From IMG/VR virus record IMGVR_UViG_3300045988_104147, positions 7,757-71,756 of that record: DNA of 64,000 bases. One strand, given 5' to 3'. This DNA comes from a virus. The position numbers were made by a program, and so were the translations under genes. Positions 1 through 64,000 of the stretch are shown in pieces. Each line of letters opens with the position of its first letter. Position 1 is the first letter of the stretch. The notes under the pieces were generated by a model, which worked only from the letters and a program-made list of their open reading frames with translations, was not told the DNA's origin and made no database searches.

Positions 1-335
1 CGGCATACGAGGCTTTGCCGGAGTATATGGATAAGATGTATTTAGCAAGTGCTATTTCAAATGATATTGGGAAAGCTATTAATGTCTTATCGTTTTTAGG
101 ATCGTATATAAGCGAGTTAATGGGTTCGATAATAATCGAAAGGCAAAAGGTGGAATCATGTGCCTATGATTTAATAAATAAATCGCATGAGGAGGATGAC
201 TTGAAAGCAAGAGAGATTGCCGTGCGATTAATAGGAGAGAGGGAAACAGTGGCATACACAGTAAAAGAAGGGCTGCCATTGTGGGAACAAGATAAAAAGT
301 TTATAATAGAATTAATGAAGGAGGAAAGAAAATGA
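1..335 (+). CDS. hypothetical protein (5' possibly truncated by window edge; frame open to position 3)
   Basis: ORF track 15..335 with TTG start; same frame open upstream to window start. Confidence 0.35.
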   Translation, partial: AYEALPEYMDKMYLASAISNDIGKAINVLSFLGSYISELMGSIIIERQKVESCAYDLINKSHEEDDLKAREIAVRLIGERETVAYTVKEGLPLWEQDKKFIIELMKEERK

Positions 336-673
336 AAGATGGTATTACATTACATCCAGAACACGGATTGAATCCGTCTATAGAAGTCTGCATGATATGT
401 GGCGAAGAGATGGGGATTGCTTTATTAGGAAATAATATCAAAGGGCAGGCGCCGCATCATATATGCACGGGCGAAGTATGTGACAATTGCAAAAAGATAA
501 TAGACGAAGGAGGCTGTTTTATTATCGAGGTCGAGGATGGATCAGATCGAAAGAATCCGTATCGTACAGGGAGATATTGTGCGATAAAAAAAGAGGCAGC
601 AAAGAAAATACTTGGACATGAACATAGTGTTGTGTACATGGAAAAGTCTGCATACAATCTAATAATATTATAA
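332..673 (+). CDS. zinc-ribbon protein (two CxxC pairs: CMICGEE...CDNCKK)
   Basis: ORF track; SD aaggagg upstream; ATGA overlap with upstream gene. Confidence 0.5.
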   Translation: MKDGITLHPEHGLNPSIEVCMICGEEMGIALLGNNIKGQAPHHICTGEVCDNCKKIIDEGGCFIIEVEDGSDRKNPYRTGRYCAIKKEAAKKILGHEHSVVYMEKSAYNLIIL

Positions 674-687
674 AAATAAAGAAGGGT

Positions 688-999
688 ATGTTTACAAAAG
701 AAGAGCGATTATTCATATGGAAAAAGGTATATGAGATAATTGATAGGTTAGAGGATGGGGAATACATATGTGTTGCATTGAGAAATGTAGTATTAATGTT
801 TTTCAAAACACATAATTTTTATGAGTTGAGTTCAAATAAACTGGTGAGGATATATTTCCCGGAATTGGAAGAGAAGATAAGTATGGCCACAGAACCAGAG
901 GAAACAAGAACGTTTTATGGGTGGTTTGGTTGTATTAGTCCAGAAACGAAGGAGGTGCGGCTGAATATTGTGAAAGATATTATAAAAGAGTTAGAATAG
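688..999 (+). CDS. hypothetical protein
   Basis: ORF track; co-oriented packed array. Confidence 0.45.
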   Translation: MFTKEERLFIWKKVYEIIDRLEDGEYICVALRNVVLMFFKTHNFYELSSNKLVRIYFPELEEKISMATEPEETRTFYGWFGCISPETKEVRLNIVKDIIKELE

Positions 1000-1173
1000 T
1001 ATTTTTGTTAATCTATTTTATTCATCAAATTAAGTTTTGGGTTTTGGCATGTCGGTTCGTGAGGATAGGCATGTCTATTTCTGTATCATAGAGGGGATGA
1101 CGCGGCGTGCCGGTATGTATGTGTCGGTCCTGGTTCGATTCTGGGTATCTCACAAACAATAAAGCATAATCAT

Positions 1174-1422
1174 ATGGAAGTAATAACATTTGGTCCAGAC
1201 ATGGATTTGTCTTCTAAAGAAGTAGGAGACGTATTTAGATTAAAATTGCATGGCATAGAGTGTGACGTCAAAGTAGTTGGTGACGACGAAGACCCTCCTA
1301 TGTTCTGCAAAGATTGTATATTTTTTAACGACTCTGAACGGTGTTCACTCTCAGAATCGCAAGACTGGTGCCTAAAAAAGCAAGTTGTTTACTGTAAAAT
1401 AAGACATGATGGGGAAATTTAA
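1174..1422 (+). CDS. hypothetical Cys-rich small protein
   Basis: ORF track; CxxC...C motifs. Confidence 0.4.
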   Translation: MEVITFGPDMDLSSKEVGDVFRLKLHGIECDVKVVGDDEDPPMFCKDCIFFNDSERCSLSESQDWCLKKQVVYCKIRHDGEI

Positions 1423-1597
1423 TACGAAAGACGCCAATTTCTTGTGGTGTCAAATTGGTAGGATTGATGGGGTGATAGAAACTCTGAACCGCACCGGAGG
1501 AGAGATGCCGGAGATTATAGCCGGAGTGCTAAAAAGAATAAGAGATGATATAGATAAGTTTGTAGACAATAAAACGAAAGATTATGAGAATATATAG
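1406..1597 (+). CDS. hypothetical protein
   Basis: ORF track; overlaps neighbours. Confidence 0.3.
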   Translation: MMGKFNTKDANFLWCQIGRIDGVIETLNRTGGEMPEIIAGVLKRIRDDIDKFVDNKTKDYENI

Positions 1598-1817
1598 GAA
1601 TGATATTATAAAGGCGTCAGCGATAAGCACAGGCAACGACAGAGGTTTGTTGTTGTGTTCAATAACAGATTCAGGCTTTACGTCTATAGCGAGCGTGATA
1701 TCGGCCGTTAAAGACAAGTTACCAAACAAAGATCACAAGAAGATGGTTTTTGAAATTTTGAATGATACGAAAAAAGAGTACGGAAGATATAATAATTGCG
1801 GAACAAAAGTATTGTAA
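1584..1817 (+). CDS. hypothetical protein
   Basis: ORF track. Confidence 0.3.
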   Translation: MRIYRNDIIKASAISTGNDRGLLLCSITDSGFTSIASVISAVKDKLPNKDHKKMVFEILNDTKKEYGRYNNCGTKVL

Positions 1818-1937
1818 TAAAGAGCAGAAAACAATATGTTTATGTAATGTTAGTTTTTTCATTTTTATTGAAAGGAGCGCCGGCCTGTGAAGGTATGTGC
1901 TCCTTTGTATTTGTATAATACATAAAACAATAATAAT

Positions 1938-2192
1938 ATGACAGATAATAACATAGATGTGAATATCGTACCTGTAAGGAATGGTGCGAAACGTGTTGTG
2001 GTATCATATTACCATTATTCACGCAAGGACAAAAATCACATGAGTTCCCAAACGGATTACGTGTGGGAAACAAAGAATGAAGAAATGTTTAAATACTTTG
2101 AGGCCAGGAGGACAAAAGTATTTTATAGTCAGATTCGTGCCATGTGTAGATTCTATGGTAAGAAAAATGTACGTAAATACAAAAAGCTATGA
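1938..2192 (+). CDS. hypothetical protein
   Basis: ORF track. Confidence 0.4.
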   Translation: MTDNNIDVNIVPVRNGAKRVVVSYYHYSRKDKNHMSSQTDYVWETKNEEMFKYFEARRTKVFYSQIRAMCRFYGKKNVRKYKKL

Positions 2193-2998
2193 TATTAAAA
2201 ACGACAACCAACGAATTTTGTTTCATTAACGTAAGTTTCTATGAAACAGTAGCAGACCCGCGTCATTTCTTTTCACAGGAATATGATGAGATGCCGGAAT
2301 ATGAAGAAGAATCAGATTTTGATTTTGATTCTTATTGTAATGCATTCATACCTTATGTACAAGAATGGGCAGACGAGGTTAAAGAACGTCTTTATGAATA
2401 TGGCGTAAAAGATATAAAGGTAACATCAGTCGGACGGCCAAGAGAGTATAACTATGGTACTGATTGGATGGAGGTAGAGGTGGAGTTCTGTGATGGGTGG
2501 CGACATATGATGTTATCCAACATTGGTAAGATAATCGATGATGATAGATGTAGAAAATATGCTGAGGTAAATTATAAATCAATTCAGGGCTACATATTTT
2601 TCGGGCCCGAAAATCTAAAGGAGTTTGAGAAAGAAATAATAGAAAAGAATCCAAATTCAGGATATGATCCGGCAGTGCTATTAAATATGTATCTAACTTT
2701 GGCTTTTGTGAAAGAATTTGGATTCGTAGCTGAAGATGCGTGGTACGATGTAGTAACGGAAGCCTTCCATTATCTACAATATCATAATTTCGCAACAACA
2801 GAAATGTTTATACCGGAAGGTTCGGAGTATTTATTCAATGATGTGCATACAGCAGAAGCCGACGAATTATATCATCATGTTTTGGATAAATACGGATGGG
2901 CGTGGCGTGATCCGAAATATAAGTCAAAAACAGAATTATGCGCAATGTTAAAGTGGGCAAAAGAAAAAGGCTTGACCATTGAAGAGTTAAGTATTTAA
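2189..2998 (+). CDS. hypothetical acidic protein (269 aa)
   Basis: ORF track; ATGA-coupled to upstream ORF. Confidence 0.5.
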   Translation: MILKTTTNEFCFINVSFYETVADPRHFFSQEYDEMPEYEEESDFDFDSYCNAFIPYVQEWADEVKERLYEYGVKDIKVTSVGRPREYNYGTDWMEVEVEFCDGWRHMMLSNIGKIIDDDRCRKYAEVNYKSIQGYIFFGPENLKEFEKEIIEKNPNSGYDPAVLLNMYLTLAFVKEFGFVAEDAWYDVVTEAFHYLQYHNFATTEMFIPEGSEYLFNDVHTAEADELYHHVLDKYGWAWRDPKYKSKTELCAMLKWAKEKGLTIEELSI

Positions 2999-3310
2999 TT
3001 GTTAAACATAAGGCAGTATTGGTGCGTGAGTATAGGTGCTGCCGTTAAATTATTTTATAATATGAAAAAAGAAGAGATTCAAACTATTTTATACACAATC
3101 AAAGAAGGAGACAGTATTAAGATCAAAGTACAAGACAAAAGTGAAGAAATAAGACTGCGGGATCATGTAAGAAGAACGCAGAAATACGGATACAGGTTTT
3201 GTTTGTCTCATTTACATGATGGAATTTTCTATCTGGAGAAGTTGGAAGAGGGAGATAAAGATAAATACTATAGAGTAATAAACAGAGGAAATGGAAAGAC
3301 CGGAGTATAA
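2999..3310 (+). CDS. hypothetical protein
   Basis: ORF track. Confidence 0.4.
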   Translation: MLNIRQYWCVSIGAAVKLFYNMKKEEIQTILYTIKEGDSIKIKVQDKSEEIRLRDHVRRTQKYGYRFCLSHLHDGIFYLEKLEEGDKDKYYRVINRGNGKTGV

Positions 3311-3584
3311 TAAGCTACGTAAAATGGCTAAGACTACTCCAGGTCTGATAGTGGACGAGGCGCAAAACATGATGCGTGTATCGCTATACGATAATGGGGA
3401 ACTTAAGAAGGTGGTAGTAGTAATGAAATGTGATTCTTTTTTACAGTCAAAAAGTAACATAGAAAAGATAATGTTATTATCATCTTCTATAGAAGATAGA
3501 AAAAACAAAGAAAAAAATAAAACAAAATCAGAAAATGAACAGAATAACAAAAATAAGAGAAGAAATAGGAGGAAAACAGGTTGA
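3291..3584 (+). CDS. hypothetical protein (Lys/Asn-rich C-terminus)
   Basis: ORF track. Confidence 0.3.
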   Translation: MERPEYNKLRKMAKTTPGLIVDEAQNMMRVSLYDNGELKKVVVVMKCDSFLQSKSNIEKIMLLSSSIEDRKNKEKNKTKSENEQNNKNKRRNRRKTG

Positions 3585-3918
3585 TTTGACCTTTTACGGA
3601 CGCTTTTGTAGCCTTATCGAAGGTGATAGAAAAATAATACTAAGGGCGATAAAAAACGGTCGTAAGAAGGGCGTAATCGGAGCCATTCAGCCTGGGAGAC
3701 ATGATAGAATTTGGACCACATGGTCTATTGCTTTTGATGATCTGAAGGTAGGGGATACGGTAGAGTTCAGTACATCTGGAAAATACAATCCAGGATTTCA
3801 TGCTACGGAAAAGTATGTAGGGTGTGTAGAATGGATAAAAGGATCGGAATGTGCGATAAAAACCGGTAAGGGGATGGCTGTAGTATTAATTAAACACATA
3901 GAAAGGGTAGTAAAATAA
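3535..3918 (+). CDS. hypothetical protein
   Basis: ORF track. Confidence 0.4.
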   Translation: MNRITKIREEIGGKQVDLTFYGRFCSLIEGDRKIILRAIKNGRKKGVIGAIQPGRHDRIWTTWSIAFDDLKVGDTVEFSTSGKYNPGFHATEKYVGCVEWIKGSECAIKTGKGMAVVLIKHIERVVK

Positions 3919-4199
3919 TGGATTTAAGGATGTTTATAGGCCTATTTCAGGAGATTGAGGTAGAGAACTTGTTTAAAGCGTTAGATTTATGTATGGAATA
4001 TGTAAGATTAGATTTACATGTGTTTAATGTAGGAGCTCATGTAACGTGTTCATACAGTAATGATCTTGAATCTCTTTCACAGACAGAAGGTTGTAATGTG
4101 AATATGATAATAGAGGTACCACACTTATTCGAAGCATTTATGGAATACGCTTCACCGGAAATGAAGTTGTATTATGAAAAACTAACAGAGACAGTATAA
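3918..4199 (+). CDS. hypothetical protein
   Basis: ORF track. Confidence 0.4.
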   Translation: MDLRMFIGLFQEIEVENLFKALDLCMEYVRLDLHVFNVGAHVTCSYSNDLESLSQTEGCNVNMIIEVPHLFEAFMEYASPEMKLYYEKLTETV

Positions 4200-4200
4200 T

Positions 4201-4674
4201 ATGAAAGAGGAAGTAGAACGGATAAAGAAGTTGGTAGGCATAGATCATAACAGATGGGAGCAACCTTGTGCATGTGATAAATGCAAGAACATGTGTGAAG
4301 TTCCTTGTATTGGTACACCAAAAGACATAGAAGCTATCATAGATGCCGGATACGCTGACAGGTTAAAAGAAACAATGTGGATGACTGGATTTAGGCTTGC
4401 GAGAGAAAAACCGATAGCGATGATCCAGCCAGCAGAAGAGAGTGGGTGGTGCGTGTTCCGCCGGCCAGACGGTCTCTGCGAGCTGCATGACCGTGGACTA
4501 AAGCCGACCGAAGGAGTTCTGGCTTCTTGTAAGGTGGTTGAAGAAGACAATATTCCAACATATGAGACATCTGTACTTAGAGCAGTAGCTCACGAATGGG
4601 TTAAGGTGGAGAACTTTGGAGATGTAATGAAGGTCGTTTTTAAATTTTTGCATGAAAATGAACGTGGAAAATAA
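4201..4674 (+). CDS. Cys-cluster protein (CACDKCKNMCEVPC; CxxCxxCC/YkgJ-like metal-binding motif)
   Basis: ORF track plus motif read by eye. Confidence 0.4.
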   Translation: MKEEVERIKKLVGIDHNRWEQPCACDKCKNMCEVPCIGTPKDIEAIIDAGYADRLKETMWMTGFRLAREKPIAMIQPAEESGWCVFRRPDGLCELHDRGLKPTEGVLASCKVVEEDNIPTYETSVLRAVAHEWVKVENFGDVMKVVFKFLHENERGK

Positions 4675-5062
4675 ATTAGATAAAGTGGTTAAGATCCTAA
4701 AAGAAAAAGGATTTGTAGTATATAGAAAGGGTGGGAAGGAGCCAGGTGTGTTTTATGCCAAAGAAGGTGACAGCCGGATAGGATTCGTTTATCCAAACAA
4801 CGGATATATATACGACAGGATAAAAATGTGGTCTTTTTCAAGGGTATATAAACCGCATAAGAAAACAGGGTCTTCGTGTTTAATGTGTGTCAGTGACAAA
4901 TTTACTATAGAGAATGCGATTAAGAGCATAGAGGATAGACTGTGGGTAAATTATATAAAAGACAGTAACAGAAAACGACCAGAAGAATATAAAAATATAA
5001 GAGAATTTGTTGGTAGCTTCACTAAATTCTACAACTCTGTAGAATTAGTTGAGGTTAAGTAG
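4652..5062 (+). CDS. hypothetical protein
   Basis: ORF track; followed by an intrinsic terminator. Confidence 0.45.
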   Translation: MKMNVENKLDKVVKILKEKGFVVYRKGGKEPGVFYAKEGDSRIGFVYPNNGYIYDRIKMWSFSRVYKPHKKTGSSCLMCVSDKFTIENAIKSIEDRLWVNYIKDSNRKRPEEYKNIREFVGSFTKFYNSVELVEVK

Positions 5063-5081
5063 TTTTCCATGTAAGTTAGTT

Positions 5082-5120
5082 GCCGGCACTGGTCTGCGAA
5101 GATAGGTGCCGTTTTTTTTT
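5082..5120 (+). terminator. rho-independent terminator (cggcac/gtgccg stem followed by T9)
   Basis: hairpin plus 9-T run directly after the stop of the 4652..5062 gene. Confidence 0.5.
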
Positions 5121-5141
5121 ATTCAAGAAAGGAGGACAAAG

Positions 5142-5393
5142 ATGGAAAAAAGAGACAAGGAGATGCCTTACGAGGTAGTCATACAAGAAAGAAAAAGAGT
5201 GGATTTATATGGTAACGTAGTATATTATATCTATTGGTTTGATAAATATGGGTATGATATCACAAACGAATGGAAATTCTGGAGCAAGGGTTCGAAAAAG
5301 AAATATGATAGAGTCAATCGTTATCTAACGGATAGTTGGCTGAAGGAATACTGTAATAATAACAATTTAAAGATAAGTAGAATCAAAGAATGA
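5142..5393 (+). CDS. hypothetical protein (start moved to MEKRDKE, which has SD aaggagga)
   Basis: ORF track 5106..5393; upstream part of that ORF overlaps the terminator T-run. Confidence 0.4.
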   Translation: MEKRDKEMPYEVVIQERKRVDLYGNVVYYIYWFDKYGYDITNEWKFWSKGSKKKYDRVNRYLTDSWLKEYCNNNNLKISRIKE

Positions 5394-5905
5394 AAACGAT
5401 AAAAGTAGACAAAGTGATATTATATTACATGGATCGGGTAGACCTTGACGGGAACCTATACCGGTTCTATGTATATAAAGACATGGCATCTGAAATAGAA
5501 TACTTTTGCACGGAAGAGGCGGGTAATATGACCATACCAATTGGAGAAGGAAAGTGTATTGAAATCGTGCCAAAAGAAATAGAGAAAATACCGGTAAGGG
5601 GATATAGGAAGCTTGCTGGAATATGGAACCGTGAAACATGTAACGGAAAGGGATGGTATAGGCTTTTTAATTATTTCAAATACAAGCCGACCCTATGTTA
5701 TTTTAAAAAAGCGGGACATGATGAAAATGGGAACACAAGATACGAAATATCATTATTTAATAACATTATAAATGTGACAAGGTATTTCAATCTGTGGAGA
5801 ATGAAGCCAGGAAAGTATGTTATGGTAACAAACGAGTGTGGTGCCTTGGATGTTATAAAAGAAAAATTTGACAACATAAATATAGTGGAATATGGATCTA
5901 AATAA
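5390..5905 (+). CDS. hypothetical protein
   Basis: ORF track; ATGA coupling. Confidence 0.45.
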   Translation: MKTIKVDKVILYYMDRVDLDGNLYRFYVYKDMASEIEYFCTEEAGNMTIPIGEGKCIEIVPKEIEKIPVRGYRKLAGIWNRETCNGKGWYRLFNYFKYKPTLCYFKKAGHDENGNTRYEISLFNNIINVTRYFNLWRMKPGKYVMVTNECGALDVIKEKFDNINIVEYGSK

Positions 5906-6260
5906 ATTGTATAAAGAAATAGAAGAAGCAGAGGCCAGTCTGAATGCAAAAAGATTAGAGTACATCAGAGAAGCATTAGCAGAAAACAATGGAATTATAA
6001 AGCTAAAATTTAAAGGGTTTAAAGAATTTAAAGAAACTAATGATGCGTTTGACTTTGATGATCAGTTTCCGGTGATAATAGAAATTGATGAAAATCCTAT
6101 GTATTTAACGGAAGTATATGTCAAAAAAAACGATTTTCGTGTAGTCCTGCTGGATTATACTGATATGACTTTTTATGATTATAATAATCCAGGGGAAAAT
6201 GAACAGGTTGCTTATTTTATTAACTATTGTTTAAATCAAGACAAAGATGGGGAAGAGTAG
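5892..6260 (+). CDS. hypothetical protein
   Basis: ORF track. Confidence 0.45.
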   Translation: MDLNKLYKEIEEAEASLNAKRLEYIREALAENNGIIKLKFKGFKEFKETNDAFDFDDQFPVIIEIDENPMYLTEVYVKKNDFRVVLLDYTDMTFYDYNNPGENEQVAYFINYCLNQDKDGEE

Positions 6261-6435
6261 GAAAGATTATGAGAAGTATCTTAACTCCATATCTCCAGAT
6301 AGAGACGATGAGGCATGGATCATTGGAGGAAAGAACAGGTATTGCGGTAGAGAGAATTATGGCACTATGATCAAAAGGTATGATCCTATTGGTTTTAATG
6401 TAGGGTACAGAGAGTGGGCAGAACAGCCAGATTGA
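6247..6435 (+). CDS. hypothetical protein
   Basis: ORF track. Confidence 0.35.
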   Translation: MGKSRKDYEKYLNSISPDRDDEAWIIGGKNRYCGRENYGTMIKRYDPIGFNVGYREWAEQPD

Positions 6436-6579
6436 CATACTCCCATAGTTAAGGCAAATGGGATTCTTGGATACAAACGCAAGAAACCCCGATATTACTA
6501 TCGTTTATAATAATAACTTTTTGGCATATATCAGAATCAATTATTTAAAAATACATATATGAATAAAAGAATCATTGAT

Positions 6580-6607
6580 CCCCTGCTTTTAAGCAGGGGC
6601 TTTGTTA
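6580..6607 (+). terminator. hairpin terminator (cccctgc ttttaa gcagggg followed by T-rich run)
   Basis: 7-bp perfect stem in the 205-bp intergenic gap 6436..6640. Confidence 0.4.
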
Positions 6608-6640
6608 AAGATCGTAAAAAGAAGATTAAAATAATAGCTT

Positions 6641-6955
6641 ATGACATTTCGAGAATTTATGCAGGAGAACGGCTATGACCTAATGACTACCTTTTGGGAA
6701 GATTTCAGCATAGCCGACAAGTATGGTGTAGCAGGTGTCAAAGATACCTACAAACGTGCATTCAGTGAATGGAAAGATGATTATAAGTTTTTCACGGAAT
6801 TAACGCTCGTATTGAATCATAAAATCTGGCAACATTATGAAAGCAATCGTGAACTGGCTGCACTGTATGACCGGTTGTGGAGGGAGGCCGACGAGTACGC
6901 TATGAGCAACTTTAAGGGAGAAGAGCTTGATTATTATTACAGAGTAACAGATTAG
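6641..6955 (+). CDS. hypothetical protein
   Basis: ORF track. Confidence 0.45.
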   Translation: MTFREFMQENGYDLMTTFWEDFSIADKYGVAGVKDTYKRAFSEWKDDYKFFTELTLVLNHKIWQHYESNRELAALYDRLWREADEYAMSNFKGEELDYYYRVTD

Positions 6956-6958
6956 AAA

Positions 6959-7411
6959 GTGATTATGAAAAATACGATAGTAACAGGTAGCCTAATTGTA
7001 TTCAGCGACGGATTTGTTTGGAAAAGATTGTCCAACGAAAAAGCCTATAAGATATGGGTGTCGGCAGAAAATGAAGATTTTGAGTTATACAAGGTGAGAG
7101 TAGATGACGAGTCCGAGTCATTGATAGAAAGTTTGGAAGATTTACAGGATGCCTTTAAACAAGGTCATTATGTATGTATAGAAGTAGGTAAGCTGCCGCA
7201 TAGCATAGATTTGAATTATTTACGAAATCTGCAAGAGATGTCGGTGACAGCCGTGGATGATCTAATGGGACTAAAAGAATGTAACAGGGAAGAGGCATTT
7301 AACATCATTCAAGAGTGGAACAAAGAGTTTACAGAGAAATATGGGAATTTTGATGGCTCATACTATGATGTAATAGATGAATTTATCGAAGAAAAATTAA
7401 GAACTATTTAA
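6959..7411 (+). CDS. hypothetical protein
   Basis: ORF track. Confidence 0.45.
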   Translation: MIMKNTIVTGSLIVFSDGFVWKRLSNEKAYKIWVSAENEDFELYKVRVDDESESLIESLEDLQDAFKQGHYVCIEVGKLPHSIDLNYLRNLQEMSVTAVDDLMGLKECNREEAFNIIQEWNKEFTEKYGNFDGSYYDVIDEFIEEKLRTI

Positions 7412-7422
7412 AATATAAAGAC

Positions 7423-8232
7423 ATGGAAGACGATCTTATTACAACAAAAGAAGTAGGCGATTATCGCATTAAAATATATTATTGCCGTGATTCAGAATGC
7501 CCTATAACTAATTGGGGTTCGTTTGGGTCATTCTTTTTTGAATACTCTGATATGCATCGATTGCATGATGAATGCAATTGGAAAACTTTCTTCTACGATA
7601 ACAAGCATAATCTTAGAGATGTTATTGATGCTATTGTAATGAAGCATATAAAACAGAAAGACATTGTAAAATATTTAAAGAAAGGGGAAGCGAATGGGAT
7701 CTCATTCACATACAACAGAGGTAGCAATGTATGGGAGTTGAAGCATAAGACAAGTCCATATATAGGTCAAGAGTTTTTTCCAAGTGATTTGAAGGACTTT
7801 GATTACAGAGGAGAATTAATAGAGGATCTGGATGACGAAGATTTGTTAGATATCATATCCAAATATGGAAAAGATGTGGTGGCTATAGAGTGGTCAACAA
7901 GGGGTTATAGTCAAGGTGATTATATAAAAGGGATAGCATACGTTACAAAAGAAAAATATGATAACGAAGTATGCGATAAAGAAGGAGACTGGAAAGAAGA
8001 TTGTGCCAAAATTATAGATAATGAAGTAAAGTCCATAGGTATGTGGATGTGGGGAGATGTAAAAGGGTACGTTCTTGAAAAGAAGGTAGCATTTACCAAG
8101 AGATACGAAGACGAATCAAGAGAGGATGAAGATTGCGAAGAATGGGAAGAGGTTGATTCTTGCTGGGGATATTATATGGAAGCAGACGAATTGATAGAAG
8201 AAGTAATGAAAGAATATGACTTAGAAGAATAA
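7423..8232 (+). CDS. hypothetical acidic protein (269 aa)
   Basis: ORF track. Confidence 0.5.
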   Translation: MEDDLITTKEVGDYRIKIYYCRDSECPITNWGSFGSFFFEYSDMHRLHDECNWKTFFYDNKHNLRDVIDAIVMKHIKQKDIVKYLKKGEANGISFTYNRGSNVWELKHKTSPYIGQEFFPSDLKDFDYRGELIEDLDDEDLLDIISKYGKDVVAIEWSTRGYSQGDYIKGIAYVTKEKYDNEVCDKEGDWKEDCAKIIDNEVKSIGMWMWGDVKGYVLEKKVAFTKRYEDESREDEDCEEWEEVDSCWGYYMEADELIEEVMKEYDLEE

Positions 8233-8236
8233 GGGA

Positions 8237-8629
8237 ATGAATAAAATACAGGGGTGTATTATAAAAAAGAACACCAAAGAATTAAGAAAAAGCCTCATGT
8301 CATTAGGATATCATTGGATGGTGAGAGAAGAAGGAGCTAATTGTATAGTCACAAATCCAGAAATATTAAAATACATGGAATTGCAAGAAAAATCAACAAG
8401 AGCATGGAGGGATGAAGGATGGATAGATTGTGGAAATAATGATGATATGTTTCTGGCTATAGCAACATTAGTAAATGATACCGACTTAGGTCAATGGCTG
8501 ATAGTGACGGACGCCACAGGAGACAGGTGGGTAAAGTGCGAAGAGCTCCGGTTTAGGGGAGACGCGGCCTGCTCTGCGTGGCGTAAGGCTACAGTAGATG
8601 AAATTATTGAACATTTTAAAAACAGATAA
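8237..8629 (+). CDS. hypothetical protein
   Basis: ORF track. Confidence 0.45.
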   Translation: MNKIQGCIIKKNTKELRKSLMSLGYHWMVREEGANCIVTNPEILKYMELQEKSTRAWRDEGWIDCGNNDDMFLAIATLVNDTDLGQWLIVTDATGDRWVKCEELRFRGDAACSAWRKATVDEIIEHFKNR

Positions 8630-8631
8630 TT

Positions 8632-9045
8632 ATGGGATATATATGTACAAGATGTGGTGGAACAAATGTTGCCTGTGAAGCCATAGTAAATCCGAATACC
8701 GGAAAAATAATAGATTATTTTGATGGATCTTTCATGCATGCTATTTGCTCGAATTGTGAAAACGAGGTGATAATATCCAACATTGAAGAAGTCAAACATG
8801 AAATTGATTTAAGGTTTCATGAATTTGTAGAAAAAACAGGTAAGGAGCCTGAATACGTAGAATGTCAGATTGTATGGAAAAAGACAGGAGATGAACAAAG
8901 AAAGACAATAAAACTATCATTGGGCATTAACGATGATGACAATGATGATGTTTTTTATTATTGCAATGGGATAGAATCGTTTAAGCAACTTACTGAATAC
9001 GGAATGGGAGAATTTATCGTAACATTTTGTTGGAGTTTCTTTTAA
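8632..9045 (+). CDS. zinc-ribbon protein (CTRCGG...CSNCEN)
   Basis: ORF track plus CxxC pairs. Confidence 0.45.
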   Translation: MGYICTRCGGTNVACEAIVNPNTGKIIDYFDGSFMHAICSNCENEVIISNIEEVKHEIDLRFHEFVEKTGKEPEYVECQIVWKKTGDEQRKTIKLSLGINDDDNDDVFYYCNGIESFKQLTEYGMGEFIVTFCWSFF

Positions 9046-9082
9046 GAAACATATGTAGTTATCATTTTTAATAACATGTCTT

Positions 9083-9475
9083 ATGAAAACACAAGAAGAA
9101 TATGCACGTGAGATAGACAAGATTGTTATCCGAGATTTAGATACTTGTCGGAATGATTGGTTTGAAGTTGATAAAAAGATATTTATGCGACCAGAAAATG
9201 AAAATAAGGCATTTATTTTGGGAACCAGGAAGACCGGATGTGATTTAATAATACTGGGTGGCACTAATTGTGATGAAGGTGGTATGGATTGGCTTTTTGG
9301 AAGTCTTGGCAATGAAAATTTCTATATATGTCAGCCGTTATCTTTCTACAAATCACAGCGGGAAATCCAGAAAGTAAATCCGCTGTATGCTTTTAAAGTG
9401 GCCACTGCTTATTTTAGAGAACAAGGGATGATTCCGGTATTTGAAGATGCAAATTGTAAACTGATAAAGCTATGA
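9083..9475 (+). CDS. hypothetical protein
   Basis: ORF track. Confidence 0.45.
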   Translation: MKTQEEYAREIDKIVIRDLDTCRNDWFEVDKKIFMRPENENKAFILGTRKTGCDLIILGGTNCDEGGMDWLFGSLGNENFYICQPLSFYKSQREIQKVNPLYAFKVATAYFREQGMIPVFEDANCKLIKL

Positions 9476-9705
9476 TAGAGGTAATAAGATACAGACTGCC
9501 TTCTTATTGGGCTTGCCCGTTAATCAATGATGATTACACTGGATTAACGGATGAAGAATGTGAGGAAATCAAACGCTTCTTGGAAGCAGCAGAAGGTTAT
9601 CCGGTAGATGTAGACCTGGGAACACAGGGATTTTACCGCTGTAATGACGCAGGAACACTTCCTGGAGAGTGTGCAGATTTTATTTTTCATAAATGTAATG
9701 ATTAA
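9472..9705 (+). CDS. hypothetical protein
   Basis: ORF track; ATGA coupling. Confidence 0.4.
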   Translation: MIEVIRYRLPSYWACPLINDDYTGLTDEECEEIKRFLEAAEGYPVDVDLGTQGFYRCNDAGTLPGECADFIFHKCND

Positions 9706-9716
9706 ATTGAAATAAT

Positions 9717-10613
9717 ATGGAAACTACAAACAAACTAACTTATTTAAGTACAAAATTCTTTACAGAAAACAAAGAAGAATACAGAATAACAGTCACAGTA
9801 TCTTTAGATGATGATTGTCATAACAATATGTGTGACTGGAGTGTAACAGCCGATATTAGACGGAAAAATCAACGTGGACAATACAAAGAGTATATGGGAG
9901 GCTGCTGCCACGATGAGGTTGCAAAACATTTTCCGGAATTGGCGAAATTTATACCATTGCATTGCAGTAATCATTATGGTGCTCCTATGTATCCGGTGAA
10001 AAATGGCATATATCATATTAGAAAAAGTGGTATGTCTGTGGCAATGAAGTATTTGCGTATATCAGAACAAGAATGCGTAGAATTATATATAGCTTCTGAG
10101 GATGAGCTGTATTTCAAGTATCTGCTTTTCAGTCTGGGGATCGTGGATAGATGGAAAAGAGAATCAGAAGAGCTTATTGCGGAACTTGAAAAATTGTGTG
10201 GAAAGAAGTGGGTTAATCCGTATACGCCGGAAAAGGAAAGGTTTACTTTGACATTAACGGACGAGGAACGTTTGCTTATTGAAGAGCGCATTAAAGCCGG
10301 GTATTATTCCGCAGAAAATATCGAAAAACACAGGAAAGAGGCTCATAAGGCAAAGGTGTTGAAAAAGCGTGCTGAAATTTGTGAGCAATACGATAAGGAA
10401 ATCAGACAAGCAGAAGCAGAAAAGAAGATAATGCTCTGTGTGTTTGATTATGGGTTGTCTACCGATAATGTTATATATTATTCTCACACGAACACTTTGT
10501 CTTTCAACTGGGACAGTTATGGAGAAAAAATCACACAGGAAGAGTTTGATGATTTTGTGAATAAGGTAGACCGCTCTCAATTGCCGGAAGGCATCAAGTT
10601 TGAACTTAAATAA
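9717..10613 (+). CDS. hypothetical protein (298 aa)
   Basis: ORF track. Confidence 0.5.
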   Translation: METTNKLTYLSTKFFTENKEEYRITVTVSLDDDCHNNMCDWSVTADIRRKNQRGQYKEYMGGCCHDEVAKHFPELAKFIPLHCSNHYGAPMYPVKNGIYHIRKSGMSVAMKYLRISEQECVELYIASEDELYFKYLLFSLGIVDRWKRESEELIAELEKLCGKKWVNPYTPEKERFTLTLTDEERLLIEERIKAGYYSAENIEKHRKEAHKAKVLKKRAEICEQYDKEIRQAEAEKKIMLCVFDYGLSTDNVIYYSHTNTLSFNWDSYGEKITQEEFDDFVNKVDRSQLPEGIKFELK

Positions 10614-10914
10614 AATACAGGATATGGAAAGATTGAATTTTGAAACATTGTTTCGTATCGTAAGATGGGATTACAACCGTTGCTTTAAGGATGAATCACT
10701 GGACAAGGATTTGTTCATGGAAAAATATGGGAAAGTTATGGGGGAACATTATTACAATAAGTTTGTCCATGAGTTTGACGGGAATATCCTGAAGATGATT
10801 GGTTACTTCAGAAGTTCCGAAAAAGAAGGGCAAGTGTTCTGCGATATGATAACCGAACGTATTGAAAAATACGAAAAGAGAATGTCATATGATAAAGGTG
10901 AGTTAAACAATTAA
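10600..10914 (+). CDS. hypothetical protein
   Basis: ORF track. Confidence 0.45.
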   Translation: MNLNKIQDMERLNFETLFRIVRWDYNRCFKDESLDKDLFMEKYGKVMGEHYYNKFVHEFDGNILKMIGYFRSSEKEGQVFCDMITERIEKYEKRMSYDKGELNN

Positions 10915-10926
10915 AAAGATATTTAT

Positions 10927-11991
10927 ATGAACAATTCAATGGTCGCTCACTTGTGGGCAAACGAAAAGCAAGAATCCGCAAATGGTAGTAATTTTTATTT
11001 TGAAGGTGAAAGTATTTACTCCTATGGAAGACATTTTGAGGTCGGAAGAATCGTGCGAAACAAGCGTGGAGAAAAGGCGTATTTGATTAATGATACATAC
11101 TATTCTTCTACTACAAGCAAGCATCAATATTATGTTCGTGAAGCAATACCAACTGGCTCAAAGGTGTTCTATGTTGAATGTAATATATCATATTGTATCG
11201 GTAACATGCTCTTTGTTACCAATATGTTGGAATGTATTAAAGATGCTATTGAAAAATACAAGAAAGTCAGAACCGAATTGTCTTATCGGGATGTTTGGGG
11301 GAATTTTAAAAATCTGATGGATTATATTGAGTTCTTCGATATGGGGACTCCCCAGCGTCTTCTTAAAAAGAGCGCAAACGAATGGCTTGGAGCTAACCAT
11401 GAATTATCATGGAAATCAGATAAGATTAAACGTGAACATGTCCGTGAGTTGAAACGTGTTTTCCAGATATTATTGAATCATCAAGCACTGGAAGTCCTTG
11501 GAACCGTTATTGTGATTGTAGATGAAGTTTGTGGTGAAGGAACTTGGTTGAAATATCGGGAAAGAGTTGAAAAATATAGAATAAATATAGAAGCAAAACA
11601 GGAAAAAAAGCGAAGGGCAAGGGAAGAAGAATTAGACAAATTTCGTAAGGATTTTTATGAAAAATTAGAAAAATGGAAGTCGGGAGAACTTAATTTCTTG
11701 CATTCATATTATTTTATTGATTGTGCTGACGTAAATGCTTGGATGCGTATAAAAGGAGGAATTATTGAAACGAGCAAACAAATAAAAATCGGGATAGAAG
11801 AAGCCAGAAGGATGTGGCAGATGGTGTCGCTGTTGCACCGGGGAGGCCCGTTCCGACATGGCCTGGTAGAGGACATGAATGGCAACAAGTGGAGCATAAA
11901 CCGGTATGAAAACGATATACTGACAGCCGGGTGTCATCGTATTGCGTATAGCGAGATGGAAAGTATTGCTAAACAACTGGGATGGGTGTAA
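10927..11991 (+). CDS. hypothetical protein (354 aa)
   Basis: ORF track. Confidence 0.5.
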   Translation: MNNSMVAHLWANEKQESANGSNFYFEGESIYSYGRHFEVGRIVRNKRGEKAYLINDTYYSSTTSKHQYYVREAIPTGSKVFYVECNISYCIGNMLFVTNMLECIKDAIEKYKKVRTELSYRDVWGNFKNLMDYIEFFDMGTPQRLLKKSANEWLGANHELSWKSDKIKREHVRELKRVFQILLNHQALEVLGTVIVIVDEVCGEGTWLKYRERVEKYRINIEAKQEKKRRAREEELDKFRKDFYEKLEKWKSGELNFLHSYYFIDCADVNAWMRIKGGIIETSKQIKIGIEEARRMWQMVSLLHRGGPFRHGLVEDMNGNKWSINRYENDILTAGCHRIAYSEMESIAKQLGWV

Positions 11992-12031
11992 GTAGCCCAT
12001 CCTGTTTTATAACAATTAAAAACGAAAAAAT

Positions 12032-12775
12032 ATGGAAAATTCAATTGTTGTTCCGTTTGATTTAAATACGGCGAGAAAAATTAAAAGCGGAGAAATAGAA
12101 GGTTCAGTATTAGTTGATAATATTGAAATAGAATTTGTATATGAGTCGAAAAACTGTGCAAGTCCTTATAATTTACTTTTTGTAAAAAAAGATGGATATG
12201 GAATAAGTGCTATATATGCTAACACGGAAGGTTGTACTTTTGGTAACGCCACTCTGGAATTGAGGGTAGAGGCTGGAGCGTATTTCAAGAAAGGAGATAT
12301 ATTAATAAGTACGCTTGGGAACCCATTTATATATAATGGTATTATTAATAGAGAAGGAGATATGGGATGCATATATGGCATATCGGCATATGGCGAGATT
12401 ACATCTGAAGAAGTTCCAATATGGACAAGTGTGTGTAGTGAGGATAAATCCAAGTATGTCAGATTAGCCACAGAGGAAGAGAAAAAATCTTTTGCTGAAA
12501 GAATTGCTAATACAGAAAGCTTTGAAAAAACAGAAATCATAAAAAAATATCTAAGTAAGTACGAATATTTACTTGACGAACAAAAGAAATGCGATTTTAA
12601 GCCATTCGATCAAGTATTGGTGAGAGCAAGTAATTTGGGAAATTGGAATCTACACTTATTTGCCAGAGTAAGAGAAGAAGAATACAAATATGAATGCTTG
12701 GGAGGTTTGAGATACAAAGAGTGTATTCCATACCAAGGGAACGAACATCTTTTAGGAACCAATAAAAACAAATAA
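12032..12775 (+). CDS. hypothetical protein, tandem paralog A (PFDLxTA...KPFDxVLV...KYECLxG...CIPxxGNEHLLG)
   Basis: ORF track; clear shared motifs with the next ORF. Confidence 0.55.
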   Translation: MENSIVVPFDLNTARKIKSGEIEGSVLVDNIEIEFVYESKNCASPYNLLFVKKDGYGISAIYANTEGCTFGNATLELRVEAGAYFKKGDILISTLGNPFIYNGIINREGDMGCIYGISAYGEITSEEVPIWTSVCSEDKSKYVRLATEEEKKSFAERIANTESFEKTEIIKKYLSKYEYLLDEQKKCDFKPFDQVLVRASNLGNWNLHLFARVREEEYKYECLGGLRYKECIPYQGNEHLLGTNKNK

Positions 12776-12779
12776 GATT

Positions 12780-13514
12780 ATGGAACAGAAAACAGTAACA
12801 ATTCCGTTTGATTTAGAAACGGCGAAAAGAATAAACATAGGGGGAATAGTAGGTCGGATTGTGACAGAGAAAGGACGAAATAGAGCAGAAATAGTATATG
12901 AAGACAATTCGTCAAGTTGTCCGTTATTGGTTGTAATTCATTCGATTTCTGTATCGGCAGATTGGTTTTCCGCTACAGGAAAAGCACTTAGCAGCGAAAA
13001 TCGCCTCCTTCTTGAAGTTCCGGAATATATTACATTTAAAGATGGAGAGGTGTTAAGCAACGAAGATGGAAGTTTTATTTTTATTTTAAATATACATGGG
13101 AAATATTTAACATCTTTTTATGCGAGTCTTGCAGCGGGAGTAGGTCTTAATATATCGGATAATTTTTCTGCATGTAATAACGAAATAGAACGCTATAGAC
13201 TTGCAACAGATTCGGAAAAACAGAGGATGATTAAAGCGTTAAAGAAAAGCAAAAATCCTAAAGCAAAAGAATATCTAAAACGCTTCTTCGGAATTGAAGA
13301 AAGGCCGAAATATGAGTTTAAGCCGTTTGACAAAGTGCTGGTAAAATATCATGAGGATGACAATTGGAAGGCCAGTTTATTCACAAGAACAATTACTGAC
13401 GATCAGGATGGGGAAACTAAATATGAATGCTTGAATGGAACGGTGGTTGTTTATTGTATTCCTTTTGAGGGTAACGAGCATCTTTTAGGAGCTGCTGAAA
13501 ATCCAGAAGAATGA
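12780..13514 (+). CDS. hypothetical protein, tandem paralog B
   Basis: ORF track; shares N- and C-terminal motifs with 12032..12775. Confidence 0.55.
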   Translation: MEQKTVTIPFDLETAKRINIGGIVGRIVTEKGRNRAEIVYEDNSSSCPLLVVIHSISVSADWFSATGKALSSENRLLLEVPEYITFKDGEVLSNEDGSFIFILNIHGKYLTSFYASLAAGVGLNISDNFSACNNEIERYRLATDSEKQRMIKALKKSKNPKAKEYLKRFFGIEERPKYEFKPFDKVLVKYHEDDNWKASLFTRTITDDQDGETKYECLNGTVVVYCIPFEGNEHLLGAAENPEE

Positions 13515-13705
13515 AAACGGTAAAATTATCTGATTTTTCTCCTTATGACAGAAACAAAGGAGGAATACAAGAATTGCATCATAAAATTGAGCCTAAAACA
13601 CTTCAGTATTGGGGCGAAGATAGTGGTATTCTGATCGGCATCACTCCGATATATAAGAGACATTTGTGGAGCGAAGAAGTAAATGTTATAAATGATAAAC
13701 AATAA
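13511..13705 (+). CDS. hypothetical protein
   Basis: ORF track. Confidence 0.35.
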   Translation: MKTVKLSDFSPYDRNKGGIQELHHKIEPKTLQYWGEDSGILIGITPIYKRHLWSEEVNVINDKQ

Positions 13706-13707
13706 AT

Positions 13708-14007
13708 ATGAAAACAAGAACATACGAAGGGGTGCAGCATGGAGACTGGGTGAGATGTACTCAATGTGGAGCACAAATGCTTCTTCCACGTGGAGCTGAC
13801 CAATGTCCAGAATGTTATGGATACGACACGTTGGTGTGGGTAGATGAAGATAGGCAAGAAATGGACACTAAGCATCTGGATTGCCTTGCTCCAATGCGCA
13901 AATTGGAGTTACAAGAATATTTGTCTCAAGATGTTTTGGCGATAGAGCATAGCGAATATTATAAACAATTGATAGGGGAGGATGAATGGTGTGAAGAAGA
14001 AATATAA
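13708..14007 (+). CDS. zinc-ribbon protein (CTQCG...CPECYG)
   Basis: ORF track plus CxxC pairs. Confidence 0.45.
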   Translation: MKTRTYEGVQHGDWVRCTQCGAQMLLPRGADQCPECYGYDTLVWVDEDRQEMDTKHLDCLAPMRKLELQEYLSQDVLAIEHSEYYKQLIGEDEWCEEEI

Positions 14008-14041
14008 TAAAGAGTATCATTATTAAAATAATAGAGAAATT

Positions 14042-14296
14042 ATGAACGAGGATATTTTAAGCAATATGTTTGGGTGTGATACATATTGCATATGTGACAG
14101 TTCTTCAAATAGGTACTGTTTTATTGGGCCTATTGAATGTAACGGGAAGTTAATAGAAGAGTTTAGGAAGGGAATAATAGTAAAATTGAAATATGTGGAA
14201 AAGAGGGTTCTGGATACATTCAAAGAAAATGGGGTTGATCTGGATAACTATACCCACTGTGTTATAGTAAAGCGGAATTTTTATCTCGCTTGGTAA
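14042..14296 (+). CDS. hypothetical Cys-rich protein
   Basis: ORF track. Confidence 0.4.
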   Translation: MNEDILSNMFGCDTYCICDSSSNRYCFIGPIECNGKLIEEFRKGIIVKLKYVEKRVLDTFKENGVDLDNYTHCVIVKRNFYLAW

Positions 14297-14314
14297 CAGT
14301 AAAATACAAACAAT

Positions 14315-14977
14315 ATGAACAATTTTATAATAGATACTCCAGATAATTTCTGGCAAATAAGATGGCTTGACAAGTATATGGAAGGTCACAAGGGGTTCAT
14401 AGCTGGTGGATGTTTTAAGAATATCCTTTCCGGAGAAAAAGTAAAAGACATAGATATTTTCTTTGAAAGCGAAAGTGATTTTCAGGAAGCTGTTGATTTG
14501 TTCAATGATGAAAAACATCAGAAAGAAGGATGGAAATTTAAGTACAGGAATGAGAAGGTATGCGCATTCCAGAAAGAGGGAGAAAAGGTATGGGTAGAGT
14601 TCATAGAGTCAGAGTTCGGAAAGCCAGAAGCGATTCTCAGGAGCTTCGACTTTACTGTAGCAAAAATGGCTTACTACAAGGAGCCTAAATACGAAGAAGA
14701 GGAAGATGATTATTTTCCATTCTCATCTGCAAGTATAGTAGCATACGAGTACAAACTACTCTACCATGAGAAATTCTTCGAACATCTTCATATGAAGAGA
14801 CTGGTCATTGATGAAAATATTCCTTTTCCAGTAAGCACATGGGAACGCTCATATCGGTATAAAGGATATGGTTACAATATGTGCCGGGAGACAAAGAAAA
14901 AACTTCTACAGGCTCTTAAAGATGTAAATGTAGAGGAGGAAGATGTATCTTTGTATGCTACTGGAGGATGGGATTAA
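14315..14977 (+). CDS. Pol-beta-superfamily nucleotidyltransferase-like protein (AGGCFKNILSGEKVKDIDIFF fits hG[GS]x9-13DhDh)
   Basis: NTase GS...DxD motif read by eye. Confidence 0.4.
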   Translation: MNNFIIDTPDNFWQIRWLDKYMEGHKGFIAGGCFKNILSGEKVKDIDIFFESESDFQEAVDLFNDEKHQKEGWKFKYRNEKVCAFQKEGEKVWVEFIESEFGKPEAILRSFDFTVAKMAYYKEPKYEEEEDDYFPFSSASIVAYEYKLLYHEKFFEHLHMKRLVIDENIPFPVSTWERSYRYKGYGYNMCRETKKKLLQALKDVNVEEEDVSLYATGGWD

Positions 14978-14995
14978 CTTATAAAACATAGATAT

Positions 14996-15658
14996 ATGAA
15001 TACATCATTTGAGAAATCTAAAAACAGTACAGATGAATGGTACACACCTAAAGAAATTATAGACGCTTTAGGGGAATTTGATTTAGATCCATGTGCGCCT
15101 ATGCGTCCGTTATGGAGGACAGCCAGGGTTATGTATAACAAAGAGCAAGATGGATTAAAACAAAAATGGGAAGGAAGGGTATGGTTAAACCCACCTTATT
15201 CAAGACCGACTATAGAGCATTTTATTACTCGTATGGTAGAGCACAATAACGGAATAGCTCTTCTTTTTAATCGTCTTGACAATAAGATGTTTCAGAATGT
15301 TGTATTCCCGAAAGCAAAAGGTATATTGTTCATGAAAGGAAGGATAAAATTCCACAGAGAAGATGGAACAATAGGTGAAAGTCCAGGATGTGGGTCTATT
15401 CTGGTTGCATTCGGCGAAGAGAATGCGGAAACATTAAGATCTTCTAATATTGAAGGAAGATATATACAGGTCAATCAAGAACCGTGTAACACCCATGTAG
15501 ATTGGGAACAACGTAGATACGAGATGGCAAAAACCATGCTTCCGATCACAGCCGTATCAGGACATGGACCTCATGGTGAATTAATATTGGAAGCGTGTGA
15601 TAAGGCGGCTGAATTAGCTGTAATATACGCAGATGCTTTAATTAAAGAACTGAAATGA
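14996..15658 (+). CDS. dam: phage-type DNA N6-adenine methyltransferase (Dam family; DPCA ... WLNPPYS motifs)
   Basis: DEWYTP...DPCA...NPPY motifs characteristic of the phage Dam methylase family. Confidence 0.7.
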   Translation: MNTSFEKSKNSTDEWYTPKEIIDALGEFDLDPCAPMRPLWRTARVMYNKEQDGLKQKWEGRVWLNPPYSRPTIEHFITRMVEHNNGIALLFNRLDNKMFQNVVFPKAKGILFMKGRIKFHREDGTIGESPGCGSILVAFGEENAETLRSSNIEGRYIQVNQEPCNTHVDWEQRRYEMAKTMLPITAVSGHGPHGELILEACDKAAELAVIYADALIKELK

Positions 15659-15810
15659 AATCAACAGTACATGCTTATCTTGAGAATGATTATAGATTTT
15701 ATAGACTTCCTCTATTTAAAGCTACGGCTGTAAAATACGGATGGAATAATTCTATAGAGGAAGATAGTGGGAGAGGAAAAATATAATTCAAAGTATTAAG
15801 TAGATATATT

Positions 15811-16647
15811 ATGAGCGCAAGTAAAGAATACAAGGCAGTAAGAAACTGCATACTAAATGAACTTCACCTTACCAAAGAAGATATAATCAAAAACATAGAA
15901 TCATTATTGGAAAAACTTGTAAAAAGGTGTATGCATAATACGTACGGAGGAAACAATCAGATAGAACATTGGATCAGATGTATGGTAAACGATGAGCTTA
16001 AACAAAGGGATTATGGTTTTGTAGAAAGAATAAGCAAGGAAGTCGTGAAAAATCATGTGCTGAATGAGTTGAACATAATCGTAAGACCCAAAAATGAAAG
16101 ATGCGTATGCGAAAATAGAGTGCCATCAAGAAAAGATGGTTTGTATCTAATCTACGGGAACGGACACGTAGAGCCGTTTACCGGCGATAACTCCAAAGAT
16201 TGTGTACGATACATCGGGTTGAAGCATAGATACATGTCATTTGCAATCTCACTGACGGAGCATGATATCGTACAATTGCTTGACGATGATAGCCGTGAAG
16301 AATCCGGAAGTGGGACATATTATGAACGTGAATGTGATGCGCTGTTTGACATTGACGGACGCGGCAATACGGAACGCCTTGTAGCCAGAAATCCAAAATT
16401 GAGAAATCTGCTGGAAGATGGCGAGTATATACCATCTCTTGGTCAATTAAATTTAATGGCCCATTATATGGACGAACTAAACAAAGCATTCACTTATGTT
16501 TCGGCATCTCCCCTCTCCTCGACGTGGTATTGGTCCAGTACTGAGAGCAGCCAGGCCGTCGCGTGGTACGTGGTCTTCTCCAGTGGCCTCACGGGCACCG
16601 GCAACAAGCACATCGGAGACATGGTTCGGACGGTAATTGATTTTTAA
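15811..16647 (+). CDS. DUF1566-like (C-type-lectin-fold) protein; C-terminal YWSSTE...AWYVVFSSG motif; GC-rich 3' end
   Basis: conserved DUF1566 signature in the last about 50 residues. Confidence 0.5.
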   Translation: MSASKEYKAVRNCILNELHLTKEDIIKNIESLLEKLVKRCMHNTYGGNNQIEHWIRCMVNDELKQRDYGFVERISKEVVKNHVLNELNIIVRPKNERCVCENRVPSRKDGLYLIYGNGHVEPFTGDNSKDCVRYIGLKHRYMSFAISLTEHDIVQLLDDDSREESGSGTYYERECDALFDIDGRGNTERLVARNPKLRNLLEDGEYIPSLGQLNLMAHYMDELNKAFTYVSASPLSSTWYWSSTESSQAVAWYVVFSSGLTGTGNKHIGDMVRTVIDF

Positions 16648-16658
16648 AAAGGATTACA

Positions 16659-17456
16659 ATGATAACATCAGTAAAAATAAAAGACAATACGAAAACTCCA
16701 TTTGAATATGTTTCTGACATAGAAGCGTTTGAAAATGGCAGAGAATTTATTTTCAAGCCAGGAGTGAATGTGATTGTAGGTAAAAACGGTAGTGGAAAAT
16801 CAACTTTGCTTAACATCATATCAATGTATGCGTTATGTGAGAAATCCATGTGCTCTGAAATGCCGGCTGAGGCACTGGATTTTCCACCTATATTTGATGA
16901 TGATGATAAGGTTCTTGATGGGATTGACATATCATCCGATTATGCAGGGAAAGTATTCCGTTTATTGCCATCGGCGGAGATGAATCGAGATAGTGTATTG
17001 AAAAACATCAGCAATTTAGATTTGTATGTGAATAATATTCGAAAATCTTATGGAGAGAAAGTGGTGTTATCATTGGAATCGCTTTTCAATTTAATGTTCG
17101 GTCAAAAGGATTATACGTTTCCAATACAAGATCTTGTAGAATACAAGAAAAAATCAAATGCGTTTTGGATTAAAAGAATTGATAACCTGTTGAAGTATTA
17201 TAAAAGAAATCGCATAACATTAACAGAAAGCAGTTTTGAATACACGGTTCTCATGGATGAGCCAGACAGGAATCTTGATATTGACAACATAATGCAAATT
17301 TATAATGTATTGTCATTCCATAAACCACAAACACAAATTATAGCCATAATACACAATCCGGCATTGATTTACAAATTAAGCAAATTAGATTGTGTGAATT
17401 TCATAGAGATGACAGAAGGATATCTTAATAAAACTTGTACATTTGTGTATAACTAA
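16659..17456 (+). CDS. minimal ABC-type / AAA_21-like ATPase (Walker A GKNGSGKST; Walker B/D-loop VLMDEPDRNLD; H-loop IIHN)
   Basis: motifs read by eye; 265 aa, no coiled-coil insert. Confidence 0.6.
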   Translation: MITSVKIKDNTKTPFEYVSDIEAFENGREFIFKPGVNVIVGKNGSGKSTLLNIISMYALCEKSMCSEMPAEALDFPPIFDDDDKVLDGIDISSDYAGKVFRLLPSAEMNRDSVLKNISNLDLYVNNIRKSYGEKVVLSLESLFNLMFGQKDYTFPIQDLVEYKKKSNAFWIKRIDNLLKYYKRNRITLTESSFEYTVLMDEPDRNLDIDNIMQIYNVLSFHKPQTQIIAIIHNPALIYKLSKLDCVNFIEMTEGYLNKTCTFVYN

Positions 17457-17467
17457 TTAAAGGTGAG

Positions 17468-17776
17468 ATGAACTGGAAGAAATTCAAAGAGGAAAAACCT
17501 CCAGAGGGAGAAGAAGTGTTGGCCTATCACCCAAGTTGGATAGATGAAGATTTCAACCCAAGAGGTATAAGAATAGGGTTTTGGAATGGAGGGGACGATT
17601 TTAAATCGGCTCATTGGTGGGATTATCAAGATTGTTATATCACAGTCTCTCATTGTGATTGTGATGATAATTCGCTTTTCGGTGATAGAATAAAAAACAG
17701 CATAGAGCCAGAGTTATGGATATCACTTGATGTTATTACAAATTACTTACCTGACATAAAACAAAATCACTTATAA
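17468..17776 (+). CDS. hypothetical protein
   Basis: ORF track. Confidence 0.45.
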   Translation: MNWKKFKEEKPPEGEEVLAYHPSWIDEDFNPRGIRIGFWNGGDDFKSAHWWDYQDCYITVSHCDCDDNSLFGDRIKNSIEPELWISLDVITNYLPDIKQNHL

Positions 17777-17778
17777 CA

Positions 17779-18162
17779 ATGAGCTATTTTGTATTAATGG
17801 GGAGAAGAATCCCAAAGCAAGCCATAACAGGCTTCAAGTTCCAAAATGAAACAGATAACATTCGTCCTTTCCTGTCAATCAGGATAAGGGGAAAGGAGGA
17901 AATTATACCTTTCAAAGATAAAAAGGAGATACAGTCTGTAAAAGCGCATCTGTGTTCTGTCTTCTCCAAATTTGTAAAAATAGGTGACTGGTATCTTAAA
18001 ATGTCGGAAATTAAGGAATATAAGCCGGTGACTGCCGAGGATATGAATCCCTACATCTTATTTAAGACATCTAAGTTCGGAAACATAAAAGTTCGTTTCC
18101 CAAAAGATGAAGATATGAATGCGGAATTGTTGGTGTTAGATCAACTTTTTGATGTGGAATAA
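17779..18162 (+). CDS. hypothetical protein
   Basis: ORF track. Confidence 0.45.
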   Translation: MSYFVLMGRRIPKQAITGFKFQNETDNIRPFLSIRIRGKEEIIPFKDKKEIQSVKAHLCSVFSKFVKIGDWYLKMSEIKEYKPVTAEDMNPYILFKTSKFGNIKVRFPKDEDMNAELLVLDQLFDVE

Positions 18163-18191
18163 ATTAGTAATCACCTTTTATAAATCAAGCT

Positions 18192-18443
18192 ATGACCTGG
18201 AAAGAATTGAAAGACAAAATATCTCTTATGACAGAAGAAGAGCAACAGCAGGAAGTTGCAGTTTGGGGAGAAAATATGAATCTAATGAAAGATTGTTCCT
18301 TGGAAAAAACAAACGAGGATTTGTACTACAACTCTGAATGGGATTATACTTGTGAAGAGAGTGAATTGGAGCCAGAGGATAAGAAGAATCCTGATATATA
18401 CAAAATATATGAAGCAGGAATGCATTATATTTATTCGAATTGA
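18192..18443 (+). CDS. hypothetical acidic protein
   Basis: ORF track. Confidence 0.4.
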   Translation: MTWKELKDKISLMTEEEQQQEVAVWGENMNLMKDCSLEKTNEDLYYNSEWDYTCEESELEPEDKKNPDIYKIYEAGMHYIYSN

Positions 18444-18461
18444 TTTTAAAAAGATCTGATT

Positions 18462-19208
18462 ATGGCAGCATTAACAACACTAAATATAACGGAAAAGAAC
18501 GCTAATAACAGTTTATCTGTAACTGCTAAAGTGAATGTCACCAAAGAAGGAGTGTTTACCACTACTTTATCAAAAGAAGATGTGGATAAGATTCATTCTT
18601 ATGGGATCAAATTACCTACAAACAGATTAGGCAACGAAGGATATTTCAATAGTATAGCACTTTCTGATTTGGAAAGTCAAATCAGGGAAGTTATGAAGAG
18701 ATGTTTGAGTTATAAAATAGTAGAAGAAGTGCCTGTTATTAAGTACCAATTGGAAACAGTATGTGCATTTTCCTATGACAAAAACGGAAATATTATCCCT
18801 AACCCCTCTAAGGAATGGACAGAGAGTGGTGAAAACGGAGAATGGCGAGAGGGAACTTTTCGCTTAGATGCCTTAAACACCCAACCTTTCGGTTTTAGTG
18901 TTTATGCAAAACCATTTCTAAAAAGAGTAATTAAATATGGAAATGGAGAGACAAAAGTAGAATACGGCAGGTTAAATACAGAAAAAGGAACTTATGCGCA
19001 CTGGCTGAATTATGTAACATGCATATCATACAATCGACATAAGCCGGTAATGGAAGTGGAATGTAACGAATGCACCTCGAAATTATTCGTTGATATGATC
19101 AAGTCTATTTGTAAGATAAGTGAACAAGTCAAGAGTTTTATCAATCCAGAACAAATAAAAGCAATTGCGGAGTCAAATGAATCGCTTTTGTTTCTATCCA
19201 ATAACTAA
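18462..19208 (+). CDS. hypothetical protein (248 aa)
   Basis: ORF track. Confidence 0.5.
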   Translation: MAALTTLNITEKNANNSLSVTAKVNVTKEGVFTTTLSKEDVDKIHSYGIKLPTNRLGNEGYFNSIALSDLESQIREVMKRCLSYKIVEEVPVIKYQLETVCAFSYDKNGNIIPNPSKEWTESGENGEWREGTFRLDALNTQPFGFSVYAKPFLKRVIKYGNGETKVEYGRLNTEKGTYAHWLNYVTCISYNRHKPVMEVECNECTSKLFVDMIKSICKISEQVKSFINPEQIKAIAESNESLLFLSNN

Positions 19209-19212
19209 AGAT

Positions 19213-19545
19213 ATGAAACTGATATTAAACTTCAAAGACGTCAATGAATTGAAGACGGATGAAAAGTTAATTGAATGTATAGCAGGGATAGTGAATTATT
19301 ACAGATTCCTGTGTTTTCATCCGAGAAATTCCAACTATGTGATTTTACTAAATCATTGTGAAGAACCTGTACGATTTCATTATAAGAACCTGATAGACCG
19401 ATTTTTTACGGATTATACGCAACGTGATATTATCACCTATCGTAAGGAATATGCCTTAAAGGAAATAAAGGAATTTGAACAAGCATTATCTGAATTAGAG
19501 GGTAAGGGCAATTTAGAAGATCAAATAACAACTAAAAATAATTGA
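19213..19545 (+). CDS. hypothetical protein (start trimmed to MKLILNF to remove overlap)
   Basis: ORF track 19165..19545; internal ATG sits just after the upstream stop. Confidence 0.4.
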   Translation: MKLILNFKDVNELKTDEKLIECIAGIVNYYRFLCFHPRNSNYVILLNHCEEPVRFHYKNLIDRFFTDYTQRDIITYRKEYALKEIKEFEQALSELEGKGNLEDQITTKNN

Positions 19546-19548
19546 GTC

Positions 19549-19764
19549 ATGAAAGCTATAAAGAATTTGACTGTAACGGTTACTTACACAGTAGGATTAG
19601 AGGATATAGAAGTTCCAGAAGAAGTATATGATGATCTAATAGAAAACTACGATAACGGAGTGTGGGAAGTTCCTGAAGATTCCATTGCGGCTGAATGGCT
19701 TGCTAATAACATCGTAGAAAAAGATGCGATAAATTGGAGTTGTGAAATTGATGATTTAAAATAA
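19549..19764 (+). CDS. hypothetical protein
   Basis: ORF track. Confidence 0.4.
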   Translation: MKAIKNLTVTVTYTVGLEDIEVPEEVYDDLIENYDNGVWEVPEDSIAAEWLANNIVEKDAINWSCEIDDLK

Positions 19765-19775
19765 CATAAAAAGAT

Positions 19776-20036
19776 ATGAGCAAATACAGAACAGAAGCCG
19801 GAATAGAATGTACTCCAGAAGAATGTAAGTTGATTGACTCTCTGAAACGACTTGCAAAAAAGTGGGAAAAGTATGGTAAGCGTCTTTGGCTTTATAGTGC
19901 AAGTGGAACGCTACATGTAATGATGCATGGAGATACAGAAGATAATCCTGAACCGGAATTTGAAAAATATGGTGGCAGTAATTACAACAATTCTATAGAT
20001 ACTATAAATATTCCAAATGATGGCGGAGATTGGTAA
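19776..20036 (+). CDS. hypothetical protein
   Basis: ORF track. Confidence 0.4.
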   Translation: MSKYRTEAGIECTPEECKLIDSLKRLAKKWEKYGKRLWLYSASGTLHVMMHGDTEDNPEPEFEKYGGSNYNNSIDTINIPNDGGDW

Positions 20037-20058
20037 TAATATAAAAAAATAGCGAATC

Positions 20059-20478
20059 ATGATAACGAAAGAACAAGTTAAAGAAATATTGACAAAAAAT
20101 CCGGCAGGAATTACAAAAGAAGAGTTGAAATTTGTTTTTGGCATATTCTGCTTATCAATCAAAGAATATGAAAAATCAGAACATAATCTTTGGTTTGAAG
20201 TACATTTCGAACGCATATACATCGCTCAAATTCGATATGGTATAAAAGGTGGGATGTCTTTTAGTAACGAATATGTAAATATGGGAGATGGATGTCATGG
20301 AGTAACAATGGGAACAGCGAATAATACAGCCGATCTATTAAAAATATTCATCAATATGTTTTACGACAATTTATTGAAACAAGCCAACTATGCTCCTTTA
20401 TATAACGAAGAGACATCTCAATTCGAATCCCCTGAACAAGCTCAAGAATATTTGGAATATGTTCAATCTATGCTGTAA
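20059..20478 (+). CDS. hypothetical protein
   Basis: ORF track. Confidence 0.45.
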   Translation: MITKEQVKEILTKNPAGITKEELKFVFGIFCLSIKEYEKSEHNLWFEVHFERIYIAQIRYGIKGGMSFSNEYVNMGDGCHGVTMGTANNTADLLKIFINMFYDNLLKQANYAPLYNEETSQFESPEQAQEYLEYVQSML

Positions 20479-20491
20479 AATTTAAAAAGAA

Positions 20492-20827
20492 ATGAAACGA
20501 GAAGATATTGAAAAAGCAGCAAAAGATTATACCATAGGTAAAACACATTTTCGGCGAAACGTTCTCAAAGAAGTGGATGCAAACAATTATGTTTTACGCA
20601 AGGATAATTGCTGTGAAGACTTCATGGCGGGTGTAGAATGGCGCATCAACAGTGCGTGGCATGATGCAAGCGAAACACCACAACACAGTGGAATGTTGAT
20701 TGCTATTAAACAAGATGGAACTCCTATTGTCTGTGGGCCAAATAACTCTAATTGGAAAATAGCTGTTAGAATTTTCCATATCGTAAGATGGGCCTACATC
20801 GAAGATTTACTGCCTATTACATGTTGA
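20492..20827 (+). CDS. hypothetical protein
   Basis: ORF track. Confidence 0.45.
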   Translation: MKREDIEKAAKDYTIGKTHFRRNVLKEVDANNYVLRKDNCCEDFMAGVEWRINSAWHDASETPQHSGMLIAIKQDGTPIVCGPNNSNWKIAVRIFHIVRWAYIEDLLPITC

Positions 20828-20848
20828 ATAATATATTTTCACGAGATC

Positions 20849-21052
20849 ATGACCGATAGAGAGCTTCTTGAAGAAAACAATAAAATGCTAAAGGAAATTC
20901 TAAGTTTTGTGAGAAAAGTTGATTCTGCTGAATACAGGGATCATCAAGACTTTATGGAATTTCTTAGAAATGTGGCAGCCGATATATGGGTAGAATATAC
21001 GGAGCCTGAACAAAGAGGTAGATTGTTTAATTTAATAAATAAAAAGAAATGA
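20849..21052 (+). CDS. hypothetical protein
   Basis: ORF track. Confidence 0.4.
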   Translation: MTDRELLEENNKMLKEILSFVRKVDSAEYRDHQDFMEFLRNVAADIWVEYTEPEQRGRLFNLINKKK

Positions 21053-21717
21053 AAACAGTTTTTGATTTAAGCAGAGATGAGATTGTGTCATTGACATGCA
21101 AAGAGATATATCTGTATATAGACAAAGAGCTTGCTGGTAAAGGTATTCCAATTGAAGCTAAAAATTGGAATATAAAGAACAAAAAAGAAGTCGTGTATCC
21201 AAGAATGGGAGTTCCGGTATTCGTATTAAAAGATATCGGCATCGGTTTTAGAACCATAGAAGGTGCAACTGAGGTGGCTAATTTGCTTGTTAAGTATGAT
21301 GCATTTAAAACAGAATTGAAGTATATGACAGGCTCGTATGAGTCATTTTGGGTTATAAAGGAAAACGTTTGCCCAGCCATTGAAGGAGCAGCAGTATATA
21401 GTAAGGAAGAGTTTGATAAGGTAAACAAGGAAAACAAAGATCCAGAATTGGAAAGTATAAATTCTTTCAATGATACTGTGAAAAAAGCCAATGAAATCAA
21501 AGATAGGGTGTTGAAATACGTGTACAACATAAAACAAGAGCGTTCATACAACAATGACCTGGTTGGTATCTTTGAAAGGTATAAAGATATAGCAGACGGT
21601 GACATGGAAGTAGCTATGAATTTTATTAAGGAGGCTTATCCGTTCAATGAAGAAACAGAGTCGTTTATCAGAAAAAAGTTTGACATGCCTATACCGGGCG
21701 AATCAAAAGAGCAGTAA
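21049..21717 (+). CDS. hypothetical protein (222 aa)
   Basis: ORF track; ATGA coupling. Confidence 0.5.
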   Translation: MKTVFDLSRDEIVSLTCKEIYLYIDKELAGKGIPIEAKNWNIKNKKEVVYPRMGVPVFVLKDIGIGFRTIEGATEVANLLVKYDAFKTELKYMTGSYESFWVIKENVCPAIEGAAVYSKEEFDKVNKENKDPELESINSFNDTVKKANEIKDRVLKYVYNIKQERSYNNDLVGIFERYKDIADGDMEVAMNFIKEAYPFNEETESFIRKKFDMPIPGESKEQ

Positions 21718-21789
21718 TTAAGCTAAATTAAATCATTTTGAATCTTTTTTATTATCAAAAGACATATCTTTGTCCAAAAAACAAACAGA

Positions 21790-22044
21790 ATGGAAGAAAA
21801 AGAGATAAAGAATGCTATGATTGAAGCCCTGACGCACTTAGAAGGGTGTAAGTATTTCGTGGCTACGATAGTGAATGAAGAGGAAAGAAGATTTGATATG
21901 AGCCAAAGAATGTCACAGTATCAATTGGCGTTAGTTATAAAAAGCATCTTATCTAATAATGAGATGATGATGATGGATGTTTTGCAATGGTGTTCTGAAA
22001 GATTTAAAAACAGTATAGAGAAAGGAAAGAAATCAACTAATTAA
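21790..22044 (+). CDS. hypothetical protein
   Basis: ORF track. Confidence 0.4.
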   Translation: MEEKEIKNAMIEALTHLEGCKYFVATIVNEEERRFDMSQRMSQYQLALVIKSILSNNEMMMMDVLQWCSERFKNSIEKGKKSTN

Positions 22045-22055
22045 ATATTAATACA

Positions 22056-22526
22056 ATGAATCGCTGGTTTGAAATTACGGTAAAAGCCGAGATTGATAAT
22101 ATCGAGAACGGCAAAAAAAAGAAAGTAACTGAAAAGTATTTGGTAGATGCCTTGTCTTACACAGAGGCAGAATCAAGATCGTTGGAGATCTTTAAGGATT
22201 TGTACAATTCTTTCGAGGTTGTAAAAATTAATCCTATTAAAGTGTCGGAAATCTTCTTCAACGGAGAAGCTGAGTACTGGTATAAGTGTAAGGTTAATTA
22301 CATTACACTGGATGAAAAGAAAGGCAAAGAAAAGAAAACACCATGCTATATGTATGTCCAGGCCGGAAATCCGAAAGACGCTGAGGCTGTGTTAACTAAG
22401 GGCATGCAAGGTACGTTGGGCGACTGGAATTGCGAGGCTATTGCAGAAACGAAAATCATTGAAGTGTTTAAATACGATCTGCAAAAAGGCGTAGAAAAAT
22501 TGGGAGAAAAGAAAACTGATGAGTGA
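22056..22526 (+). CDS. hypothetical protein
   Basis: ORF track. Confidence 0.45.
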   Translation: MNRWFEITVKAEIDNIENGKKKKVTEKYLVDALSYTEAESRSLEIFKDLYNSFEVVKINPIKVSEIFFNGEAEYWYKCKVNYITLDEKKGKEKKTPCYMYVQAGNPKDAEAVLTKGMQGTLGDWNCEAIAETKIIEVFKYDLQKGVEKLGEKKTDE

Positions 22527-22770
22527 TGTTGTTTCCCGTGTAGCACTTGCGACGGCAATTGTATTATTGGTAGTAGCAGGTGCTACTTTACTGATAGTGA
22601 TTAAGACAGAAGAGGTACCAAGATGGTTAATGAACTTACCATATACGTTGTCTTTAACGGCGGTATCCTTTTTAACTATATCACTTGTATCTAAATATAT
22701 ATCGCTTGTATCTAAATATAGAAAGTGGAAAAGAAATTGTACGCCTGTGAACGATGCGGACGAAAAGTGA
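22519..22770 (+). CDS. small membrane protein (two predicted TM helices) carrying a 21-bp internal tandem duplication
   Basis: hydrophobic stretches; SLVSKYI repeat. Confidence 0.4.
   Translation: MSDVVSRVALATAIVLLVVAGATLLIVIKTEEVPRWLMNLPYTLSLTAVSFLTISLVSKYISLVSKYRKWKRNCTPVNDADEK
22684..22720 (+). repeat. tandem direct repeat, 2 x cttgtatctaaatata with a 21-bp period
   Basis: exact 16-mer at 22684..22699 and again at 22705..22720. Confidence 0.8.
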
Positions 22771-23240
22771 TGATAAGAAGTCATGGCTTATGCCAGGCTT
22801 GCAGGAGCAAAGAGTTGACTCTGAAGAAAAAAAACAGAATTACATCCATTAAAAACAGCAGCAAGAAGAAAAAGTTAGAGAACCCGGATTTATCCGGGTT
22901 TTTTCGTCTTATGTTGGAGGAGTTGGGTAGCATTCGAATGTCTATGACTGGTAAGGCTATTCATTTTCCTACAGTATGTAACGTCTGTCACATACTTCCG
23001 AAAAGGATATATAAGTCGGTTGCTACTTGCAGGGATAATATAGTTTTCCTACATGAATCGGAGCATACGGTATTCGACATGTATCTTGACAGGATGGAAT
23101 TTGATAAACTTGAAACAGAATTTCCTTTTGTGTGGAAGTATGCGGTAAAGAAGGTACTGGATATGGAAAGCAGGGGAATGATTAAAGAAAGAGGTAGATT
23201 AATTATTGAAATAATTAACAGATATGAGAAAACTTTATAA
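22725..23240 (+). CDS. zinc-ribbon protein (CERCGRK...CQAC)
   Basis: ORF track plus CxxC pairs. Confidence 0.45.
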   Translation: MEKKLYACERCGRKVMIRSHGLCQACRSKELTLKKKNRITSIKNSSKKKKLENPDLSGFFRLMLEELGSIRMSMTGKAIHFPTVCNVCHILPKRIYKSVATCRDNIVFLHESEHTVFDMYLDRMEFDKLETEFPFVWKYAVKKVLDMESRGMIKERGRLIIEIINRYEKTL

Positions 23241-23396
23241 AATAAGAATAGAAGCTGACGATGAAACTATCTTTTATGCTCACATACAAAGAGAGAGTTA
23301 TGGTAAGGATATAGCTATCGCAGTGAAAGATAGAGATAAAGATGAAGTGGAAACGGTGTTACATTGTATTAAAGAAGAATTAATTAGAGGAAGATC

Positions 23397-24716
23397 ATGA
23401 AAGAAAAAATAAAAATATTGACAGATTTAGGGTTTGTGCCTATGGTAGAAGGAGAAGGAAATACGTTGTTTAGAATGAACGATGTTGTGATGTCGGTGTC
23501 AGATCCTAATCAAACACCGGAGCAATTGAGAAAGGAAGTTATGTCTTTAATAAAAAACAAAGATATAGCAGAAAGAGGCGGACAGGTTCCAGTAGTTAAA
23601 GAGCCGGCGCCTGAGCCAGAGCAGGCCCAGAAGGAGGAGGAACCGGAAGCTCCGGCGGAGGAAGCCGCTCCTAACCCTGGAGAAGAAGATTCGAATCCGT
23701 TTACAGAAAATCAAGAAACGTTAGAGCCGTTTTATATCTGCGATGAGTTGAAGAAGATTGAGACTCCCAAATTCGTAAGATTGACATTAGACGATAATCG
23801 TTTTTATGTAAGGAAGATGGATGATGGAACGGCCAAGATATATGCTTCAGTAACAACTTTAATCAAAGATGGGTATGTAGATGATAAGACCGCACTTCAG
23901 GAATGGAAGCAAGAGATGAAGATGCTTGGTCGCAATCCGGAAGAGGTGGCGCAGTATGAGGCTGACAGGGGAACGATCATGCACTACTTATACGGATTGT
24001 ACCTAACAGGTAGAGATATGGTCTTAAATCGAAGTTTTGTAGTTAAGACAGTGCAAGAAGGCAAGCTGAAGATATCTAAGAAAAATCTTGATCGGTTTTT
24101 TAACAGTATTGATGATCTTGATGATATGATTGTCAGAATTATGAAGTTTGCCAAATTTTGTTCGGAGTATAAGGTTAAGCCGATGATGATTGAAAGAATA
24201 TTGTCATTAGAAGACTATTTGGTAGCTACGCCGATAGATGCGATGGTTAAAATGACATTCAAATACAAAGAAGAAGGTTATTTTGGAGCCGTGTATCAAA
24301 GGGCCACAGGGCAGTTCAAAAAAGGTGATCCGAAGAAGGAGGTAAGAGACGTGGAGAAGGAAGAAGTGGTTATTCTCGACTTTAAATCAGGGGGAATATG
24401 GGAATCATACGCATTTCAATTAGAAGCTGAAAGAAGAATGGTTAAAGCATGGTATGGGATTGATGCACGTATTATGAACTTTTCTCCAAAAAGCACGAGT
24501 AGCAAAGGATATACGTTGAAAGAATGGACAGAAGACAGTATAGCACTTGAAAAGGCGGACTGCGTGTTCCAACAAGGTATGTTGAATCACCTTAGAAAAG
24601 ATAAGAAGTTCAAAGTGAGAAAAGGAGTGCTGAATATCAATAAGCCGTACAATGAAGAGGATCATACGGTCGTGTATGATATTGCAGAGGAAATGTCTAA
24701 AAGATTCATAATATGA
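23397..24716 (+). CDS. PD-(D/E)XK nuclease-family protein with Pro/Glu-rich disordered N-terminal linker (ILDFKSGG ... YAFQLEAE motifs)
   Basis: RecB/Cas4-like motif III (DFKSG) and QL..E motif read by eye. Confidence 0.45.
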   Translation: MKEKIKILTDLGFVPMVEGEGNTLFRMNDVVMSVSDPNQTPEQLRKEVMSLIKNKDIAERGGQVPVVKEPAPEPEQAQKEEEPEAPAEEAAPNPGEEDSNPFTENQETLEPFYICDELKKIETPKFVRLTLDDNRFYVRKMDDGTAKIYASVTTLIKDGYVDDKTALQEWKQEMKMLGRNPEEVAQYEADRGTIMHYLYGLYLTGRDMVLNRSFVVKTVQEGKLKISKKNLDRFFNSIDDLDDMIVRIMKFAKFCSEYKVKPMMIERILSLEDYLVATPIDAMVKMTFKYKEEGYFGAVYQRATGQFKKGDPKKEVRDVEKEEVVILDFKSGGIWESYAFQLEAERRMVKAWYGIDARIMNFSPKSTSSKGYTLKEWTEDSIALEKADCVFQQGMLNHLRKDKKFKVRKGVLNINKPYNEEDHTVVYDIAEEMSKRFII

Positions 24717-24946
24717 ACGATATTGTTATTCCTGAAGGAGATTATATAGAAATCGTAAAACCGATATGCATCAATCCTTTTGGTGATTATTTTATTAACA
24801 TCAAAAGGGGTTCGAGATTAAGATTATCGAAAGATTTGAAAATAGGAGATAAATATGCAATATGTGTACTTGCATCTCATAAGAAATATGGCAAGACCAT
24901 CGAAATAATAATGCCTATATTGGTCAGAAATACAAGAAGAGTATGA
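24713..24946 (+). CDS. hypothetical protein
   Basis: ORF track. Confidence 0.4.
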   Translation: MNDIVIPEGDYIEIVKPICINPFGDYFINIKRGSRLRLSKDLKIGDKYAICVLASHKKYGKTIEIIMPILVRNTRRV

Positions 24947-25293
24947 AGAGAAAAATTAGAAGAACAGGAGAGATAATAGACGTAATCACTTTCAGTAGCT
25001 CAACTACAAGAAGCGACCATGACAGAATACAGTTCTATGGTGATAATGGGAATGTGATAAGTGAGAGTTTAAATTTTTATCTCGATACCCTTCCTGTAAA
25101 TGACGAAAACAAAGATGTAGACTGGGAACAACGTAGATTTGATCTTGTTAAGGCTTATTCTATTGAGTTTGTTAAAGCACAAAATAGAAAAGGTGAAATA
25201 GATTGCGGAGTATATGTACCAGATGTGGTATCATGGTCTATAACTATAGCAGATAGAATCATAGAGGCAATGAGGGGAATTAAAAATGCTTGA
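24943..25293 (+). CDS. hypothetical protein
   Basis: ORF track. Confidence 0.4.
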   Translation: MKRKIRRTGEIIDVITFSSSTTRSDHDRIQFYGDNGNVISESLNFYLDTLPVNDENKDVDWEQRRFDLVKAYSIEFVKAQNRKGEIDCGVYVPDVVSWSITIADRIIEAMRGIKNA

Positions 25294-26299
25294 TTTTAGA
25301 AAATACGAAAACGTACCTCGGTTTCAACTTGACCGCAGACCGGGCAGGAGCCGACTGAAGCTAACCTGCCCGGCTTGCGGGAAAAGCCGGTGCCTCACTC
25401 CTTATATTGATGTGGCAACAGGTCAGGTTGTTGGAAACGAGTTCGGAAGATGTGATCATGAACGGACTTGCGGTTACGATAAACGACCTACCGGTAAGGA
25501 TGTAGGTGATAAAGATCTTTGGATTTCGGGAAACAAGTGTATAAGAGCTTATCGTCCTCCTGTAAATCCTGACGTTGTAAATTACATACCTTTTAGCGAG
25601 TTTGAGAGGACTGTAGTCCCAGACGATAGAAACATCGTATTTAGATTTTTATCGTCTCTATGGGGAAAAGAAAGGGTATCTGATGTGTTCAGAAGGTATC
25701 ATGTCGGAACAATGGACTTATGGGGATGGAAAGGGTGTTGTATATTCTGGCAGATAGACAAAGATTTTGTATGTAGAACTGGCAAGATCATGGACTTTTA
25801 TATAAAGACCGACAGCCAGGGGAATGAGATTGATGTAAAAAGAGTGAAGGAAAAAGACGGTGACAATGAGCGGCCTCATGTTATGTTTTATCACTCGTTG
25901 CATGCAAGAGACTTCTTGTTTAGACAATGCCTGTTCGGAGAGCATCTTCTAAGCCAGTATCCGGATAAGGTGGTTAATTTGGTGGAATCAGAAAAGACGG
26001 CTATTATATGTGCCGTGAATAAACCGGATGAGTTATTTGTGGCTACCGGTGGGTTGCAGAATCTAAGGCCGGAAGTGATAGATGTTTTAAAAGATAGAAA
26101 GACTGTAGCTTTTCCGGACAAAGGACAAGCATTTGAGACATGGAGTAAAAAGATAGATGGGATGATGATGAAGTCAAGGATAAAAGTATCGGACTATCTT
26201 CAAAATGTTGAAAATGTAGGAGACGGAGATGATGTGGCAGATTTGATAATTAGTAACAAGGTAAAAGAAAAATATTATGAGCCTGGACGTTTATATTAA
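25286..26299 (+). CDS. putative DNA primase: N-terminal zinc ribbon (CPACGKSRC...CDHERTC) plus TOPRIM-like motifs (VNLVESEKTAI; VAFPDKGQAFE)
   Basis: motifs read by eye; sits next to a DnaB-like helicase. Confidence 0.5.
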   Translation: MLDFRKYENVPRFQLDRRPGRSRLKLTCPACGKSRCLTPYIDVATGQVVGNEFGRCDHERTCGYDKRPTGKDVGDKDLWISGNKCIRAYRPPVNPDVVNYIPFSEFERTVVPDDRNIVFRFLSSLWGKERVSDVFRRYHVGTMDLWGWKGCCIFWQIDKDFVCRTGKIMDFYIKTDSQGNEIDVKRVKEKDGDNERPHVMFYHSLHARDFLFRQCLFGEHLLSQYPDKVVNLVESEKTAIICAVNKPDELFVATGGLQNLRPEVIDVLKDRKTVAFPDKGQAFETWSKKIDGMMMKSRIKVSDYLQNVENVGDGDDVADLIISNKVKEKYYEPGRLY

Positions 26300-26627
26300 G
26301 AACAAGAAGAAAGAAGATCGTGAATGGGTTGCAAACATTACCCACAACATGAACAAGATGGCACAAAGAATATTCGTATCAGAAAATAAAGAAACGCTAT
26401 ACGATTATGTTTGGAGACCAGAAGAATTGTATAGAGAAATATATACCAATGAGATGAAGAATGTACTTACAAAAGGTATATGTATTATGGTCTCCAAGAG
26501 AAAAAGTCTTTTGAGATACGAGCCGGAAAACGGATGGGGGTCTTATGATTCATTTCTTAAGTTTCTTATCAAATACAAAGAGGCGTGTGAAGATCATCCG
26601 GGTTATATAATTGAAGCAAGTAGATAA
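26277..26627 (+). CDS. hypothetical protein
   Basis: ORF track. Confidence 0.4.
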   Translation: MSLDVYIKNKKKEDREWVANITHNMNKMAQRIFVSENKETLYDYVWRPEELYREIYTNEMKNVLTKGICIMVSKRKSLLRYEPENGWGSYDSFLKFLIKYKEACEDHPGYIIEASR

Positions 26628-26886
26628 TATGGAAAATTACAAAAACACTTTAAATGAGATAGTGGTGATCGAATCGTCACCAGAAACGTATTTTGTTTAC
26701 GCTATTCGTAATGCTATTCGTATCTCTAAATGTGCGTATCCGACAGCCAAGAAAGTAATTTTCAAAAGAGAGGACGTAGAGGTAGAGATCTCAGAAATGG
26801 AAACTGAAAGCAGTTTGTATGAAAAGTTTAAAGAAAAACAAAAGAATAGGGTATGGAACTTAATGAGCGCCAACAACGGGTTTTAA
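26611..26886 (+). CDS. hypothetical protein
   Basis: ORF track. Confidence 0.4.
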   Translation: MKQVDNMENYKNTLNEIVVIESSPETYFVYAIRNAIRISKCAYPTAKKVIFKREDVEVEISEMETESSLYEKFKEKQKNRVWNLMSANNGF

Positions 26887-27419
26887 GAGGCGAAATTTAT
26901 CCTTATTGCGGAAGAGAAACTGAGCTGGTAAATGCCGATAAAATATATAGCAGAAAAGGCTTAGGGATGGTTATGATGTGCAAACCATGCAACGCTTATG
27001 TCGGTGTTCATGAATCAGGGCCGAATAAGGGAAAAGCTAAAGGCCGGCTTGCGGGGCCATCACTGAGGTCTCTTAAGATAAGAGTCCATGCCGAACTTGA
27101 CAGATTATGGTCTACGCCGGAGGAACGGGAAAGGATGTATAAAGATTTATCTGAATTTCTATCTATACCGGAAGAGTACACACATATAGGTATGTTTGGC
27201 GAGAAGACGATGGGAAAAGTCTTTCAGTTCTGTCATGTAAACAAAGAACGATCAGGTTCGAGAATAGAATGGCATAAGCCTGGAGATAAGTGCCCTAATA
27301 AGAACAATCAAATAGTGTCAGGAAGTAGCGCATGTAGAGGATGTCCTGAGTATCTCCATGATGAGAAAGATGGGTATGTCTGGTGTGATCCTGATATGAG
27401 CTACGGCAGGTTGAAATAG
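26853..27419 (+). CDS. zinc-finger protein (YCGRETE...CKPCNAY; resembles DUF3268-type phage Zn-finger proteins)
   Basis: motifs read by eye. Confidence 0.4.
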   Translation: MELNERQQRVLRGEIYPYCGRETELVNADKIYSRKGLGMVMMCKPCNAYVGVHESGPNKGKAKGRLAGPSLRSLKIRVHAELDRLWSTPEERERMYKDLSEFLSIPEEYTHIGMFGEKTMGKVFQFCHVNKERSGSRIEWHKPGDKCPNKNNQIVSGSSACRGCPEYLHDEKDGYVWCDPDMSYGRLK

Positions 27420-27472
27420 GGCGCGAATTGCCTATCTTTGTGCTATTATTAATCAAAAAAAAATATAAGCAC

Positions 27473-27751
27473 ATGGGCAGATCAACAGAGTACTACAGGA
27501 CTCATCCAGAAGCCAGGAAGAAAAAGGCTAAAAAGGACAAGGAGATAAATGCCAGACCGGAACAGAAAGCCAAACGCCGGGAGCTTGGTCGTAAAAACTA
27601 CGAAACGGACAAGAAGAAGGGCAAGGGCTGGAGGAAAGGCAAGGATTGTTCTCATACCAAGAACGGTCTTAGGTATAAATCAGTAAAAGCTAATAGGGGA
27701 TCCAAGTCGGATACGAAAGGTGACAAAAATGCAAGAGGAGATAGCAAATAG
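27473..27751 (+). CDS. highly basic Lys/Arg-rich small protein (histone-like / nucleic-acid-binding candidate)
   Basis: more than 35% K+R; start moved to MGRSTEYY (track ORF starts at 27428 inside an A9 tract). Confidence 0.4.
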   Translation: MGRSTEYYRTHPEARKKKAKKDKEINARPEQKAKRRELGRKNYETDKKKGKGWRKGKDCSHTKNGLRYKSVKANRGSKSDTKGDKNARGDSK

Positions 27752-28847
27752 GATAGATATAAGAAGGATATTCAAGACCTCTAAACAAGTTATGGAAGAG
27801 GCGTATGAGAATATCTTGAAATACAGGCGGGGAGAGCTTATCCCCGCTAAAACCGGATACGATTATATTGATGAGGCTTTGCTTGGAGGTATTTTCCCTC
27901 AGCACGCTATTGCCATAGGAGCCCGGCCATCTGTAGGTAAATCGTATGTGGCCCAAAAGATATTGGAAAATGTGATGAATCCGATGATCAACCCGCAAGC
28001 AGAAGATTATTTTCTTGTCAATTGCGAGTTCGAAATGAATCCTCAAGATCTTCTTCTTCGCAGAATGAGCCAGGATATGAAAAAGCGGGCTCCTGAAATA
28101 TTAAGAAGGCAAGATTCTAATACAGTAGAAGAGATGAGGATGTTTGAAATCCTTCAAGGTGAAATCAGGAATAATATAATATACATCGATGCTCCGTGTA
28201 CGGTAAAAGAGTTTGAGGCGGCTGTGTATCATATAGCTACCAAACATAAAGACAAACGTCTTATAATATTTAAAGTCGATCATATTGCTTTGATAAAAAG
28301 AATGGGATTAGATCCTAAGTCGGCTATAGATGATTTGGTGGCGGTTATGAACGAAGCTAAATTAGTATATAAAAACATATTTTTCCTCATCATATCCCAA
28401 TTCAACAGAGAAATAGAAGGAAGGATAAAAAGCCCACAAGAGCAGCCTCCGCGTCTTTCTGATTTTTACCAGTCTGATACGCTGGGTCAGTTATGTACGT
28501 TAATGATAGGCTTGCACAATCCTCGTAGGTACGGGCTGGATAAGTATATGATATTTGGGAAAGATTGGTATCAGACTCTTGATAGGTTTAAAACTGAAAA
28601 CAAAACATCATTCAGGACAGCCGGACTGGTGTTTCATCATATACTGAAGGTAAGGCAAGTTAGTATGGAAGAGCTTACTAATACAATCCACCCAGAGATC
28701 CTGCCGGGGCATGGATGGATGTACGGGGAGGGCGGGACGAAGTTCGTGAACCCTAACCAGCCGCCGACGCCGCCCAAGCTCTATACTGTGGAAGACGTTA
28801 CGGACAATCAGGAACAAGAGACAAAAGAAGAACAGTCATTGTATTAA
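27720..28847 (+). CDS. DnaB-like replicative helicase (RecA-fold C-terminal domain; Walker A GARPSVGKS)
   Basis: Walker A/B and DnaB-C-like arrangement read by eye. Confidence 0.6.
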   Translation: MTKMQEEIANRIDIRRIFKTSKQVMEEAYENILKYRRGELIPAKTGYDYIDEALLGGIFPQHAIAIGARPSVGKSYVAQKILENVMNPMINPQAEDYFLVNCEFEMNPQDLLLRRMSQDMKKRAPEILRRQDSNTVEEMRMFEILQGEIRNNIIYIDAPCTVKEFEAAVYHIATKHKDKRLIIFKVDHIALIKRMGLDPKSAIDDLVAVMNEAKLVYKNIFFLIISQFNREIEGRIKSPQEQPPRLSDFYQSDTLGQLCTLMIGLHNPRRYGLDKYMIFGKDWYQTLDRFKTENKTSFRTAGLVFHHILKVRQVSMEELTNTIHPEILPGHGWMYGEGGTKFVNPNQPPTPPKLYTVEDVTDNQEQETKEEQSLY

Positions 28848-28861
28848 AAAAAATAAGAACC

Positions 28862-29464
28862 ATGAGACTAACAGTAGAAGAAAACGAATACCTGATAAGT
28901 AAGTTCCTTTTAGTTCTTACTGAGTTTGCAGGGGATGAAAGAGAGATGTTTTTAATCAACTCCATACATGATAAGGCGGTGGCGGATATGAATTATCGTC
29001 TTCCGTCTTTAATAAGCAGAGAACGTAAAAGACGAGTTATTGAGCTCCTTAAAGAAGGAACCAGAATAATCAAGGACTTTTCTGGCTATGCAGGTGATAT
29101 GGGTATGATTAACGAATACGATCGTCTAAAGAAAGAAATAGGAACCGTCCAAGACCAGCTTGGTGACGTAGAAGGTCAACTTCGGGCAGCAGGAGAAGTT
29201 ATTAAAAAAGAACTTGATATGATTGCTGACCGAATCAAAGAAGATCTTCTTGACCGAGAACTGGCTAAAAGTAATGCCGAGGCCGAAAGAAAAGCCAAAG
29301 TAGATCCGAGATATGAAGTAGCTTTAGGTGATTATAAGGAGATGCTGGAAGTGATTTTTACAACCAGAAACAAGTATTCTACGGTAGATTCTGTACATGA
29401 CGATCTTCGACAGTCGGTATCTACCGGTAGAAATTCGATTATTAAAGAAGGGTACAACAGTTAA
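28862..29464 (+). CDS. hypothetical coiled-coil protein
   Basis: ORF track. Confidence 0.45.
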   Translation: MRLTVEENEYLISKFLLVLTEFAGDEREMFLINSIHDKAVADMNYRLPSLISRERKRRVIELLKEGTRIIKDFSGYAGDMGMINEYDRLKKEIGTVQDQLGDVEGQLRAAGEVIKKELDMIADRIKEDLLDRELAKSNAEAERKAKVDPRYEVALGDYKEMLEVIFTTRNKYSTVDSVHDDLRQSVSTGRNSIIKEGYNS

Positions 29465-29479
29465 AAACAAGGAGGGAAT

Positions 29480-29686
29480 ATGGAAAAGAAGGAATTTAAA
29501 GTAGGAGAAGTGTTTGATGCCGGACTTGTAAGATTAAAATGCGTGGAAGCTACGGCACCGAATTTAGGATGTGAAGGATGTATATTTAATTACTTTACAT
29601 GCGGGGCAGTGGATGTGATTGCAGGTCCGTGTAATCACGAGGAGAGGGAGGATAATAGGGATGTTATTTTTATTAAAGATGATTAG
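29480..29686 (+). CDS. hypothetical Cys-rich small protein
   Basis: ORF track; SD aaggaggg. Confidence 0.4.
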   Translation: MEKKEFKVGEVFDAGLVRLKCVEATAPNLGCEGCIFNYFTCGAVDVIAGPCNHEEREDNRDVIFIKDD

Positions 29687-29688
29687 GC

Positions 29689-30402
29689 ATGTACATCAAT
29701 TTCAGACAACTTGCAGCATCAGACATGACGCCTAATGATCTTGCCAATCTTCTTGCCATAAGACAGAAGGATACGGTTATGATCGAAGCCATGCCAGAAG
29801 AAGATGCTGGGAGATATATAGAGCTTGGCTTGGTTGAGAAATTAAAATCAGGCGTGATGAGACTAACCAACAAAGGAACGTCTTTTGTGAATTATATAGA
29901 GACACCGGAAATGACAGACGAGGTTCTGGAAACGTTGAAGATTATGATAGGGATGTACGAATCGTATTCAAAAGACATAGGTGTCAGCAGAAAAGAAGCG
30001 GAATCCAGATTGTGTTGGTTTATGGGTAATACCTCATTTAAGAAAGAGGTCATACTTCAGGTAACGGAATCTTATATAGCAGAGTCAGGAGATTACACAA
30101 TGAGCTTATGTAACTTCATATGGAAACCGCCTTCTCAGGCTTTTTCAGTCCATATGAACCTTAAAAACTCAAAGCTCTTTGACTTAATAGCTGAAAAATT
30201 TAAGATCGCTACCGAGCCTTATTTGGAGTCTAAGAAGAATAAGGAAATGGATTGGTTGTTTGCCGTATCTAAATTGCCTACGCCGCCAGCTAAAGGCAAT
30301 CCGGATTATTTGTTTACCGGAAGTTCTGAAACAGACAAAGAGCGATTGAAAAACATAAAAACATACTTATTTAACAAAATTAGAAAGCAATGGAAAAAGT
30401 AA
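29689..30402 (+). CDS. hypothetical protein (237 aa) directly upstream of the ACP gene
   Basis: ORF track. Confidence 0.45.
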   Translation: MYINFRQLAASDMTPNDLANLLAIRQKDTVMIEAMPEEDAGRYIELGLVEKLKSGVMRLTNKGTSFVNYIETPEMTDEVLETLKIMIGMYESYSKDIGVSRKEAESRLCWFMGNTSFKKEVILQVTESYIAESGDYTMSLCNFIWKPPSQAFSVHMNLKNSKLFDLIAEKFKIATEPYLESKKNKEMDWLFAVSKLPTPPAKGNPDYLFTGSSETDKERLKNIKTYLFNKIRKQWKK

Positions 30403-30641
30403 GAATCAGAAAGATAATAGAGGATATAATTATTACTCAGTTTCTTAATTCGGAAATAGATATAGTTCATGAAGAAGATGTGACGTTTAAAGAACTTGGA
30501 TTAGATTCTGTTGATCGAATTGAGCTTGATGTGATGGTGGAACAAAAATTCAATATTGTTATTATTGATTATGATATGGAGACCATCAAAGATATGACTG
30601 ATCTTGTTTACAAAATAATAACAGAAGGGTATGGGAAGTGA
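30390..30641 (+). CDS. acpP: acyl carrier protein-like (FKELGLDSVDRIELDVMVEQKFNI, i.e. phosphopantetheine-site DSL/helix II signature)
   Basis: whole 83-aa sequence aligns by eye to canonical ACP, including the conserved Ser. Confidence 0.6.
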   Translation: MEKVRIRKIIEDIIITQFLNSEIDIVHEEDVTFKELGLDSVDRIELDVMVEQKFNIVIIDYDMETIKDMTDLVYKIITEGYGK

Positions 30642-31125
30642 TATAATTTTATGCATGGCTTTAATAGCGTCATTTGCTTTTGTTATACAGTTTTTGTTGT
30701 CGATATTAGGATCTGATCTGGATACGGATATTGACATTGACAGTGCTTCTGATTTAAGTATGTCTTTGTCGGACATCATATCATTCAAGGGCATAACACA
30801 TTTTATTCTTGGATATAGCTGGACTACCTACTTTTCGGGTTCCCATTTAGTAGGGGTTGTGATAGGGTCGTTTTTCTTTATCGTTTTGTTTTACGTATAT
30901 AAGTTACTTCTTAAGTTAAAGCAAGAAATGGTGTACGAATGTCCGGAAGATTTAAATGGCAGAGAGGTGGAGATAGTGTTTAGATCAGGGAAGAATCATT
31001 ATATGGTAAATATTTCGAAAAATGGAAGACAAGAGCAAATGAGAGTAAGATGCTTGTCTGGAAAAACCTACAAAAACGGCGACAAGGTGAATATAAAATA
31101 CGAAGAAGGAGAATTAAGTATCTAA
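30631..31125 (+). CDS. NfeD-like membrane protein (YuaF/YqiJ type: N-terminal TM helices plus C-terminal OB-like domain)
   Basis: topology and position immediately upstream of the flotillin gene. Confidence 0.55.
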   Translation: MGSDIILCMALIASFAFVIQFLLSILGSDLDTDIDIDSASDLSMSLSDIISFKGITHFILGYSWTTYFSGSHLVGVVIGSFFFIVLFYVYKLLLKLKQEMVYECPEDLNGREVEIVFRSGKNHYMVNISKNGRQEQMRVRCLSGKTYKNGDKVNIKYEEGELSI

Positions 31126-31157
31126 TTTTTTTTATCAACAATTAAATTTTAAAAGTT

Positions 31158-32858
31158 ATGACAACAATCATGTACGTGTCAGCTATTTTAGCTGTAGTGA
31201 TTATTTTGACAATCATCGGAGTCTTATCAAGGTATCGTAGATGTAAGCCTAATCAGGTCTTGGTCGTTTATGGTAAGACAGGTGGGGAAAAGAAGTCGGC
31301 GAAATTATATCATGGTGGAGCGGCATTTGTCTTGCCTATTATTCAAAGCTATGATGTTTTGTCAATGGAGCCTATGCAAATAGATTGCAAGCTTACCGGT
31401 GCTTTGTCATCTCAGAATATTAGAGTAGATGTACCTACGACCATTACAGTAGCTATCAGTACAAATCCCGAAATCATGCAAAATGCGGCAGAAAGACTTT
31501 TGGGGATGGATACCGAATCTACTGAAAATCTTATTACGGACATCGTTTACGGTCAGATGCGTTTGATTATTGCTGAAATGACAATCGAAAAACTTAATTC
31601 TGACAGGGATGAGTTTTTGGATAAGGCGAGAAAGAACATTGATAACGAGCTTAACAAGTTAGGTCTTTACCTCCTGAACATCAACATCAGTGACATCAGA
31701 GACGAAGCAGGTTATATTATGAACCTTGGTAAGGAGGCTGAAAGTAGGGCTCTGAACGAAGCGCAGGCTAATATCGAAGAGCAGGAGAAGCTGGGTGCTA
31801 TTAAGATTGCTGTACAGCAGAAGGAGAAAGAAACGGCTGTGGCTAATACCAAAAAAGAACAAGAGATTCAAATTGCTTGTACTGAAAAAGAAAAGGAAAC
31901 GATAGTAGCTGAAACGAAGAAAGAAAAAGAAATAGCTTTAGCTTTAACCGATAAAGAGAAACAGATCGGTGTAGCTCAAGCAGATAGAGACAGGGCTGCG
32001 GTTATTGCAAAGACTTTGGCTGATAAGGAATCAGCGATCGTAAGATCTAAGGCAGAACTTGAAGTAAATAAAGCCGAGGCTGAAAGGATGGAAGAAGTCG
32101 GAAAGAATAAGGCTGAAGCTGACAAGGAAGCAGCTATAGCAATACAAGACTCTGAAGCTCAGATTAAGAAGGCTGAGGCTGAGAAAAATGCGTCTATAGG
32201 ATACAACAATGCCCAGAAGGAGGTTGCTGTGTCAGTATCAGAACTACAGATCATCAAAGCTCAATCAGAGAAGAAGGCCGGAGAAGAAAAAGTTAAATCG
32301 GAAGCGGCTGTAAAAACAGCAAAAGAGCTTGCCGACAAAGAAGTGGAAGAAGCTAAGGCTAAGAAAGTTCAGGCTGCGCTTAAGGCTGAAAAGATTGTGC
32401 CGGCTGAAACCCAGAAGGAAGAGGCTATCTTGCAAGCTGATGCCGAGGCCGAGAAGATCAAACGCCGGGCTGAGGCTGAGGCAGCAGCACATTTGGCAAA
32501 AGCTGAGGCGGAGGCAAAAGCTATTCAGATGAAGCTGGAGGCAGAAGCCGAAGGTAAGAAAAAGTCGTTAATGGCAGAAGCCGACGGATTTAAGGCTATG
32601 GTGGAAGCAGCAGAATCCAATCCTCAGATCGCCATCCAGTACAAGATGGTTAATCAGTGGAAAGAAATTGCTGGAGAACAGGTTAAGGCATTTGAGCACA
32701 TTAACCTCGGAAATATCACGGTATTTGACGGCGGTCAGAACAGTACCGGTAATTTCCTTAACAATGTTGTCAAGACCATCGCTCCGGCATTGGGAGTCAT
32801 AGATCAGCTTCCGATTGCAGATACTTTAAAGAAGTTAAAAGGAGATGACAAAAAATAA
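31158..32858 (+). CDS. floT: flotillin-like SPFH/band-7 protein (FloT/YqiK type) with N-terminal TM anchor and long A/E/K-rich flotillin repeats
   Basis: N-terminal TM plus SPFH start YRRCKPNQVLVVYGK, then EA/KE repeat region. Confidence 0.7.
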   Translation: MTTIMYVSAILAVVIILTIIGVLSRYRRCKPNQVLVVYGKTGGEKKSAKLYHGGAAFVLPIIQSYDVLSMEPMQIDCKLTGALSSQNIRVDVPTTITVAISTNPEIMQNAAERLLGMDTESTENLITDIVYGQMRLIIAEMTIEKLNSDRDEFLDKARKNIDNELNKLGLYLLNINISDIRDEAGYIMNLGKEAESRALNEAQANIEEQEKLGAIKIAVQQKEKETAVANTKKEQEIQIACTEKEKETIVAETKKEKEIALALTDKEKQIGVAQADRDRAAVIAKTLADKESAIVRSKAELEVNKAEAERMEEVGKNKAEADKEAAIAIQDSEAQIKKAEAEKNASIGYNNAQKEVAVSVSELQIIKAQSEKKAGEEKVKSEAAVKTAKELADKEVEEAKAKKVQAALKAEKIVPAETQKEEAILQADAEAEKIKRRAEAEAAAHLAKAEAEAKAIQMKLEAEAEGKKKSLMAEADGFKAMVEAAESNPQIAIQYKMVNQWKEIAGEQVKAFEHINLGNITVFDGGQNSTGNFLNNVVKTIAPALGVIDQLPIADTLKKLKGDDKK

Positions 32859-32866
32859 ATACAATG

Positions 32867-32888
32867 GCCCAAGGTTACACTTGGGCCT
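32867..32888 (+). terminator. perfect 8-bp hairpin (ggcccaag gttaca cttgggcc) right after the flotillin stop
   Basis: inverted repeat; no strong T-run follows, so terminator function is uncertain. Confidence 0.3.
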
Positions 32889-33021
32889 AATTGAAGAAGC
32901 AAAAGCAGCATTTATAGATTTCATGCCAGCAGGAATAGTGATTTTTAGTGCTTTATTGATTAATATATTTTTAATATGGATTTTGGACAAGATTTAGAAC
33001 CAGAAGAACTGACCGGACATT

Positions 33022-33381
33022 ATGATCAGTGTTATGGAATTGATTTTGAAACAGAAGAAGAGGAGGATGAAGAATATGACTGATGAGGAATTTGCATTAG
33101 ATAATAAAAAAAAGGTTGTTGTAAGAAAAAGAATATCTTATTTAAACAAAGGTGATAAAGTGTGGATCGTGTCTTCCGACGGGTATCTGCTGCACACGGA
33201 CGTAGTTAGAGCCGACCGAGGCCGATCTTATGTGGATATAGACGGGATACTGTATTGGAAACGTGGATTGGATGGCAAACATCGTAATCGTAACAATTAC
33301 ATGCAGTTCGCCATGACACCAGAAGACGGTAAGAAGTATGTCGTATATTACCCGGAAGGATTTAAAGACGATAGCTTATGA
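33022..33381 (+). CDS. hypothetical protein (true start may be an internal Met)
   Basis: ORF track. Confidence 0.4.
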   Translation: MISVMELILKQKKRRMKNMTDEEFALDNKKKVVVRKRISYLNKGDKVWIVSSDGYLLHTDVVRADRGRSYVDIDGILYWKRGLDGKHRNRNNYMQFAMTPEDGKKYVVYYPEGFKDDSL

Positions 33382-34397
33382 TGGTCCCGGAAACACATTT
33401 GCTATATAAGGAGTTTAATGGCGTGAAACGTCTTGCCATTTCTTATTCCCAGATAGACACGTTTCTTACTTGTCCAATGAAATGGTATAAGACTTATGTG
33501 GAAGGTAAAAGATCTACGGAAAAACAAGAAGCTACGTCTTATGGTACGGTTATTCATAAGACACTGGAATACTTCTTTAAGAACGGAAGACAGCCTTCTG
33601 GTAAAGACCTTGGAGAAGCGATAAGTTACTATGCTTACCAAGAAGACATACCTTGGCAATCACCGGAAAATATGATGATGGCCATGAAGCAATCTGGGGA
33701 ACTTCTTGCTTGGATTGTGGATCTGTTCAAAAAAGACGGCAATAGGTTTATGATAGCTGATAGTGATCTTAATCCCTGCGAGAAACTTATCAGACACGGC
33801 GCTATAGTTGGAGTCGAAGAAGATTTTGTGCTGCCGTATCGTCTTCCTAAGCCTGTTGATATAAATGGTGACGTTCATACACATGTGTACATAGTAGGAT
33901 CGGTAGACCTTCATCTGGCTATAAAAAGCAAGAACGTAGTTCACCATTATGTCATAGATTGGAAATCAGGGAATAAGGTTTTTGATTCTAAGAAGCTGGA
34001 AACAAATTTACAGCACCCTATATATTCGTTTTACATCTATAGAAAATATGGTGGGGTTCTACCAGATATGAACATCTATTTCTTTACCAGAACCAGGCAG
34101 TACCAAAAGGTTAAGGTAGATGAAGAACGTAAAACAAAATCTATAGAGATGCTAAATGACACTTTATCTAAAATGTATGATTTTGAAGATAATAGTGTAA
34201 AAACATTTCAGGCACACATCCAGGGGGCAGAAGGAGCCAGGTATAGCAAGCGGCGTGCCATCCTAAGCCAGCCTATTCCGCAAAACAAGCTACCCTGCCC
34301 GTCAGCACTGTGTTATTATTGTGACTTTGGATTACATAACAAAAACGAATGCCCTTTCTCTTCGGATTGGGATCCGTCTAAAAAGATAAAACGATGA
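33378..34397 (+). CDS. Cas4-like PD-(D/E)XK exonuclease with 4-Cys Fe-S cluster (N-terminal CPMKWY; IDWKSG; Q..Y; C-terminal Cx5Cx2Cx9C)
   Basis: RecB-nuclease motifs and Cas4-style cysteine arrangement read by eye. Confidence 0.6.
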   Translation: MMVPETHLLYKEFNGVKRLAISYSQIDTFLTCPMKWYKTYVEGKRSTEKQEATSYGTVIHKTLEYFFKNGRQPSGKDLGEAISYYAYQEDIPWQSPENMMMAMKQSGELLAWIVDLFKKDGNRFMIADSDLNPCEKLIRHGAIVGVEEDFVLPYRLPKPVDINGDVHTHVYIVGSVDLHLAIKSKNVVHHYVIDWKSGNKVFDSKKLETNLQHPIYSFYIYRKYGGVLPDMNIYFFTRTRQYQKVKVDEERKTKSIEMLNDTLSKMYDFEDNSVKTFQAHIQGAEGARYSKRRAILSQPIPQNKLPCPSALCYYCDFGLHNKNECPFSSDWDPSKKIKR

Positions 34398-34567
34398 AAT
34401 ACGAGGACGTTCAAAAGTTAAGAACAAAATACCGGCAAGATCCGGAAGTCATATATCTTGAAGAGATGAGGAACGTGGCGGTACGGTGCGGAAATTTTAA
34501 AAAGGCGTTTGAGTTCCAGGAGAAACTTGAGGCTATTTGGTTTAACTACTTAAAGGGAGTGCAATGA
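34394..34567 (+). CDS. hypothetical small protein (57 aa), ATGA-coupled at both ends
   Basis: ORF I translated by hand (MKYEDVQKLRTKYRQDPEV...); below the ORF-track length cutoff. Confidence 0.35.
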   Translation: MKYEDVQKLRTKYRQDPEVIYLEEMRNVAVRCGNFKKAFEFQEKLEAIWFNYLKGVQ

Positions 34568-34887
34568 AAGAAGATCTAATATGTGGAGTAGCGATCCTTT
34601 TGTATTTAGTTTTATTATACTTGCTTACGACAATTTTCATAAAAACAGGTGAAGCAGTAGATCGTTATAAGATGAAGAAGAAAACTGACAAAATCAAAGT
34701 AGGTCAAAGATACGAATATAAGAACTACTTTAAGGATCCATTTGAAAGAGGCAAGCATGTGATTAAGATATTAATCATAAAAGAAGGGTACGCTCTATAT
34801 GAGTACGAAGAAAAACTATATATACGTTCTTCTGAGAGTCTTGAAGATATTGTTAAAAAATATATTTTAATTACTGATATAGAATAA
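34564..34887 (+). CDS. hypothetical protein with N-terminal TM helix
   Basis: ORF track. Confidence 0.4.
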   Translation: MKEDLICGVAILLYLVLLYLLTTIFIKTGEAVDRYKMKKKTDKIKVGQRYEYKNYFKDPFERGKHVIKILIIKEGYALYEYEEKLYIRSSESLEDIVKKYILITDIE

Positions 34888-34893
34888 GGGGTT

Positions 34894-35280
34894 ATGGAAA
34901 AGAAAGTCACAATCAAAGAAGGGATGGGTATTTTTTACAAAAATGCAGGGAAAGATATATGGGTCTATATTGGACTTTTTGGAAATAAAGTGCTATCCAT
35001 TTTAAAAAACAAAGGTGTTGTTGCATGTGAAAACGATGCTGAATATTGCGTGTTGATGGATGGAGAAGATCATTTTATAAGTATATCAAAAGACATGAGT
35101 CACGATTATTGTTGCGAGTACGTTGTAGAAAGAGCAGAAGCCCACAGAGACTACCCCTCCAAAGGTGTTACATGCAGTGTATGCCTGTTTGAAGATAATG
35201 AGAATAAAGCAAGAGAGATGTTAAAGGAGGCGATAATAGAACTTTCAAAAAACAGCAAAATAGATTGCGATGGGCTTTGA
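34894..35280 (+). CDS. hypothetical Cys-rich protein
   Basis: ORF track. Confidence 0.45.
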   Translation: MEKKVTIKEGMGIFYKNAGKDIWVYIGLFGNKVLSILKNKGVVACENDAEYCVLMDGEDHFISISKDMSHDYCCEYVVERAEAHRDYPSKGVTCSVCLFEDNENKAREMLKEAIIELSKNSKIDCDGL

Positions 35281-36691
35281 ACTTAGACCTTACCAAAAAG
35301 AGGCCGTAGATGCCGGGCTTAAGTTTCTTACAGGAAGATCTAAGAAGCCTGGCATAATCGTAGCTCCATGCGGATGTGGAAAGAGCCTTCTGATATCCAA
35401 GATAGCACATGAAATAAATAGACCGACGTTAGTATTACAGCCCTCAAAAGAGATTCTGGAACAGAATTATGCAAAGGCTGTATCATTCGGTTCTAAACCT
35501 ACCATATATTCTGCTTCATGTGGTATAAAGGAACTGTCGGCTATGACTTATGCAACATTAAAGAGCATAAAGAAAGATGTAGTGAGGTTGAAGGATATAG
35601 GGATAGATACCTTATTGATAGACGAATGTCATTCAGGATATTCTCCTGAAGAAGGTTCTGAATTTATGGAGTTTATGAACGAGTTTCCAGAGGCGAAGGT
35701 GCTGGGCTTCACCGCCACGCCCTGCCGCCTCCGGACCTACAGCTCCATGCTGGAAGGAAACTACAGCAAACTTAATATGCTGACGAAAGACGAGCATAAT
35801 TTCTTTAAGAAGATAGTTCATGTAACTCAAATACAAGAGCTAACTTCTCAGGGATTTTGGTGCCCTCTTAAGTACGAACGATGGTCGTTTGATGAATCGG
35901 CTCTGATGTTAAACAGCACCGGAGCCGAATACACCAACGAATCTATTAAAGAAAGCATTGTACGAAACGGCTTAAACAACTCTATCTACAAGCGCCTTCT
36001 TCAACTTATGAACGAACGTAAAGCCATTTTGGTTTGTATGGATTCTATCGAATCATGTAATAGAATATCAGAGTTTATGAATGCCAGGATGGGAGCCATA
36101 ACCGGTGTCGTAACATCATTAACAACCAAAAAGAAAAGAGAGCAAATCATATCCGACTTCAAAGAAGGTAAGTTGAAGGTCGTGTTTAATTATTCAACGC
36201 TTGCTACCGGATTTGATTTTCCTGAACTTGATTGTGTGATGTTTGGGCGACCAACATTTTCATATTCAACATATTACCAGGTGCTCGGCAGGTGCGTTCG
36301 TATTCATCCTGACAAGAAAGAGGCGCTAATTATTGACTGCTGCGACAACATGAGGCGTTTCGGCCGGATAGAAGATTTAACGATCGAACAATTTCCTTCT
36401 AAGGGCTGGTGTATGTTTGCCGGCAATCAGCTTCTATCCAATATAAGGATGGGTGATATTATTACCAAAGACGAGATCCTTCGCCGGGCAGCCTCGCTTA
36501 AATCTGTGAATGGAGATGGTAGGAGAGAAGATGATCTTGACAGTATAATAATGTGGTTTGGAAAATATGAAGGAATTAGATTCAAAGACATACCGGTGTC
36601 GTATTTTAGGTTCTTGGCTGAGAATATGGCAGTAAAACAGGGAGATAGGAAAGAAAAGATTATCGAATATTATAATAGGATAAAAGCATGA
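35270..36691 (+). CDS. SF2 DEAD/DEAH-type DNA helicase (motif I APCGCGKS; motif II DECH; motif VI QVLGRCVRI)
   Basis: helicase motifs read by eye. Confidence 0.7.
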   Translation: MGFELRPYQKEAVDAGLKFLTGRSKKPGIIVAPCGCGKSLLISKIAHEINRPTLVLQPSKEILEQNYAKAVSFGSKPTIYSASCGIKELSAMTYATLKSIKKDVVRLKDIGIDTLLIDECHSGYSPEEGSEFMEFMNEFPEAKVLGFTATPCRLRTYSSMLEGNYSKLNMLTKDEHNFFKKIVHVTQIQELTSQGFWCPLKYERWSFDESALMLNSTGAEYTNESIKESIVRNGLNNSIYKRLLQLMNERKAILVCMDSIESCNRISEFMNARMGAITGVVTSLTTKKKREQIISDFKEGKLKVVFNYSTLATGFDFPELDCVMFGRPTFSYSTYYQVLGRCVRIHPDKKEALIIDCCDNMRRFGRIEDLTIEQFPSKGWCMFAGNQLLSNIRMGDIITKDEILRRAASLKSVNGDGRREDDLDSIIMWFGKYEGIRFKDIPVSYFRFLAENMAVKQGDRKEKIIEYYNRIKA

Positions 36692-37050
36692 ACAACAAAA
36701 GACGTAAGAAAATAGAGGATATTATTTCCAATTTGGAAAAGCATAAAACAGATCTTGAGTTTATCAAATCAAAGCTGTCAGAGGTCAGGCATAATCTGGA
36801 TTCAGCCAAGGATGATGTTGATATGATTTTAGACGAGGAGACAGAAGCAAGAGACAATATGCCGGAGCCGTTACAAGATACAGAAAGATATTATCAATCA
36901 GATGAGGCTGTAGCTAATATGGAGGCGGTTGTTGATGATATGGAAAGTATTGTAGGGGATTTAGAGAATGCGGTTTCAACCATTGATGATAAAATCGATG
37001 AGATAGAAACTGATATTATAGGAAATTTAGAGGCAGCCATAGGCGCATAA
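36688..37050 (+). CDS. hypothetical acidic coiled-coil protein
   Basis: ORF track. Confidence 0.45.
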   Translation: MNNKRRKKIEDIISNLEKHKTDLEFIKSKLSEVRHNLDSAKDDVDMILDEETEARDNMPEPLQDTERYYQSDEAVANMEAVVDDMESIVGDLENAVSTIDDKIDEIETDIIGNLEAAIGA

Positions 37051-37081
37051 TATAAAAATACAACCATAAAATTTAACACAA

Positions 37082-37117
37082 TATATTTGTATAGATATAA
37101 TACGATACATATTTTTG
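37082..37117 (+). promoter_or_regulatory. candidate Bacteroidota-type promoter: TTTG (-33-like, 37086..37089), then 20 nt, then TATTTTTG (TAnnTTTG -7-like, 37110..37117), 33 nt upstream of the KilA-N gene
   Basis: motif match in an AT-rich intergenic region; could be chance. Confidence 0.25.
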
Positions 37118-37149
37118 TATCGTATTATTTTTTTTATGTGTTATATTTT

Positions 37150-37884
37150 ATGAAAACAAATGTTACAATGGTATCAAAAGACCGAGAATTATTTGGCGTA
37201 ATAATTAAGCAGGACACTAAAACTTCGTTTATGTCCTTAACAGACCTTCAGGAAGCCTATACGAAGAAGAGGGTTGAGATGGGGTGGAATGAAAAGAGAA
37301 TAGAAAATATCCTATCTAATAAGGAGAGTGCGGAACGTGTTTACTATATCCTTGAAAAACAAGGATATAAGATAGAATCAGGATTTCCTGGTTTTATACA
37401 ATCTGTTGAAAAAGAGTCACTTATAAAAGTGATGAAAAAAATGGGAGCTTATAAGACAATGGGTAGAGGAGAGAATAGGAGAACTATGTGTAATCCATAT
37501 ATATGGGTGCTTGTAGCTATGGAACTAAACCCTATGTTGTATGCTGAGGTTGTTACGTGGTTAACAGATAAGCTTATCTTAAACCGAATAGAGGCAGGTG
37601 ATAAATACAATGTCTTATCAAGAGCTATATCAAGATTTCCGGATGCCGATTACTCCAAGATGGCTAAAGGTTTAAATTGGATTGTATTTAATGAGCATGA
37701 AAGCATGATAAGAAATAGGGCTACACAGGAGCAGTTGAAAGAACTTGAAACCCTACAGTCTAATCTTGCATTCTGCATAGAGATGGGAACCATCTCTTCT
37801 TTCTCTAATTTAATGAACATGATGAGGTCTATATATGTAAAGAAATGGGGAGAAGAGGCTGTAACTTCTAAAAACGTAAAATAA
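37150..37884 (+). CDS. KilA-N domain protein
   Basis: N-terminal region resembles KilA-N/APSES DNA-binding domain; start moved to MKTNVTM after a T8 tract. Confidence 0.45.
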   Translation: MKTNVTMVSKDRELFGVIIKQDTKTSFMSLTDLQEAYTKKRVEMGWNEKRIENILSNKESAERVYYILEKQGYKIESGFPGFIQSVEKESLIKVMKKMGAYKTMGRGENRRTMCNPYIWVLVAMELNPMLYAEVVTWLTDKLILNRIEAGDKYNVLSRAISRFPDADYSKMAKGLNWIVFNEHESMIRNRATQEQLKELETLQSNLAFCIEMGTISSFSNLMNMMRSIYVKKWGEEAVTSKNVK

Positions 37885-37885
37885 T

Positions 37886-38173
37886 ATGGGAGTAAAAGAA
37901 ATAAGAGAACTACTTAGACTCTACAATCTCGAACATAGTGTCGTCCAGAACAAAAACTCTGGGCGGTATTCTATTATTCTCCATAACAACATCATAGGAA
38001 CGAACGTGGATGGAGAGAAGGTAGTTGTGTTCAGAACCATTCCGGATGGAAGCAATACGTTCTCTATGGAGCGAAATAGATTCTATGAGGGGTTTGTAGA
38101 GGCTTTTGATGACGATAAGGCGATTGAAGCCGTAAGACAGTATTTTGAGAAAAACAGAAATGATAGGGTATAA
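37886..38173 (+). CDS. hypothetical protein
   Basis: ORF track. Confidence 0.4.
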   Translation: MGVKEIRELLRLYNLEHSVVQNKNSGRYSIILHNNIIGTNVDGEKVVVFRTIPDGSNTFSMERNRFYEGFVEAFDDDKAIEAVRQYFEKNRNDRV

Positions 38174-38225
38174 GACGAAGATGGATTATATTACTATCGA
38201 AATGAGGTAAAACAACGATAAAACA

Positions 38226-38783
38226 ATGGAAAAGATGGATGATAATACTAAAAATATCCTTTATCCAAAAGGATCTATTTTTCGCATATTGAAAGATGAT
38301 ATAATCAGTGCCGAATTTAAAGTCGCCAAAGGAGCTATAGCGGAGGCAGTATCAGACATAGAAGTAAATGATAAATATGCTGAGGTTTGTTGCAATGGGG
38401 AGACGTTCGTTATAGAAACGGATATTATGGGTATTATTCTTACCAAAGACCCCATAGAAAACAAATCGGTGAAAAATGACATCATAGACGACAAACTACG
38501 ATGGGATTTACTTCCTATGGAAGAGATTGAAGACATTGTAAGAGTCTATCATGCTGGCGCAAAGAAGTACGGACCTAACAATTGGCAGAATCTTGATAAC
38601 GGCTTTGAACGGTATCGTGCTGCGGCTGCCAGACACCTAATGGAATACATGAAAGGAGAAAGAATAGATTCAGATACAGGGTGTTTTCATCTTGCACAAT
38701 GTGCGTGGAACTGTATAGCTATGCTATGGTATGATAAGCACGGGAAAGGGTTAATACCATTAAATAAGGAGGAAAAGAAATGA
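38226..38783 (+). CDS. dATP/dGTP pyrophosphohydrolase-like domain protein (RWDLLP ... YHAGAKKYGPNNW signature)
   Basis: hallmark RWDLLP motif of the phage dNTP diphosphohydrolase family, read by eye. Confidence 0.45.
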   Translation: MEKMDDNTKNILYPKGSIFRILKDDIISAEFKVAKGAIAEAVSDIEVNDKYAEVCCNGETFVIETDIMGIILTKDPIENKSVKNDIIDDKLRWDLLPMEEIEDIVRVYHAGAKKYGPNNWQNLDNGFERYRAAAARHLMEYMKGERIDSDTGCFHLAQCAWNCIAMLWYDKHGKGLIPLNKEEKK

Positions 38784-39088
38784 CAAAAGAACAAATGATT
38801 CAACTGTTAGACACAGAGCTTGATGCAATGAACAAACACAGAAGTAATATTGAAAGAATTAAAAAGGAATATTTCGATTCTGTTTATGGATTCAAGAAGG
38901 GGGATAAAGTGAACGTTCTTTACAAACGTTCGAAAGCACCTCTTGTTGGTTTCTTCAAGAGCGTTCAAATCATGAATACTGGAACAGTTATATTTACAAT
39001 CCAGGAAGTTAATAAAGAAGGAAGACCTGGAAGAGGATCTTATTTGGTGTATGAAGGCGATTTAAGTGAAATCAAAAAAGTAGAATAA
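38780..39088 (+). CDS. hypothetical protein
   Basis: ORF track; SD aaggagg. Confidence 0.4.
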   Translation: MTKEQMIQLLDTELDAMNKHRSNIERIKKEYFDSVYGFKKGDKVNVLYKRSKAPLVGFFKSVQIMNTGTVIFTIQEVNKEGRPGRGSYLVYEGDLSEIKKVE

Positions 39089-39089
39089 C

Positions 39090-39611
39090 ATGATCAGAGC
39101 AAGATTTTATATTAGAAAAGACGACTGCGATAACGATTACCGTCCGGTCAAATGGCCTATAAAATATCCATATTGGTGTAGTGCAGAATCCAGTAATTCA
39201 TTTGTATTGGTGGCGTATGCTGAAGATGAAGACAGCATAAAAGAACTGTGGCCGGAGGCGTATGATATTAATGTCTTAGAGAAAGATACCGAAATTAGAT
39301 TCACATTAAGATTTCCTAAGCCGGAATGGTATGAATTATATGAAGAAATGTATGATACATTTGTGTGGATTACAGACACATGTTTGCAAGATGGTAAGAT
39401 AAGAAAAGTAAAAGCTAAAATAGAAGATTATGATGGTACTTTATTAGCCGACACCCCTAACCGGTTCACTCCTTATACGATAGGGTATCAAGCTTTTAAA
39501 AATAAAGAAGAAGCTTTGAAATATGTAGAGGAACAGAGAACGGATTTAATTAAGCATCTTAAGTTGCAAATACACGAACTTGAAAATCTAAAATTTAAAT
39601 GCGATGATTGA
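39090..39611 (+). CDS. hypothetical protein
   Basis: ORF track. Confidence 0.45.
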   Translation: MIRARFYIRKDDCDNDYRPVKWPIKYPYWCSAESSNSFVLVAYAEDEDSIKELWPEAYDINVLEKDTEIRFTLRFPKPEWYELYEEMYDTFVWITDTCLQDGKIRKVKAKIEDYDGTLLADTPNRFTPYTIGYQAFKNKEEALKYVEEQRTDLIKHLKLQIHELENLKFKCDD

Positions 39612-40862
39612 ATAATTTGATTATTTTACAAATAACGATTACATTTACGATATAAATCATTCAAATGAGATTAGTTGAAAGGCATATAGTTAAAGACAAC
39701 CGGTTTGAGGATATTTGCTTCAAATCCGGCTTGTTATATAATTATGTTCTTTACAACATTCGTCAAGGAGTCTTTTCTGGTAACTATTTAAAGGAATTTG
39801 ATTTATCAGACAAACTTTGCAAAGAAAACCAATTCGATTTCAGGAATTTACCTAATCATGTATCCCAACAGGTGATTAAACAGGTATTTAAAAACATAAA
39901 ATCCTGGATAAAACTCAAGAAGGATTTTGAAAAGAATCCTTCTAAATACGGAAATCATAGACCTCACCTTCCATCATACAAACAAGGTAAGAAACAAAAC
40001 ATGGTTGTTTTCACCAACTGCAATTGTAGGGTAAAGGGTGATAATTGTATTTATTTTGTTAAAGATATAATCAAACCTATCAAAACAAATGTAAAGAAAG
40101 ACGAACTAAAACAAGTTAGAATAATCCCTCAAGCTACATGTTATGTAGTAGAGGTAGTTTATGAAAGAAAGGAAACTGATCTTGGTTTAAACAAAGACAA
40201 TTTTCTTTCGATTGATTTAGGATTGAATAATTTATGTTCATGTATTAGTAATGTAGAAACTAATTCTTTCATTATAAACGGACGGGTTATGAAATCAGTA
40301 AATCAGTGGTACAATAAGAAGAAAGCTAAGTTGATGTCTTTTGTTGGTAATAAGGGAACTTCAAATAGAATAAGAAAAATTACTTTGTTTAGAAATTGTT
40401 GGATAGAAGACAAATTGCATAAAATCAGTAGATACATTGTAGACTTTTGTAAATCTAACAATATAGGAACAATCATCATTGGATTAAACAAAGAATGGAA
40501 AAACGAGATAAATATCGGTAAAAGGAATAACCAACATTTTGTTTCTATTCCTCATTCTAAATTGATTGATAAGATTGTTTACAAAGCAAATCTTTTAGGG
40601 ATAGAGGTAATTACTCATGAGGAATCTTACACATCAAAGATTGACCATCTTGCTTTTGAACCTCTAAAGAAACAAGAATCCTATTTAGGGAAAAGAAAGA
40701 AACGTGGATTATTCCAAAGTTCCGTTGGAAAGCTAATTAATGCTGATATTAATGGAGCTATAGGAATAGCAAGAAAAGTAGTCGGTGATTCTTTCATTGG
40801 AAAGATAATCGATAGTGGATTTGTGTTTAATCCGGTTAGAATAAATATTTTGTGATATAAGG
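39612..40862 (+). mobile_element. IS200/IS605-family tnpB-only element (IS1341-like), boundaries approximate
   Basis: tnpB ORF with a short AT-rich 5' leader that resembles the leader of the second copy; no tnpA. Confidence 0.35.
39665..40855 (+). CDS. tnpB: TnpB (OrfB_IS605) RuvC-like RNA-guided-nuclease homolog. RuvC D/E/D intact (SIDLG, HEESYTSK, NADINGA); zinc-finger cysteines absent
   Basis: split RuvC motifs in canonical order; 396 aa. Confidence 0.8.
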   Translation: MRLVERHIVKDNRFEDICFKSGLLYNYVLYNIRQGVFSGNYLKEFDLSDKLCKENQFDFRNLPNHVSQQVIKQVFKNIKSWIKLKKDFEKNPSKYGNHRPHLPSYKQGKKQNMVVFTNCNCRVKGDNCIYFVKDIIKPIKTNVKKDELKQVRIIPQATCYVVEVVYERKETDLGLNKDNFLSIDLGLNNLCSCISNVETNSFIINGRVMKSVNQWYNKKKAKLMSFVGNKGTSNRIRKITLFRNCWIEDKLHKISRYIVDFCKSNNIGTIIIGLNKEWKNEINIGKRNNQHFVSIPHSKLIDKIVYKANLLGIEVITHEESYTSKIDHLAFEPLKKQESYLGKRKKRGLFQSSVGKLINADINGAIGIARKVVGDSFIGKIIDSGFVFNPVRINIL

Positions 40863-41609
40863 TTGAATCTAATGAATAAAATGAATAATTTTAATAACAT
40901 TAACTACGCAGCAAAAGCCAGAAGAGCTTATTTGATAAACAATTTCGATAAGATTCTTAACAGCCTCAACACGCTTCATTCAACGGTTGAGACCATGACA
41001 TTATTTGTAAACGACCAGGCTTATAATTACATTCTTAAGCTAAAGGAAGTGGTTAAGGGCAGTCCTATGTATAAGCACAATATCAAGCGTCTTTTAAATG
41101 ATATGGACAAAGAGATAAAGAGGTACAATGCTTCTATCTACTACATAAATAAAGAGCGTAGTGAGGTTATAGCTGATATAACACAAGCGATGGAAGATTG
41201 CCTCATGCCATACATAGACGATCTGGCCGGCGCTATAAGGGCAGCCGTGTGGTCGAGGGGTGTGTCCGAGGAGCGGACGGAAGCGGCGGTACTGTCCCTA
41301 ATCGTATCCTCCTTGGCCACGACATCAGGCAGACTTATTTCAGGTGGATATCAGATCATGAAAGAAATGGGTGGTGGATGGGGTGGTAATCCATTTACGT
41401 TTATGAGCATTGATAAGATAAGACACTTATCTACATCATTATCTGATGCTATTACCGGTGGAGAAATAGCTCTTGAAGAAAAAGAAGCCAATGACATAAC
41501 TAAGGCAATGGATGTTTTTATTGAGAAAATGTCTGATTCGGATATTGTTGACAAGGTGATCAGCATACTCGAAGAGGCAGAACCTAAAAACAAGGAGGAA
41601 CGATCATGA
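40863..41609 (+). CDS. hypothetical protein (248 aa) bracketed by the two tnpB genes; contains a GC-rich patch
   Basis: ORF track. Confidence 0.45.
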   Translation: MNLMNKMNNFNNINYAAKARRAYLINNFDKILNSLNTLHSTVETMTLFVNDQAYNYILKLKEVVKGSPMYKHNIKRLLNDMDKEIKRYNASIYYINKERSEVIADITQAMEDCLMPYIDDLAGAIRAAVWSRGVSEERTEAAVLSLIVSSLATTSGRLISGGYQIMKEMGGGWGGNPFTFMSIDKIRHLSTSLSDAITGGEIALEEKEANDITKAMDVFIEKMSDSDIVDKVISILEEAEPKNKEERS

Positions 41610-41797
41610 ATTACTTAGATGGGTACGTAGAAGAGGTTCTTTCTGAGCCGTACTATGATGATTACGGCTCTGGGATTTTTAGGTGGTGGGTGAAAGTATC
41701 TTACGTTTGTGAAGGCATAGGAGCTGTCACTACCTTAATGTTTGATACGAGAGAAGAAGCAGAGGCTGTAAAACCAGGTTACAAATTTTTATGTTGA
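41606..41797 (+). CDS. hypothetical small protein
   Basis: ORF track; SD aaggagg; ATGA coupling. Confidence 0.35.
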   Translation: MNYLDGYVEEVLSEPYYDDYGSGIFRWWVKVSYVCEGIGAVTTLMFDTREEAEAVKPGYKFLC

Positions 41798-43150
41798 AAA
41801 TAATAGATTCTATTCTGTAATACAAATGTAATTCGTATCTTAGATATATGATTCATAGACAATATTTATAGTATTAAAAATCATGAGATTAGCATACAAG
41901 TTCAACATAGGAAACAATGAAAATATATCATCTCTGTGCAAGATTAGCAATAACTTGTACAATCAGGCATTATATATTTTCAGAGAAACACTTTCTAAAG
42001 AAGATAAGTGGTTATCCTATTTTAAACTTGATTCTATCATGAAGAATACCAAGAACTTAGATGGAAACATTAATTACAGATTACTAAAGGCTCAATGTTC
42101 TCAACAAGTTCTTCGTATTCTTGATAAGAATATAAAAAGCTATTACAAATCGGTCCAAGATTACAAAAAACATCCAAATAAGTATAAAGGGAAACCGGGT
42201 CTTCCAAGTTATAGGAAAAGAGGATCTGAGTTTAACATGTATTACACGAATCAGAATTGTAAGATTAAAGATGGGAAAATTGTTCTTTCAAAGGAACTTT
42301 CGATAGATATTCCTCAATATGAAAAGTATTCTGATTTGATTAAAGATTTTAAACAGATTAGAATAGAACCATTAGCGTGTGGATATAAGATAGAAATCAT
42401 TTATGAGGTAAAAGATACTGAAGTATCTAAAGGTAGGGAAGAAAAAGTTGCTTCTATTGATTTAGGAATAGACAATCTTGTAACATTAGTTAGTGAAGAT
42501 TTTACCTATCTTTTTAGCGGTAATTTTGTTAAATCATATAATCAGAGATTTAATAAAACACTTGCTAAATTAAATAGCATAAAGGATTTACAAAAGATAA
42601 AAGGAACAACAAAACGAATAAAGAAATTATATTATGATAAAGAACAGTACATAGAAGATGTCTTTCATAAAATCAGTAGAAAGATAGTTAATTTACTTAT
42701 CGATTCTAAGATAACAAAATTAGTTGTAGGCTATAACAAGGGATGGAAAACTGGAGTAAACATGGGAAAAAGAAACAACCAAAAGTTTACCCAAATCCCT
42801 TTTGCGAGATTAGTAAGTTATTTAGAATATAAATGTGAATTATCTGGTATTGAAATAGTTATTCACGAAGAATCATATACTTCAAAATGTGATTCATTGG
42901 CATTTGAGAAGATAGGAAAACATGATAGCTATTTAGGAAGAAGGAAGAAACGAGGATTGTTTCAATCTTCAGTAGGAAAACTCATAAATGCAGACGTAAA
43001 TGGAGCATTAAACATTATGAGAAAAGTAGTCGGTGATTCCTGTGAATCAATTTGTAGGATAATCGATAGAGGGTTATTGTTTAACCCGGTAAGGATTACG
43101 AATGTATTTTGTTAAGAAGGTGCATTCCGAGACTTATAAAGAAATGTAAT
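41798..43150 (+). mobile_element. second IS200/IS605-family tnpB-only element, boundaries approximate
   Basis: tnpB ORF with a related leader; no tnpA. Confidence 0.35.
41883..43115 (+). CDS. tnpB: TnpB (OrfB_IS605) paralog. RuvC D/E/D intact (SIDLG, HEESYTSK, NADVNGA); zinc finger reduced to one Cys
   Basis: C-terminal roughly 70% identical to the first copy, N-terminal half diverged. Confidence 0.8.
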   Translation: MRLAYKFNIGNNENISSLCKISNNLYNQALYIFRETLSKEDKWLSYFKLDSIMKNTKNLDGNINYRLLKAQCSQQVLRILDKNIKSYYKSVQDYKKHPNKYKGKPGLPSYRKRGSEFNMYYTNQNCKIKDGKIVLSKELSIDIPQYEKYSDLIKDFKQIRIEPLACGYKIEIIYEVKDTEVSKGREEKVASIDLGIDNLVTLVSEDFTYLFSGNFVKSYNQRFNKTLAKLNSIKDLQKIKGTTKRIKKLYYDKEQYIEDVFHKISRKIVNLLIDSKITKLVVGYNKGWKTGVNMGKRNNQKFTQIPFARLVSYLEYKCELSGIEIVIHEESYTSKCDSLAFEKIGKHDSYLGRRKKRGLFQSSVGKLINADVNGALNIMRKVVGDSCESICRIIDRGLLFNPVRITNVFC

Positions 43151-43182
43151 AGATTTTTATTTAATTTAATATTTTTCATAAC

Positions 43183-43662
43183 ATGGAAAAGAATTTAAAA
43201 CTCGTATGTCCAAAATGTGGCACCCCTCACCAGCCTCATTCTCCGCACACGATGGATGCAGATGGATTTGAAAGGTGTGAGATAAGAACTATCATGGAAG
43301 ACAAGGGATGGTGCTACGAATGCTCTTTTTGGCAAAATATGTACGACAAGCACAAAGACGATCCTGGATGGATTAGGATAGACGGTGAAAGCTGGGTGCT
43401 TAAGCCTATGGTAGAAAACGTACCAAACGGATGGAACAGCCTTGGATGTGGTGGAAGAAAAATGTATGTCAATATCGAAGGAAAAGGCATTGTTGCATCA
43501 AACAATTGCTGGTGTCAGGGTGATGTTTCGGATGCATTTAAGGATTTGATGCCTGATAATGCTACTTGGGCTACGAAGGAGGAATTTGACAAAGCCCCTG
43601 TAGTAGGATATATTATAGAAGGTATTGGTTTAGTTTTCACAGATAGGGTACATTTTTTATAA
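43183..43662 (+). CDS. zinc-ribbon protein (CPKCGTP...CYEC)
   Basis: ORF track plus CxxC pairs. Confidence 0.45.
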   Translation: MEKNLKLVCPKCGTPHQPHSPHTMDADGFERCEIRTIMEDKGWCYECSFWQNMYDKHKDDPGWIRIDGESWVLKPMVENVPNGWNSLGCGGRKMYVNIEGKGIVASNNCWCQGDVSDAFKDLMPDNATWATKEEFDKAPVVGYIIEGIGLVFTDRVHFL

Positions 43663-43718
43663 ATCAATTAAGGTAATTATATATCTCAATTAATTATTCA
43701 CTTTTAAAAATTATAGTT

Positions 43719-43883
43719 ATGAAAACAAAAGAAGAAAAACAAAAGAAATTTTTGACAGAATTTGAAATCAACGGGCGAAAATACGCTGGTGAAATATGGG
43801 CTACTTCTTGGGATGAGGCAGAAGATTTTGTTAAACAAAGAGCTGCAACAGAAGAAGTAGTGGGAGTTATTCCAAATGATTAA
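43719..43883 (+). CDS. hypothetical small protein (54 aa), last + strand gene before the strand switch
   Basis: ORF I translated by hand (MKTKEEKQKKFLTEFEINGRKYAGEIW...); below track cutoff. Confidence 0.3.
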   Translation: MKTKEEKQKKFLTEFEINGRKYAGEIWATSWDEAEDFVKQRAATEEVVGVIPND

Positions 43884-43898
43884 GGCAGTTATATATAA

Positions 43899-43937
43899 TT
43901 CTGCATATAGATGATAGTATAGAGTCTATATGCAGAA
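43899..43937. terminator. bidirectional terminator: perfect 12-bp inverted repeat ttctgcatatag / ctatatgcagaa with 15-nt loop, followed by TTGTTTT on +
   Basis: lies exactly between the convergent + and - gene blocks. Confidence 0.5.
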
Positions 43938-43942
43938 TTGTT

Positions 43943-44677
43943 TTAATTGTCGAACGTAACTGTCTCCGATGTTACCACATATTCACCTATACTTCCATAC
44001 GCTTTAGAATATAATTCAAGTTCTATATAAGCGGAATAGGTGGCATAGAAAGTGCCCTGACCCAACCTGGTTATAATAGGTCTGACTATTGATGTTAGGG
44101 TCAAATTTTGAAAGGATGCAGGAGAAGGCTCTGGTTCGATATTGGTTTTAACAAGTCCACAACCCCATGATGTATCTGAGCCGGTTTCGTAGATCTTATC
44201 TACAGGATCTCCTATTATCGTATCTGGGTACTCATGTTGCTCACTGGTGTAATTCATTACAATAGGATTATCATTGTTTACATTGTATTTTTTACCAGGA
44301 GCAGTATATGATATTTCACGATATGTTACATATTTCTTTTCTTGTTCTCTCACTGTAAACTGGTCAGGCAAATAAAGACGTATCAAAAAACCTAAAGAAG
44401 GAGATTCTGTTCTACCTATAATAAGTTTAATGTCATCCTTCTCTACAAGCTCTTTCGTAGATTCTGTTTGTTCGCTGATAGTCTCTTTTGTATTAGATGG
44501 GACTCCTCCTTGGATACTTATAGAACCCAGACGTTGTTTTGTGGAAAGAAAGGTAAATACACCACTTTGTGGAACAGTACCGACTATTTCATCATCTATG
44601 ATTACCCCCCCCCCTATACAGTTGCTAACTATTTGATATTCATATACTTTTAACGATGTTTCAAATCTTCTTCTCAT
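43943..44677 (-). CDS. beta-rich hypothetical protein (candidate surface or receptor-binding protein) with a G10 homopolymer at codons 22-25
   Basis: ORF track; poly-G encodes GGG in ...CIGGGVII... Confidence 0.5.
   Translation of the reverse strand: MRRRFETSLKVYEYQIVSNCIGGGVIIDDEIVGTVPQSGVFTFLSTKQRLGSISIQGGVPSNTKETISEQTESTKELVEKDDIKLIIGRTESPSLGFLIRLYLPDQFTVREQEKKYVTYREISYTAPGKKYNVNNDNPIVMNYTSEQHEYPDTIIGDPVDKIYETGSDTSWGCGLVKTNIEPEPSPASFQNLTLTSIVRPIITRLGQGTFYATYSAYIELELYSKAYGSIGEYVVTSETVTFDN
44605..44614 (-). repeat. homopolymeric tract C10 on +, i.e. G10 on the coding strand
   Basis: ten consecutive C at 44605..44614 in a genome of roughly 36% GC. Confidence 0.9.
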
Positions 44678-45135
44678 ATTCCTTTTAAGTAAGTATCAGG
44701 TGCAACAAAATTACTTATTGTCTTTATTATATGTATAGTATCTATAAAATATTTATCAACATCCATAGAAAGCTGAGGACGAAGATCTGAATCGTTTGTC
44801 TTATCTGTTATATAGAAATAGTACAGAACATCCTCCAGATAAAATGTAAGATAAATATCCCCTGTGACATTTCCATTATTGAAATAGCAATTGATGCCGG
44901 AACCGGATGGAGTCATATGGCAATCTATACTCTGGGTATCTCCCATAGTACACACGTAATTGGAACTGGCAATATCAACCGCATATTTTCCAACATTTAT
45001 ACCACCACTTTCTCTCGATCTCGTGGTAAGTATATGAACGGCATTTTTCCAAGTGGAAAGAGGTGCAGATATACTAACGGCGAAAACGGGAATTATCGTC
45101 TGAAATAAATCATATGACAAAAACCTTCTTCTCAT
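44674..45135 (-). CDS. hypothetical secreted protein (MRRRFLSYDLFQTIIPVFAVSISA signal-peptide-like N-terminus), ATGA-coupled to the downstream gene
   Basis: ORF track 44674..45225 trimmed to the Met that precedes the hydrophobic segment. Confidence 0.45.
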   Translation of the reverse strand: MRRRFLSYDLFQTIIPVFAVSISAPLSTWKNAVHILTTRSRESGGINVGKYAVDIASSNYVCTMGDTQSIDCHMTPSGSGINCYFNNGNVTGDIYLTFYLEDVLYYFYITDKTNDSDLRPQLSMDVDKYFIDTIHIIKTISNFVAPDTYLKGI

Positions 45136-45352
45136 TATTTTATTTTTTTGCAAGATAGCATTTTTTTTCATAACAAAAGAAACCAGTTCTCTATCATCGC
45201 TGACTGAGAACTGGTAAGAAAACAATTTCAGAAAAAATTAAACCTACATAACCTTTAAAGTAAGAACAAAAAAACGTATAGTCTACTCTTTGACAATGCT
45301 AAGATAGCATATTAGAGCCATATTGTAGTAATATAAGCCCAATATTCTTCGT

Positions 45353-48300
45353 CTACTTGTAGCTCACATCATCGTCTCCTTCTGAATCAGGAGTGGCACC
45401 GATGAAGAACATCATTGACTTGTTGTTCGTCTGCTGCCACCAATTATAGGCGCGTGCTACGTCTTCTGGTGTCTTGATATTATACCATTGTTTGATAAAC
45501 GTCTGTTTGGCGAGCTGCCTAAATAACTTAGACTCTCCTTTGTATGTACCGGATGTTACTTTATCAAGTGAGTAGTTCCTAAGATCGGTAAGATCCTTCA
45601 ACTTCCGTCCCATAACAAACGGGTCGTTAATGATATCAACCACATTAAGCTCCATAATAAATGGCATCTGTGAAGCTATTTCGTTTATGGTTCTGAATCC
45701 GACATAGGATCCAAATTGAGTAAGCCAACTTTCTTCGTTTTCATCATCATCACGCCATCCGGCAAGAAGCATAGATACGGCCTGCATGATAAGGAACGTG
45801 CCGGCATAGACACTGAGGCGTTTGAGATTAGTTTTTTCTACCTCATTCATATTGTCTTTATTTTCGTTCCAGGCATCTATGATGTTTTTCATACCAGACT
45901 CGGAAGCCAGGCTAAATGTTTTGGCTATCATATTCTTTAACGTAATTGACAACCCTTCCTCTTCTTGCATTGTCTGGAAATTGAAGCCACGTCTTTTCCA
46001 CAGACGTTGAGCTGCCAGCACCAGCCAGCCTCGGTGGGCGGTCATGAACCTGGCTATCCAGTTGCGCGATGCGGCAGTTCGGTTTTCTTCATTCAAAGAT
46101 CCGTTACATATCTGCGACAAGCTACGGACTTGATTCCTGGTTATAGCCATCTGGGTTTCAACTTCCTCAACAGTAACACCCGATCCCGGCTTTACAACCA
46201 CCTTTCCATCCACGACGTCTACCATACTCCATAAAGTACGATCTTTTAATGCGTTCCATTCTCTTTTTATGGTACTCTGTTCTTTATTGCGTTCTTTTTC
46301 CATCTTGAAATCTTGGAACGTGTAGAACCGACCTTTGTAATAACGAACATTGTCCATAGTAGCAATCATAACCTGCGGATCAAGAGGGTAGTTCAGGATT
46401 TCCATAAAAGCATACATAGGTGAACGCATTAAGGTCCTGGCCACTCTATTGTATCCGGCACCATACATACGATTTCGGATATTGAATATCCCCATTCTCT
46501 CACCTATGACATATAATTTGCTTTTCCTATCTATGTCTCCGGTTTCTGCTATACAAGATGGAGCAAGGCGTGAAAATTCAGCCGATGCGTATTTAAGGGA
46601 ATCTTTACTTATATACTGTCCTACGGCAGATTCCATGATGAGGTTGATATGACCTGTTAAGGCGCCGGTAGCTGCCACAAACGGGGACAGTGCCAAGTTC
46701 ATGACCGACATAAATCTTTCAACAGCCATCATAATTCTTGTAAGGTCTACCGTATATCCTCCGATGTTCACCGTAAGTTTTTTGGTGTTCATCCTAATGC
46801 CATAATAATGATCGTTGAAGAAGTCCCTGAACATCTGATATGCTTGGGTTGCTTCAGCCTTTTTACCACCTTCAAATTGTTTATTCAGTAACATCTGCTC
46901 CAGTCCTTGAGCGAGCTCTATAGACTTCTGCTTTTCGTTGTATAACGATGACTGCATCATAAGCATCGAATAAGAGTAGCCAAAATCGTGAGATACATCA
47001 TCTTGGTTCTCCAATTCATATATGTAGTATTTAGGTATAGACCTAAGTCTGTCTTCCGGATCATACACTTCTCCTTGCCTGGTTTTACCGTATAAAGAAT
47101 CGTCTACTCTGTCCAGGCACAGATCTGATACAAAATTACGAACCGTATTTTTGAAGTTAATACCCAATCCTTCTATACGTTCTATATCTTGTTTTGATAT
47201 CTGTGGAATAGCATACAGGTTCGGGCTCTGCTCTTTGTATAGATCAAGGGATTGTCTTTTTATTTCCTTGAGTTTTTGAATCATATTCCACTGCTCTACG
47301 TTTTTAGTAGCAACTTCATTACCGTCAGCATCATACTTGATACCAAAGTCATTGAAATAAGATTCATCACGATACAGGCTTTTCTTAGGCATTCGATGAC
47401 CATACCCATGATCTTTTACATAATCAGGATTACGGCCGTTATTTTCGGCTTCAGATTCAGCCACCCATGCCCTTGCAGGATCGAAAGACAGGTACGATAT
47501 GTTCATGCCATAATCTTGGGTGGATGTACCGTTTTGCACGTCCTTAACCATCTGCGCCACATCTATCTCACCTCGACCTATTTTGTCGATCATAGCCGCA
47601 TATCCGGTAGGCGCCATGCGTTTATAGTAGGAAAAGACCTGGCCCCTGGCAAATTCATTAACAATAGCATTAGCTTCTTCTACACCCTCTTCTCTTGTAT
47701 TATTTAAAAACAAGCTGGCCATCTTAGCATTAACAGCATTCCTGAAATCTCTACCGTCTAATTCTTTGCTTATACCAAGCTTTTCTGACAGGTAGTTGGT
47801 TTCAGATACGGTAAACAGATATCGGTTATCAGCAGCCTTAAACAGCTTATCCCTTAAAGCCTGAATCCTTTTTGCTTTCTTCGCCGTAGTATGACGTTGT
47901 ACGAACTTCCATTCCACTTCCTTGGAGTCAGCAAGAGCATTTAAATAAGACTGATTTACTTCGTTTTCGGCCTTACTGCTTTTAGTAAGGTACTTATCAA
48001 TATCTTCAAGACCCACCATCTTAGCATAATCTATTAAGATAGCGTAATCAGCTTCAATAGCTTCAGATGCGGCCCTAAAAGCATCTCTTTCAGATGAGGT
48101 AAATGTCGCTTCGTTAATTTCTCCGATATCAGCCACATCTCGGTTGTTTCCGATTATTTCCTTGATAATGGCCTTATTTTTTTCTATATCTTTCACAATC
48201 GAATCCACGTCAGTCGCATCTCTATCACTTGTCGTAGAACTAATGATATCATGCGCCATTTTAAGATACGAAGCCTTGTTATTTGATTCGGTGCGCGCCG

Positions 48301-51300
48301 ACTGTTCCGATTCTACGTCATTCCAAAATCGATCGTTGAATGACAGGTGACCTCCCAACATAAGCGTCTTCAACGCAGCTTCTCCTCCTGACTCGCTCTG
48401 GATCGTTCTTAATTTTTGCAAAAACGATTCTGATACAGTATTAGTGACATTATTTGATTCTTTTCTCCAAACTTCATTTATGGCTTGTATTTCTTTAGCC
48501 ATCTTAAGCTGGTCTCCGGTTTTTTCAACACGTCTGGTACCAACATATATGTATTCCGAAGCTGCTTCCTTACGTTGTTTACGAAGCAGTCCTTCTTCTT
48601 CGTAGTTACTACTCTTATAGTAGGCAACCTCATCAAAATTACCACCGCTATCAATAAAAGGCTGCCTCAATATCCGTTTTTGCCGGGAAAGAGCATTAAG
48701 ATACTCTTTAGTTGTTTGAGAAACCGGATATCCTAATTCTTCTTCAGCCTTTTTGTATATGGATTCCATTCTTGTGGCATAACTTTCGCTAAATTCCAGT
48801 TCCGAATTTTCAGCATCCCACTTTTCCATCTGTTCTGTATAGATCTTTTCCTGCTCGATGGTAAAAATATCGGTATTAACCCTATCAGACGATGGTTTGA
48901 ATTTAGCGTTTTCAGTAACCGTATTTCCATCCTTGTCAACTACTTCTCTTTTAAATACGTAATTACGGTTATTGTCAACCACATCATTTATTTCTTCTTC
49001 TGATATCTCTATGTTCATGGCAGTCGCAAACGCTCGCATCTGCGCCAGCTTCTTATTACGATCGTATTTAGCCATATCAAGAGCACTACGAAGGTAATTA
49101 GAAGTTTTGCCGTCTACTTTCTGAAGCAGTTTTTCAAATTCAGATTTGTTAAAACCATGCTTTTTAGCATATGCCAGGAAGTCGGATATGGCGGGCTGGG
49201 CATTCACCATCGCATTGTAATTGTCTTTGGCAATCATAGCTCCAAGAGCGTTATTGAACGGACTGGAAGAATGCTCTAATATACCGAACCACCTACTTAT
49301 CCAAGAAACATCGTGTTGAACCTTGTCAAAAAATTCTTTTACTCTCTTTACCTTATCTGCCGGCACATGAAGTTCGTTCATTAACTTGTCAAGCAACGTA
49401 CTTTCATCAAGATCTTGTACTGATTTAATATCAGACTGAATACCGTTGATGTCGGCAATGACGGTATTGATCCTATTTGTATAATCCTGCTTTTCACGCT
49501 CATCAAATTCGGTACTTCTGTTACGGATATATCCTCGAAGATCGTTCATGATCGGAAGAACCTGATTGTTGATAATATCTACGTTCTTTCGATCATTGGT
49601 ATTGAAGTGAAGCTTACCGTCTTTGGTATCACCATGAAGGATGGTGTTCACCACATTGCTTAAGTATCTGACCTGAGCTTCGGCTGTAGAGATCATGCTG
49701 TTCATGGCAGCCGCCATCTCATTCTTGTCTATTTCGGTCTCTACTTTATTTATCTTATCTTCTATGGTCTTAAGCTGCGCAAGGGTCATAGACGTAGTTA
49801 CAGCCCTATCAGAGCTTATCTGACGTAAGTCTCTTAATGTTTTCCTTAATGCCAGGATCTTAGACTCAAGAAACTTGTTCTTGTTCATAGAAGAAAGGGA
49901 GTATAATGTAAAGTCATTATCCTTTAACAGAGAAGTGTCAAATCCTTTATCTATGTCAGTAATGGCAAGATCACGAATGTTTTTAATAACGTTATTCAAA
50001 TCTTGTCTTTGAGTAGATAAAGCTGATTTAAGCCAGTTTACAATTCCAGAGAGAAGCTGCCGGACGCGCCCCAGGAAGGAGGTGGGCTCTACCGGCGCCT
50101 GTGCTGTGCCGGTCTGTATCTCCCTGGCGAGGATCTTTCCAAGAATTTCTCTCCTAACAGCATTATCAAGCTCAGCCCCTTCATATACCTTACCGTATGT
50201 ATTATAATACTGACCTGCATACTGGTTCCACTCTTCCGTACCTTCTACATCTTGCAGAACAGCCTCAACAGCATTCTGATCTCTGTATGCCTCTACAAGG
50301 AAGTGGGCTGTTTCTTCTACTAAATCAGATAAAGTAGCATCTTCACCAACTGCTATTACGTTATTAGCAATATCCGCCAATGCCTTAGCAGAAGGTTCGT
50401 GCCCGTATTTGGTTTGATACTTCTCTATATAATCGGTCATACCTATGACACTAACGCCCAACGTTTTCAGTATCTCGACAATAGAATTTCGTTGATCACG
50501 TTCCTGCCTGCTATAATCTGATACGATCTTAGCTTTAGTATCAGCATAAAGATCGTTGTCCTCTAATATGAATGAAACTACAAGCGCATCAAAATGATCG
50601 TACTTGGCGTCCAATTCATTGTATCTTCCTGACTTAAGATCGTTCTTTATCTGCTCTTTGCTAACCCTTTCCGTTCCTCCGGTGGCGAGCCTCATAGTCA
50701 CCTTACTGTTATCCAACGAGCTTATGGTTATCATACCTTGGTCGTTCATGGAAACATCGGAACCAAAATGATTACGGAGCTCGGTGTAGGATAAGGCTGA
50801 ATTGAAAAGTCTAATTTGTCCTGTATGACCTTCTCCTGTAAGATAATAGCTTCTTGTTTCAGGATCGAATATCTTAGATCCGGACAAAAGACCTTTCTTT
50901 ATAAGGTAGTTAATTATACCACCTTTTGTTGATAAAGAAGTAGAAGCAGAAGCGGTCATGACCGGTATAAAAGATTTGGGATTATTAAGAACATACCTTC
51001 CAGCTTTGTAAGTAATGTCTGCCACGCCATCCCAGGCAGATTCTTGAACGGTGCCTGATAAGAATCCTATTCTAATATCATTCCCGCCAGAGCGAAGAGC
51101 TTCTCCGTAATCTTCAAATAATTGACTACGATCGTTCATGAAAAACAAACGAGGCTCTCCGGTCTGATACGTTACACCCACAGGATTAGAATCTGTCTGT
51201 GGTAACTCTTCTGGGCTAAATATCTTAAGACCGTCTTTTATAACCATATAATTAACACCCTTATCCTGTACCATAGATACGGGAGTGAAGTCTGAAGATA

Positions 51301-51775
51301 TGGTATCTTGTAGATACTGCCCGGCGTCTATTCCAGGTCCTTCCGGTACGGAAATACTTGACGGGACCATAGCATCCACCAACATAATATTATCACCCAG
51401 ATTTTGGCTGTAGAATCCAAAGCCCGATTCTTGGATTTCATAAGGTGCATCTGATTTTGACACAAGAACAGGGTTACTCATCTTAGAAGCCTTATCCAGC
51501 ACCCTTTCCCTATAGGCTTCCGGAATAAGATCGATGTTGGATTTCACCTTATTGTAGGCCTGTTTATTAACAGGTACATTCCTTCTCCAGTCGCCAAAAG
51601 CCTTTAAGAACTTATTAGAAAATACGGTTTTAAAAACAGTAGTAGCCCGTTCCCTGTTCTCCATAAGAGGAATAGATGCTATTTTATCAAACAACATAGA
51701 CCTGTCCCCTGATCTGGTAGAGACAGAAACAACTTTCTTTTTATTATCTCTTTTAATAATACACGTTGATGTCAT
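45353..51775 (-). CDS. giant protein (2140 aa), largely alpha-helical; putative virion-associated / injected protein, function unknown
   Basis: uninterrupted 6.4-kb ORF; no catalytic motif recognised by eye. Confidence 0.7.
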   Translation of the reverse strand: MTSTCIIKRDNKKKVVSVSTRSGDRSMLFDKIASIPLMENRERATTVFKTVFSNKFLKAFGDWRRNVPVNKQAYNKVKSNIDLIPEAYRERVLDKASKMSNPVLVSKSDAPYEIQESGFGFYSQNLGDNIMLVDAMVPSSISVPEGPGIDAGQYLQDTISSDFTPVSMVQDKGVNYMVIKDGLKIFSPEELPQTDSNPVGVTYQTGEPRLFFMNDRSQLFEDYGEALRSGGNDIRIGFLSGTVQESAWDGVADITYKAGRYVLNNPKSFIPVMTASASTSLSTKGGIINYLIKKGLLSGSKIFDPETRSYYLTGEGHTGQIRLFNSALSYTELRNHFGSDVSMNDQGMITISSLDNSKVTMRLATGGTERVSKEQIKNDLKSGRYNELDAKYDHFDALVVSFILEDNDLYADTKAKIVSDYSRQERDQRNSIVEILKTLGVSVIGMTDYIEKYQTKYGHEPSAKALADIANNVIAVGEDATLSDLVEETAHFLVEAYRDQNAVEAVLQDVEGTEEWNQYAGQYYNTYGKVYEGAELDNAVRREILGKILAREIQTGTAQAPVEPTSFLGRVRQLLSGIVNWLKSALSTQRQDLNNVIKNIRDLAITDIDKGFDTSLLKDNDFTLYSLSSMNKNKFLESKILALRKTLRDLRQISSDRAVTTSMTLAQLKTIEDKINKVETEIDKNEMAAAMNSMISTAEAQVRYLSNVVNTILHGDTKDGKLHFNTNDRKNVDIINNQVLPIMNDLRGYIRNRSTEFDEREKQDYTNRINTVIADINGIQSDIKSVQDLDESTLLDKLMNELHVPADKVKRVKEFFDKVQHDVSWISRWFGILEHSSSPFNNALGAMIAKDNYNAMVNAQPAISDFLAYAKKHGFNKSEFEKLLQKVDGKTSNYLRSALDMAKYDRNKKLAQMRAFATAMNIEISEEEINDVVDNNRNYVFKREVVDKDGNTVTENAKFKPSSDRVNTDIFTIEQEKIYTEQMEKWDAENSELEFSESYATRMESIYKKAEEELGYPVSQTTKEYLNALSRQKRILRQPFIDSGGNFDEVAYYKSSNYEEEGLLRKQRKEAASEYIYVGTRRVEKTGDQLKMAKEIQAINEVWRKESNNVTNTVSESFLQKLRTIQSESGGEAALKTLMLGGHLSFNDRFWNDVESEQSARTESNNKASYLKMAHDIISSTTSDRDATDVDSIVKDIEKNKAIIKEIIGNNRDVADIGEINEATFTSSERDAFRAASEAIEADYAILIDYAKMVGLEDIDKYLTKSSKAENEVNQSYLNALADSKEVEWKFVQRHTTAKKAKRIQALRDKLFKAADNRYLFTVSETNYLSEKLGISKELDGRDFRNAVNAKMASLFLNNTREEGVEEANAIVNEFARGQVFSYYKRMAPTGYAAMIDKIGRGEIDVAQMVKDVQNGTSTQDYGMNISYLSFDPARAWVAESEAENNGRNPDYVKDHGYGHRMPKKSLYRDESYFNDFGIKYDADGNEVATKNVEQWNMIQKLKEIKRQSLDLYKEQSPNLYAIPQISKQDIERIEGLGINFKNTVRNFVSDLCLDRVDDSLYGKTRQGEVYDPEDRLRSIPKYYIYELENQDDVSHDFGYSYSMLMMQSSLYNEKQKSIELAQGLEQMLLNKQFEGGKKAEATQAYQMFRDFFNDHYYGIRMNTKKLTVNIGGYTVDLTRIMMAVERFMSVMNLALSPFVAATGALTGHINLIMESAVGQYISKDSLKYASAEFSRLAPSCIAETGDIDRKSKLYVIGERMGIFNIRNRMYGAGYNRVARTLMRSPMYAFMEILNYPLDPQVMIATMDNVRYYKGRFYTFQDFKMEKERNKEQSTIKREWNALKDRTLWSMVDVVDGKVVVKPGSGVTVEEVETQMAITRNQVRSLSQICNGSLNEENRTAASRNWIARFMTAHRGWLVLAAQRLWKRRGFNFQTMQEEEGLSITLKNMIAKTFSLASESGMKNIIDAWNENKDNMNEVEKTNLKRLSVYAGTFLIMQAVSMLLAGWRDDDENEESWLTQFGSYVGFRTINEIASQMPFIMELNVVDIINDPFVMGRKLKDLTDLRNYSLDKVTSGTYKGESKLFRQLAKQTFIKQWYNIKTPEDVARAYNWWQQTNNKSMMFFIGATPDSEGDDDVSYK

Positions 51776-51916
51776 AGTAAAACATTTTTGTTATGAGACA
51801 AAGGTAGTTAAAAATCAAGCATATCATAAAAAATAAAGCCACCTAACTTCTCAGTCTGATGGCTTAAAATGATATGAAAAAAAATTATAATCTGACGAAA
51901 AATCGTCAAGTTCAGC

Positions 51917-52240
51917 TTATATGTAATGCATGTACCCATCTCGGTGAATAAACCTTCCCGATTCAAAGCGCTCAATATCTTCAGGGCAAATAGGGCCCGA
52001 ATCCTCTCTCCTGGCTTCAAACCAAAGCCCCGGCTTACGAAGTCGGCAAGTTATGATATAGTTAAAGCAATTGTGCGTAAAATGGAAAACAGATCCTACA
52101 GGGAAATACCTATCAGCTTGAAATACGATTCTTTTTCGTTTAGTATCAAACGTGATATCTCCTACTATCTTAGCCACGTAATAGCTTCTGCCATTTAACG
52201 TTTCATCTGTTTGTGGTATCCAATAATAACCTCTTGCCAT
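51917..52240 (-). CDS. hypothetical protein
   Basis: ORF track. Confidence 0.4.
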   Translation of the reverse strand: MARGYYWIPQTDETLNGRSYYVAKIVGDITFDTKRKRIVFQADRYFPVGSVFHFTHNCFNYIITCRLRKPGLWFEARREDSGPICPEDIERFESGRFIHRDGYMHYI

Positions 52241-52278
52241 GCCACAAATATATGAAAAAGTCGGATAACTTACGTACC

Positions 52279-52590
52279 CTACTCTATTATTTGTTTAAAT
52301 AGTCCAATTTCATCTATTTTGACATGACCGCTTTGCATACGACCATTATTAGGATTATGTAGAAAATTGAAACCACTTTCTTTTTCCTGTCTTTCAAAAG
52401 AGCTGATATCCTTTCCTCTACGGGCTCTTTCAAAAGCTTTATTGAACAACTTGCCTCTAAAGGTCTTGACGAGGATCTTGGTAGCGTTATTGCCGGCTCT
52501 TACCATTGCTTTCCTTGCCCGGTCCTCCGAGACAAAACTGCTTCGGAAAATATACGATGCTGCTGCTTGTATATCTTGTTTAGTAATCAT
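52279..52590 (-). CDS. hypothetical protein
   Basis: ORF track. Confidence 0.4.
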   Translation of the reverse strand: MITKQDIQAAASYIFRSSFVSEDRARKAMVRAGNNATKILVKTFRGKLFNKAFERARRGKDISSFERQEKESGFNFLHNPNNGRMQSGHVKIDEIGLFKQIIE

Positions 52591-52940
52591 ATGCCAAACA
52601 TTCCTTTCAAGATACTATTTTTTATACTATATATCAATTTCATCTCATCTCTATCATATACGCCAAAAAAGGATTCACTGGGGTCCTTTGGATTTACGCT
52701 CAGTTGAATTATACAATTGTAAAGATAGACCTTAAGTTCATAATTATCAGAGTATCTATCCCGTATGGTTTCAAATGTCTTAATTAATTCTTCAACAAGT
52801 ACTCTGCTAAATGAAAAAGGTTCTCTACAATCACCTTTAAATATGATATGATTTAAATCATTGGTATTATCAAATTCGTACTCTACCCGACTGTCGTCCA
52901 TCATATCATAAGTGATTGACTTTTTGATTTTAAATCCCAT
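52587..52940 (-). CDS. hypothetical protein
   Basis: ORF track; ATGA coupling. Confidence 0.4.
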   Translation of the reverse strand: MGFKIKKSITYDMMDDSRVEYEFDNTNDLNHIIFKGDCREPFSFSRVLVEELIKTFETIRDRYSDNYELKVYLYNCIIQLSVNPKDPSESFFGVYDRDEMKLIYSIKNSILKGMFGI

Positions 52941-52958
52941 ATTATTTTGTTTTTTTAG

Positions 52959-53264
52959 TTAATATAGATCTTCTGAATACAATTGTTCTCTAATGGCACT
53001 CCTATCTACTACCATTTCCTGATTATTGCTCTTAACAAGTTCAGATGCTTCCTCTCTTGTTAAAAAATGATTCTTGCTTGTCAAAAATCCTTGAACACTA
53101 CAGTTTTTATGGGCTATACCGTATGCCGCAAGTTGAGATAGTATAGAGGGGTGTCTCAATCCACAGAACACGGTGCCGGATGGTATATTGGTGGGCTGAT
53201 AGGGTCGTTTCTTGTCGTCCTGTACCCAGATGGCCGCGCATATCACGATTTCTTTATTACACAT
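52959..53264 (-). CDS. hypothetical protein
   Basis: ORF track. Confidence 0.4.
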   Translation of the reverse strand: MCNKEIVICAAIWVQDDKKRPYQPTNIPSGTVFCGLRHPSILSQLAAYGIAHKNCSVQGFLTSKNHFLTREEASELVKSNNQEMVVDRSAIREQLYSEDLY

Positions 53265-53266
53265 GA

Positions 53267-53557
53267 CTATAAATTTAATATTCCGTTTTTGCCAATATGC
53301 TTCTTTTCTTCTTCAGTAGGCCATTCTTTCTTGAACTTACCATGCCACGTTCCAGGAACTACCACCACTTCGCCTCCCTTACTATATTCAATAGCGGCAC
53401 ATTCAGAACAAAGAGGCTTGCCTTCATATCCCTTTAGCGACTTATCGTAAATACGATTCTTACAAGGTCTCATAAGAGCCCAGTAATATGATGTGGCTGT
53501 ATTATCTATACAGCCACATTTTGAACACACAAACAAACTCATTTCGTAATCTCCCAA
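53267..53557 (-). CDS. zinc-ribbon protein (CSKCGC...CSEC)
   Basis: ORF track plus CxxC pairs. Confidence 0.4.
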   Translation of the reverse strand: MGDYEMSLFVCSKCGCIDNTATSYYWALMRPCKNRIYDKSLKGYEGKPLCSECAAIEYSKGGEVVVVPGTWHGKFKKEWPTEEEKKHIGKNGILNL

Positions 53558-54435
53558 TCATTTGACGATATATCTTCTATACTTGGGTTCCACGATGTCA
53601 GCCTCCGTGTTTCTTCATTTATAATTATGATCAATGACTTTTCCACATGAATTGAGCTAACACCACTTCTTCTAAAAGCATCAAGATGTTCATTTTTCCA
53701 TCCACGTCTTTTGATCATATTACCATCTTTCAGAAATTTAAAAGCTTCTTCAAATGTTAAACCTGACTTCTTTTGATTAAGATACTGTTCAAGTCTGTCG
53801 GCGGCTTCATTTGGTGTATGGCCATCATATTCGAAAGAGGTTTCTCTCTCTGGAACATCAAACAAATCCCAGTACTTGCTTTCATAGTGATTAGACACCT
53901 GACCAGTGGGTAACATTGCCATCACAATAAACCAATCATCAGAACCGAAGCATTTTTCTCCGTCGCTGTGCCTTCTTGATTTGCAAACTTCAACCTGTCC
54001 GTTTCTGGCTAATAGATTAAAGAAGGCGGCGTTGTACAACATACGGTACCGATACAATTCATTGAAAGTATGGTATCCGTCAGAAACTTCTCCCATGTCT
54101 ACAGGCTTCTTGTTTTGAATACTACCCAAAATATTCTCTACATAGAGCTGTATTTTATACAGACCCATTTCGGTGTGGCCGTATTTGTTCAAGATCTTAT
54201 TGACATCGTATTGTATATTAAAATCTTTTTCAAATTCTACTTCAGGATGATTCGGATAGCAGTAGTCCACTGATGCTTCTAACACTGACTTTACGTGTTC
54301 TATTATCCTCGCAACATCATCATGTTTAAAAAAATGCTTAAATCTTTCAACGAATTTAATATCTTCGTTGATTGCTGATTCGAACTCTTCTTTTGTCATC
54401 ACTCTAACTACATCTTTAAAATCTTTTAATTCCAT
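53539..54435 (-). CDS. hypothetical protein (298 aa)
   Basis: ORF track. Confidence 0.5.
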   Translation of the reverse strand: MELKDFKDVVRVMTKEEFESAINEDIKFVERFKHFFKHDDVARIIEHVKSVLEASVDYCYPNHPEVEFEKDFNIQYDVNKILNKYGHTEMGLYKIQLYVENILGSIQNKKPVDMGEVSDGYHTFNELYRYRMLYNAAFFNLLARNGQVEVCKSRRHSDGEKCFGSDDWFIVMAMLPTGQVSNHYESKYWDLFDVPERETSFEYDGHTPNEAADRLEQYLNQKKSGLTFEEAFKFLKDGNMIKRRGWKNEHLDAFRRSGVSSIHVEKSLIIIINEETRRLTSWNPSIEDISSNDWEITK

Positions 54436-54455
54436 GATTTGTTTTAAATTAGTTG

Positions 54456-55088
54456 TTATACTTTCTTTATCCTACAATACAAACCCCATAAGAACTCGGC
54501 AGAAAAACCATTCCATGCATTATTCTGCCAAATATCTACTTTGTTAATAAACCAAGACCATGTAGGACCATCATATGAAGAATCAGATGATGATCCCAAT
54601 CCGATTTTCTCCATTTCATTCGCCACATCAGAATAAGGATCTAAAATGACTCCCCTAATCATGTTAATAATATCATCCTTATCTAACGTAAATTGAAACT
54701 GCTCCTTGTTAGTAGGCGGATCTTGATTCAATTTACCAGTCGCAAGCCATTCTCCATCATGATACAATTCGGCAAGTTTCTTTACCTTATTTTTAAGAAA
54801 AGAATACTCTTGTATGACTTCCATAAAATTAGCTTCGTTAGCTTTACCCTCTATGAAGATAACGGTTTTGCTTCCAGGTCTATGATCGTCTAAGCTTGCC
54901 GGGATTCCCAATATCGTCCATCCTTTAAACTCAGCTATCTTAAAACGCATAACGTCAAACACCTTATAGAAATCATCACAATCTACAGATTCTATTACCT
55001 TAATATCCTCTTCTGTGAATCTACCTCGTATTGGAATAACGTGATGACCAGGGCAGCCATCGGTTCCGAAATATGCGATTCTAACCAC
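54456..55088 (-). CDS. hypothetical protein (210 aa)
   Basis: ORF track. Confidence 0.5.
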   Translation of the reverse strand: MVRIAYFGTDGCPGHHVIPIRGRFTEEDIKVIESVDCDDFYKVFDVMRFKIAEFKGWTILGIPASLDDHRPGSKTVIFIEGKANEANFMEVIQEYSFLKNKVKKLAELYHDGEWLATGKLNQDPPTNKEQFQFTLDKDDIINMIRGVILDPYSDVANEMEKIGLGSSSDSSYDGPTWSWFINKVDIWQNNAWNGFSAEFLWGLYCRIKKV

Positions 55089-55108
55089 GATATCTACAAT
55101 ATTTTAAT

Positions 55109-55324
55109 TTATTTTGCTAAAATATTCATATAACACGGCACATCTACTACGTCTCTTCTACGGATACGCTTATCGAAATAGGAAACCATATAAGTATTTT
55201 TACCTTCGTGATCAGGTCTGGGATCGAAACATTCAAAAACGAATCTTGTTACACCTTCCAAATGACCGAGCATGAAAACAAATTCGCCACCGTATCTTTT
55301 ATTAGCTAATTCTTCTACAGTCAT
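55109..55324 (-). CDS. hypothetical protein
   Basis: ORF track. Confidence 0.4.
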   Translation of the reverse strand: MTVEELANKRYGGEFVFMLGHLEGVTRFVFECFDPRPDHEGKNTYMVSYFDKRIRRRDVVDVPCYMNILAK

Positions 55325-55548
55325 AACCTATCCCCTCCCAATCCTGAATTGATGCTAACGTACTTGACACGAACTTCATTTCCACGTCCAAGCTGACCCC
55401 AGCCGGGCGATGGCGTTCCCTTAGCCGGAGCAGGGACAGCCCTAAGCCGAGACCAGTCCTGCTTTTGCCTCATGGCTTCAGCCTCTTTGTAATACCGGTT
55501 ACACAGTTCTTGATCTTCGTAACCAACATAATCTTCCTTATTTTCCAT
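55321..55548 (-). CDS. hypothetical protein
   Basis: ORF track; ATGA coupling. Confidence 0.4.
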   Translation of the reverse strand: MENKEDYVGYEDQELCNRYYKEAEAMRQKQDWSRLRAVPAPAKGTPSPGWGQLGRGNEVRVKYVSINSGLGGDRL

Positions 55549-55611
55549 ATAGAATACTTTTTCAACAAAAGTACGACATTTATGAATTAATTAGATTTAA
55601 AATAAAACAAT

Positions 55612-55653
55612 ATGAATTAAAATAAAAACCCGATACGTTAAAATCGCATCGGG
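55612..55653 (-). terminator. rho-independent terminator on - strand (cccgat.cg / cg.atcggg hairpin followed by TTTTTATTTT)
   Basis: hairpin 55629..55653 plus T-run, downstream of the 55678..55860 gene. Confidence 0.45.
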
Positions 55654-55677
55654 CCCGGTATTGAAAAAAAAATAGGT

Positions 55678-55860
55678 TCAGATCTTGGGTAAAGATTCGA
55701 GCCAATTTTTAACATCTTTATATTTAGGGTCTTTGTCTATTCTATCTTTCAGTTCATGCAATGCTGAGTCCATAACCGTATTCGGTACGCCAATCAACTC
55801 TCCTATTAAATACAAGGGGGTTTTATTCGATTTAGATTCGTGTGCTATATTCATGTCCAA
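55678..55860 (-). CDS. hypothetical small protein
   Basis: ORF track. Confidence 0.35.
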   Translation of the reverse strand: MDMNIAHESKSNKTPLYLIGELIGVPNTVMDSALHELKDRIDKDPKYKDVKNWLESLPKI

Positions 55861-56018
55861 AAAAAAGTTATGTGAAACAAACCGGCCACGGGTATTCTAT
55901 TGCCCGCCGACCGGTATAATATTTTTATTCCTTTTTTTCCAAACGGGAAAAACGGGAATGCGGGAATCATATTTTTTACTATGGCTCCCGCACCACCGGA
56001 AGGACCTGGGTCTGGATC

Positions 56019-56312
56019 TCAGGTCAGATCCTTCCAGTTTATTTTTTCGCCGAGGTAATCTTGCACGGCAAGCCATCTTATAAAGGCTACTCCTTCGGGA
56101 GCATCCGGATCATCCAAATACATTAACGTAGCTTTCACCAACTCGTTCTCACATTTGAAGACCTTCGGAAAACCATCCGAATAGTACATTGCAAAGACAT
56201 ATTGGACATCGCCCCATGTCGCTTTATCCGGCTTCTTCGCTCCGCACTTTTCAAAAATATCTTTTATTTCCGGCTGCTTCCAGATCCTCTTGGATCCATC
56301 GACGTTGACCAT
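56019..56312 (-). CDS. hypothetical protein
   Basis: ORF track; same frame as the upstream G/R/Y-rich ORF, separated by a single TGA. Confidence 0.4.
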   Translation of the reverse strand: MVNVDGSKRIWKQPEIKDIFEKCGAKKPDKATWGDVQYVFAMYYSDGFPKVFKCENELVKATLMYLDDPDAPEGVAFIRWLAVQDYLGEKINWKDLT

Positions 56313-56405
56313 CTTCTTTACCGCCTCATCAGCAAGAGCATTAGAAAAATGGTAGCCGTAAGTATCTACATATTTCTGATAAGCTGGATCCTCTGCGTCT
56401 GCTCC

Positions 56406-56663
56406 TCAATAAGAACGACCTCTGCCACGTCCGCGACCTCTACGCATCTGAGGTCCGTCACCGTAGTATCTGTCGTCTCCATAGTAATCGGTCGGGTAGG
56501 ATTCGTAACCCATCCTCCGGTATTCCCGGTCCTCCATTTCATGACGACGTTCGCGCTCTTCGAGCCTTCTTTCCCTTTCTTCCAGCTCGTTTTCGCGTTC
56601 TTCCATTTCTTTCATCTTCTCATGCATACCGTAATGGTCGTAAATACCACCACCGTACCCCAT
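56406..56663 (-). CDS. low-complexity G/Y/R/E-rich protein (ERE repeats, C-terminal RGRGRGRGRSY)
   Basis: ORF track; overlaps the 3' end of the Bro-N ORF by 52 nt in another frame. Confidence 0.3.
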   Translation of the reverse strand: MGYGGGIYDHYGMHEKMKEMEERENELEERERRLEERERRHEMEDREYRRMGYESYPTDYYGDDRYYGDGPQMRRGRGRGRGRSY

Positions 56664-57178
56664 GTACGTCCCATCAGAACGCCGGCTTCTGCCTCTGCCT
56701 GCGACTTTTCGGCTATAGCTTTTTGAGCAGCTTCATATTGATCAGCCCAGGCTCTTGCTGCATCTGCCGGATTAGAAAAGTCAGGGACCAAAATTCCCTT
56801 TCCACCGGAACTTGTTTTATATTCTCCTGTTTTACGAATAGAAGGAAGAACCTCAGATGTTACCCATTTCTTAAATCTCTTAGCAGACTCTAATTTTGAA
56901 GATAATATAAGAGAATATAAACCAGATTCATTAATTATTCTTATACTATCTATATATCTGGTTTTCAATATAGATCGTTTTACGCCCCATTGATTATCAG
57001 ATACTTGCAAAAGCATAGAATCATCATCATCTACATGTCTTTTTACCGCATCTTTAGCATTTATATATCCAAGAGATTTAGCCACATCTGACGCCACAAA
57101 CCAAACATCTCCTTTTGGATCTACAATAATTCTAAGCTCTCCAAAATCCGAACTTTCAAAAACAGAAACTTTATCCAT
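56612..57178 (-). CDS. Bro-N domain protein (phage antirepressor-like DNA-binding domain: WFVASDVAKSLGY...)
   Basis: Bro-N signature read by eye; start trimmed to MDKVSVF. Confidence 0.55.
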   Translation of the reverse strand: MDKVSVFESSDFGELRIIVDPKGDVWFVASDVAKSLGYINAKDAVKRHVDDDDSMLLQVSDNQWGVKRSILKTRYIDSIRIINESGLYSLILSSKLESAKRFKKWVTSEVLPSIRKTGEYKTSSGGKGILVPDFSNPADAARAWADQYEAAQKAIAEKSQAEAEAGVLMGRTWGTVVVFTTITVCMRR

Positions 57179-57355
57179 GATAAAAAAATAGGCCCAAAAG
57201 AGAATGTCAGATCCCACTATGACAAACCCTAATGAGCCAAAAATATCTTTCAACATCAAACAACCAGAGGTGGGATCTCGTTGTTCATTGTTTCTGGAGC
57301 AAAGATAGGAACAGGATTTTAAATAGCAAATATTTTAATACTTTTTAAATCAAAC

Positions 57356-57381
57356 CAGGGCCCGCATCACTGCGAGCCCTG
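57356..57381 (-). terminator. GC-rich hairpin (cagggcccgca tcac tgcgagccctg) downstream of the small - strand gene
   Basis: 11-bp imperfect palindrome in an intergenic gap. Confidence 0.35.
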
Positions 57382-57456
57382 ATCTCTAAACTAATACCAT
57401 GAAAAACTTAAATCTAAAAACTAAAGAACACACAAATGTATGAAAATGTATGGTTT

Positions 57457-57654
57457 TCACAAAGAATCTGTATCCTGTTCTTTGGTATGGTTAAGTACAT
57501 GGGATATAGTTCTGATACTTAATCCGGTTTGATTTTGTATCAGATTATAAATATAGGATTTTGAAACTACAGTTCTTAATTGACCTAAATCATTCATAAT
57601 GTTTTTATACATAAGATGAATGCTGTTGTTACGTTTGATGGTACTGATTCTCAT
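57457..57654 (-). CDS. small putative DNA-binding (HTH-like) protein
   Basis: ORF track; isolated between two hairpins. Confidence 0.4.
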   Translation of the reverse strand: MRISTIKRNNSIHLMYKNIMNDLGQLRTVVSKSYIYNLIQNQTGLSIRTISHVLNHTKEQDTDSL

Positions 57655-57808
57655 TTCCTACTGTTATTAGTTACGTTCGGTTCTTACTTTTTCCTTATTT
57701 CCATAATCCCTTCCTGAAACTAATATTGCAAACTTAATAAAAATAATTCATAAACAATGAAAATCTAACTTTTCTTGTATGTTATTGATATACGTACATA
57801 TATGAGAA

Positions 57809-57834
57809 AAGTGAGACTTTCACAAGCCTCACTT
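57809..57834 (-). terminator. hairpin (aagtgag / ctcactt) downstream of the 759-aa gene
   Basis: 7-bp stem, then TTCTCAT on - strand. Confidence 0.3.
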
Positions 57835-57876
57835 CCCAAATTATAACTATGAAAAAACTATATATATGTACAAAAA

Positions 57877-60156
57877 TTACCTGCATTCTAATTTGTTAAG
57901 ATCATCCAATTCAGGCTTGCTTACGGTCATGTCTTGCGTCAAGCCAGATCTGTTTTGGTATGGAGCGTAATCGGTTTCTACCGTCTTAGCCTTCTGAGTA
58001 GAATCGTATTTTACCTCTGATTCGGTTCCTGTCAGATTTTGGTAGATAGAGCCGGAACTACTCTCGCTTACTTTAGACCATATCTTATTACCTACTCTTA
58101 TAAAATTATCATAAATACCTTCGGCTGTTATAACACCATCTTGCTCTACGATATTAGGGCCCGATTTTTCTTTTAACAAATACGGGTGCCTGGTGTAAAA
58201 ATAGTGTTCAAAATCATTCCCGGCATACAAAGGGTCATACTTCTCCAAATAAAACAATTCTGATAAAGAAGGGTCGGTACTGGTCATGCTATAATCAAAC
58301 AACATCAACCTGTCTTTTCCAGATAAAGATAATTCTATTGATTTCAAAATATCAGGATCATCAGAAATAAGGCCCAAAGATGGACCAGGTTTGAAGTCAA
58401 GATACTTATAGGCATTATCATATAATTTTGTTTTATGGAGTTTGTTGTCAAGGTAAGATTGGTATAAATCGAATAAGGATAATGGGTTTTCGCTATCTTG
58501 TTTTTTGTTCATGTATCGACTATACTCCCGATCCACATCCACGTAAGGAACGTCAAGTACCGCCGGGTGTCCAAACGCCATCCTGGTCATTATCATGTCC
58601 TCCGTGTTCTGAGAATCCATGAACGATCTGACGTATTTTTTAATGGAAGCCATGAGCGTATTATTATCTACGTTCCGTACTTTCTCTTTATCCAAAACGC
58701 CGTTCTTAAAACAAGATTCAGGATATATTTTAGTAGAAAAATGAGTTAGGTTGTGCTTGGCTAACACTGTTGATATTTGATACATCTCGTTAATATCATC
58801 TTTGCTGATCCTTTGATATAGATTATCTCCTACCTTAAGCAATGAATGTTTCTCAAACGCTTCTACTGGGTCTATATTGGATTCAGAATAAACGATATTC
58901 AAATTATCCATATACTCCGGCAATAATTCAGAATAATAATCTGTGCTATCACCAAGAACATCATCTATAGAAGATGCCAGCGTTGGAGCATAATTTACAT
59001 CATTATGCCTGGCCACATAAATATCAAGATCCAGCATCAAATTATCTATCTTATTCAAAGATTCTTCTGTGCCATCATAAGTTTCCGATGTCCCTATTAT
59101 ATCTATGCCAAACCACGTACAAGCCTCTTCTATATCCCATATCATGCTTCTTAAATCGGATTCGGTGTCGGCATTAGCCCTATGTAAATAAGCTGATATA
59201 CGAGCTCTTAGGAACTCTATTTTGCCAGGATTGTAATAAGACAGATCTTGTAACTTAGACAAGGATCTTCTCTTGCCTTCTACCACATCATCCCCTTCTA
59301 TGTTTATTACCGGAATCTTATTCGTAGATGAGAACTCATCAAACATAGATTCGGCAAATTCTTTATCAGAAACGAATTTCTCAACCAGTTCAGGATAGGA
59401 ATTTCTCAACGATTCAAAAGCAGATGAAAATTCAGAAAAGTTTTTTATGCCGGCTACTGTTTTACGCATAGCATAATAAAGCTCAGAAGGATTATATGGT
59501 ACCTTTTTACCAAATTGGTTAAACACTCCCTCCTTGTAAACAATAGGACCATACTGATAGTCAATAGACATAAAATAATTATCTTTTTCCCTATCATGTT
59601 CGTTAATAGAAGAATCTATTAACTTTCTCATGGAAGTCAAAACCTCGTTTAAAACAGAAGGATCGGATAAAATACGACTTATCTCTGTTTCATCATACAA
59701 ACCGGATCTCCTTAATTTCTGCTCATTCAGTATCAAACTGCCATCTACATAAAAATCGAAGAGAATAGCATTAGACAATGAAGACGCATTGAAAAAATAA
59801 TGAGTAGACAAAAGGAAATCCCTTACATCCTTAATGTCCTGAGCCGTTAAAGGATCAGCAAAATAAGTCTGACGCTTCATATACGACAGCACGTCTTCTA
59901 AAAGAGGTTCGCCATTGGGATCGGTATTAAATATCTCCCCTGGAGCCGGATTATTCCAATGACCGTAATACGACAAAAAACCAGGAGTGTAAGCCTTAGC
60001 CCATACCTGAAGAGCCCGCTCGCTGTTTCCTAATACTTTTAAAGCACTTTCGTAAAGGACGGAAGGCTCCCCGTTAGGAGCCTTAACCCGTTTTATTTCA
60101 TTTTCCTTTTTTTCTATCTGACATTTGACACCCATAGTGATAAATATTTTAGACAA
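57877..60156 (-). CDS. large putative virion/structural protein (759 aa)
   Basis: uninterrupted ORF in the block of large - strand genes. Confidence 0.65.
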   Translation of the reverse strand: MSKIFITMGVKCQIEKKENEIKRVKAPNGEPSVLYESALKVLGNSERALQVWAKAYTPGFLSYYGHWNNPAPGEIFNTDPNGEPLLEDVLSYMKRQTYFADPLTAQDIKDVRDFLLSTHYFFNASSLSNAILFDFYVDGSLILNEQKLRRSGLYDETEISRILSDPSVLNEVLTSMRKLIDSSINEHDREKDNYFMSIDYQYGPIVYKEGVFNQFGKKVPYNPSELYYAMRKTVAGIKNFSEFSSAFESLRNSYPELVEKFVSDKEFAESMFDEFSSTNKIPVINIEGDDVVEGKRRSLSKLQDLSYYNPGKIEFLRARISAYLHRANADTESDLRSMIWDIEEACTWFGIDIIGTSETYDGTEESLNKIDNLMLDLDIYVARHNDVNYAPTLASSIDDVLGDSTDYYSELLPEYMDNLNIVYSESNIDPVEAFEKHSLLKVGDNLYQRISKDDINEMYQISTVLAKHNLTHFSTKIYPESCFKNGVLDKEKVRNVDNNTLMASIKKYVRSFMDSQNTEDMIMTRMAFGHPAVLDVPYVDVDREYSRYMNKKQDSENPLSLFDLYQSYLDNKLHKTKLYDNAYKYLDFKPGPSLGLISDDPDILKSIELSLSGKDRLMLFDYSMTSTDPSLSELFYLEKYDPLYAGNDFEHYFYTRHPYLLKEKSGPNIVEQDGVITAEGIYDNFIRVGNKIWSKVSESSSGSIYQNLTGTESEVKYDSTQKAKTVETDYAPYQNRSGLTQDMTVSKPELDDLNKLECR

Positions 60157-60176
60157 AGATAGTATAAAAATAGAAA

Positions 60177-60764
60177 TTATGAAACTTCTATTTCATAATG
60201 CGAAGCCTCTGTCTCAACTATCAATCTTCCCTCTCCTTCGAACTCAACGCTATCATTTCCTGGACCAGTAACAAAAGGGAAATCAGATACGGATGTTACA
60301 TAATCTCCAGAACCACCGGAGAAAGACTGACTTTTACTTTGTTTGTAATTGATAGTCAATTGTGTTTTACCTATCTGAAGAGTTCCAGATAAATTTTTAG
60401 TATAAGTAGTGGTAGTTGTAATATCCCCATTTTTATAACAATACATTATAAAGGTGGTAACCGGACTCTTTTTTATATTACTATCCGGACCTGCATGATA
60501 AGATTCATTTCCTCCAAATATGCTATAAATGTGACAATAAGGACCGACTCTTTTACTTGAGGTTTTAGCCTTATCCTCGACTCCTTTCAAAGATATAGTA
60601 ACCTTACTCTTGTATTCAATATCCTTCCAATTACAGACTCCTTCACTTACGTTTCCAACAAACCTGTCATCAACATAAACCTCTATATTCCCCTGCTGAT
60701 TGGTCTTCAACTGATACTGAACAAGATTTGAAACATCTTCGTATCTCCTTCTCATACTCAACAC
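60177..60764 (-). CDS. beta-rich protein (195 aa, Thr/Gly-rich; candidate fibre or receptor-binding module)
   Basis: ORF track; overlaps upstream gene by 7 nt. Confidence 0.5.
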   Translation of the reverse strand: MLSMRRRYEDVSNLVQYQLKTNQQGNIEVYVDDRFVGNVSEGVCNWKDIEYKSKVTISLKGVEDKAKTSSKRVGPYCHIYSIFGGNESYHAGPDSNIKKSPVTTFIMYCYKNGDITTTTTYTKNLSGTLQIGKTQLTINYKQSKSQSFSGGSGDYVTSVSDFPFVTGPGNDSVEFEGEGRLIVETEASHYEIEVS

Positions 60765-63700
60765 TCCTTATTTAACTCATTTATCGAATCCGAATTATCA
60801 GAACCTTCTACGAGATTCTTATTCCTATCTATCTCTTCCTGGCTCATATTACTCATCATATTTTGTATTTTTCTACCAGATTGAGATAAAGAGCGGATGA
60901 ATGCACTGGAACTTATCTTAACTCCAAGATCCGGTTTTGCCCTAAACGCTTCACCGGTACTGATATTATACAAATCATACACACCAGTGTTCATATAGAA
61001 CTTATATACCCAATTTCCGCCGGCTTTCTTGTATCCTAACTTAGTAAGATCAATCATACCCATTCCGAATCGGATTCCATTTCGAGCCATGATCTTATCA
61101 GGTATCTGTTCTACCTTTGCTGGAACCGCCTCGTAAGCTGCGTCGCCACCATACAAGAAAGACTGGACTGTTACTCTATGGACCTGGACCGGGCTTTCTT
61201 CGGATATCTGTTGCTCGTTTGATACTGATTTAGGTTTGGATATATGGATATAAGGTTCGTGCATAAAAGTTAATCCATATTCAACATCATAACCACGCAC
61301 CTTATTTAAACTCCTTATGGCTTTAGTTGTATTGGAATGAGCTATAGTGTCTATACCGTATCTTGCTTCCATACGATCCAAGATAATATTAACATCATTG
61401 CCTTCCCCATAAACCTCTGCACCTTCTATAAGTTCCGTGACACCGGACATCTCAGAGAGCAACCAGCCTAATACCTCTTCCGGATTAGAGAACTTATACC
61501 CATTTTCATTGTAATTATCTATCCTTCCTTCTTTAAATCCAGGTAATTCGACATCTCCTTTAGTCTCTCCATCGCTTCCGGGTTGTCCTTCTCTTTTTCC
61601 ATTACTCTCTTTATTGCCATCTTCCTCAGTGCGTACTGCACCGCCTTCTGCACTTCCTTCTTTTCCATCATTTAAAATATTATCTGATTCTGACTCTATA
61701 GACTCCACGACAGCATCATACTCTGGTATGCCGCTAAGGAAATCTGCTACGTTATTCAAAAACTCTATTTTTTCCTCGTTTGTCATATCAAGGCTTTCCA
61801 CGGGCCTCCATATGGCAGGCAAGTTGTTTGATTTTATTGCAGTAGAAACATCTTCTACAGTTTTATTATCCACCGTAGGCAAAACTTTAGAAACCAAACT
61901 ATTGATATCAGATTCCATTTTTTCTACTTCCTCTTTTGTGCCATATTCTTTTAGGGTATCCATGCCATTGACTCTAAGAGAATAATTTAAAGCCTTACTT
62001 GGAACAAAATTAATATATTTCAAAAAGTTTTTCAACTCTGATATAATTTGTTCATCAGATCTTGGCCCAACATAATCAACCACCACCTGATCTGTTTGAG
62101 AACGAAGCCAAGAAACATATTCTTCTAAAGTCTTACCACCTTTACTGGAAGGAGTGGATATTTTATCACCTACTGTTCCTTTAGGTTCTAATCCCATTTC
62201 TTCCTTAAGGCTTTTAGGATTACCTCTCTCACGAAGAAACCTCAAATCACCTCCTACAATCTTCCTTGCTATAAAATCAAAAATATTAGCATAAGACGGC
62301 AATCCTTCTTTTTCTATATGAGATTCTATTTCGTTTAACATAAGAGAGAAGTTTTTCCTGGAGGTACGCTTCTTGCCAGATAAAGACTGCGCAGCTTGTG
62401 CCGCAGGAGCCGGCTGAGCTAATGGCGCCGGCTGAGTCCCCCGGACAGCCCCTTCCTCTGACATTTCCTCTTCATAAACATCCACGTCTTCTTTAGAAGT
62501 AACGATCTTACCCTCATCAGAGAAAGGAAGATCATCCTCTATAAGCGACTTAGGTCTGGAAGATGATTTACCAAACTGAATCCTGATCTTAGGAGCGACA
62601 AACATCTCACCTTCGAAATCTATTCCAGATTCTACTTCAGACGTCACAATGTCTTTCACATTCCTGCTTTCATCTTCTACCCACTTAACAACATCAGGAA
62701 CCGTAGATAATTTTTCTATAGCCTCACGAGCTTTTCTAAGCCCTGAAATAGGATTCAAATACGATACTTGATACGAAGCCGGATCAAGGCCTAACTTGGT
62801 TAGATACGCATTAAGATCTTGTATATCATCTTGACCCATCTGTAGCAATTCAGAATCACCAGATTCAAGCAGCATATCTATAAAAGACATCCATTTCTGC
62901 CCTTCCTCTGATTCTACAGAACGTAGGCTAACTGGGAAAAGATAATTAAGACCGTTTTTACCTTTGATGACAACTACCGGAACTCTTACATTTTTGTAAT
63001 TATTCCCCTTGTCATTTAATATAGAATAAGCAAATGGGAAGCCTGTGTATTTAGATCCGTTCTTAAGCACGACTTTGCCATTTAATACATATCCTACATC
63101 AGATATTTTTTCAGCACCTTTTTCGGTAATGGGGAGATTTTCTACCTGGCCATATCCTTGACCGTTCACCTTCATGTTAAACACCGGTCTTCCGGGAAGG
63201 GTCTGGGCAACAACATGCGTGCCGACGCCGATGGTAGCCGACCGGCCGGCGTCCTTCTTCCACTTGTTAAAAGCCGTTCTTCTTATTTTACTTATACCAT
63301 CTATGCCTCCTGTATCAGCTTTTACAACAGAAACGAATCTGTTCCCACTCATGACCTTGATAACCATATTGGACACCAGTTTATTCTCAGCAGATTCTAT
63401 TCTTTTTTTATCGCCGGACTGAACAGCATCATTGTATTCGGCAAAAAGAGACTGATTATAAGTATCATTTACATCTATTTCGAGATTAACCTTATCTCCT
63501 TTTTTCAAAGAAGATAATGCTTCCTGATCTATTTTATCTACCTCATTCTCTCCGAATCCGACACCCGTTCTGTACGGAACCAATTCATCTGAATCAAGAC
63601 GCTTATAAACCAAAGAATAGGAATTACCCACGTCCTGAATAGACACGTCTGTGTAGCGATTAAGAACACGAGCCGATTCTTTGTCTATAGACCATCTCGC

Positions 63701-64000
63701 ATGATAAGGCAGTTCAATTATAGTAGCCGTTTCCCCACCTATGTTAAGAGAATACCTTTTAGTGCCATTAGCGTTCGTTTCAGAGCTTATTTGAATAGGA
63801 ACCAATGATTTTATAGAAGATATAAATTTATCGGCTCTAAGACCCGCAATTTCATACCTTTCATTGCCATCATTAGAGATTCTTCTTACCATCAACGTCT
63901 CTGGATTCTGGGCGCTATCTATATTGGCTCCAGGCGTATTATCAGATTCGTCTAATTCATTTACAAGAGAATCTATATTAGCATCATCCTCCCCGAAATT
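60758..64000 (-). CDS. large putative virion/structural protein, at least 1081 aa and 5' partial: the frame stays open through the window end, so the true start lies beyond 64000
   Basis: ORF track gives 60758..63895, but the same frame has no stop from 63896 to 64000. Confidence 0.65.
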   Translation of the reverse strand, partial: NFGEDDANIDSLVNELDESDNTPGANIDSAQNPETLMVRRISNDGNERYEIAGLRADKFISSIKSLVPIQISSETNANGTKRYSLNIGGETATIIELPYHARWSIDKESARVLNRYTDVSIQDVGNSYSLVYKRLDSDELVPYRTGVGFGENEVDKIDQEALSSLKKGDKVNLEIDVNDTYNQSLFAEYNDAVQSGDKKRIESAENKLVSNMVIKVMSGNRFVSVVKADTGGIDGISKIRRTAFNKWKKDAGRSATIGVGTHVVAQTLPGRPVFNMKVNGQGYGQVENLPITEKGAEKISDVGYVLNGKVVLKNGSKYTGFPFAYSILNDKGNNYKNVRVPVVVIKGKNGLNYLFPVSLRSVESEEGQKWMSFIDMLLESGDSELLQMGQDDIQDLNAYLTKLGLDPASYQVSYLNPISGLRKAREAIEKLSTVPDVVKWVEDESRNVKDIVTSEVESGIDFEGEMFVAPKIRIQFGKSSSRPKSLIEDDLPFSDEGKIVTSKEDVDVYEEEMSEEGAVRGTQPAPLAQPAPAAQAAQSLSGKKRTSRKNFSLMLNEIESHIEKEGLPSYANIFDFIARKIVGGDLRFLRERGNPKSLKEEMGLEPKGTVGDKISTPSSKGGKTLEEYVSWLRSQTDQVVVDYVGPRSDEQIISELKNFLKYINFVPSKALNYSLRVNGMDTLKEYGTKEEVEKMESDINSLVSKVLPTVDNKTVEDVSTAIKSNNLPAIWRPVESLDMTNEEKIEFLNNVADFLSGIPEYDAVVESIESESDNILNDGKEGSAEGGAVRTEEDGNKESNGKREGQPGSDGETKGDVELPGFKEGRIDNYNENGYKFSNPEEVLGWLLSEMSGVTELIEGAEVYGEGNDVNIILDRMEARYGIDTIAHSNTTKAIRSLNKVRGYDVEYGLTFMHEPYIHISKPKSVSNEQQISEESPVQVHRVTVQSFLYGGDAAYEAVPAKVEQIPDKIMARNGIRFGMGMIDLTKLGYKKAGGNWVYKFYMNTGVYDLYNISTGEAFRAKPDLGVKISSSAFIRSLSQSGRKIQNMMSNMSQEEIDRNKNLVEGSDNSDSINELNKEC

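Follow-up and report, generated by a model that had tools for sequence, protein, structure and literature searches.

A flotillin and NfeD-like gene pair of probable Bacteroidales origin adjacent to an orphan acyl carrier protein gene in a gut phage

Genes for a membrane-anchored SPFH protein and a short NfeD protein are found side by side in several bacteria, namely, yuaF-floT and yqeZ-floA in B. subtilis, yqiJ-yqiK and ybbJ-qmcA in E. coli, and nfeD-floA in S. aureus. What flotillins and their NfeD partners do in bacteria is debated, and to our knowledge, nothing is known about the function of the Bacteroidales flotillin and NfeD. We know of no acyl carrier protein (ACP) that is part of any of the five operons listed above. 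SPFH and NfeD proteins can assemble into cages (QmcA-YbbJ), and the FloA-NfeD complex of S. aureus acts as a chaperone by stabilising unfolded proteins during stress (PMC13086221). In this work, we examined a phage locus with the same side-by-side arrangement, and by analogy with these operons, the phage pair would be expected to form a cage-like membrane hetero-oligomer. Unlike the proteins of these operons, the phage NfeD-like protein (ORF2) scores below the threshold of the NfeD profile PF01957 and the phage flotillin (ORF3) below the cutoff of the FloT equivalog.

Of 50,697 GenBank phage records, only 11 gave SPFH matches, and several of these 11 are unannotated fragments. The only other credible phage flotillin among these records is the "flotillin family protein" of Vibrio phage KIT04 (LC487410.1), a tailed-phage Band_7 protein of ~470 aa. 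This protein is only ~30% identical to ORF3 over the SPFH domain and has no Flot match, and unlike in the phage studied here, there is no recognisable NfeD or ACP gene beside it. Phage-encoded ACPs are represented by PHROG 5934 and by the ACP modules of jumbophages, and in flavobacterial jumbophages these modules adjoin envelope, secreted, and lipoprotein genes (PMC13573597). The ACP of our locus (ORF1) resembles them in being a small, orphan protein of the PP-binding type that a large phage genome encodes without a cognate synthase, but it stands directly before a membrane-scaffold pair and is very divergent from AcpP models. In the full-text literature, we found no paper linking crAss-like phages with flotillin, no paper on NfeD, SPFH, and phage that describes a phage-encoded copy, and nothing on flotillin, phage, and acyl carrier protein together or on csAssE-Sib. 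What is new here is limited to the NfeD assignment, the proposed host origin, and the contrast presented by the ACP; the ACP and flotillin names are already given in GenBank record OR575929.1.

The window, i.e., the whole stretch of DNA analysed, comprises 64,000 nt of the IMG/VR record IMGVR_UViG_3300045988_104147 (record positions 7,757-71,756). An earlier sequence-only reading had placed three + strand genes in the replication arm, and all three ORFs were recovered at exactly these positions (Table 1).

Table 1. Features of the phage locus, in positions of the window.
Feature	Position	Strand	Basis or context
DnaB-like helicase	27720-28847		flank of the trio
237-aa gene, conserved, without assigned function	29689..30402	+	13-nt overlap with the ACP start
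ORF1, ACP (83 aa), motif G-L-D-S-V-D	30390..30641	+	Pfam PP-binding, PHROG 5934
ORF2, divergent short NfeD-like membrane protein (164 aa)	30631..31125	+	fold, architecture, synteny
ORF3, flotillin (566 aa)	31158..32858	+	Band_7 and Flot
Possible small tail-anchored membrane protein (50 aa)	32845..32997	+	ORF list; hypothetical in OR575929.1
Hairpin, GC-rich, 8-bp stem	32866..32887	+	perfect inverted repeat
PD-(D/E)XK exonuclease	33378-34397		flank of the trio
SF2 helicase	35270-36691		flank of the trio

The flotillin/SPFH identity and the transmembrane (TM) anchor proposed for ORF3 hold, as both Band_7 (PF01145; 7.6e-26, 91.7 bits vs. a cutoff of 23.6) and Flot (PF15975; 1.7e-9, 38.3 bits vs. 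a cutoff of 27) were matched above threshold, and a hydrophobic anchor at approximately residues 4-24 can be read from the translation. Behind this N-terminal anchor lie the SPFH/Band 7 domain, an E/A/K-rich coiled coil, and the Flot C-terminal domain, and the host flotillins aligned with ORF3 have the same anchor/coiled-coil layout. The middle part had been described as long EA/KE repeats; a long E/A/K-rich segment is indeed present, but no tandem repeats were found in the DNA under it. ORF3 is not a FloT orthologue, because its score against the B. subtilis FloT equivalog (NCBIfam NF058507) is 144.7 bits, below the cutoff of 700. The coiled-coil length varies among the viral loci (404 to 577 aa). 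The apparently truncated flotillins P0302 and P0270, both with many members, were rejected as real truncations; they have no divergent tail and look cut by contig ends.

For ORF2, the proposed NfeD type was supported by fold, architecture, and synteny and failed at the level of profiles. Searches of Pfam, PHROGs, NCBIfam, and PADLOC gave no match for ORF2, and PF01957 had no match at E <= 10 for ORF2 and its close relatives. This profile matched only two of the 69 ORF2 family members (best 6e-5), and the comparison between the ORF2 family profile and YuaF (2k14) gave E = 0.25. Because the direct profiles found nothing, the identity of ORF2 was rested on structure and family context. The protein has three TM helices (residues 2-25, 52-69, and 72-101), all ahead of the OB domain, an acidic DxDxDxD loop, and a C-terminal OB-fold barrel. 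In the structural model, this barrel is five-stranded and resembles solved NfeD domains. The top PDB matches of the model are NfeD C-domains and YbbJ of the QmcA-YbbJ cage, with full-length YbbJ in 8z5g as the best Foldseek match (119 columns, E 0.018). Furthermore, an ORF2-type gene adjoins the flotillin gene in the same orientation in all 84 viral loci and in 80 of the 81 Bacteroidales loci. From its modelled fold, its architecture, and its position, ORF2 is predicted to be a divergent short NfeD.

The Bacteroidales chromosomal loci, which were found by a genome-contig scan with the flotillin alignment, provide the closest comparison. ORF3 is 62-67% identical over its full length to the chromosomal flotillins of Bacteroides, Parabacteroides, Phocaeicola, and Prevotella; by domain, its identity to one Bacteroides copy is 75% in TM+SPFH, 60% in the coiled coil, and 78% in the C-terminal domain. 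The 15 host flotillins compared, from seven genera, are 74-96% identical to the Bacteroides reference (14 of them at 83-96%), so the phage flotillin is an equidistant, faster-evolving outgroup. The phage and host NfeD-like proteins are 33-41% identical, and both have three TM helices, the acidic loop, and the OB barrel. Likewise, the TM, SPFH, coiled-coil, and Flot architecture is common to both groups of flotillins. The gene order of the phage is also that of B. thetaiotaomicron, B. xylanisolvens, Parabacteroides goldsteinii, Phocaeicola vulgatus, and Prevotella spp.; the NfeD-like gene, which belongs to the A3 family and lies directly upstream of flotillin in 80 of the 81 host loci, stops ~20-35 nt ahead of the flotillin start in host and phage (32 nt in the window). 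This same order and near-identical spacing show, as judged by sequence comparison, that the phage pair derives from the Bacteroidales NfeD-like/flotillin pair. The phage pair differs from the host pair in lying among replication genes and evolving faster, and also in having an ACP gene before it and a small TM ORF after it, neither of which occurs in the 81 host loci. Since no ACP-like ORF was found within 4 kb of the pair in any of these 81 loci, the suggestion that the ACP is foreign to the cellular arrangement agrees with every Bacteroidales locus examined.

The virus carrying these genes is best explained as a tailed phage of ~151 kb that is abundant and infects human-gut Bacteroidales. 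The complete phage genome OR575929.1 contains this region at 97% identity; there, the same genes (labelled "acyl carrier protein", "transmembrane protein", and "flotillin family protein") have genes for DnaB helicase, primase, and exonuclease on their flanks. This flotillin is encoded in 165 IMG/VR stretches, a single ACP sequence was found on at least 1000 contigs, and the protein clusters of ORF2 and flotillin have more than 2000 members each. A second phage lineage also retains the module, with 82% identity between the flotillins and 63% between the NfeD-like proteins of the two lineages. The host clade was inferred from the flotillin/NfeD homologues and from the related record, whose annotation includes Bacteroidetes-associated carbohydrate-binding proteins. 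That record also uses crAss001-style names (ring and muzzle proteins). The nearest cultured relatives of the capsid protein are Cellulophaga phages phi4:1 and phi17:2 (34% identity), and for this reason we do not assert Crassvirales membership or apply the label "crAss-like".

Two of the three genes have their closest homologues on Bacteroidales chromosomes, and in one IMG/VR contig that resembles host sequence (L174), the flotillin is of the Bacteroides type (96%). These observations would fit host DNA mis-joined to a phage contig, the outcome by which the sequence-only reading would have fallen, or a recent neutral passenger without function. However, the trio is flanked by phage replication genes in 83 of the 84 viral contigs examined, the ACP gene is present in 83 of these 84 loci, and the same junctions with phage replication genes recur across 84 independent viral loci, a complete GenBank genome, and a second lineage. 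Moreover, no cellular homologue exceeds 67% identity, and purifying selection inside the phage population is strong. Flotillin (piN/piS = 0.042) and the NfeD-like gene (0.066) are constrained to the same extent as the neighbouring replication genes (0.008-0.085). The viral context of the trio is thus genuine, and mis-assembly or neutral passage is refuted by the present data and deserves next to no credence. Having its closest homologues in the host clade, being fixed in the phage lineage, and evolving under purifying selection, the pair has the properties of host-derived auxiliary (moron) genes.

The ACP identity and the phosphopantetheine-site signature suggested for ORF1 were corroborated. 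This protein passes Pfam PP-binding (PF00550; 26.4 bits, cutoff 20.8) and matches PHROG 5934 "acyl carrier protein" (2e-8), and all 55 of its PDB sequence matches are ACPs, including structural mitochondrial ACPs. The attachment Ser, which lies within LGLDSVD in the window, a D-S-L-type motif at the head of helix II, is invariant across 83 viral loci in the motif G-[LF]-D-S-[LIVA]-D (variants GLDS[LIVA]D and GFDSLD). It is also kept in the ACP of the second lineage, which is 38% identical to ORF1, shares the motif LGLDS[LV]D and the conserved termini, and scores 32.7 bits with PP-binding. Against the housekeeping AcpP equivalogs (NCBIfam TIGR00517/PRK00982), the best ORF1 scores of 28-29 bits are below the cutoffs of 70-71; ORF1 is, by these profile comparisons, an ACP-fold protein and not an AcpP orthologue. 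No ACPS, phosphopantetheinyl transferase, acyltransferase, or fatty-acid-synthesis family was found among the 74 other window ORFs, and no gene names for ACPS, acyltransferase, or fatty-acid synthesis occur in the listed ~144 of 151 kb of OR575929.1. With neither a phosphopantetheinyl transferase nor an acyl-handling enzyme found in the phage, the ACP would need host enzymes for activation and loading. The ACP gene has a piN/piS of 0.35, a between-lineage identity far below the 63-84% of the neighbour genes, and a GC content of 29.8% compared with 42.7% for flotillin, which is the third highest of 56 ORFs (arm mean 36.8%). The best reading of these patterns is that the ACP is probably a separate, phage-specific, fast-evolving orphan carrier and that its position beside the scaffold pair is one of adjacency.

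The sequence-only reading had further taken the three genes as a translationally coupled operon closed by a hairpin, and we found no support for a discrete unit of this kind ending in a terminator. The 11-nt overlap between the ACP gene and ORF2 is real (30631-30641) and, directly downstream of the ACP gene, is present in 76 of 83 viral loci. However, the gaps between the 14 consecutive genes at 27.7-36.7 kb are 14, 15, 2, -13, -11, 32, -14, 24, -4, -4, -4, 6, and -11 nt; because overlaps are common among these arm genes, this one is ordinary here. A sigma-70 promoter scan near the module gave weak matches only, and the Bacteroides-type -33/-7 pattern had no + strand match near the module and a window count at chance level. 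The perfect 8-bp hairpin does follow the flotillin stop (inverted repeat GGCCCAAG-6 nt-CTTGGGCC, 7 nt past the stop) and recurs unaltered in 67 of the 84 viral loci. In the second lineage, the arms are GGCCCAGG/CCTGGGCC, with one compensatory A:U to G:C change. Although 97.5% of cells in the hairpin alignment are paired, the covariation falls short of significance, with 198 of 500 shuffles scoring at least as high. On the + strand, the stem is followed by TAATTGAAGAAG with no T-run, and a terminator scan reports the hairpin as terminator-like only for the - strand. Judging from these features, this hairpin is not a canonical intrinsic (rho-independent) terminator.

The hairpin falls inside the 50-aa small ORF, which shares 14 nt with the end of the flotillin gene and is annotated as hypothetical in OR575929.1. 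Its C-terminal hydrophobic helix is kept in both lineages despite 34% identity (piN/piS = 0.37), and the ORF is a candidate for a possible tail-anchored membrane protein. On the other side of the trio, the 237-aa protein is 76% identical between the lineages and has a piN/piS of 0.05. Family searches (Pfam, PHROGs, NCBIfam, and PADLOC) gave no match for this protein, its profile found nothing in the PDB, and by tblastn, it was found only in OR575929.1. A single-sequence AF2 model was unusable (pLDDT 35). This protein could be the real partner of the ACP.

A different explanation for the position of the ACP is that it works as part of the module, with holo- or acyl-ACP docking on the NfeD/flotillin cage. 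There, it could donate acyl groups locally, either to lipid synthesis or to protein/lipid acylation in a phage-specified membrane domain, or it could be a structural subunit; mitochondrial ACP is a structural subunit of complex I and other assemblies, and such ACPs are among the PDB matches of ORF1. The immediate upstream position with the recurrent 11-nt overlap, the invariant Ser, the retention of the ACP with its motif and termini in the second lineage despite the low identity, and a piN/piS below 1 are all consistent with this explanation, as are the jumbophage ACP modules beside envelope, secreted, and lipoprotein genes (PMC13573597). However, the conserved adjacency of the trio says nothing specific, because the whole arm is syntenic between the phage lineages and overlaps are common within it. 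None of the 81 cellular NfeD-flotillin loci has an ACP, nor does the KIT04 flotillin adjoin one, the GC content and evolutionary rate of the ACP are unlike those of NfeD and flotillin, and the 237-aa gene overlaps the ACP gene just as tightly (13 nt). On balance, we consider a working role of the ACP in the module rather unlikely. A further step along this line, to which we assign a low probability, would unite the ACP with the NfeD-like protein and flotillin, and perhaps also with the 237-aa protein and the small TM ORF, in a phage-specific membrane machine, in which the cage fences an inner-membrane patch and holo-/acyl-ACP docks as acyl donor or structural subunit. If true, this would be a virus-built lipid microdomain aiding replication or assembly in Bacteroidales and would correspond, in bacteria, to the membrane platforms on which eukaryotic viruses replicate.

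Another explanation concerns what the scaffold does. SPFH proteins HflK/C cage the FtsH protease and set the stability of lambda CII, and B. subtilis flotillins interact with FtsH. With this established background, the phage flotillin and NfeD may be a takeover or exclusion device that co-assembles with or displaces the host flotillin (~65% identical). Such a device could act by sequestering or releasing clients in the host membrane (FtsH, secretion systems, and receptors, for example), and would thereby protect phage proteins, block superinfection, or disable membrane-linked defences. The faster evolution of the phage flotillin (62-67% to hosts, compared with 74-96% between host copies and the reference), the supply of a phage NfeD that is much more diverged still, and the variable coiled-coil length would fit such a role. 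Nevertheless, the TM+SPFH and C-terminal domains are still 75-78% identical to the host, a level that would fit a biochemical role that has not changed, and we found no evidence of interaction with host proteins and no PADLOC or other defence match for the ACP, the NfeD-like protein, or flotillin. We therefore regard a takeover device as unlikely. A reading of the locus as a defence system was rejected, as none of the three proteins has a PADLOC-DB match.

Taken as a whole, we consider it moderately probable that the locus combines a host-derived auxiliary membrane scaffold with an adjacent orphan phage ACP. The infecting phage would make its own flotillin and, as inferred from known SPFH-NfeD complexes, its cognate NfeD partner. 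These may assemble as cage-like SPFH oligomers at the cytoplasmic face of the inner membrane, where the cages would maintain or re-specify membrane organisation and membrane-protein homeostasis during phage replication and assembly. The scaffold would thus act as an auxiliary host-maintenance module, being part of neither the virion nor the replisome, and the phage ACP, with its phosphopantetheine-site Ser retained, would be activated and loaded by host enzymes.

Strong purifying selection on the flotillin/NfeD pair of a highly prevalent gut phage provides evidence from nature that this scaffold is of importance to the infection. The phage pair may offer an experimental handle on the role of SPFH-NfeD cages in these bacteria and on whether phages manipulate the membrane organisation of their hosts as eukaryotic viruses do, and the juxtaposition with the ACP provides a specific and cheaply testable hypothesis.

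The three + strand genes that a sequence-only reading had described, for an acyl carrier protein (ACP; ORF1), an NfeD-like protein (ORF2), and a flotillin (ORF3), are all there, with an 11-nt overlap between ORF1 and ORF2 and an AT-rich gap of 32 nt between ORF2 and ORF3. As also proposed, this trio lies within the replication arm, surrounded by genes for a DnaB-like helicase, an exonuclease, and an SF2 helicase. The complete 151-kb genome of the human gut phage csAssE-Sib (OR575929.1) matches the region at 97% identity, and in it the trio is named "acyl carrier protein," "transmembrane protein," and "flotillin family protein" and is flanked by a DnaB-like helicase and an exodeoxyribonuclease.

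Features of the trio and its neighbourhood (positions in the window)
Feature	Position	Strand	Basis	Remark
DnaB-like helicase	27720-28847		profile matches	neighbour, replication gene
237-aa gene	29689-30402			overlaps ACP start by 13 nt
ORF1, ACP, 83 aa	30390-30641	+	ORF call	
ORF2, NfeD-like, 164 aa	30631-31125	+	ORF call	
ORF3, flotillin, 566 aa	31158-32858	+	ORF call	
50-aa ORF	32845-32997			14-nt overlap with flotillin stop, across A6 run (GACAAAAAATAA)
Perfect 8-bp inverted repeat	32866-32887			GGCCCAAG-6 nt-CTTGGGCC; 7 nt past flotillin stop
PD-(D/E)XK exonuclease	33378-34397		profile matches	neighbour, replication gene
SF2 helicase	35270-36691		profile matches	neighbour, replication gene

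The trio recurs in other phage genomes. In IMG/VR, we found 165 flotillin-encoding stretches, from which 80 loci (at least 96% identical) were kept. The NfeD-like gene adjoins the flotillin gene in 84/84 viral loci and the ACP gene is present in 83/84, with the 11-nt overlap in 76 of these 83. A second, related lineage has the same arrangement with diverged proteins (flotillin 82%, NfeD 63%, and ACP 38% identical). The phage is very common, with single ACP or flotillin sequences or clusters found on hundreds to >1000 contigs, or having >2000 members. Purifying selection acts on the NfeD/flotillin pair, which is fixed in the lineage. Together, the complete csAssE-Sib genome, the 84 viral loci, the second lineage, and the purifying selection exclude the explanation that the trio is a mis-assembly or a neutral passenger; it belongs to the phage and is not a chimera.

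The structural proteins of OR575929.1 bear crAss001-style names, and the nearest cultured relatives of its capsid protein are those of Cellulophaga phages phi4:1 and phi17:2 (34% identity). This genome also has an annotated diversity-generating retroelement with VR and TR repeats and a reverse transcriptase, adjoining a putative tail fibre gene (OR575929.1 coordinates 45751-46326 and 46419-47816, outside the window). Two TnpB-like genes (OrfB_IS605 plus a Cas12f1-like TNB domain; 39665-40855 and 41883-43115) are inserted in the replication arm, and the alignment of the window to OR575929.1 is interrupted around them, at 37.0-40.9 kb and 41.8-45.1 kb. Among 74 ORFs scanned, one matched the Tad2-like (Thoeris anti-defence 2) domain PF11195 (3.6e-11). 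Its homology to the DUF2829 protein of OR575929.1 was rejected, as a tblastn search with the latter gave no match in the window.

The flotillin assignment of ORF3 held (Band_7, 7.6e-26; Flot C-terminal domain, 1.7e-9). The protein has a hydrophobic N-terminal anchor and an E/A/K-rich coiled coil, so both features named in the earlier description are present, but the EA/KE repeats do not correspond to tandem repeats at the DNA level. The GC content of the gene (42.7%) is the third highest of 56 ORFs, and the arm average is 36.8%. Among viral loci, the coiled coil (31788-32507) changes in length by in-frame deletions, giving flotillins of 404-577 aa (proteins P0288, P0287, P0293, P0294, and P0297; locus L083 and others), and a 481-aa form sits on a 151-kb contig. 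In an SPFH cage, such changes would alter the height.

Searches with ORF2 against Pfam, PHROGs, NCBIfam, and PADLOC gave no match, also at a permissive E <= 10. Its AlphaFold2 model (pLDDT 73.8 overall, 83-90 in the C-terminal domain) has three TM helices and, after them, a small beta-barrel, and the top PDB match in Foldseek was full-length YbbJ of the QmcA-YbbJ SPFH-NfeD complex. A BFVD viral protein with 35% identity is named "NfeD-like C-terminal domain-containing protein." An exhaustive profile search gave a family of 408 representatives, mostly of 155-180 aa; only 2 of 69 sampled members reached PF01957, and the family profile matched YuaF at E = 0.25. The NfeD identity thus stood by fold, architecture, and synteny but not at the profile level, and these indirect lines point to a divergent short NfeD-like protein rather than a profile-level family member. 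The TM1-TM2 loop (residues 28-48; 30700-30780) contains a conserved acidic repeat, DLDTDIDIDSASD in the window, with the consensus GDxDxDxDxDG..DxDxSD..SFKG..HF in an alignment of the diverse family (A3). In sequence it resembles DxDxDG-type metal-binding loops, and it is kept in host and phage copies alike. In several metagenome variants (P0020, P0027, P0031, P0028, P0033, P0046, and P0047; each rare, on 1-4 contigs), the N-terminal part of the NfeD-like protein is fused in frame to the C-terminal Flot domain (30631-32858) by large deletions that take out most of the flotillin along with the OB domain.

Scanning prokaryotic genomes, one per species, gave 80 loci, and the named ones are from Bacteroidales (Bacteroides, Parabacteroides, Phocaeicola, and Prevotella with its relatives Xylanibacter and Leyella). 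The gene directly upstream of the cellular flotillin belongs to the NfeD-like family of ORF2 in 80/81 loci, the exception being cut by a contig end. This pair has the same gene order as in the phage, but the host side lacks the ACP. Host chromosomal flotillins are 62-67% identical to the phage protein over the full length. Compared with a Bacteroides reference, 15 host flotillins across genera are 74-96% identical (14 of them 83-96%), and the phage flotillin is ~65% identical to all 15. By domain, its identity to one Bacteroides flotillin is 75% in the TM and SPFH part, 60% in the coiled coil, and 78% in the C-terminal part; for the NfeD-like protein, identity to host copies is 33-41%. The simplest reading is that the host two-gene module was captured as a unit and then underwent accelerated evolution in the phage. 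IMG/VR flotillins reachable by Bacteroides-type patterns are almost all from this phage clade (66-67% to the Bacteroides query). One 25-kb contig listed as viral (L174, IMGVR_UViG_3300045988_141550) encodes a flotillin with 96% identity to a chromosomal copy from Bacteroides; it probably comes from a host or from the flank of a prophage.

The trio had been proposed to form a discrete operon closed by a hairpin, and this was not borne out. The gaps among 14 consecutive genes are 14, 15, 2, -13, -11, 32, -14, 24, -4, -4, -4, 6, and -11 nt, so overlaps, including that between the 237-aa and ACP genes, are the local norm. No sigma-70-type or Bacteroides-type promoter stood out in scans with either pattern. 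The perfect hairpin does follow the flotillin stop, but it has no + strand U-tract. It is exact in 67/84 viral loci, with 97.5% of cells paired, and the second lineage has one compensatory change (A:U to G:C), although the covariation test was not significant. The hairpin falls inside the 50-aa ORF, whose product has a C-terminal TM helix in each of the two lineages, although they are only 34% identical here. The hairpin might act in RNA processing or stability, or simply reflect a constraint of this ORF. In two singletons (P0227 and P0247), the flotillin reads through into the 50-aa ORF, as would fit a change of 1 nt in the A-run.

ORF1 is an ACP, as first read (Pfam PP-binding, 26.4 bits against a cutoff of 20.8; PHROG 5934 "acyl carrier protein," 2e-8), and all 55 of its PDB sequence matches are ACPs. 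Because its scores against housekeeping AcpP equivalogs (28-29 bits) are far under the cutoffs of about 70, we regard it as a divergent orphan ACP. Its GC content is 29.8%. The piN/piS ratio is 0.35 vs. 0.042 for the flotillin and 0.066 for the NfeD-like gene; four of five other genes measured have 0.008-0.085, and the 50-aa ORF has 0.37. Identity between the two lineages is 38% for the ACP and 63-84% for its neighbours. Despite this fast divergence, the attachment Ser and its LGLDS[LIV]D context are invariant. AcpS recognises acidic residues of helix II in canonical ACPs; since these are retained, the phage ACP probably still carries the phosphopantetheine arm. The 74 other ORFs of the window gave no match to a PPTase, acyltransferase, or fatty-acid-synthesis family, and none is named in the ~144 of 151 kb of OR575929.1 covered, so activation and loading would have to be performed by host enzymes.

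The claim that the ACP is foreign to cellular arrangements was supported in the host loci: phmmer searches with the phage, E. coli, and B. subtilis ACPs found an ACP-like ORF within 4 kb in 0/81 host loci. The ACP is a phage-specific addition. That it belongs to the same machine as the pair, as acyl donor or structural subunit, seems unlikely to us. Its real partner could be the 237-aa protein, which is strongly conserved (piN/piS 0.05; 76% identity between lineages) and for which neither a family nor a usable structure model was obtained. In flavobacterial jumbophages, ACP modules have been noted near envelope-related genes (PMC13573597).

Of 50,697 GenBank phage records, only 11 have an SPFH match. 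The only credible SPFH phage besides csAssE-Sib is Vibrio phage KIT04, whose flotillin, unlike the csAssE-Sib type, has neither NfeD nor ACP beside it. Full-text literature searches gave no paper on the csAssE-Sib phage, on flotillin in combination with crAss-like phages, or on an NfeD/SPFH pair encoded by a phage. The genes were already named in public records; new here are the identification of the middle gene as NfeD-like, the evidence establishing the pair as a captured Bacteroidales module under selection, and the recognition of the ACP as a phage-specific addition that host loci lack.

The phage carries a host-derived SPFH scaffold with its NfeD partner. SPFH-NfeD pairs form cage-like membrane hetero-oligomers, the QmcA-YbbJ cage consisting of 26 heterodimers, and Staphylococcus aureus FloA-NfeD stabilises unfolded proteins under stress (PMC13086221). 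Use of the pair as a takeover or exclusion device that disturbs host flotillin clients, such as FtsH, appears quite improbable. By analogy to the known cages, the phage pair most likely assembles cages of its own on the inner membrane in the replication phase. Membrane organisation and the homeostasis of membrane proteins would thereby be maintained or re-specified. The finding is of moderate interest as it stands, and proof of a functional link between the ACP and the scaffold would be needed to make it highly interesting.

Follow-up and report, generated by a model that had tools for sequence, protein, structure and literature searches.

Two tnpB genes in an epsilon crAss-like phage genome as probable independent insertions of non-autonomous IS607-family elements

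The window analysed here, a 64,000-nucleotide (64 kb) stretch of viral DNA, carries two tnpB genes, and these very probably reflect two independent insertions of non-autonomous IS607-family elements into an epsilon crAss-like phage. On this reading both are ordinary insertion-sequence load, contributed by an IS607 subfamily whose AT ends are unusual. The first-pass annotation had offered three candidates, a composite-transposon-like unit, a phage-domesticated RNA-guided nuclease pair, and ordinary IS load; the last proved to be the right one. The two genes are:

39665..40855, + strand: tnpB-1, 396 aa; D184, E319/E320 (alternative Glu) and D361 as candidate catalytic residues; no zinc finger
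41883..43115, + strand: tnpB-2, 410 aa; D193, E329/E330 (alternative Glu) and D371 as candidate catalytic residues

The region shares 80-95% nucleotide identity with the phage crAssE-Sib (epsilon crAss-like; OR575929.1), which agrees with the earlier placement of both genes inside a phage; by this identity, the host replicon of both elements is an epsilon crAss-like gut phage genome. In tblastn searches these were the only two tnpB copies in the 64 kb window and no tnpA was found anywhere in it, as the annotation had claimed. Two TnpB-family ‘transposases’ have been reported in crAssE-Sib and some Epsilonunovirus genomes, in only some members (PMC11054128). The phage group is the same as that of the window copies, but the crAssE-Sib TnpB matched here occupies another locus and shares only 38% identity with TnpB-2, and neither an IS607 affiliation nor the element ends, the ωRNA or the target sites are described in that paper.

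Both ORFs lie at the positions given in the annotation and are intact and full length. Profile searches placed TnpB-1 and TnpB-2 in the TnpB/OrfB_IS605 group above curated thresholds, with 64.5 and 76.2 bits, respectively, for Pfam OrfB_IS605 (PF01385; cut-off 30.5 bits), 32.7 and 44.5 bits for Pfam Cas12f1-like_TNB (PF07282; cut-off 26.3 bits), and 156.3 and 158.5 bits for NCBIfam guided_TnpB (NF040570; cut-off 100 bits). The Pfam name ‘OrfB_IS605’ is a label of the TnpB domain only. An AlphaFold2 model of TnpB-2 (pLDDT 79) matches AsCas12f, the TnpBs of ISFba1 and ISDra2, and Fanzor2. The split RuvC motifs that had been read from the sequence, with D/E/D present, were confirmed: SIDLG holds D184 / D193, HEESYTSK holds E319-320 / E329-330, and NAD(I/V)NGA holds D361 / D371. 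While the RuvC-I Asp (IDLG) and RuvC-III Asp (NAD) are canonical, the Glu that had been called that of RuvC-II is present but not at the canonical position, which aligns to the Gly in ‘vvG(Y/L)NK’. It corresponds instead to the alternative Glu (Ealt), and its presumed catalytic role is taken from the published Ealt clades. The catalytic residues are invariant across the family, as is the RuvC-I sequence S-I-D-L-G.

The CxxC...CxxC zinc finger is indeed gone, with 0 Cys between EESYTSK and NAD in copy 1 and 1 in copy 2 (the vestigial C336), and the missing region aligns to CSEC…CRAC of AsCas12f. It is not, however, a special feature of this pair: CxxC is lacking in 124/124 cluster representatives of this very large clade, and by that survey zinc-finger loss and the alternative RuvC-II Glu are a whole-clade trait rather than decay in the phage. 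Loss of the zinc finger in some large branches has been described (PMC10691335). We estimate that both proteins are under purifying selection, because dN/dS against relatives is 0.05-0.12 for TnpB-1 and 0.05-0.17 for TnpB-2. Judged by profiles and residues, both genes encode RNA-guided TnpB nucleases that retain their catalytic residues.

The annotation had taken these genes for IS200/IS605 TnpBs. We assign them to IS607 because full-length relatives carry a serine-recombinase TnpA. In autonomous relatives from other phages and from Prevotellaceae (Hallella), it is encoded just upstream of tnpB, and it is recognised as the IS607 serine recombinase by NF033518 (174 bits in L107 and 168 bits in L064; cut-off 110 bits). 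Every tnpA found beside relatives encodes a serine recombinase (five viral loci and L002; 25/80 cellular loci), and none accompanies the window tnpBs within the 64 kb. Full-length TnpA occurs in only 5/159 viral loci and in GenBank scaffold MT835500.1, and ~97% of phage copies lack it. On this comparison the window copies are non-autonomous IS607-family derivatives.

Comparison of related phages with and without the insertions, a check proposed with the annotation, yielded the element ends and an AT at the vacant insertion points:

39607..39608, + strand: core dinucleotide AT at the left junction of element 1, where the target/TAM-side flank ends (...GCGATG[AT])
39609..40900, + strand: element 1, non-autonomous IS607-family, subfamily ‘type 1a’, 1292 bp
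39609..39664, + strand: left end (conserved in type-1 copies from different sites) and 5' leader of element 1
41805..43184, + strand: element 2, non-autonomous IS607-family, subfamily ‘type 2’, delimited by comparison with same-site copies

Element 1 is made up of a left end, tnpB-1 and an ωRNA/right end, without tnpA, and 39609..40900 is missing from syntenic crAssE-Sib. Vacant site 1 reads ...GATG[AT]TAA(C/T)TACGC in crAssE-Sib and nine other contigs, and the filled site reads GATG[AT]TGAATAATTTG...AATAAC[AT]TAACTACGC. At the right, element 1 is identical to the base in copies at other sites (...TTTTAATAACAT). The left-end consensus of type-1 copies at different sites is AT followed by (A/G)GT..AAT(T/A)ATTTG(T/A)TTATTTT..., and the left end of element 1 includes AAATAACGAT, which is similar to the right-end terminus ATAACAT; the upstream 173-aa phage gene takes its TGA stop (39609-39611) from the first bases of this left end. 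The related 5' leaders noticed in the first reading are real and are the left ends of the elements. A full-length type-1 relative, L064, with 77% TnpB identity to TnpB-1, has an IS607 TnpA. Element 1 has kept both ends and could move in trans via the TnpA of a full-length copy, although the transposase source for such trans-mobilisation is uncertain because few viral loci have a full-length TnpA.

Element 2 is likewise made up only of a left end, tnpB-2 and an ωRNA-encoding right end, but its left end has lost the first 27 nt. Same-site copies in L085, L089 and L124 read GAAAATAAT, then ATGGTGCAAAATAACATTAAAAATAAT, then AGATTC, whereas the window passes directly from GAAAATAAT to AGATTC. Its right end (...TTTTTCATAACAT, common to copies at ~15 other sites) is fused to the ATG of a 159-aa gene, and a deletion next to it has removed the 82-aa gene of crAssE-Sib from the window. 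The 67 nt between the tnpB-2 stop at 43115 and that ATG at 43183 are the 3' part of the ωRNA scaffold plus the right end, so the claim that each 3' end abuts the next gene fails for tnpB-2. Full-length relatives with 80-86% TnpB identity to TnpB-2 (L107, L114, L121 and L122) have TnpA. Because its left terminus is lost, element 2 itself would spread only by homing or ordinary recombination.

All vacant alleles, available for 11 sites, have AT at the insertion point, and seven sites fit L-AT-R versus L-AT-[IS]-AT-R over 122 nt with 89-99% identity. These eleven sites indicate a core dinucleotide of AT instead of the canonical GG. The right ends terminate with AAC(A/G)T and the flanking sequence is (G/T)AT, and insertions often fall within the AT of the downstream gene's ATG. 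Both window elements lie exactly at gene junctions, with AT on the left and an element-terminal AT on the right, and a check of the element ends revealed no inverted repeat. In type-1b relatives the left junction is AT but the right end GT, a mismatch that does not fit a simple core-dinucleotide model.

The covariance-model search suggested with the annotation placed a predicted ωRNA-like scaffold at each tnpB 3' end, followed by a predicted guide:

40771..40900, + strand: predicted ωRNA-1 scaffold (RNAalifold, pair counts, covariance model R1)
40901..40920, + strand: predicted guide of ωRNA-1, TAACTACGCAGCAAAAGCCA, equal to codons 2-8 of the native downstream gene
43019..43184, + strand: predicted ωRNA-2 scaffold (RNAalifold, pair counts, R1 match)
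43185..43204, + strand: predicted guide of ωRNA-2, GGAAAAGAATTTAAAACTCG, equal to the 5' coding end of the 159-aa gene

The predicted ωRNA-1 has a closing helix around three stem-loops and then an AU-rich 3' tail, and its scaffold covers the last 85 nt of tnpB-1. Pairing is kept in 97.5% of cells, and both-side changes occur in 32 cells, where shuffles gave 12±2.6 (0/500) and slid controls 2-4. The predicted ωRNA-2 shares this architecture and adds a hairpin across the stop codon and another before the terminus; 97.1% of its cells are paired, with 9 both-side changes against 2.8±1.6 in shuffles (0/500). Covariance model R1, of type 1, scores 141.8 bits at ωRNA-1 by construction, but it was built without type-2 sequences and still matches 43019-43165 at 64 bits (E = 2e-9). 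Across all 55 type-2 loci and in Hallella, the covariance-model search gave a single match at the 3' end of each tnpB, and a TnpB-free stretch gave none. Rfam searches found no RNA family at either 3' end, either in the window at the gathering score or, chance matches apart, in 39500-43300 at E ≤ 5. Each 3' end, as far as covariation in the helices can tell, encodes a conserved structured RNA; ωRNA expression, the exact 5' end, guide length and TAM are predictions from sequence.

In three vacant alleles (L089, L091 and L092) guide 1 matches 20/20 right after ...gatgat, and in seven others it has 1-2 mismatches; guide 2 is found 20/20 after ...aataatat in one contig without element 2 (L015) and after ...aataagat in three others (L008, L009 and L013), although a precise insertion of any kind would partly yield such matches to vacant sites by construction.

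By analogy with IS605 and IS607 TnpB, we infer that such elements spread by RNA-guided homing, for which there is mechanistic precedent (bioRxiv 10.1101/2023.11.20.567912; PMC13565253). TnpB with its ωRNA would cut a vacant allele carrying a TAM that ends in ...(G/T)AT and then the 5' end of the downstream gene. Such an allele would arise after excision or be met in a co-infecting relative, and recombinational repair from the filled genome would copy the element in. Among site-1 carriers the element is 95-100% identical while the upstream gene is ~85% identical in most, but ordinary mosaic recombination between phages could likewise produce this difference. Tentatively, and at somewhat less than even odds, we propose that an AT-core IS607 subfamily has turned into a parasite of epsilon crAss-like phages that spreads mainly without transposase. 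Its TnpB-ωRNA would serve as a free-standing homing endonuclease guided by RNA, cutting vacant gene-start junctions (…AT followed by G…) of co-infecting relatives and being copied in through recombination; nested deletions starting exactly at the right end would be by-products. If true, these deletions would remodel phage genomes.

It is unlikely that these are domesticated RNA-guided nucleases, no longer selfish elements, from which the phage benefits by excluding co-infecting relatives or by gene regulation. The presence of the elements is polymorphic at every site examined, and 123 copies in this phage clade occupy ~38 distinct right flanks, which, with at least 8 contigs holding two copies, speaks for mobility; no conserved partner gene is seen. 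In every copy examined, the guide position holds just the DNA that adjoins the right end, and no single target is repeated from site to site. Strong purifying selection would suit domestication, as would the ~97% of phage copies without TnpA and the many copies that have lost the left end yet retain an intact tnpB and ωRNA. So would the perfect guide matches to vacant alleles of co-circulating relatives, and homing endonucleases are known to mediate phage-phage competition (cited in PMC13565253). TldR-like nuclease-dead regulators were rejected, since the catalytic residues are invariant and the guides equal adjacent phage sequence. Phage benefit and selfish homing are not mutually exclusive, and they look the same in sequence alone.

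Still less probable is that both are inert, decaying IS remnants without current activity, as the absence of tnpA from the window, the truncated left end of element 2 and the deletion beside its right end might suggest: neither ORF is truncated and the catalytic residues of both are invariant, dN/dS is low, the predicted ωRNA helices are kept by compensatory changes, and near-identical copies (95-100%) occur in diverged backgrounds.

Independent insertion is further supported by what lies between the two genes, which had been described as cargo bracketed by the tnpBs:

40872..41609, + strand: native phage gene (248 aa, the former ‘cargo’; listed as 40863..41609), homologue of crAssE-Sib WOZ57330.1
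41606..41797, + strand: native phage gene, 63 aa, homologue of crAssE-Sib WOZ57329.1

By synteny both are native phage genes and not cargo, because at 93% nucleotide identity they stand beside the same neighbours in crAssE-Sib, without tnpB there. The 248-aa gene region is 93% nucleotide-identical to crAssE-Sib (L001 8220-9148), where it adjoins the homologue of the 173-aa gene. Its own ATG has been displaced, and in-frame ATGs at 40872 and 40881 within the right end now start it. The GC-rich patch reported in this ORF is there (GC 0.587 at 41200-41349 versus ~0.30 nearby). Related phages carry neither insertion (crAssE-Sib), only that at site 1 (18 contigs), only that at site 2 (nine contigs) or both (the window), with the inner genes present in each of the four states. 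Read from this occupancy, the two insertions are separate, independent presence/absence polymorphisms. A composite-transposon-like unit, in which the two tnpBs would jointly mobilise the 248-aa and 63-aa ORFs, can appeal to two related, like-oriented tnpBs that flank 0.9 kb of non-IS sequence; it is hardly credible given all four occupancy states, the two different subfamilies with different left and right ends, and the lost left terminus of element 2, and we rejected it. Weakest of all, with a negligible chance, is ancient in-situ tandem duplication of one tnpB, the ‘old duplication’ of the annotation: the C-terminal 120 aa are 65% identical (~70% had been claimed) and the diverged remainder 39%, but that C-terminal identity coincides with the RuvC core and the coding/ωRNA scaffold overlap, the insertions occur separately, and each copy has 97-100% protein-identical relatives at the same and other sites, against 44% between the two.

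As in the IS607 family (H. pylori IS607, C. botulinum CboIStron), TnpA in full-length relatives here is encoded upstream of and overlapping tnpB and has an HTH and a resolvase domain. There are likewise no inverted repeats and no target duplication beyond the shared 2-nt core, a 3'-end ωRNA of stem-loops precedes a guide from the flank, target motif and putative TAM coincide, and TnpB-only derivatives exist. In contrast to the IS607 norm of a GG core and TAMs such as TGGG, AGGAG and GAGGG (PMC13565253; bioRxiv 2023.11.20.567912), stated for ‘most’ members together with a G-rich target/TAM, the core here is AT (right-end variants GT) with AT-rich (G/T)AT flanks. RAGATH-18 is the motif reported for the IS607 ωRNA, whereas no Rfam family matches the 3' ends here, and unlike the IS607 examples the window copies reside in a crAss-like phage replicon without TnpA. 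An IStron of the CboIStron kind was rejected, as Rfam found no group I intron in the window at the gathering score.

The proteins resemble the Ealt (PMC10711439) and RIIr (PMC10691335) clades in having Gly at the canonical RuvC-II Glu position, an invariant Glu pair directly before YTSK and six residues ahead of the first zinc-finger Cys position, and canonical RuvC-I and RuvC-III Asp; the C4 zinc finger is wholly missing here, while the Ealt search pattern as published demands CxxC…CxxC (PMC10711439). Fanzor and pro-Fanzor were rejected: Ealt is present, but RuvC-I reads S-I-D-L-G instead of DPG. With ISDra2 and other IS605-type TnpBs they share the overall fold (Foldseek 8h1j and 8exa, E ~1e-13), the ωRNA at the right end and, presumably, the logic of a TAM-dependent guided nuclease, but the associated transposase is a serine recombinase rather than a Y1 HUH TnpA, and relative to ISDra2 TnpB the catalytic Glu lies elsewhere, the zinc finger is absent and identity is only ~16%. 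Finally, like the free-standing homing endonuclease genes Seg and Mob of T4-like phages, these small nuclease genes sit between conserved phage genes and are polymorphic among relatives, and their predicted target is the allele without the nuclease in a co-infecting phage; unlike Seg and Mob, homing here is presumed, and recognition would be by guide RNA, not protein.

The two diverged nuclease genes are tnpB genes, as the first-pass annotation had proposed, and they lie in the window as follows:

39090..39611, a 173-aa phage gene with a homologue in csAssE-Sib
39609..40900, element 1, at site 1
39665..40855, tnpB-1, encoding TnpB-1 (396 aa)
41805..43184, element 2, at site 2
41883..43115, tnpB-2, encoding TnpB-2 (410 aa)

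Both proteins passed the NCBIfam model guided_TnpB (156 bits for TnpB-1 and 158 bits for TnpB-2; cut-off 100) and the curated thresholds of Pfam OrfB_IS605 and Cas12f1-like_TNB. They are 44% identical overall (65% over the last 120 residues and 39% over the rest), and the SIDLG, HEESYTSK and NAD(I/V)NGA motifs are present in each. An AlphaFold2 model (pLDDT 79) matched AsCas12f, the ISFba1 and ISDra2 TnpBs and the mimivirus Fanzor2, and dN/dS against relatives was 0.05-0.17. No other tnpB was found within the 64-kb window and no tnpA, the latter as previously noted.

Between EESYTSK and NAD, TnpB-1 has no cysteine and TnpB-2 has one. Cas12f was reached only with a family profile and not by single-sequence phmmer, in which the sole match of TnpB-2 among PDB sequences was an AI-designed nuclease. 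When the profile was compared with AsCas12f structures, IDLG corresponded to the RuvC-I aspartate and NAD to the RuvC-III aspartate. The canonical RuvC-II ‘mEDL’ aligned to ‘vvG(Y/L)NK’, with no conserved glutamate at that position; of the two glutamates preceding YTSK, the first is nearly invariant and the second invariant. Judged by this alignment, RuvC-II has the published ‘alternative glutamate’ arrangement, with glycine in place of the canonical glutamate (PMC10711439; PMC10691335). The zinc-finger cysteines of AsCas12f (CSEC…CRAC) aligned to K(C/I)D(S/H)L… and …QSSVG. An unbiased search against 1.84 billion cluster representatives gave 124 evaluable top matches, none of which has any CxxC in this region and 123 of which have the alternative glutamate. 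Because the same state is also found in cellular relatives (Bacteroidota, Bacillota, Cyanobacteria, Chloroflexota, Helicobacter and Asgard archaea), loss of the zinc finger is ancient and clade-wide in these TnpBs. The first-pass annotation was right that the finger is missing; the idea of a degenerate nuclease falls away, as the loss is shared by the clade.

The phage itself resembles crAssE-Sib (deposited as csAssE-Sib, OR575929.1), a 151-kb epsilon crAss-like phage from the human gut, to which window 36000-46000 aligns in collinear blocks with 80-95% nucleotide identity. The authors who described crAssE-Sib noted that TnpB genes are confined to part of this group (PMC11054128). The csAssE-Sib stretch matching site 1 through the 63-aa ORF contains no tnpB; in it the counterparts of the 173-aa gene and the 248-aa ORF overlap at the start of the latter, and the 63-aa ORF comes next. 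By this comparison, the 248-aa and 63-aa ORFs between the tnpB genes are native phage genes and not the ‘cargo’ that had been suggested. The GC-rich patch at 41200-41349 (GC 0.587 vs ~0.30 nearby) lies inside the 248-aa gene and, because the region is 93% identical to csAssE-Sib, is a property of the phage gene rather than of either element. Both tnpB genes are rich in AT, with a GC of 0.22-0.35 in 150-nt windows.

The same alignment has further features. Window 38907-39074 is only 167 bp long where csAssE-Sib (our record L001, 6396-7689) has a 1.1-kb DNA (cytosine-5)-methyltransferase gene. At 37087-37884 the window has an additional 265-aa ORF with no Pfam match and csAssE-Sib has only ~48 bp, which on alignment is a further insertion/deletion difference between the two phages. 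The gene at 38226-38783 matches PF18909 (dATP/dGTP diphosphohydrolase N-terminal domain, 93.9 bits) and has the same annotation in csAssE-Sib; enzymes of this type are found in phages whose DNA carries a substitute for one of the canonical bases. The 2140-aa ORF at 45353..51775 (-) is the counterpart of the csAssE-Sib ‘structural protein’, and at ~44000 GC skew and AT skew reverse sign where gene orientation flips from + to -.

We found the two elements to be independent of each other. Element 1 is present at site 1 in 18 contigs, none of which (0/18) has element 2 at site 2, and element 2 occupies site 2 without element 1 in nine; csAssE-Sib has neither and the window has both. This separate occurrence rules out both a composite unit and an in-place duplication of tnpB, the ‘old duplication’ of the first-pass annotation; of the explanations offered there, ordinary IS load is the correct one.

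Alleles with (filled) and without (vacant) an element define the ends. The vacant sequence at site 1 is …ACGATG[AT]TAATTACGCGG, and the window reads …GCGATG[AT]TGAATAATTTG…(1292 bp)…AATAAC[AT]TAACTACGCAG. At site 2, window 41805-43184 stands in place of 236 bp coding for an 82-aa protein in csAssE-Sib. Right ends are sharp, with sequences beyond them that differ by site, and finish in …TTTTAATAAC(A/G)T in type 1 (the subfamily of element 1) and in …TTTTTCATAACAT in type 2 (that of element 2); at left junctions, the AT of the flank is followed by (A/G)GT…. Vacant sites were predicted as left flank plus AT plus right flank and sought in other contigs and in the window. They were found for six further sites, at 89-99% identity over 122 nt, and four additional sites had vacant alleles with AT directly before the right flank. 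AT was present at the insertion point in 11/11 vacant alleles, while it makes up 10% of window dinucleotides. On these junctions the pattern is IS607-like, with a shared core dinucleotide, here AT, and no other duplication. Around the elements, a search for repeats detected tnpB-to-tnpB homology only, with neither terminal inverted repeats nor long direct repeats. The base preceding AT is G in the TnpB-1 subgroup (3/3 validated sites) and T in type 2 and type 1b, a related type-1 subgroup (8/8 together). A flank pattern that bears on the TAM is confined to the last three flank bases.

In type-1b copies the two junction dinucleotides do not agree, with AT on the left and GT on the right, and this also holds where AT is found in the vacant allele; their insertion changes the downstream start codon from ATG to GTG. 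Eight of them (contigs L031, L033, L044, L048, L063, L071, L076 and L078) end in AACGT, always followed by G. A TG core for the GT-ended copies was rejected, since the sequence common to the three type-1b left ends extends leftward beyond any TG.

The family was assigned from relatives, of which IMG/VR holds >150 on gut phage contigs of 80-160 kb. A ~200-aa ORF ends at the tnpB start in L107, L114, L121 and L122 (TnpB-2 type) and in L064 and GenBank MT835500.1 (TnpB-1 type), and it is an IS607 transposase (NF033518, 174 and 168 bits, cut-off 110; Pfam Resolvase domain). The closest cellular relatives are in Hallella (Prevotellaceae), whose TnpB and TnpA share 58% and 67% identity with those of the phages and whose right end also finishes …TTTTAATAACGT. 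With an IS607 transposase beside tnpB in relatives, the elements are assigned to the IS607 family and not, as first supposed, to IS200/IS605. Full-length TnpA was found at 5/159 viral loci vs 25/80 cellular loci. Only tnpA remnants of 47-86 aa are left in L108, L129, L109 and L117-L119. In many copies, among them L023, L031, L044, L048, L074 and L115, most or all of the left end is gone with tnpB and the right end intact, and the upstream gene stops only a few bases short of the tnpB ATG.

Right ends could be recognised in 123 copies, which border ~38 distinct right flanks. G opens 24/39 right flanks vs a G frequency of 0.21 (P ≈ 4e-8), and the element's terminal (A/G)T plus this G makes ATG or GTG, which starts an ORF of at least 50 codons in 17 cases. 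At site 1, element 1 provides both the stop of the upstream gene (TGA, 39609-39611) and in-frame ATGs for the downstream gene (40872, 40881). Insertions thus spare genes from damage, which may reflect either target preference or survival of harmless insertions. Insertion at a start-codon AT, with a right end that restores ATG or GTG, shows a route by which such elements persist in tightly packed phage genomes. The window also has four vacant sites (23223-23224; 37885-37886; ~57385-57473 (-); ~60074-60158 (-)) that in related contigs are filled by members of this family (the L107, L099, L018 and L087 sites); AT is at the insertion point of all four, and three directly precede a gene's G (ATG).

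Site 2 (window 41797-41805 and 43184) has one left flank and differing right flanks in L124, L085/L089, L092 and the window. The left terminus is full in L085/L089 and L124, and the window copy is missing its first 27 nt. Right flanks locatable in csAssE-Sib start after AT in 3/4 cases. The differing right flanks, also in L099 vs L100, cut farther and farther into the 82-aa (or 95-aa) gene downstream, always beginning exactly at the element's right end, and mostly come after an AT of the intact sequence. Site 2 thus looks like a series of deletions from the right end, the window copy's being the largest, and these look like transposase- or nuclease-linked adjacent deletions.

We aligned the last 200-220 nt of diverged copies of both subfamilies and obtained one predicted guide RNA (ωRNA) architecture common to types 1 and 2. 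A closing helix, in which AGAAAAGUA pairs with UA.UUUU close to the 3’ end, surrounds three stem-loops, of which two fall in the coding sequence and the third sits around the stop codon; additional hairpins are present in type 2. The predicted pairs are intact in 97% of cells. Cells changed on both sides numbered 32 in type 1 vs 12±2.6 in shuffles and 9 in type 2 vs 2.8±1.6 (0/500 reached the observed value in either), and 0-4 such cells were counted in slid controls. When a covariance model was derived from type 1 alone, it matched the 3’ end of tnpB-2 (64 bits, E = 2e-9), with no further match in the window; each type-2 locus had one match at its 3’ end, the Hallella elements were matched too, and the TnpB-free csAssE-Sib stretch had no match. 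No Rfam family for ωRNA, RAGATH-18 or group I introns was matched by the whole window at gathering score, nor by 39500-43300 at E ≤ 5, where the only matches were chance miRNA and snoRNA ones. Third-codon-position conservation rises modestly where coding sequence and ωRNA overlap (0.60-0.78 vs 0.52-0.57; 17-20 codons), which we count as weak support. A sigma-70 promoter and terminator scan found 15 sites vs 18.8±4.1 in shuffled sequence, and hence no excess. The predicted guides (20 nt after the right ends) have 20/20 matches in vacant alleles of related phages, starting directly after …gatgat (TnpB-1) or …aataatat / …aataagat (TnpB-2).

By analogy with IS605 and IS607 TnpBs (bioRxiv 10.1101/2023.11.20.567912; PMC13565253), the TnpB-ωRNA complex would cut the vacant allele and the element would then be copied into it by recombination; in a lytic phage, this would amount to RNA-guided homing between co-infecting genomes. 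From this analogy we infer ωRNA expression, TnpB cleavage, a TAM and homing. Among site-1 carriers the element is 95-100% identical and the adjoining upstream gene ~85% in most, an excess consistent with homing, although ordinary mosaic recombination could give the same pattern. The many natural filled/vacant pairs with perfectly matching guides are a ready system for the question of RNA-guided homing in co-infecting gut phages.

Altogether, the novelty is modest and consists of an IS607 subfamily with an AT core that has expanded in epsilon crAss-like phages, for the most part as copies with TnpB only. The two loci can be annotated as IS607-type TnpB-only elements and the labels ‘cargo’ and ‘degenerate nuclease’ dropped. 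IS607 has been described as ending in and targeting GG, with G-rich TAMs (PMC13565253; bioRxiv 10.1101/2023.11.20.567912), whereas the elements studied here have an AT core and (G/T)AT flanks. With AT in use in this subfamily of phages and Prevotellaceae, compact TnpBs without a zinc finger (396-410 aa) have a wider range of targets and TAMs than was known.
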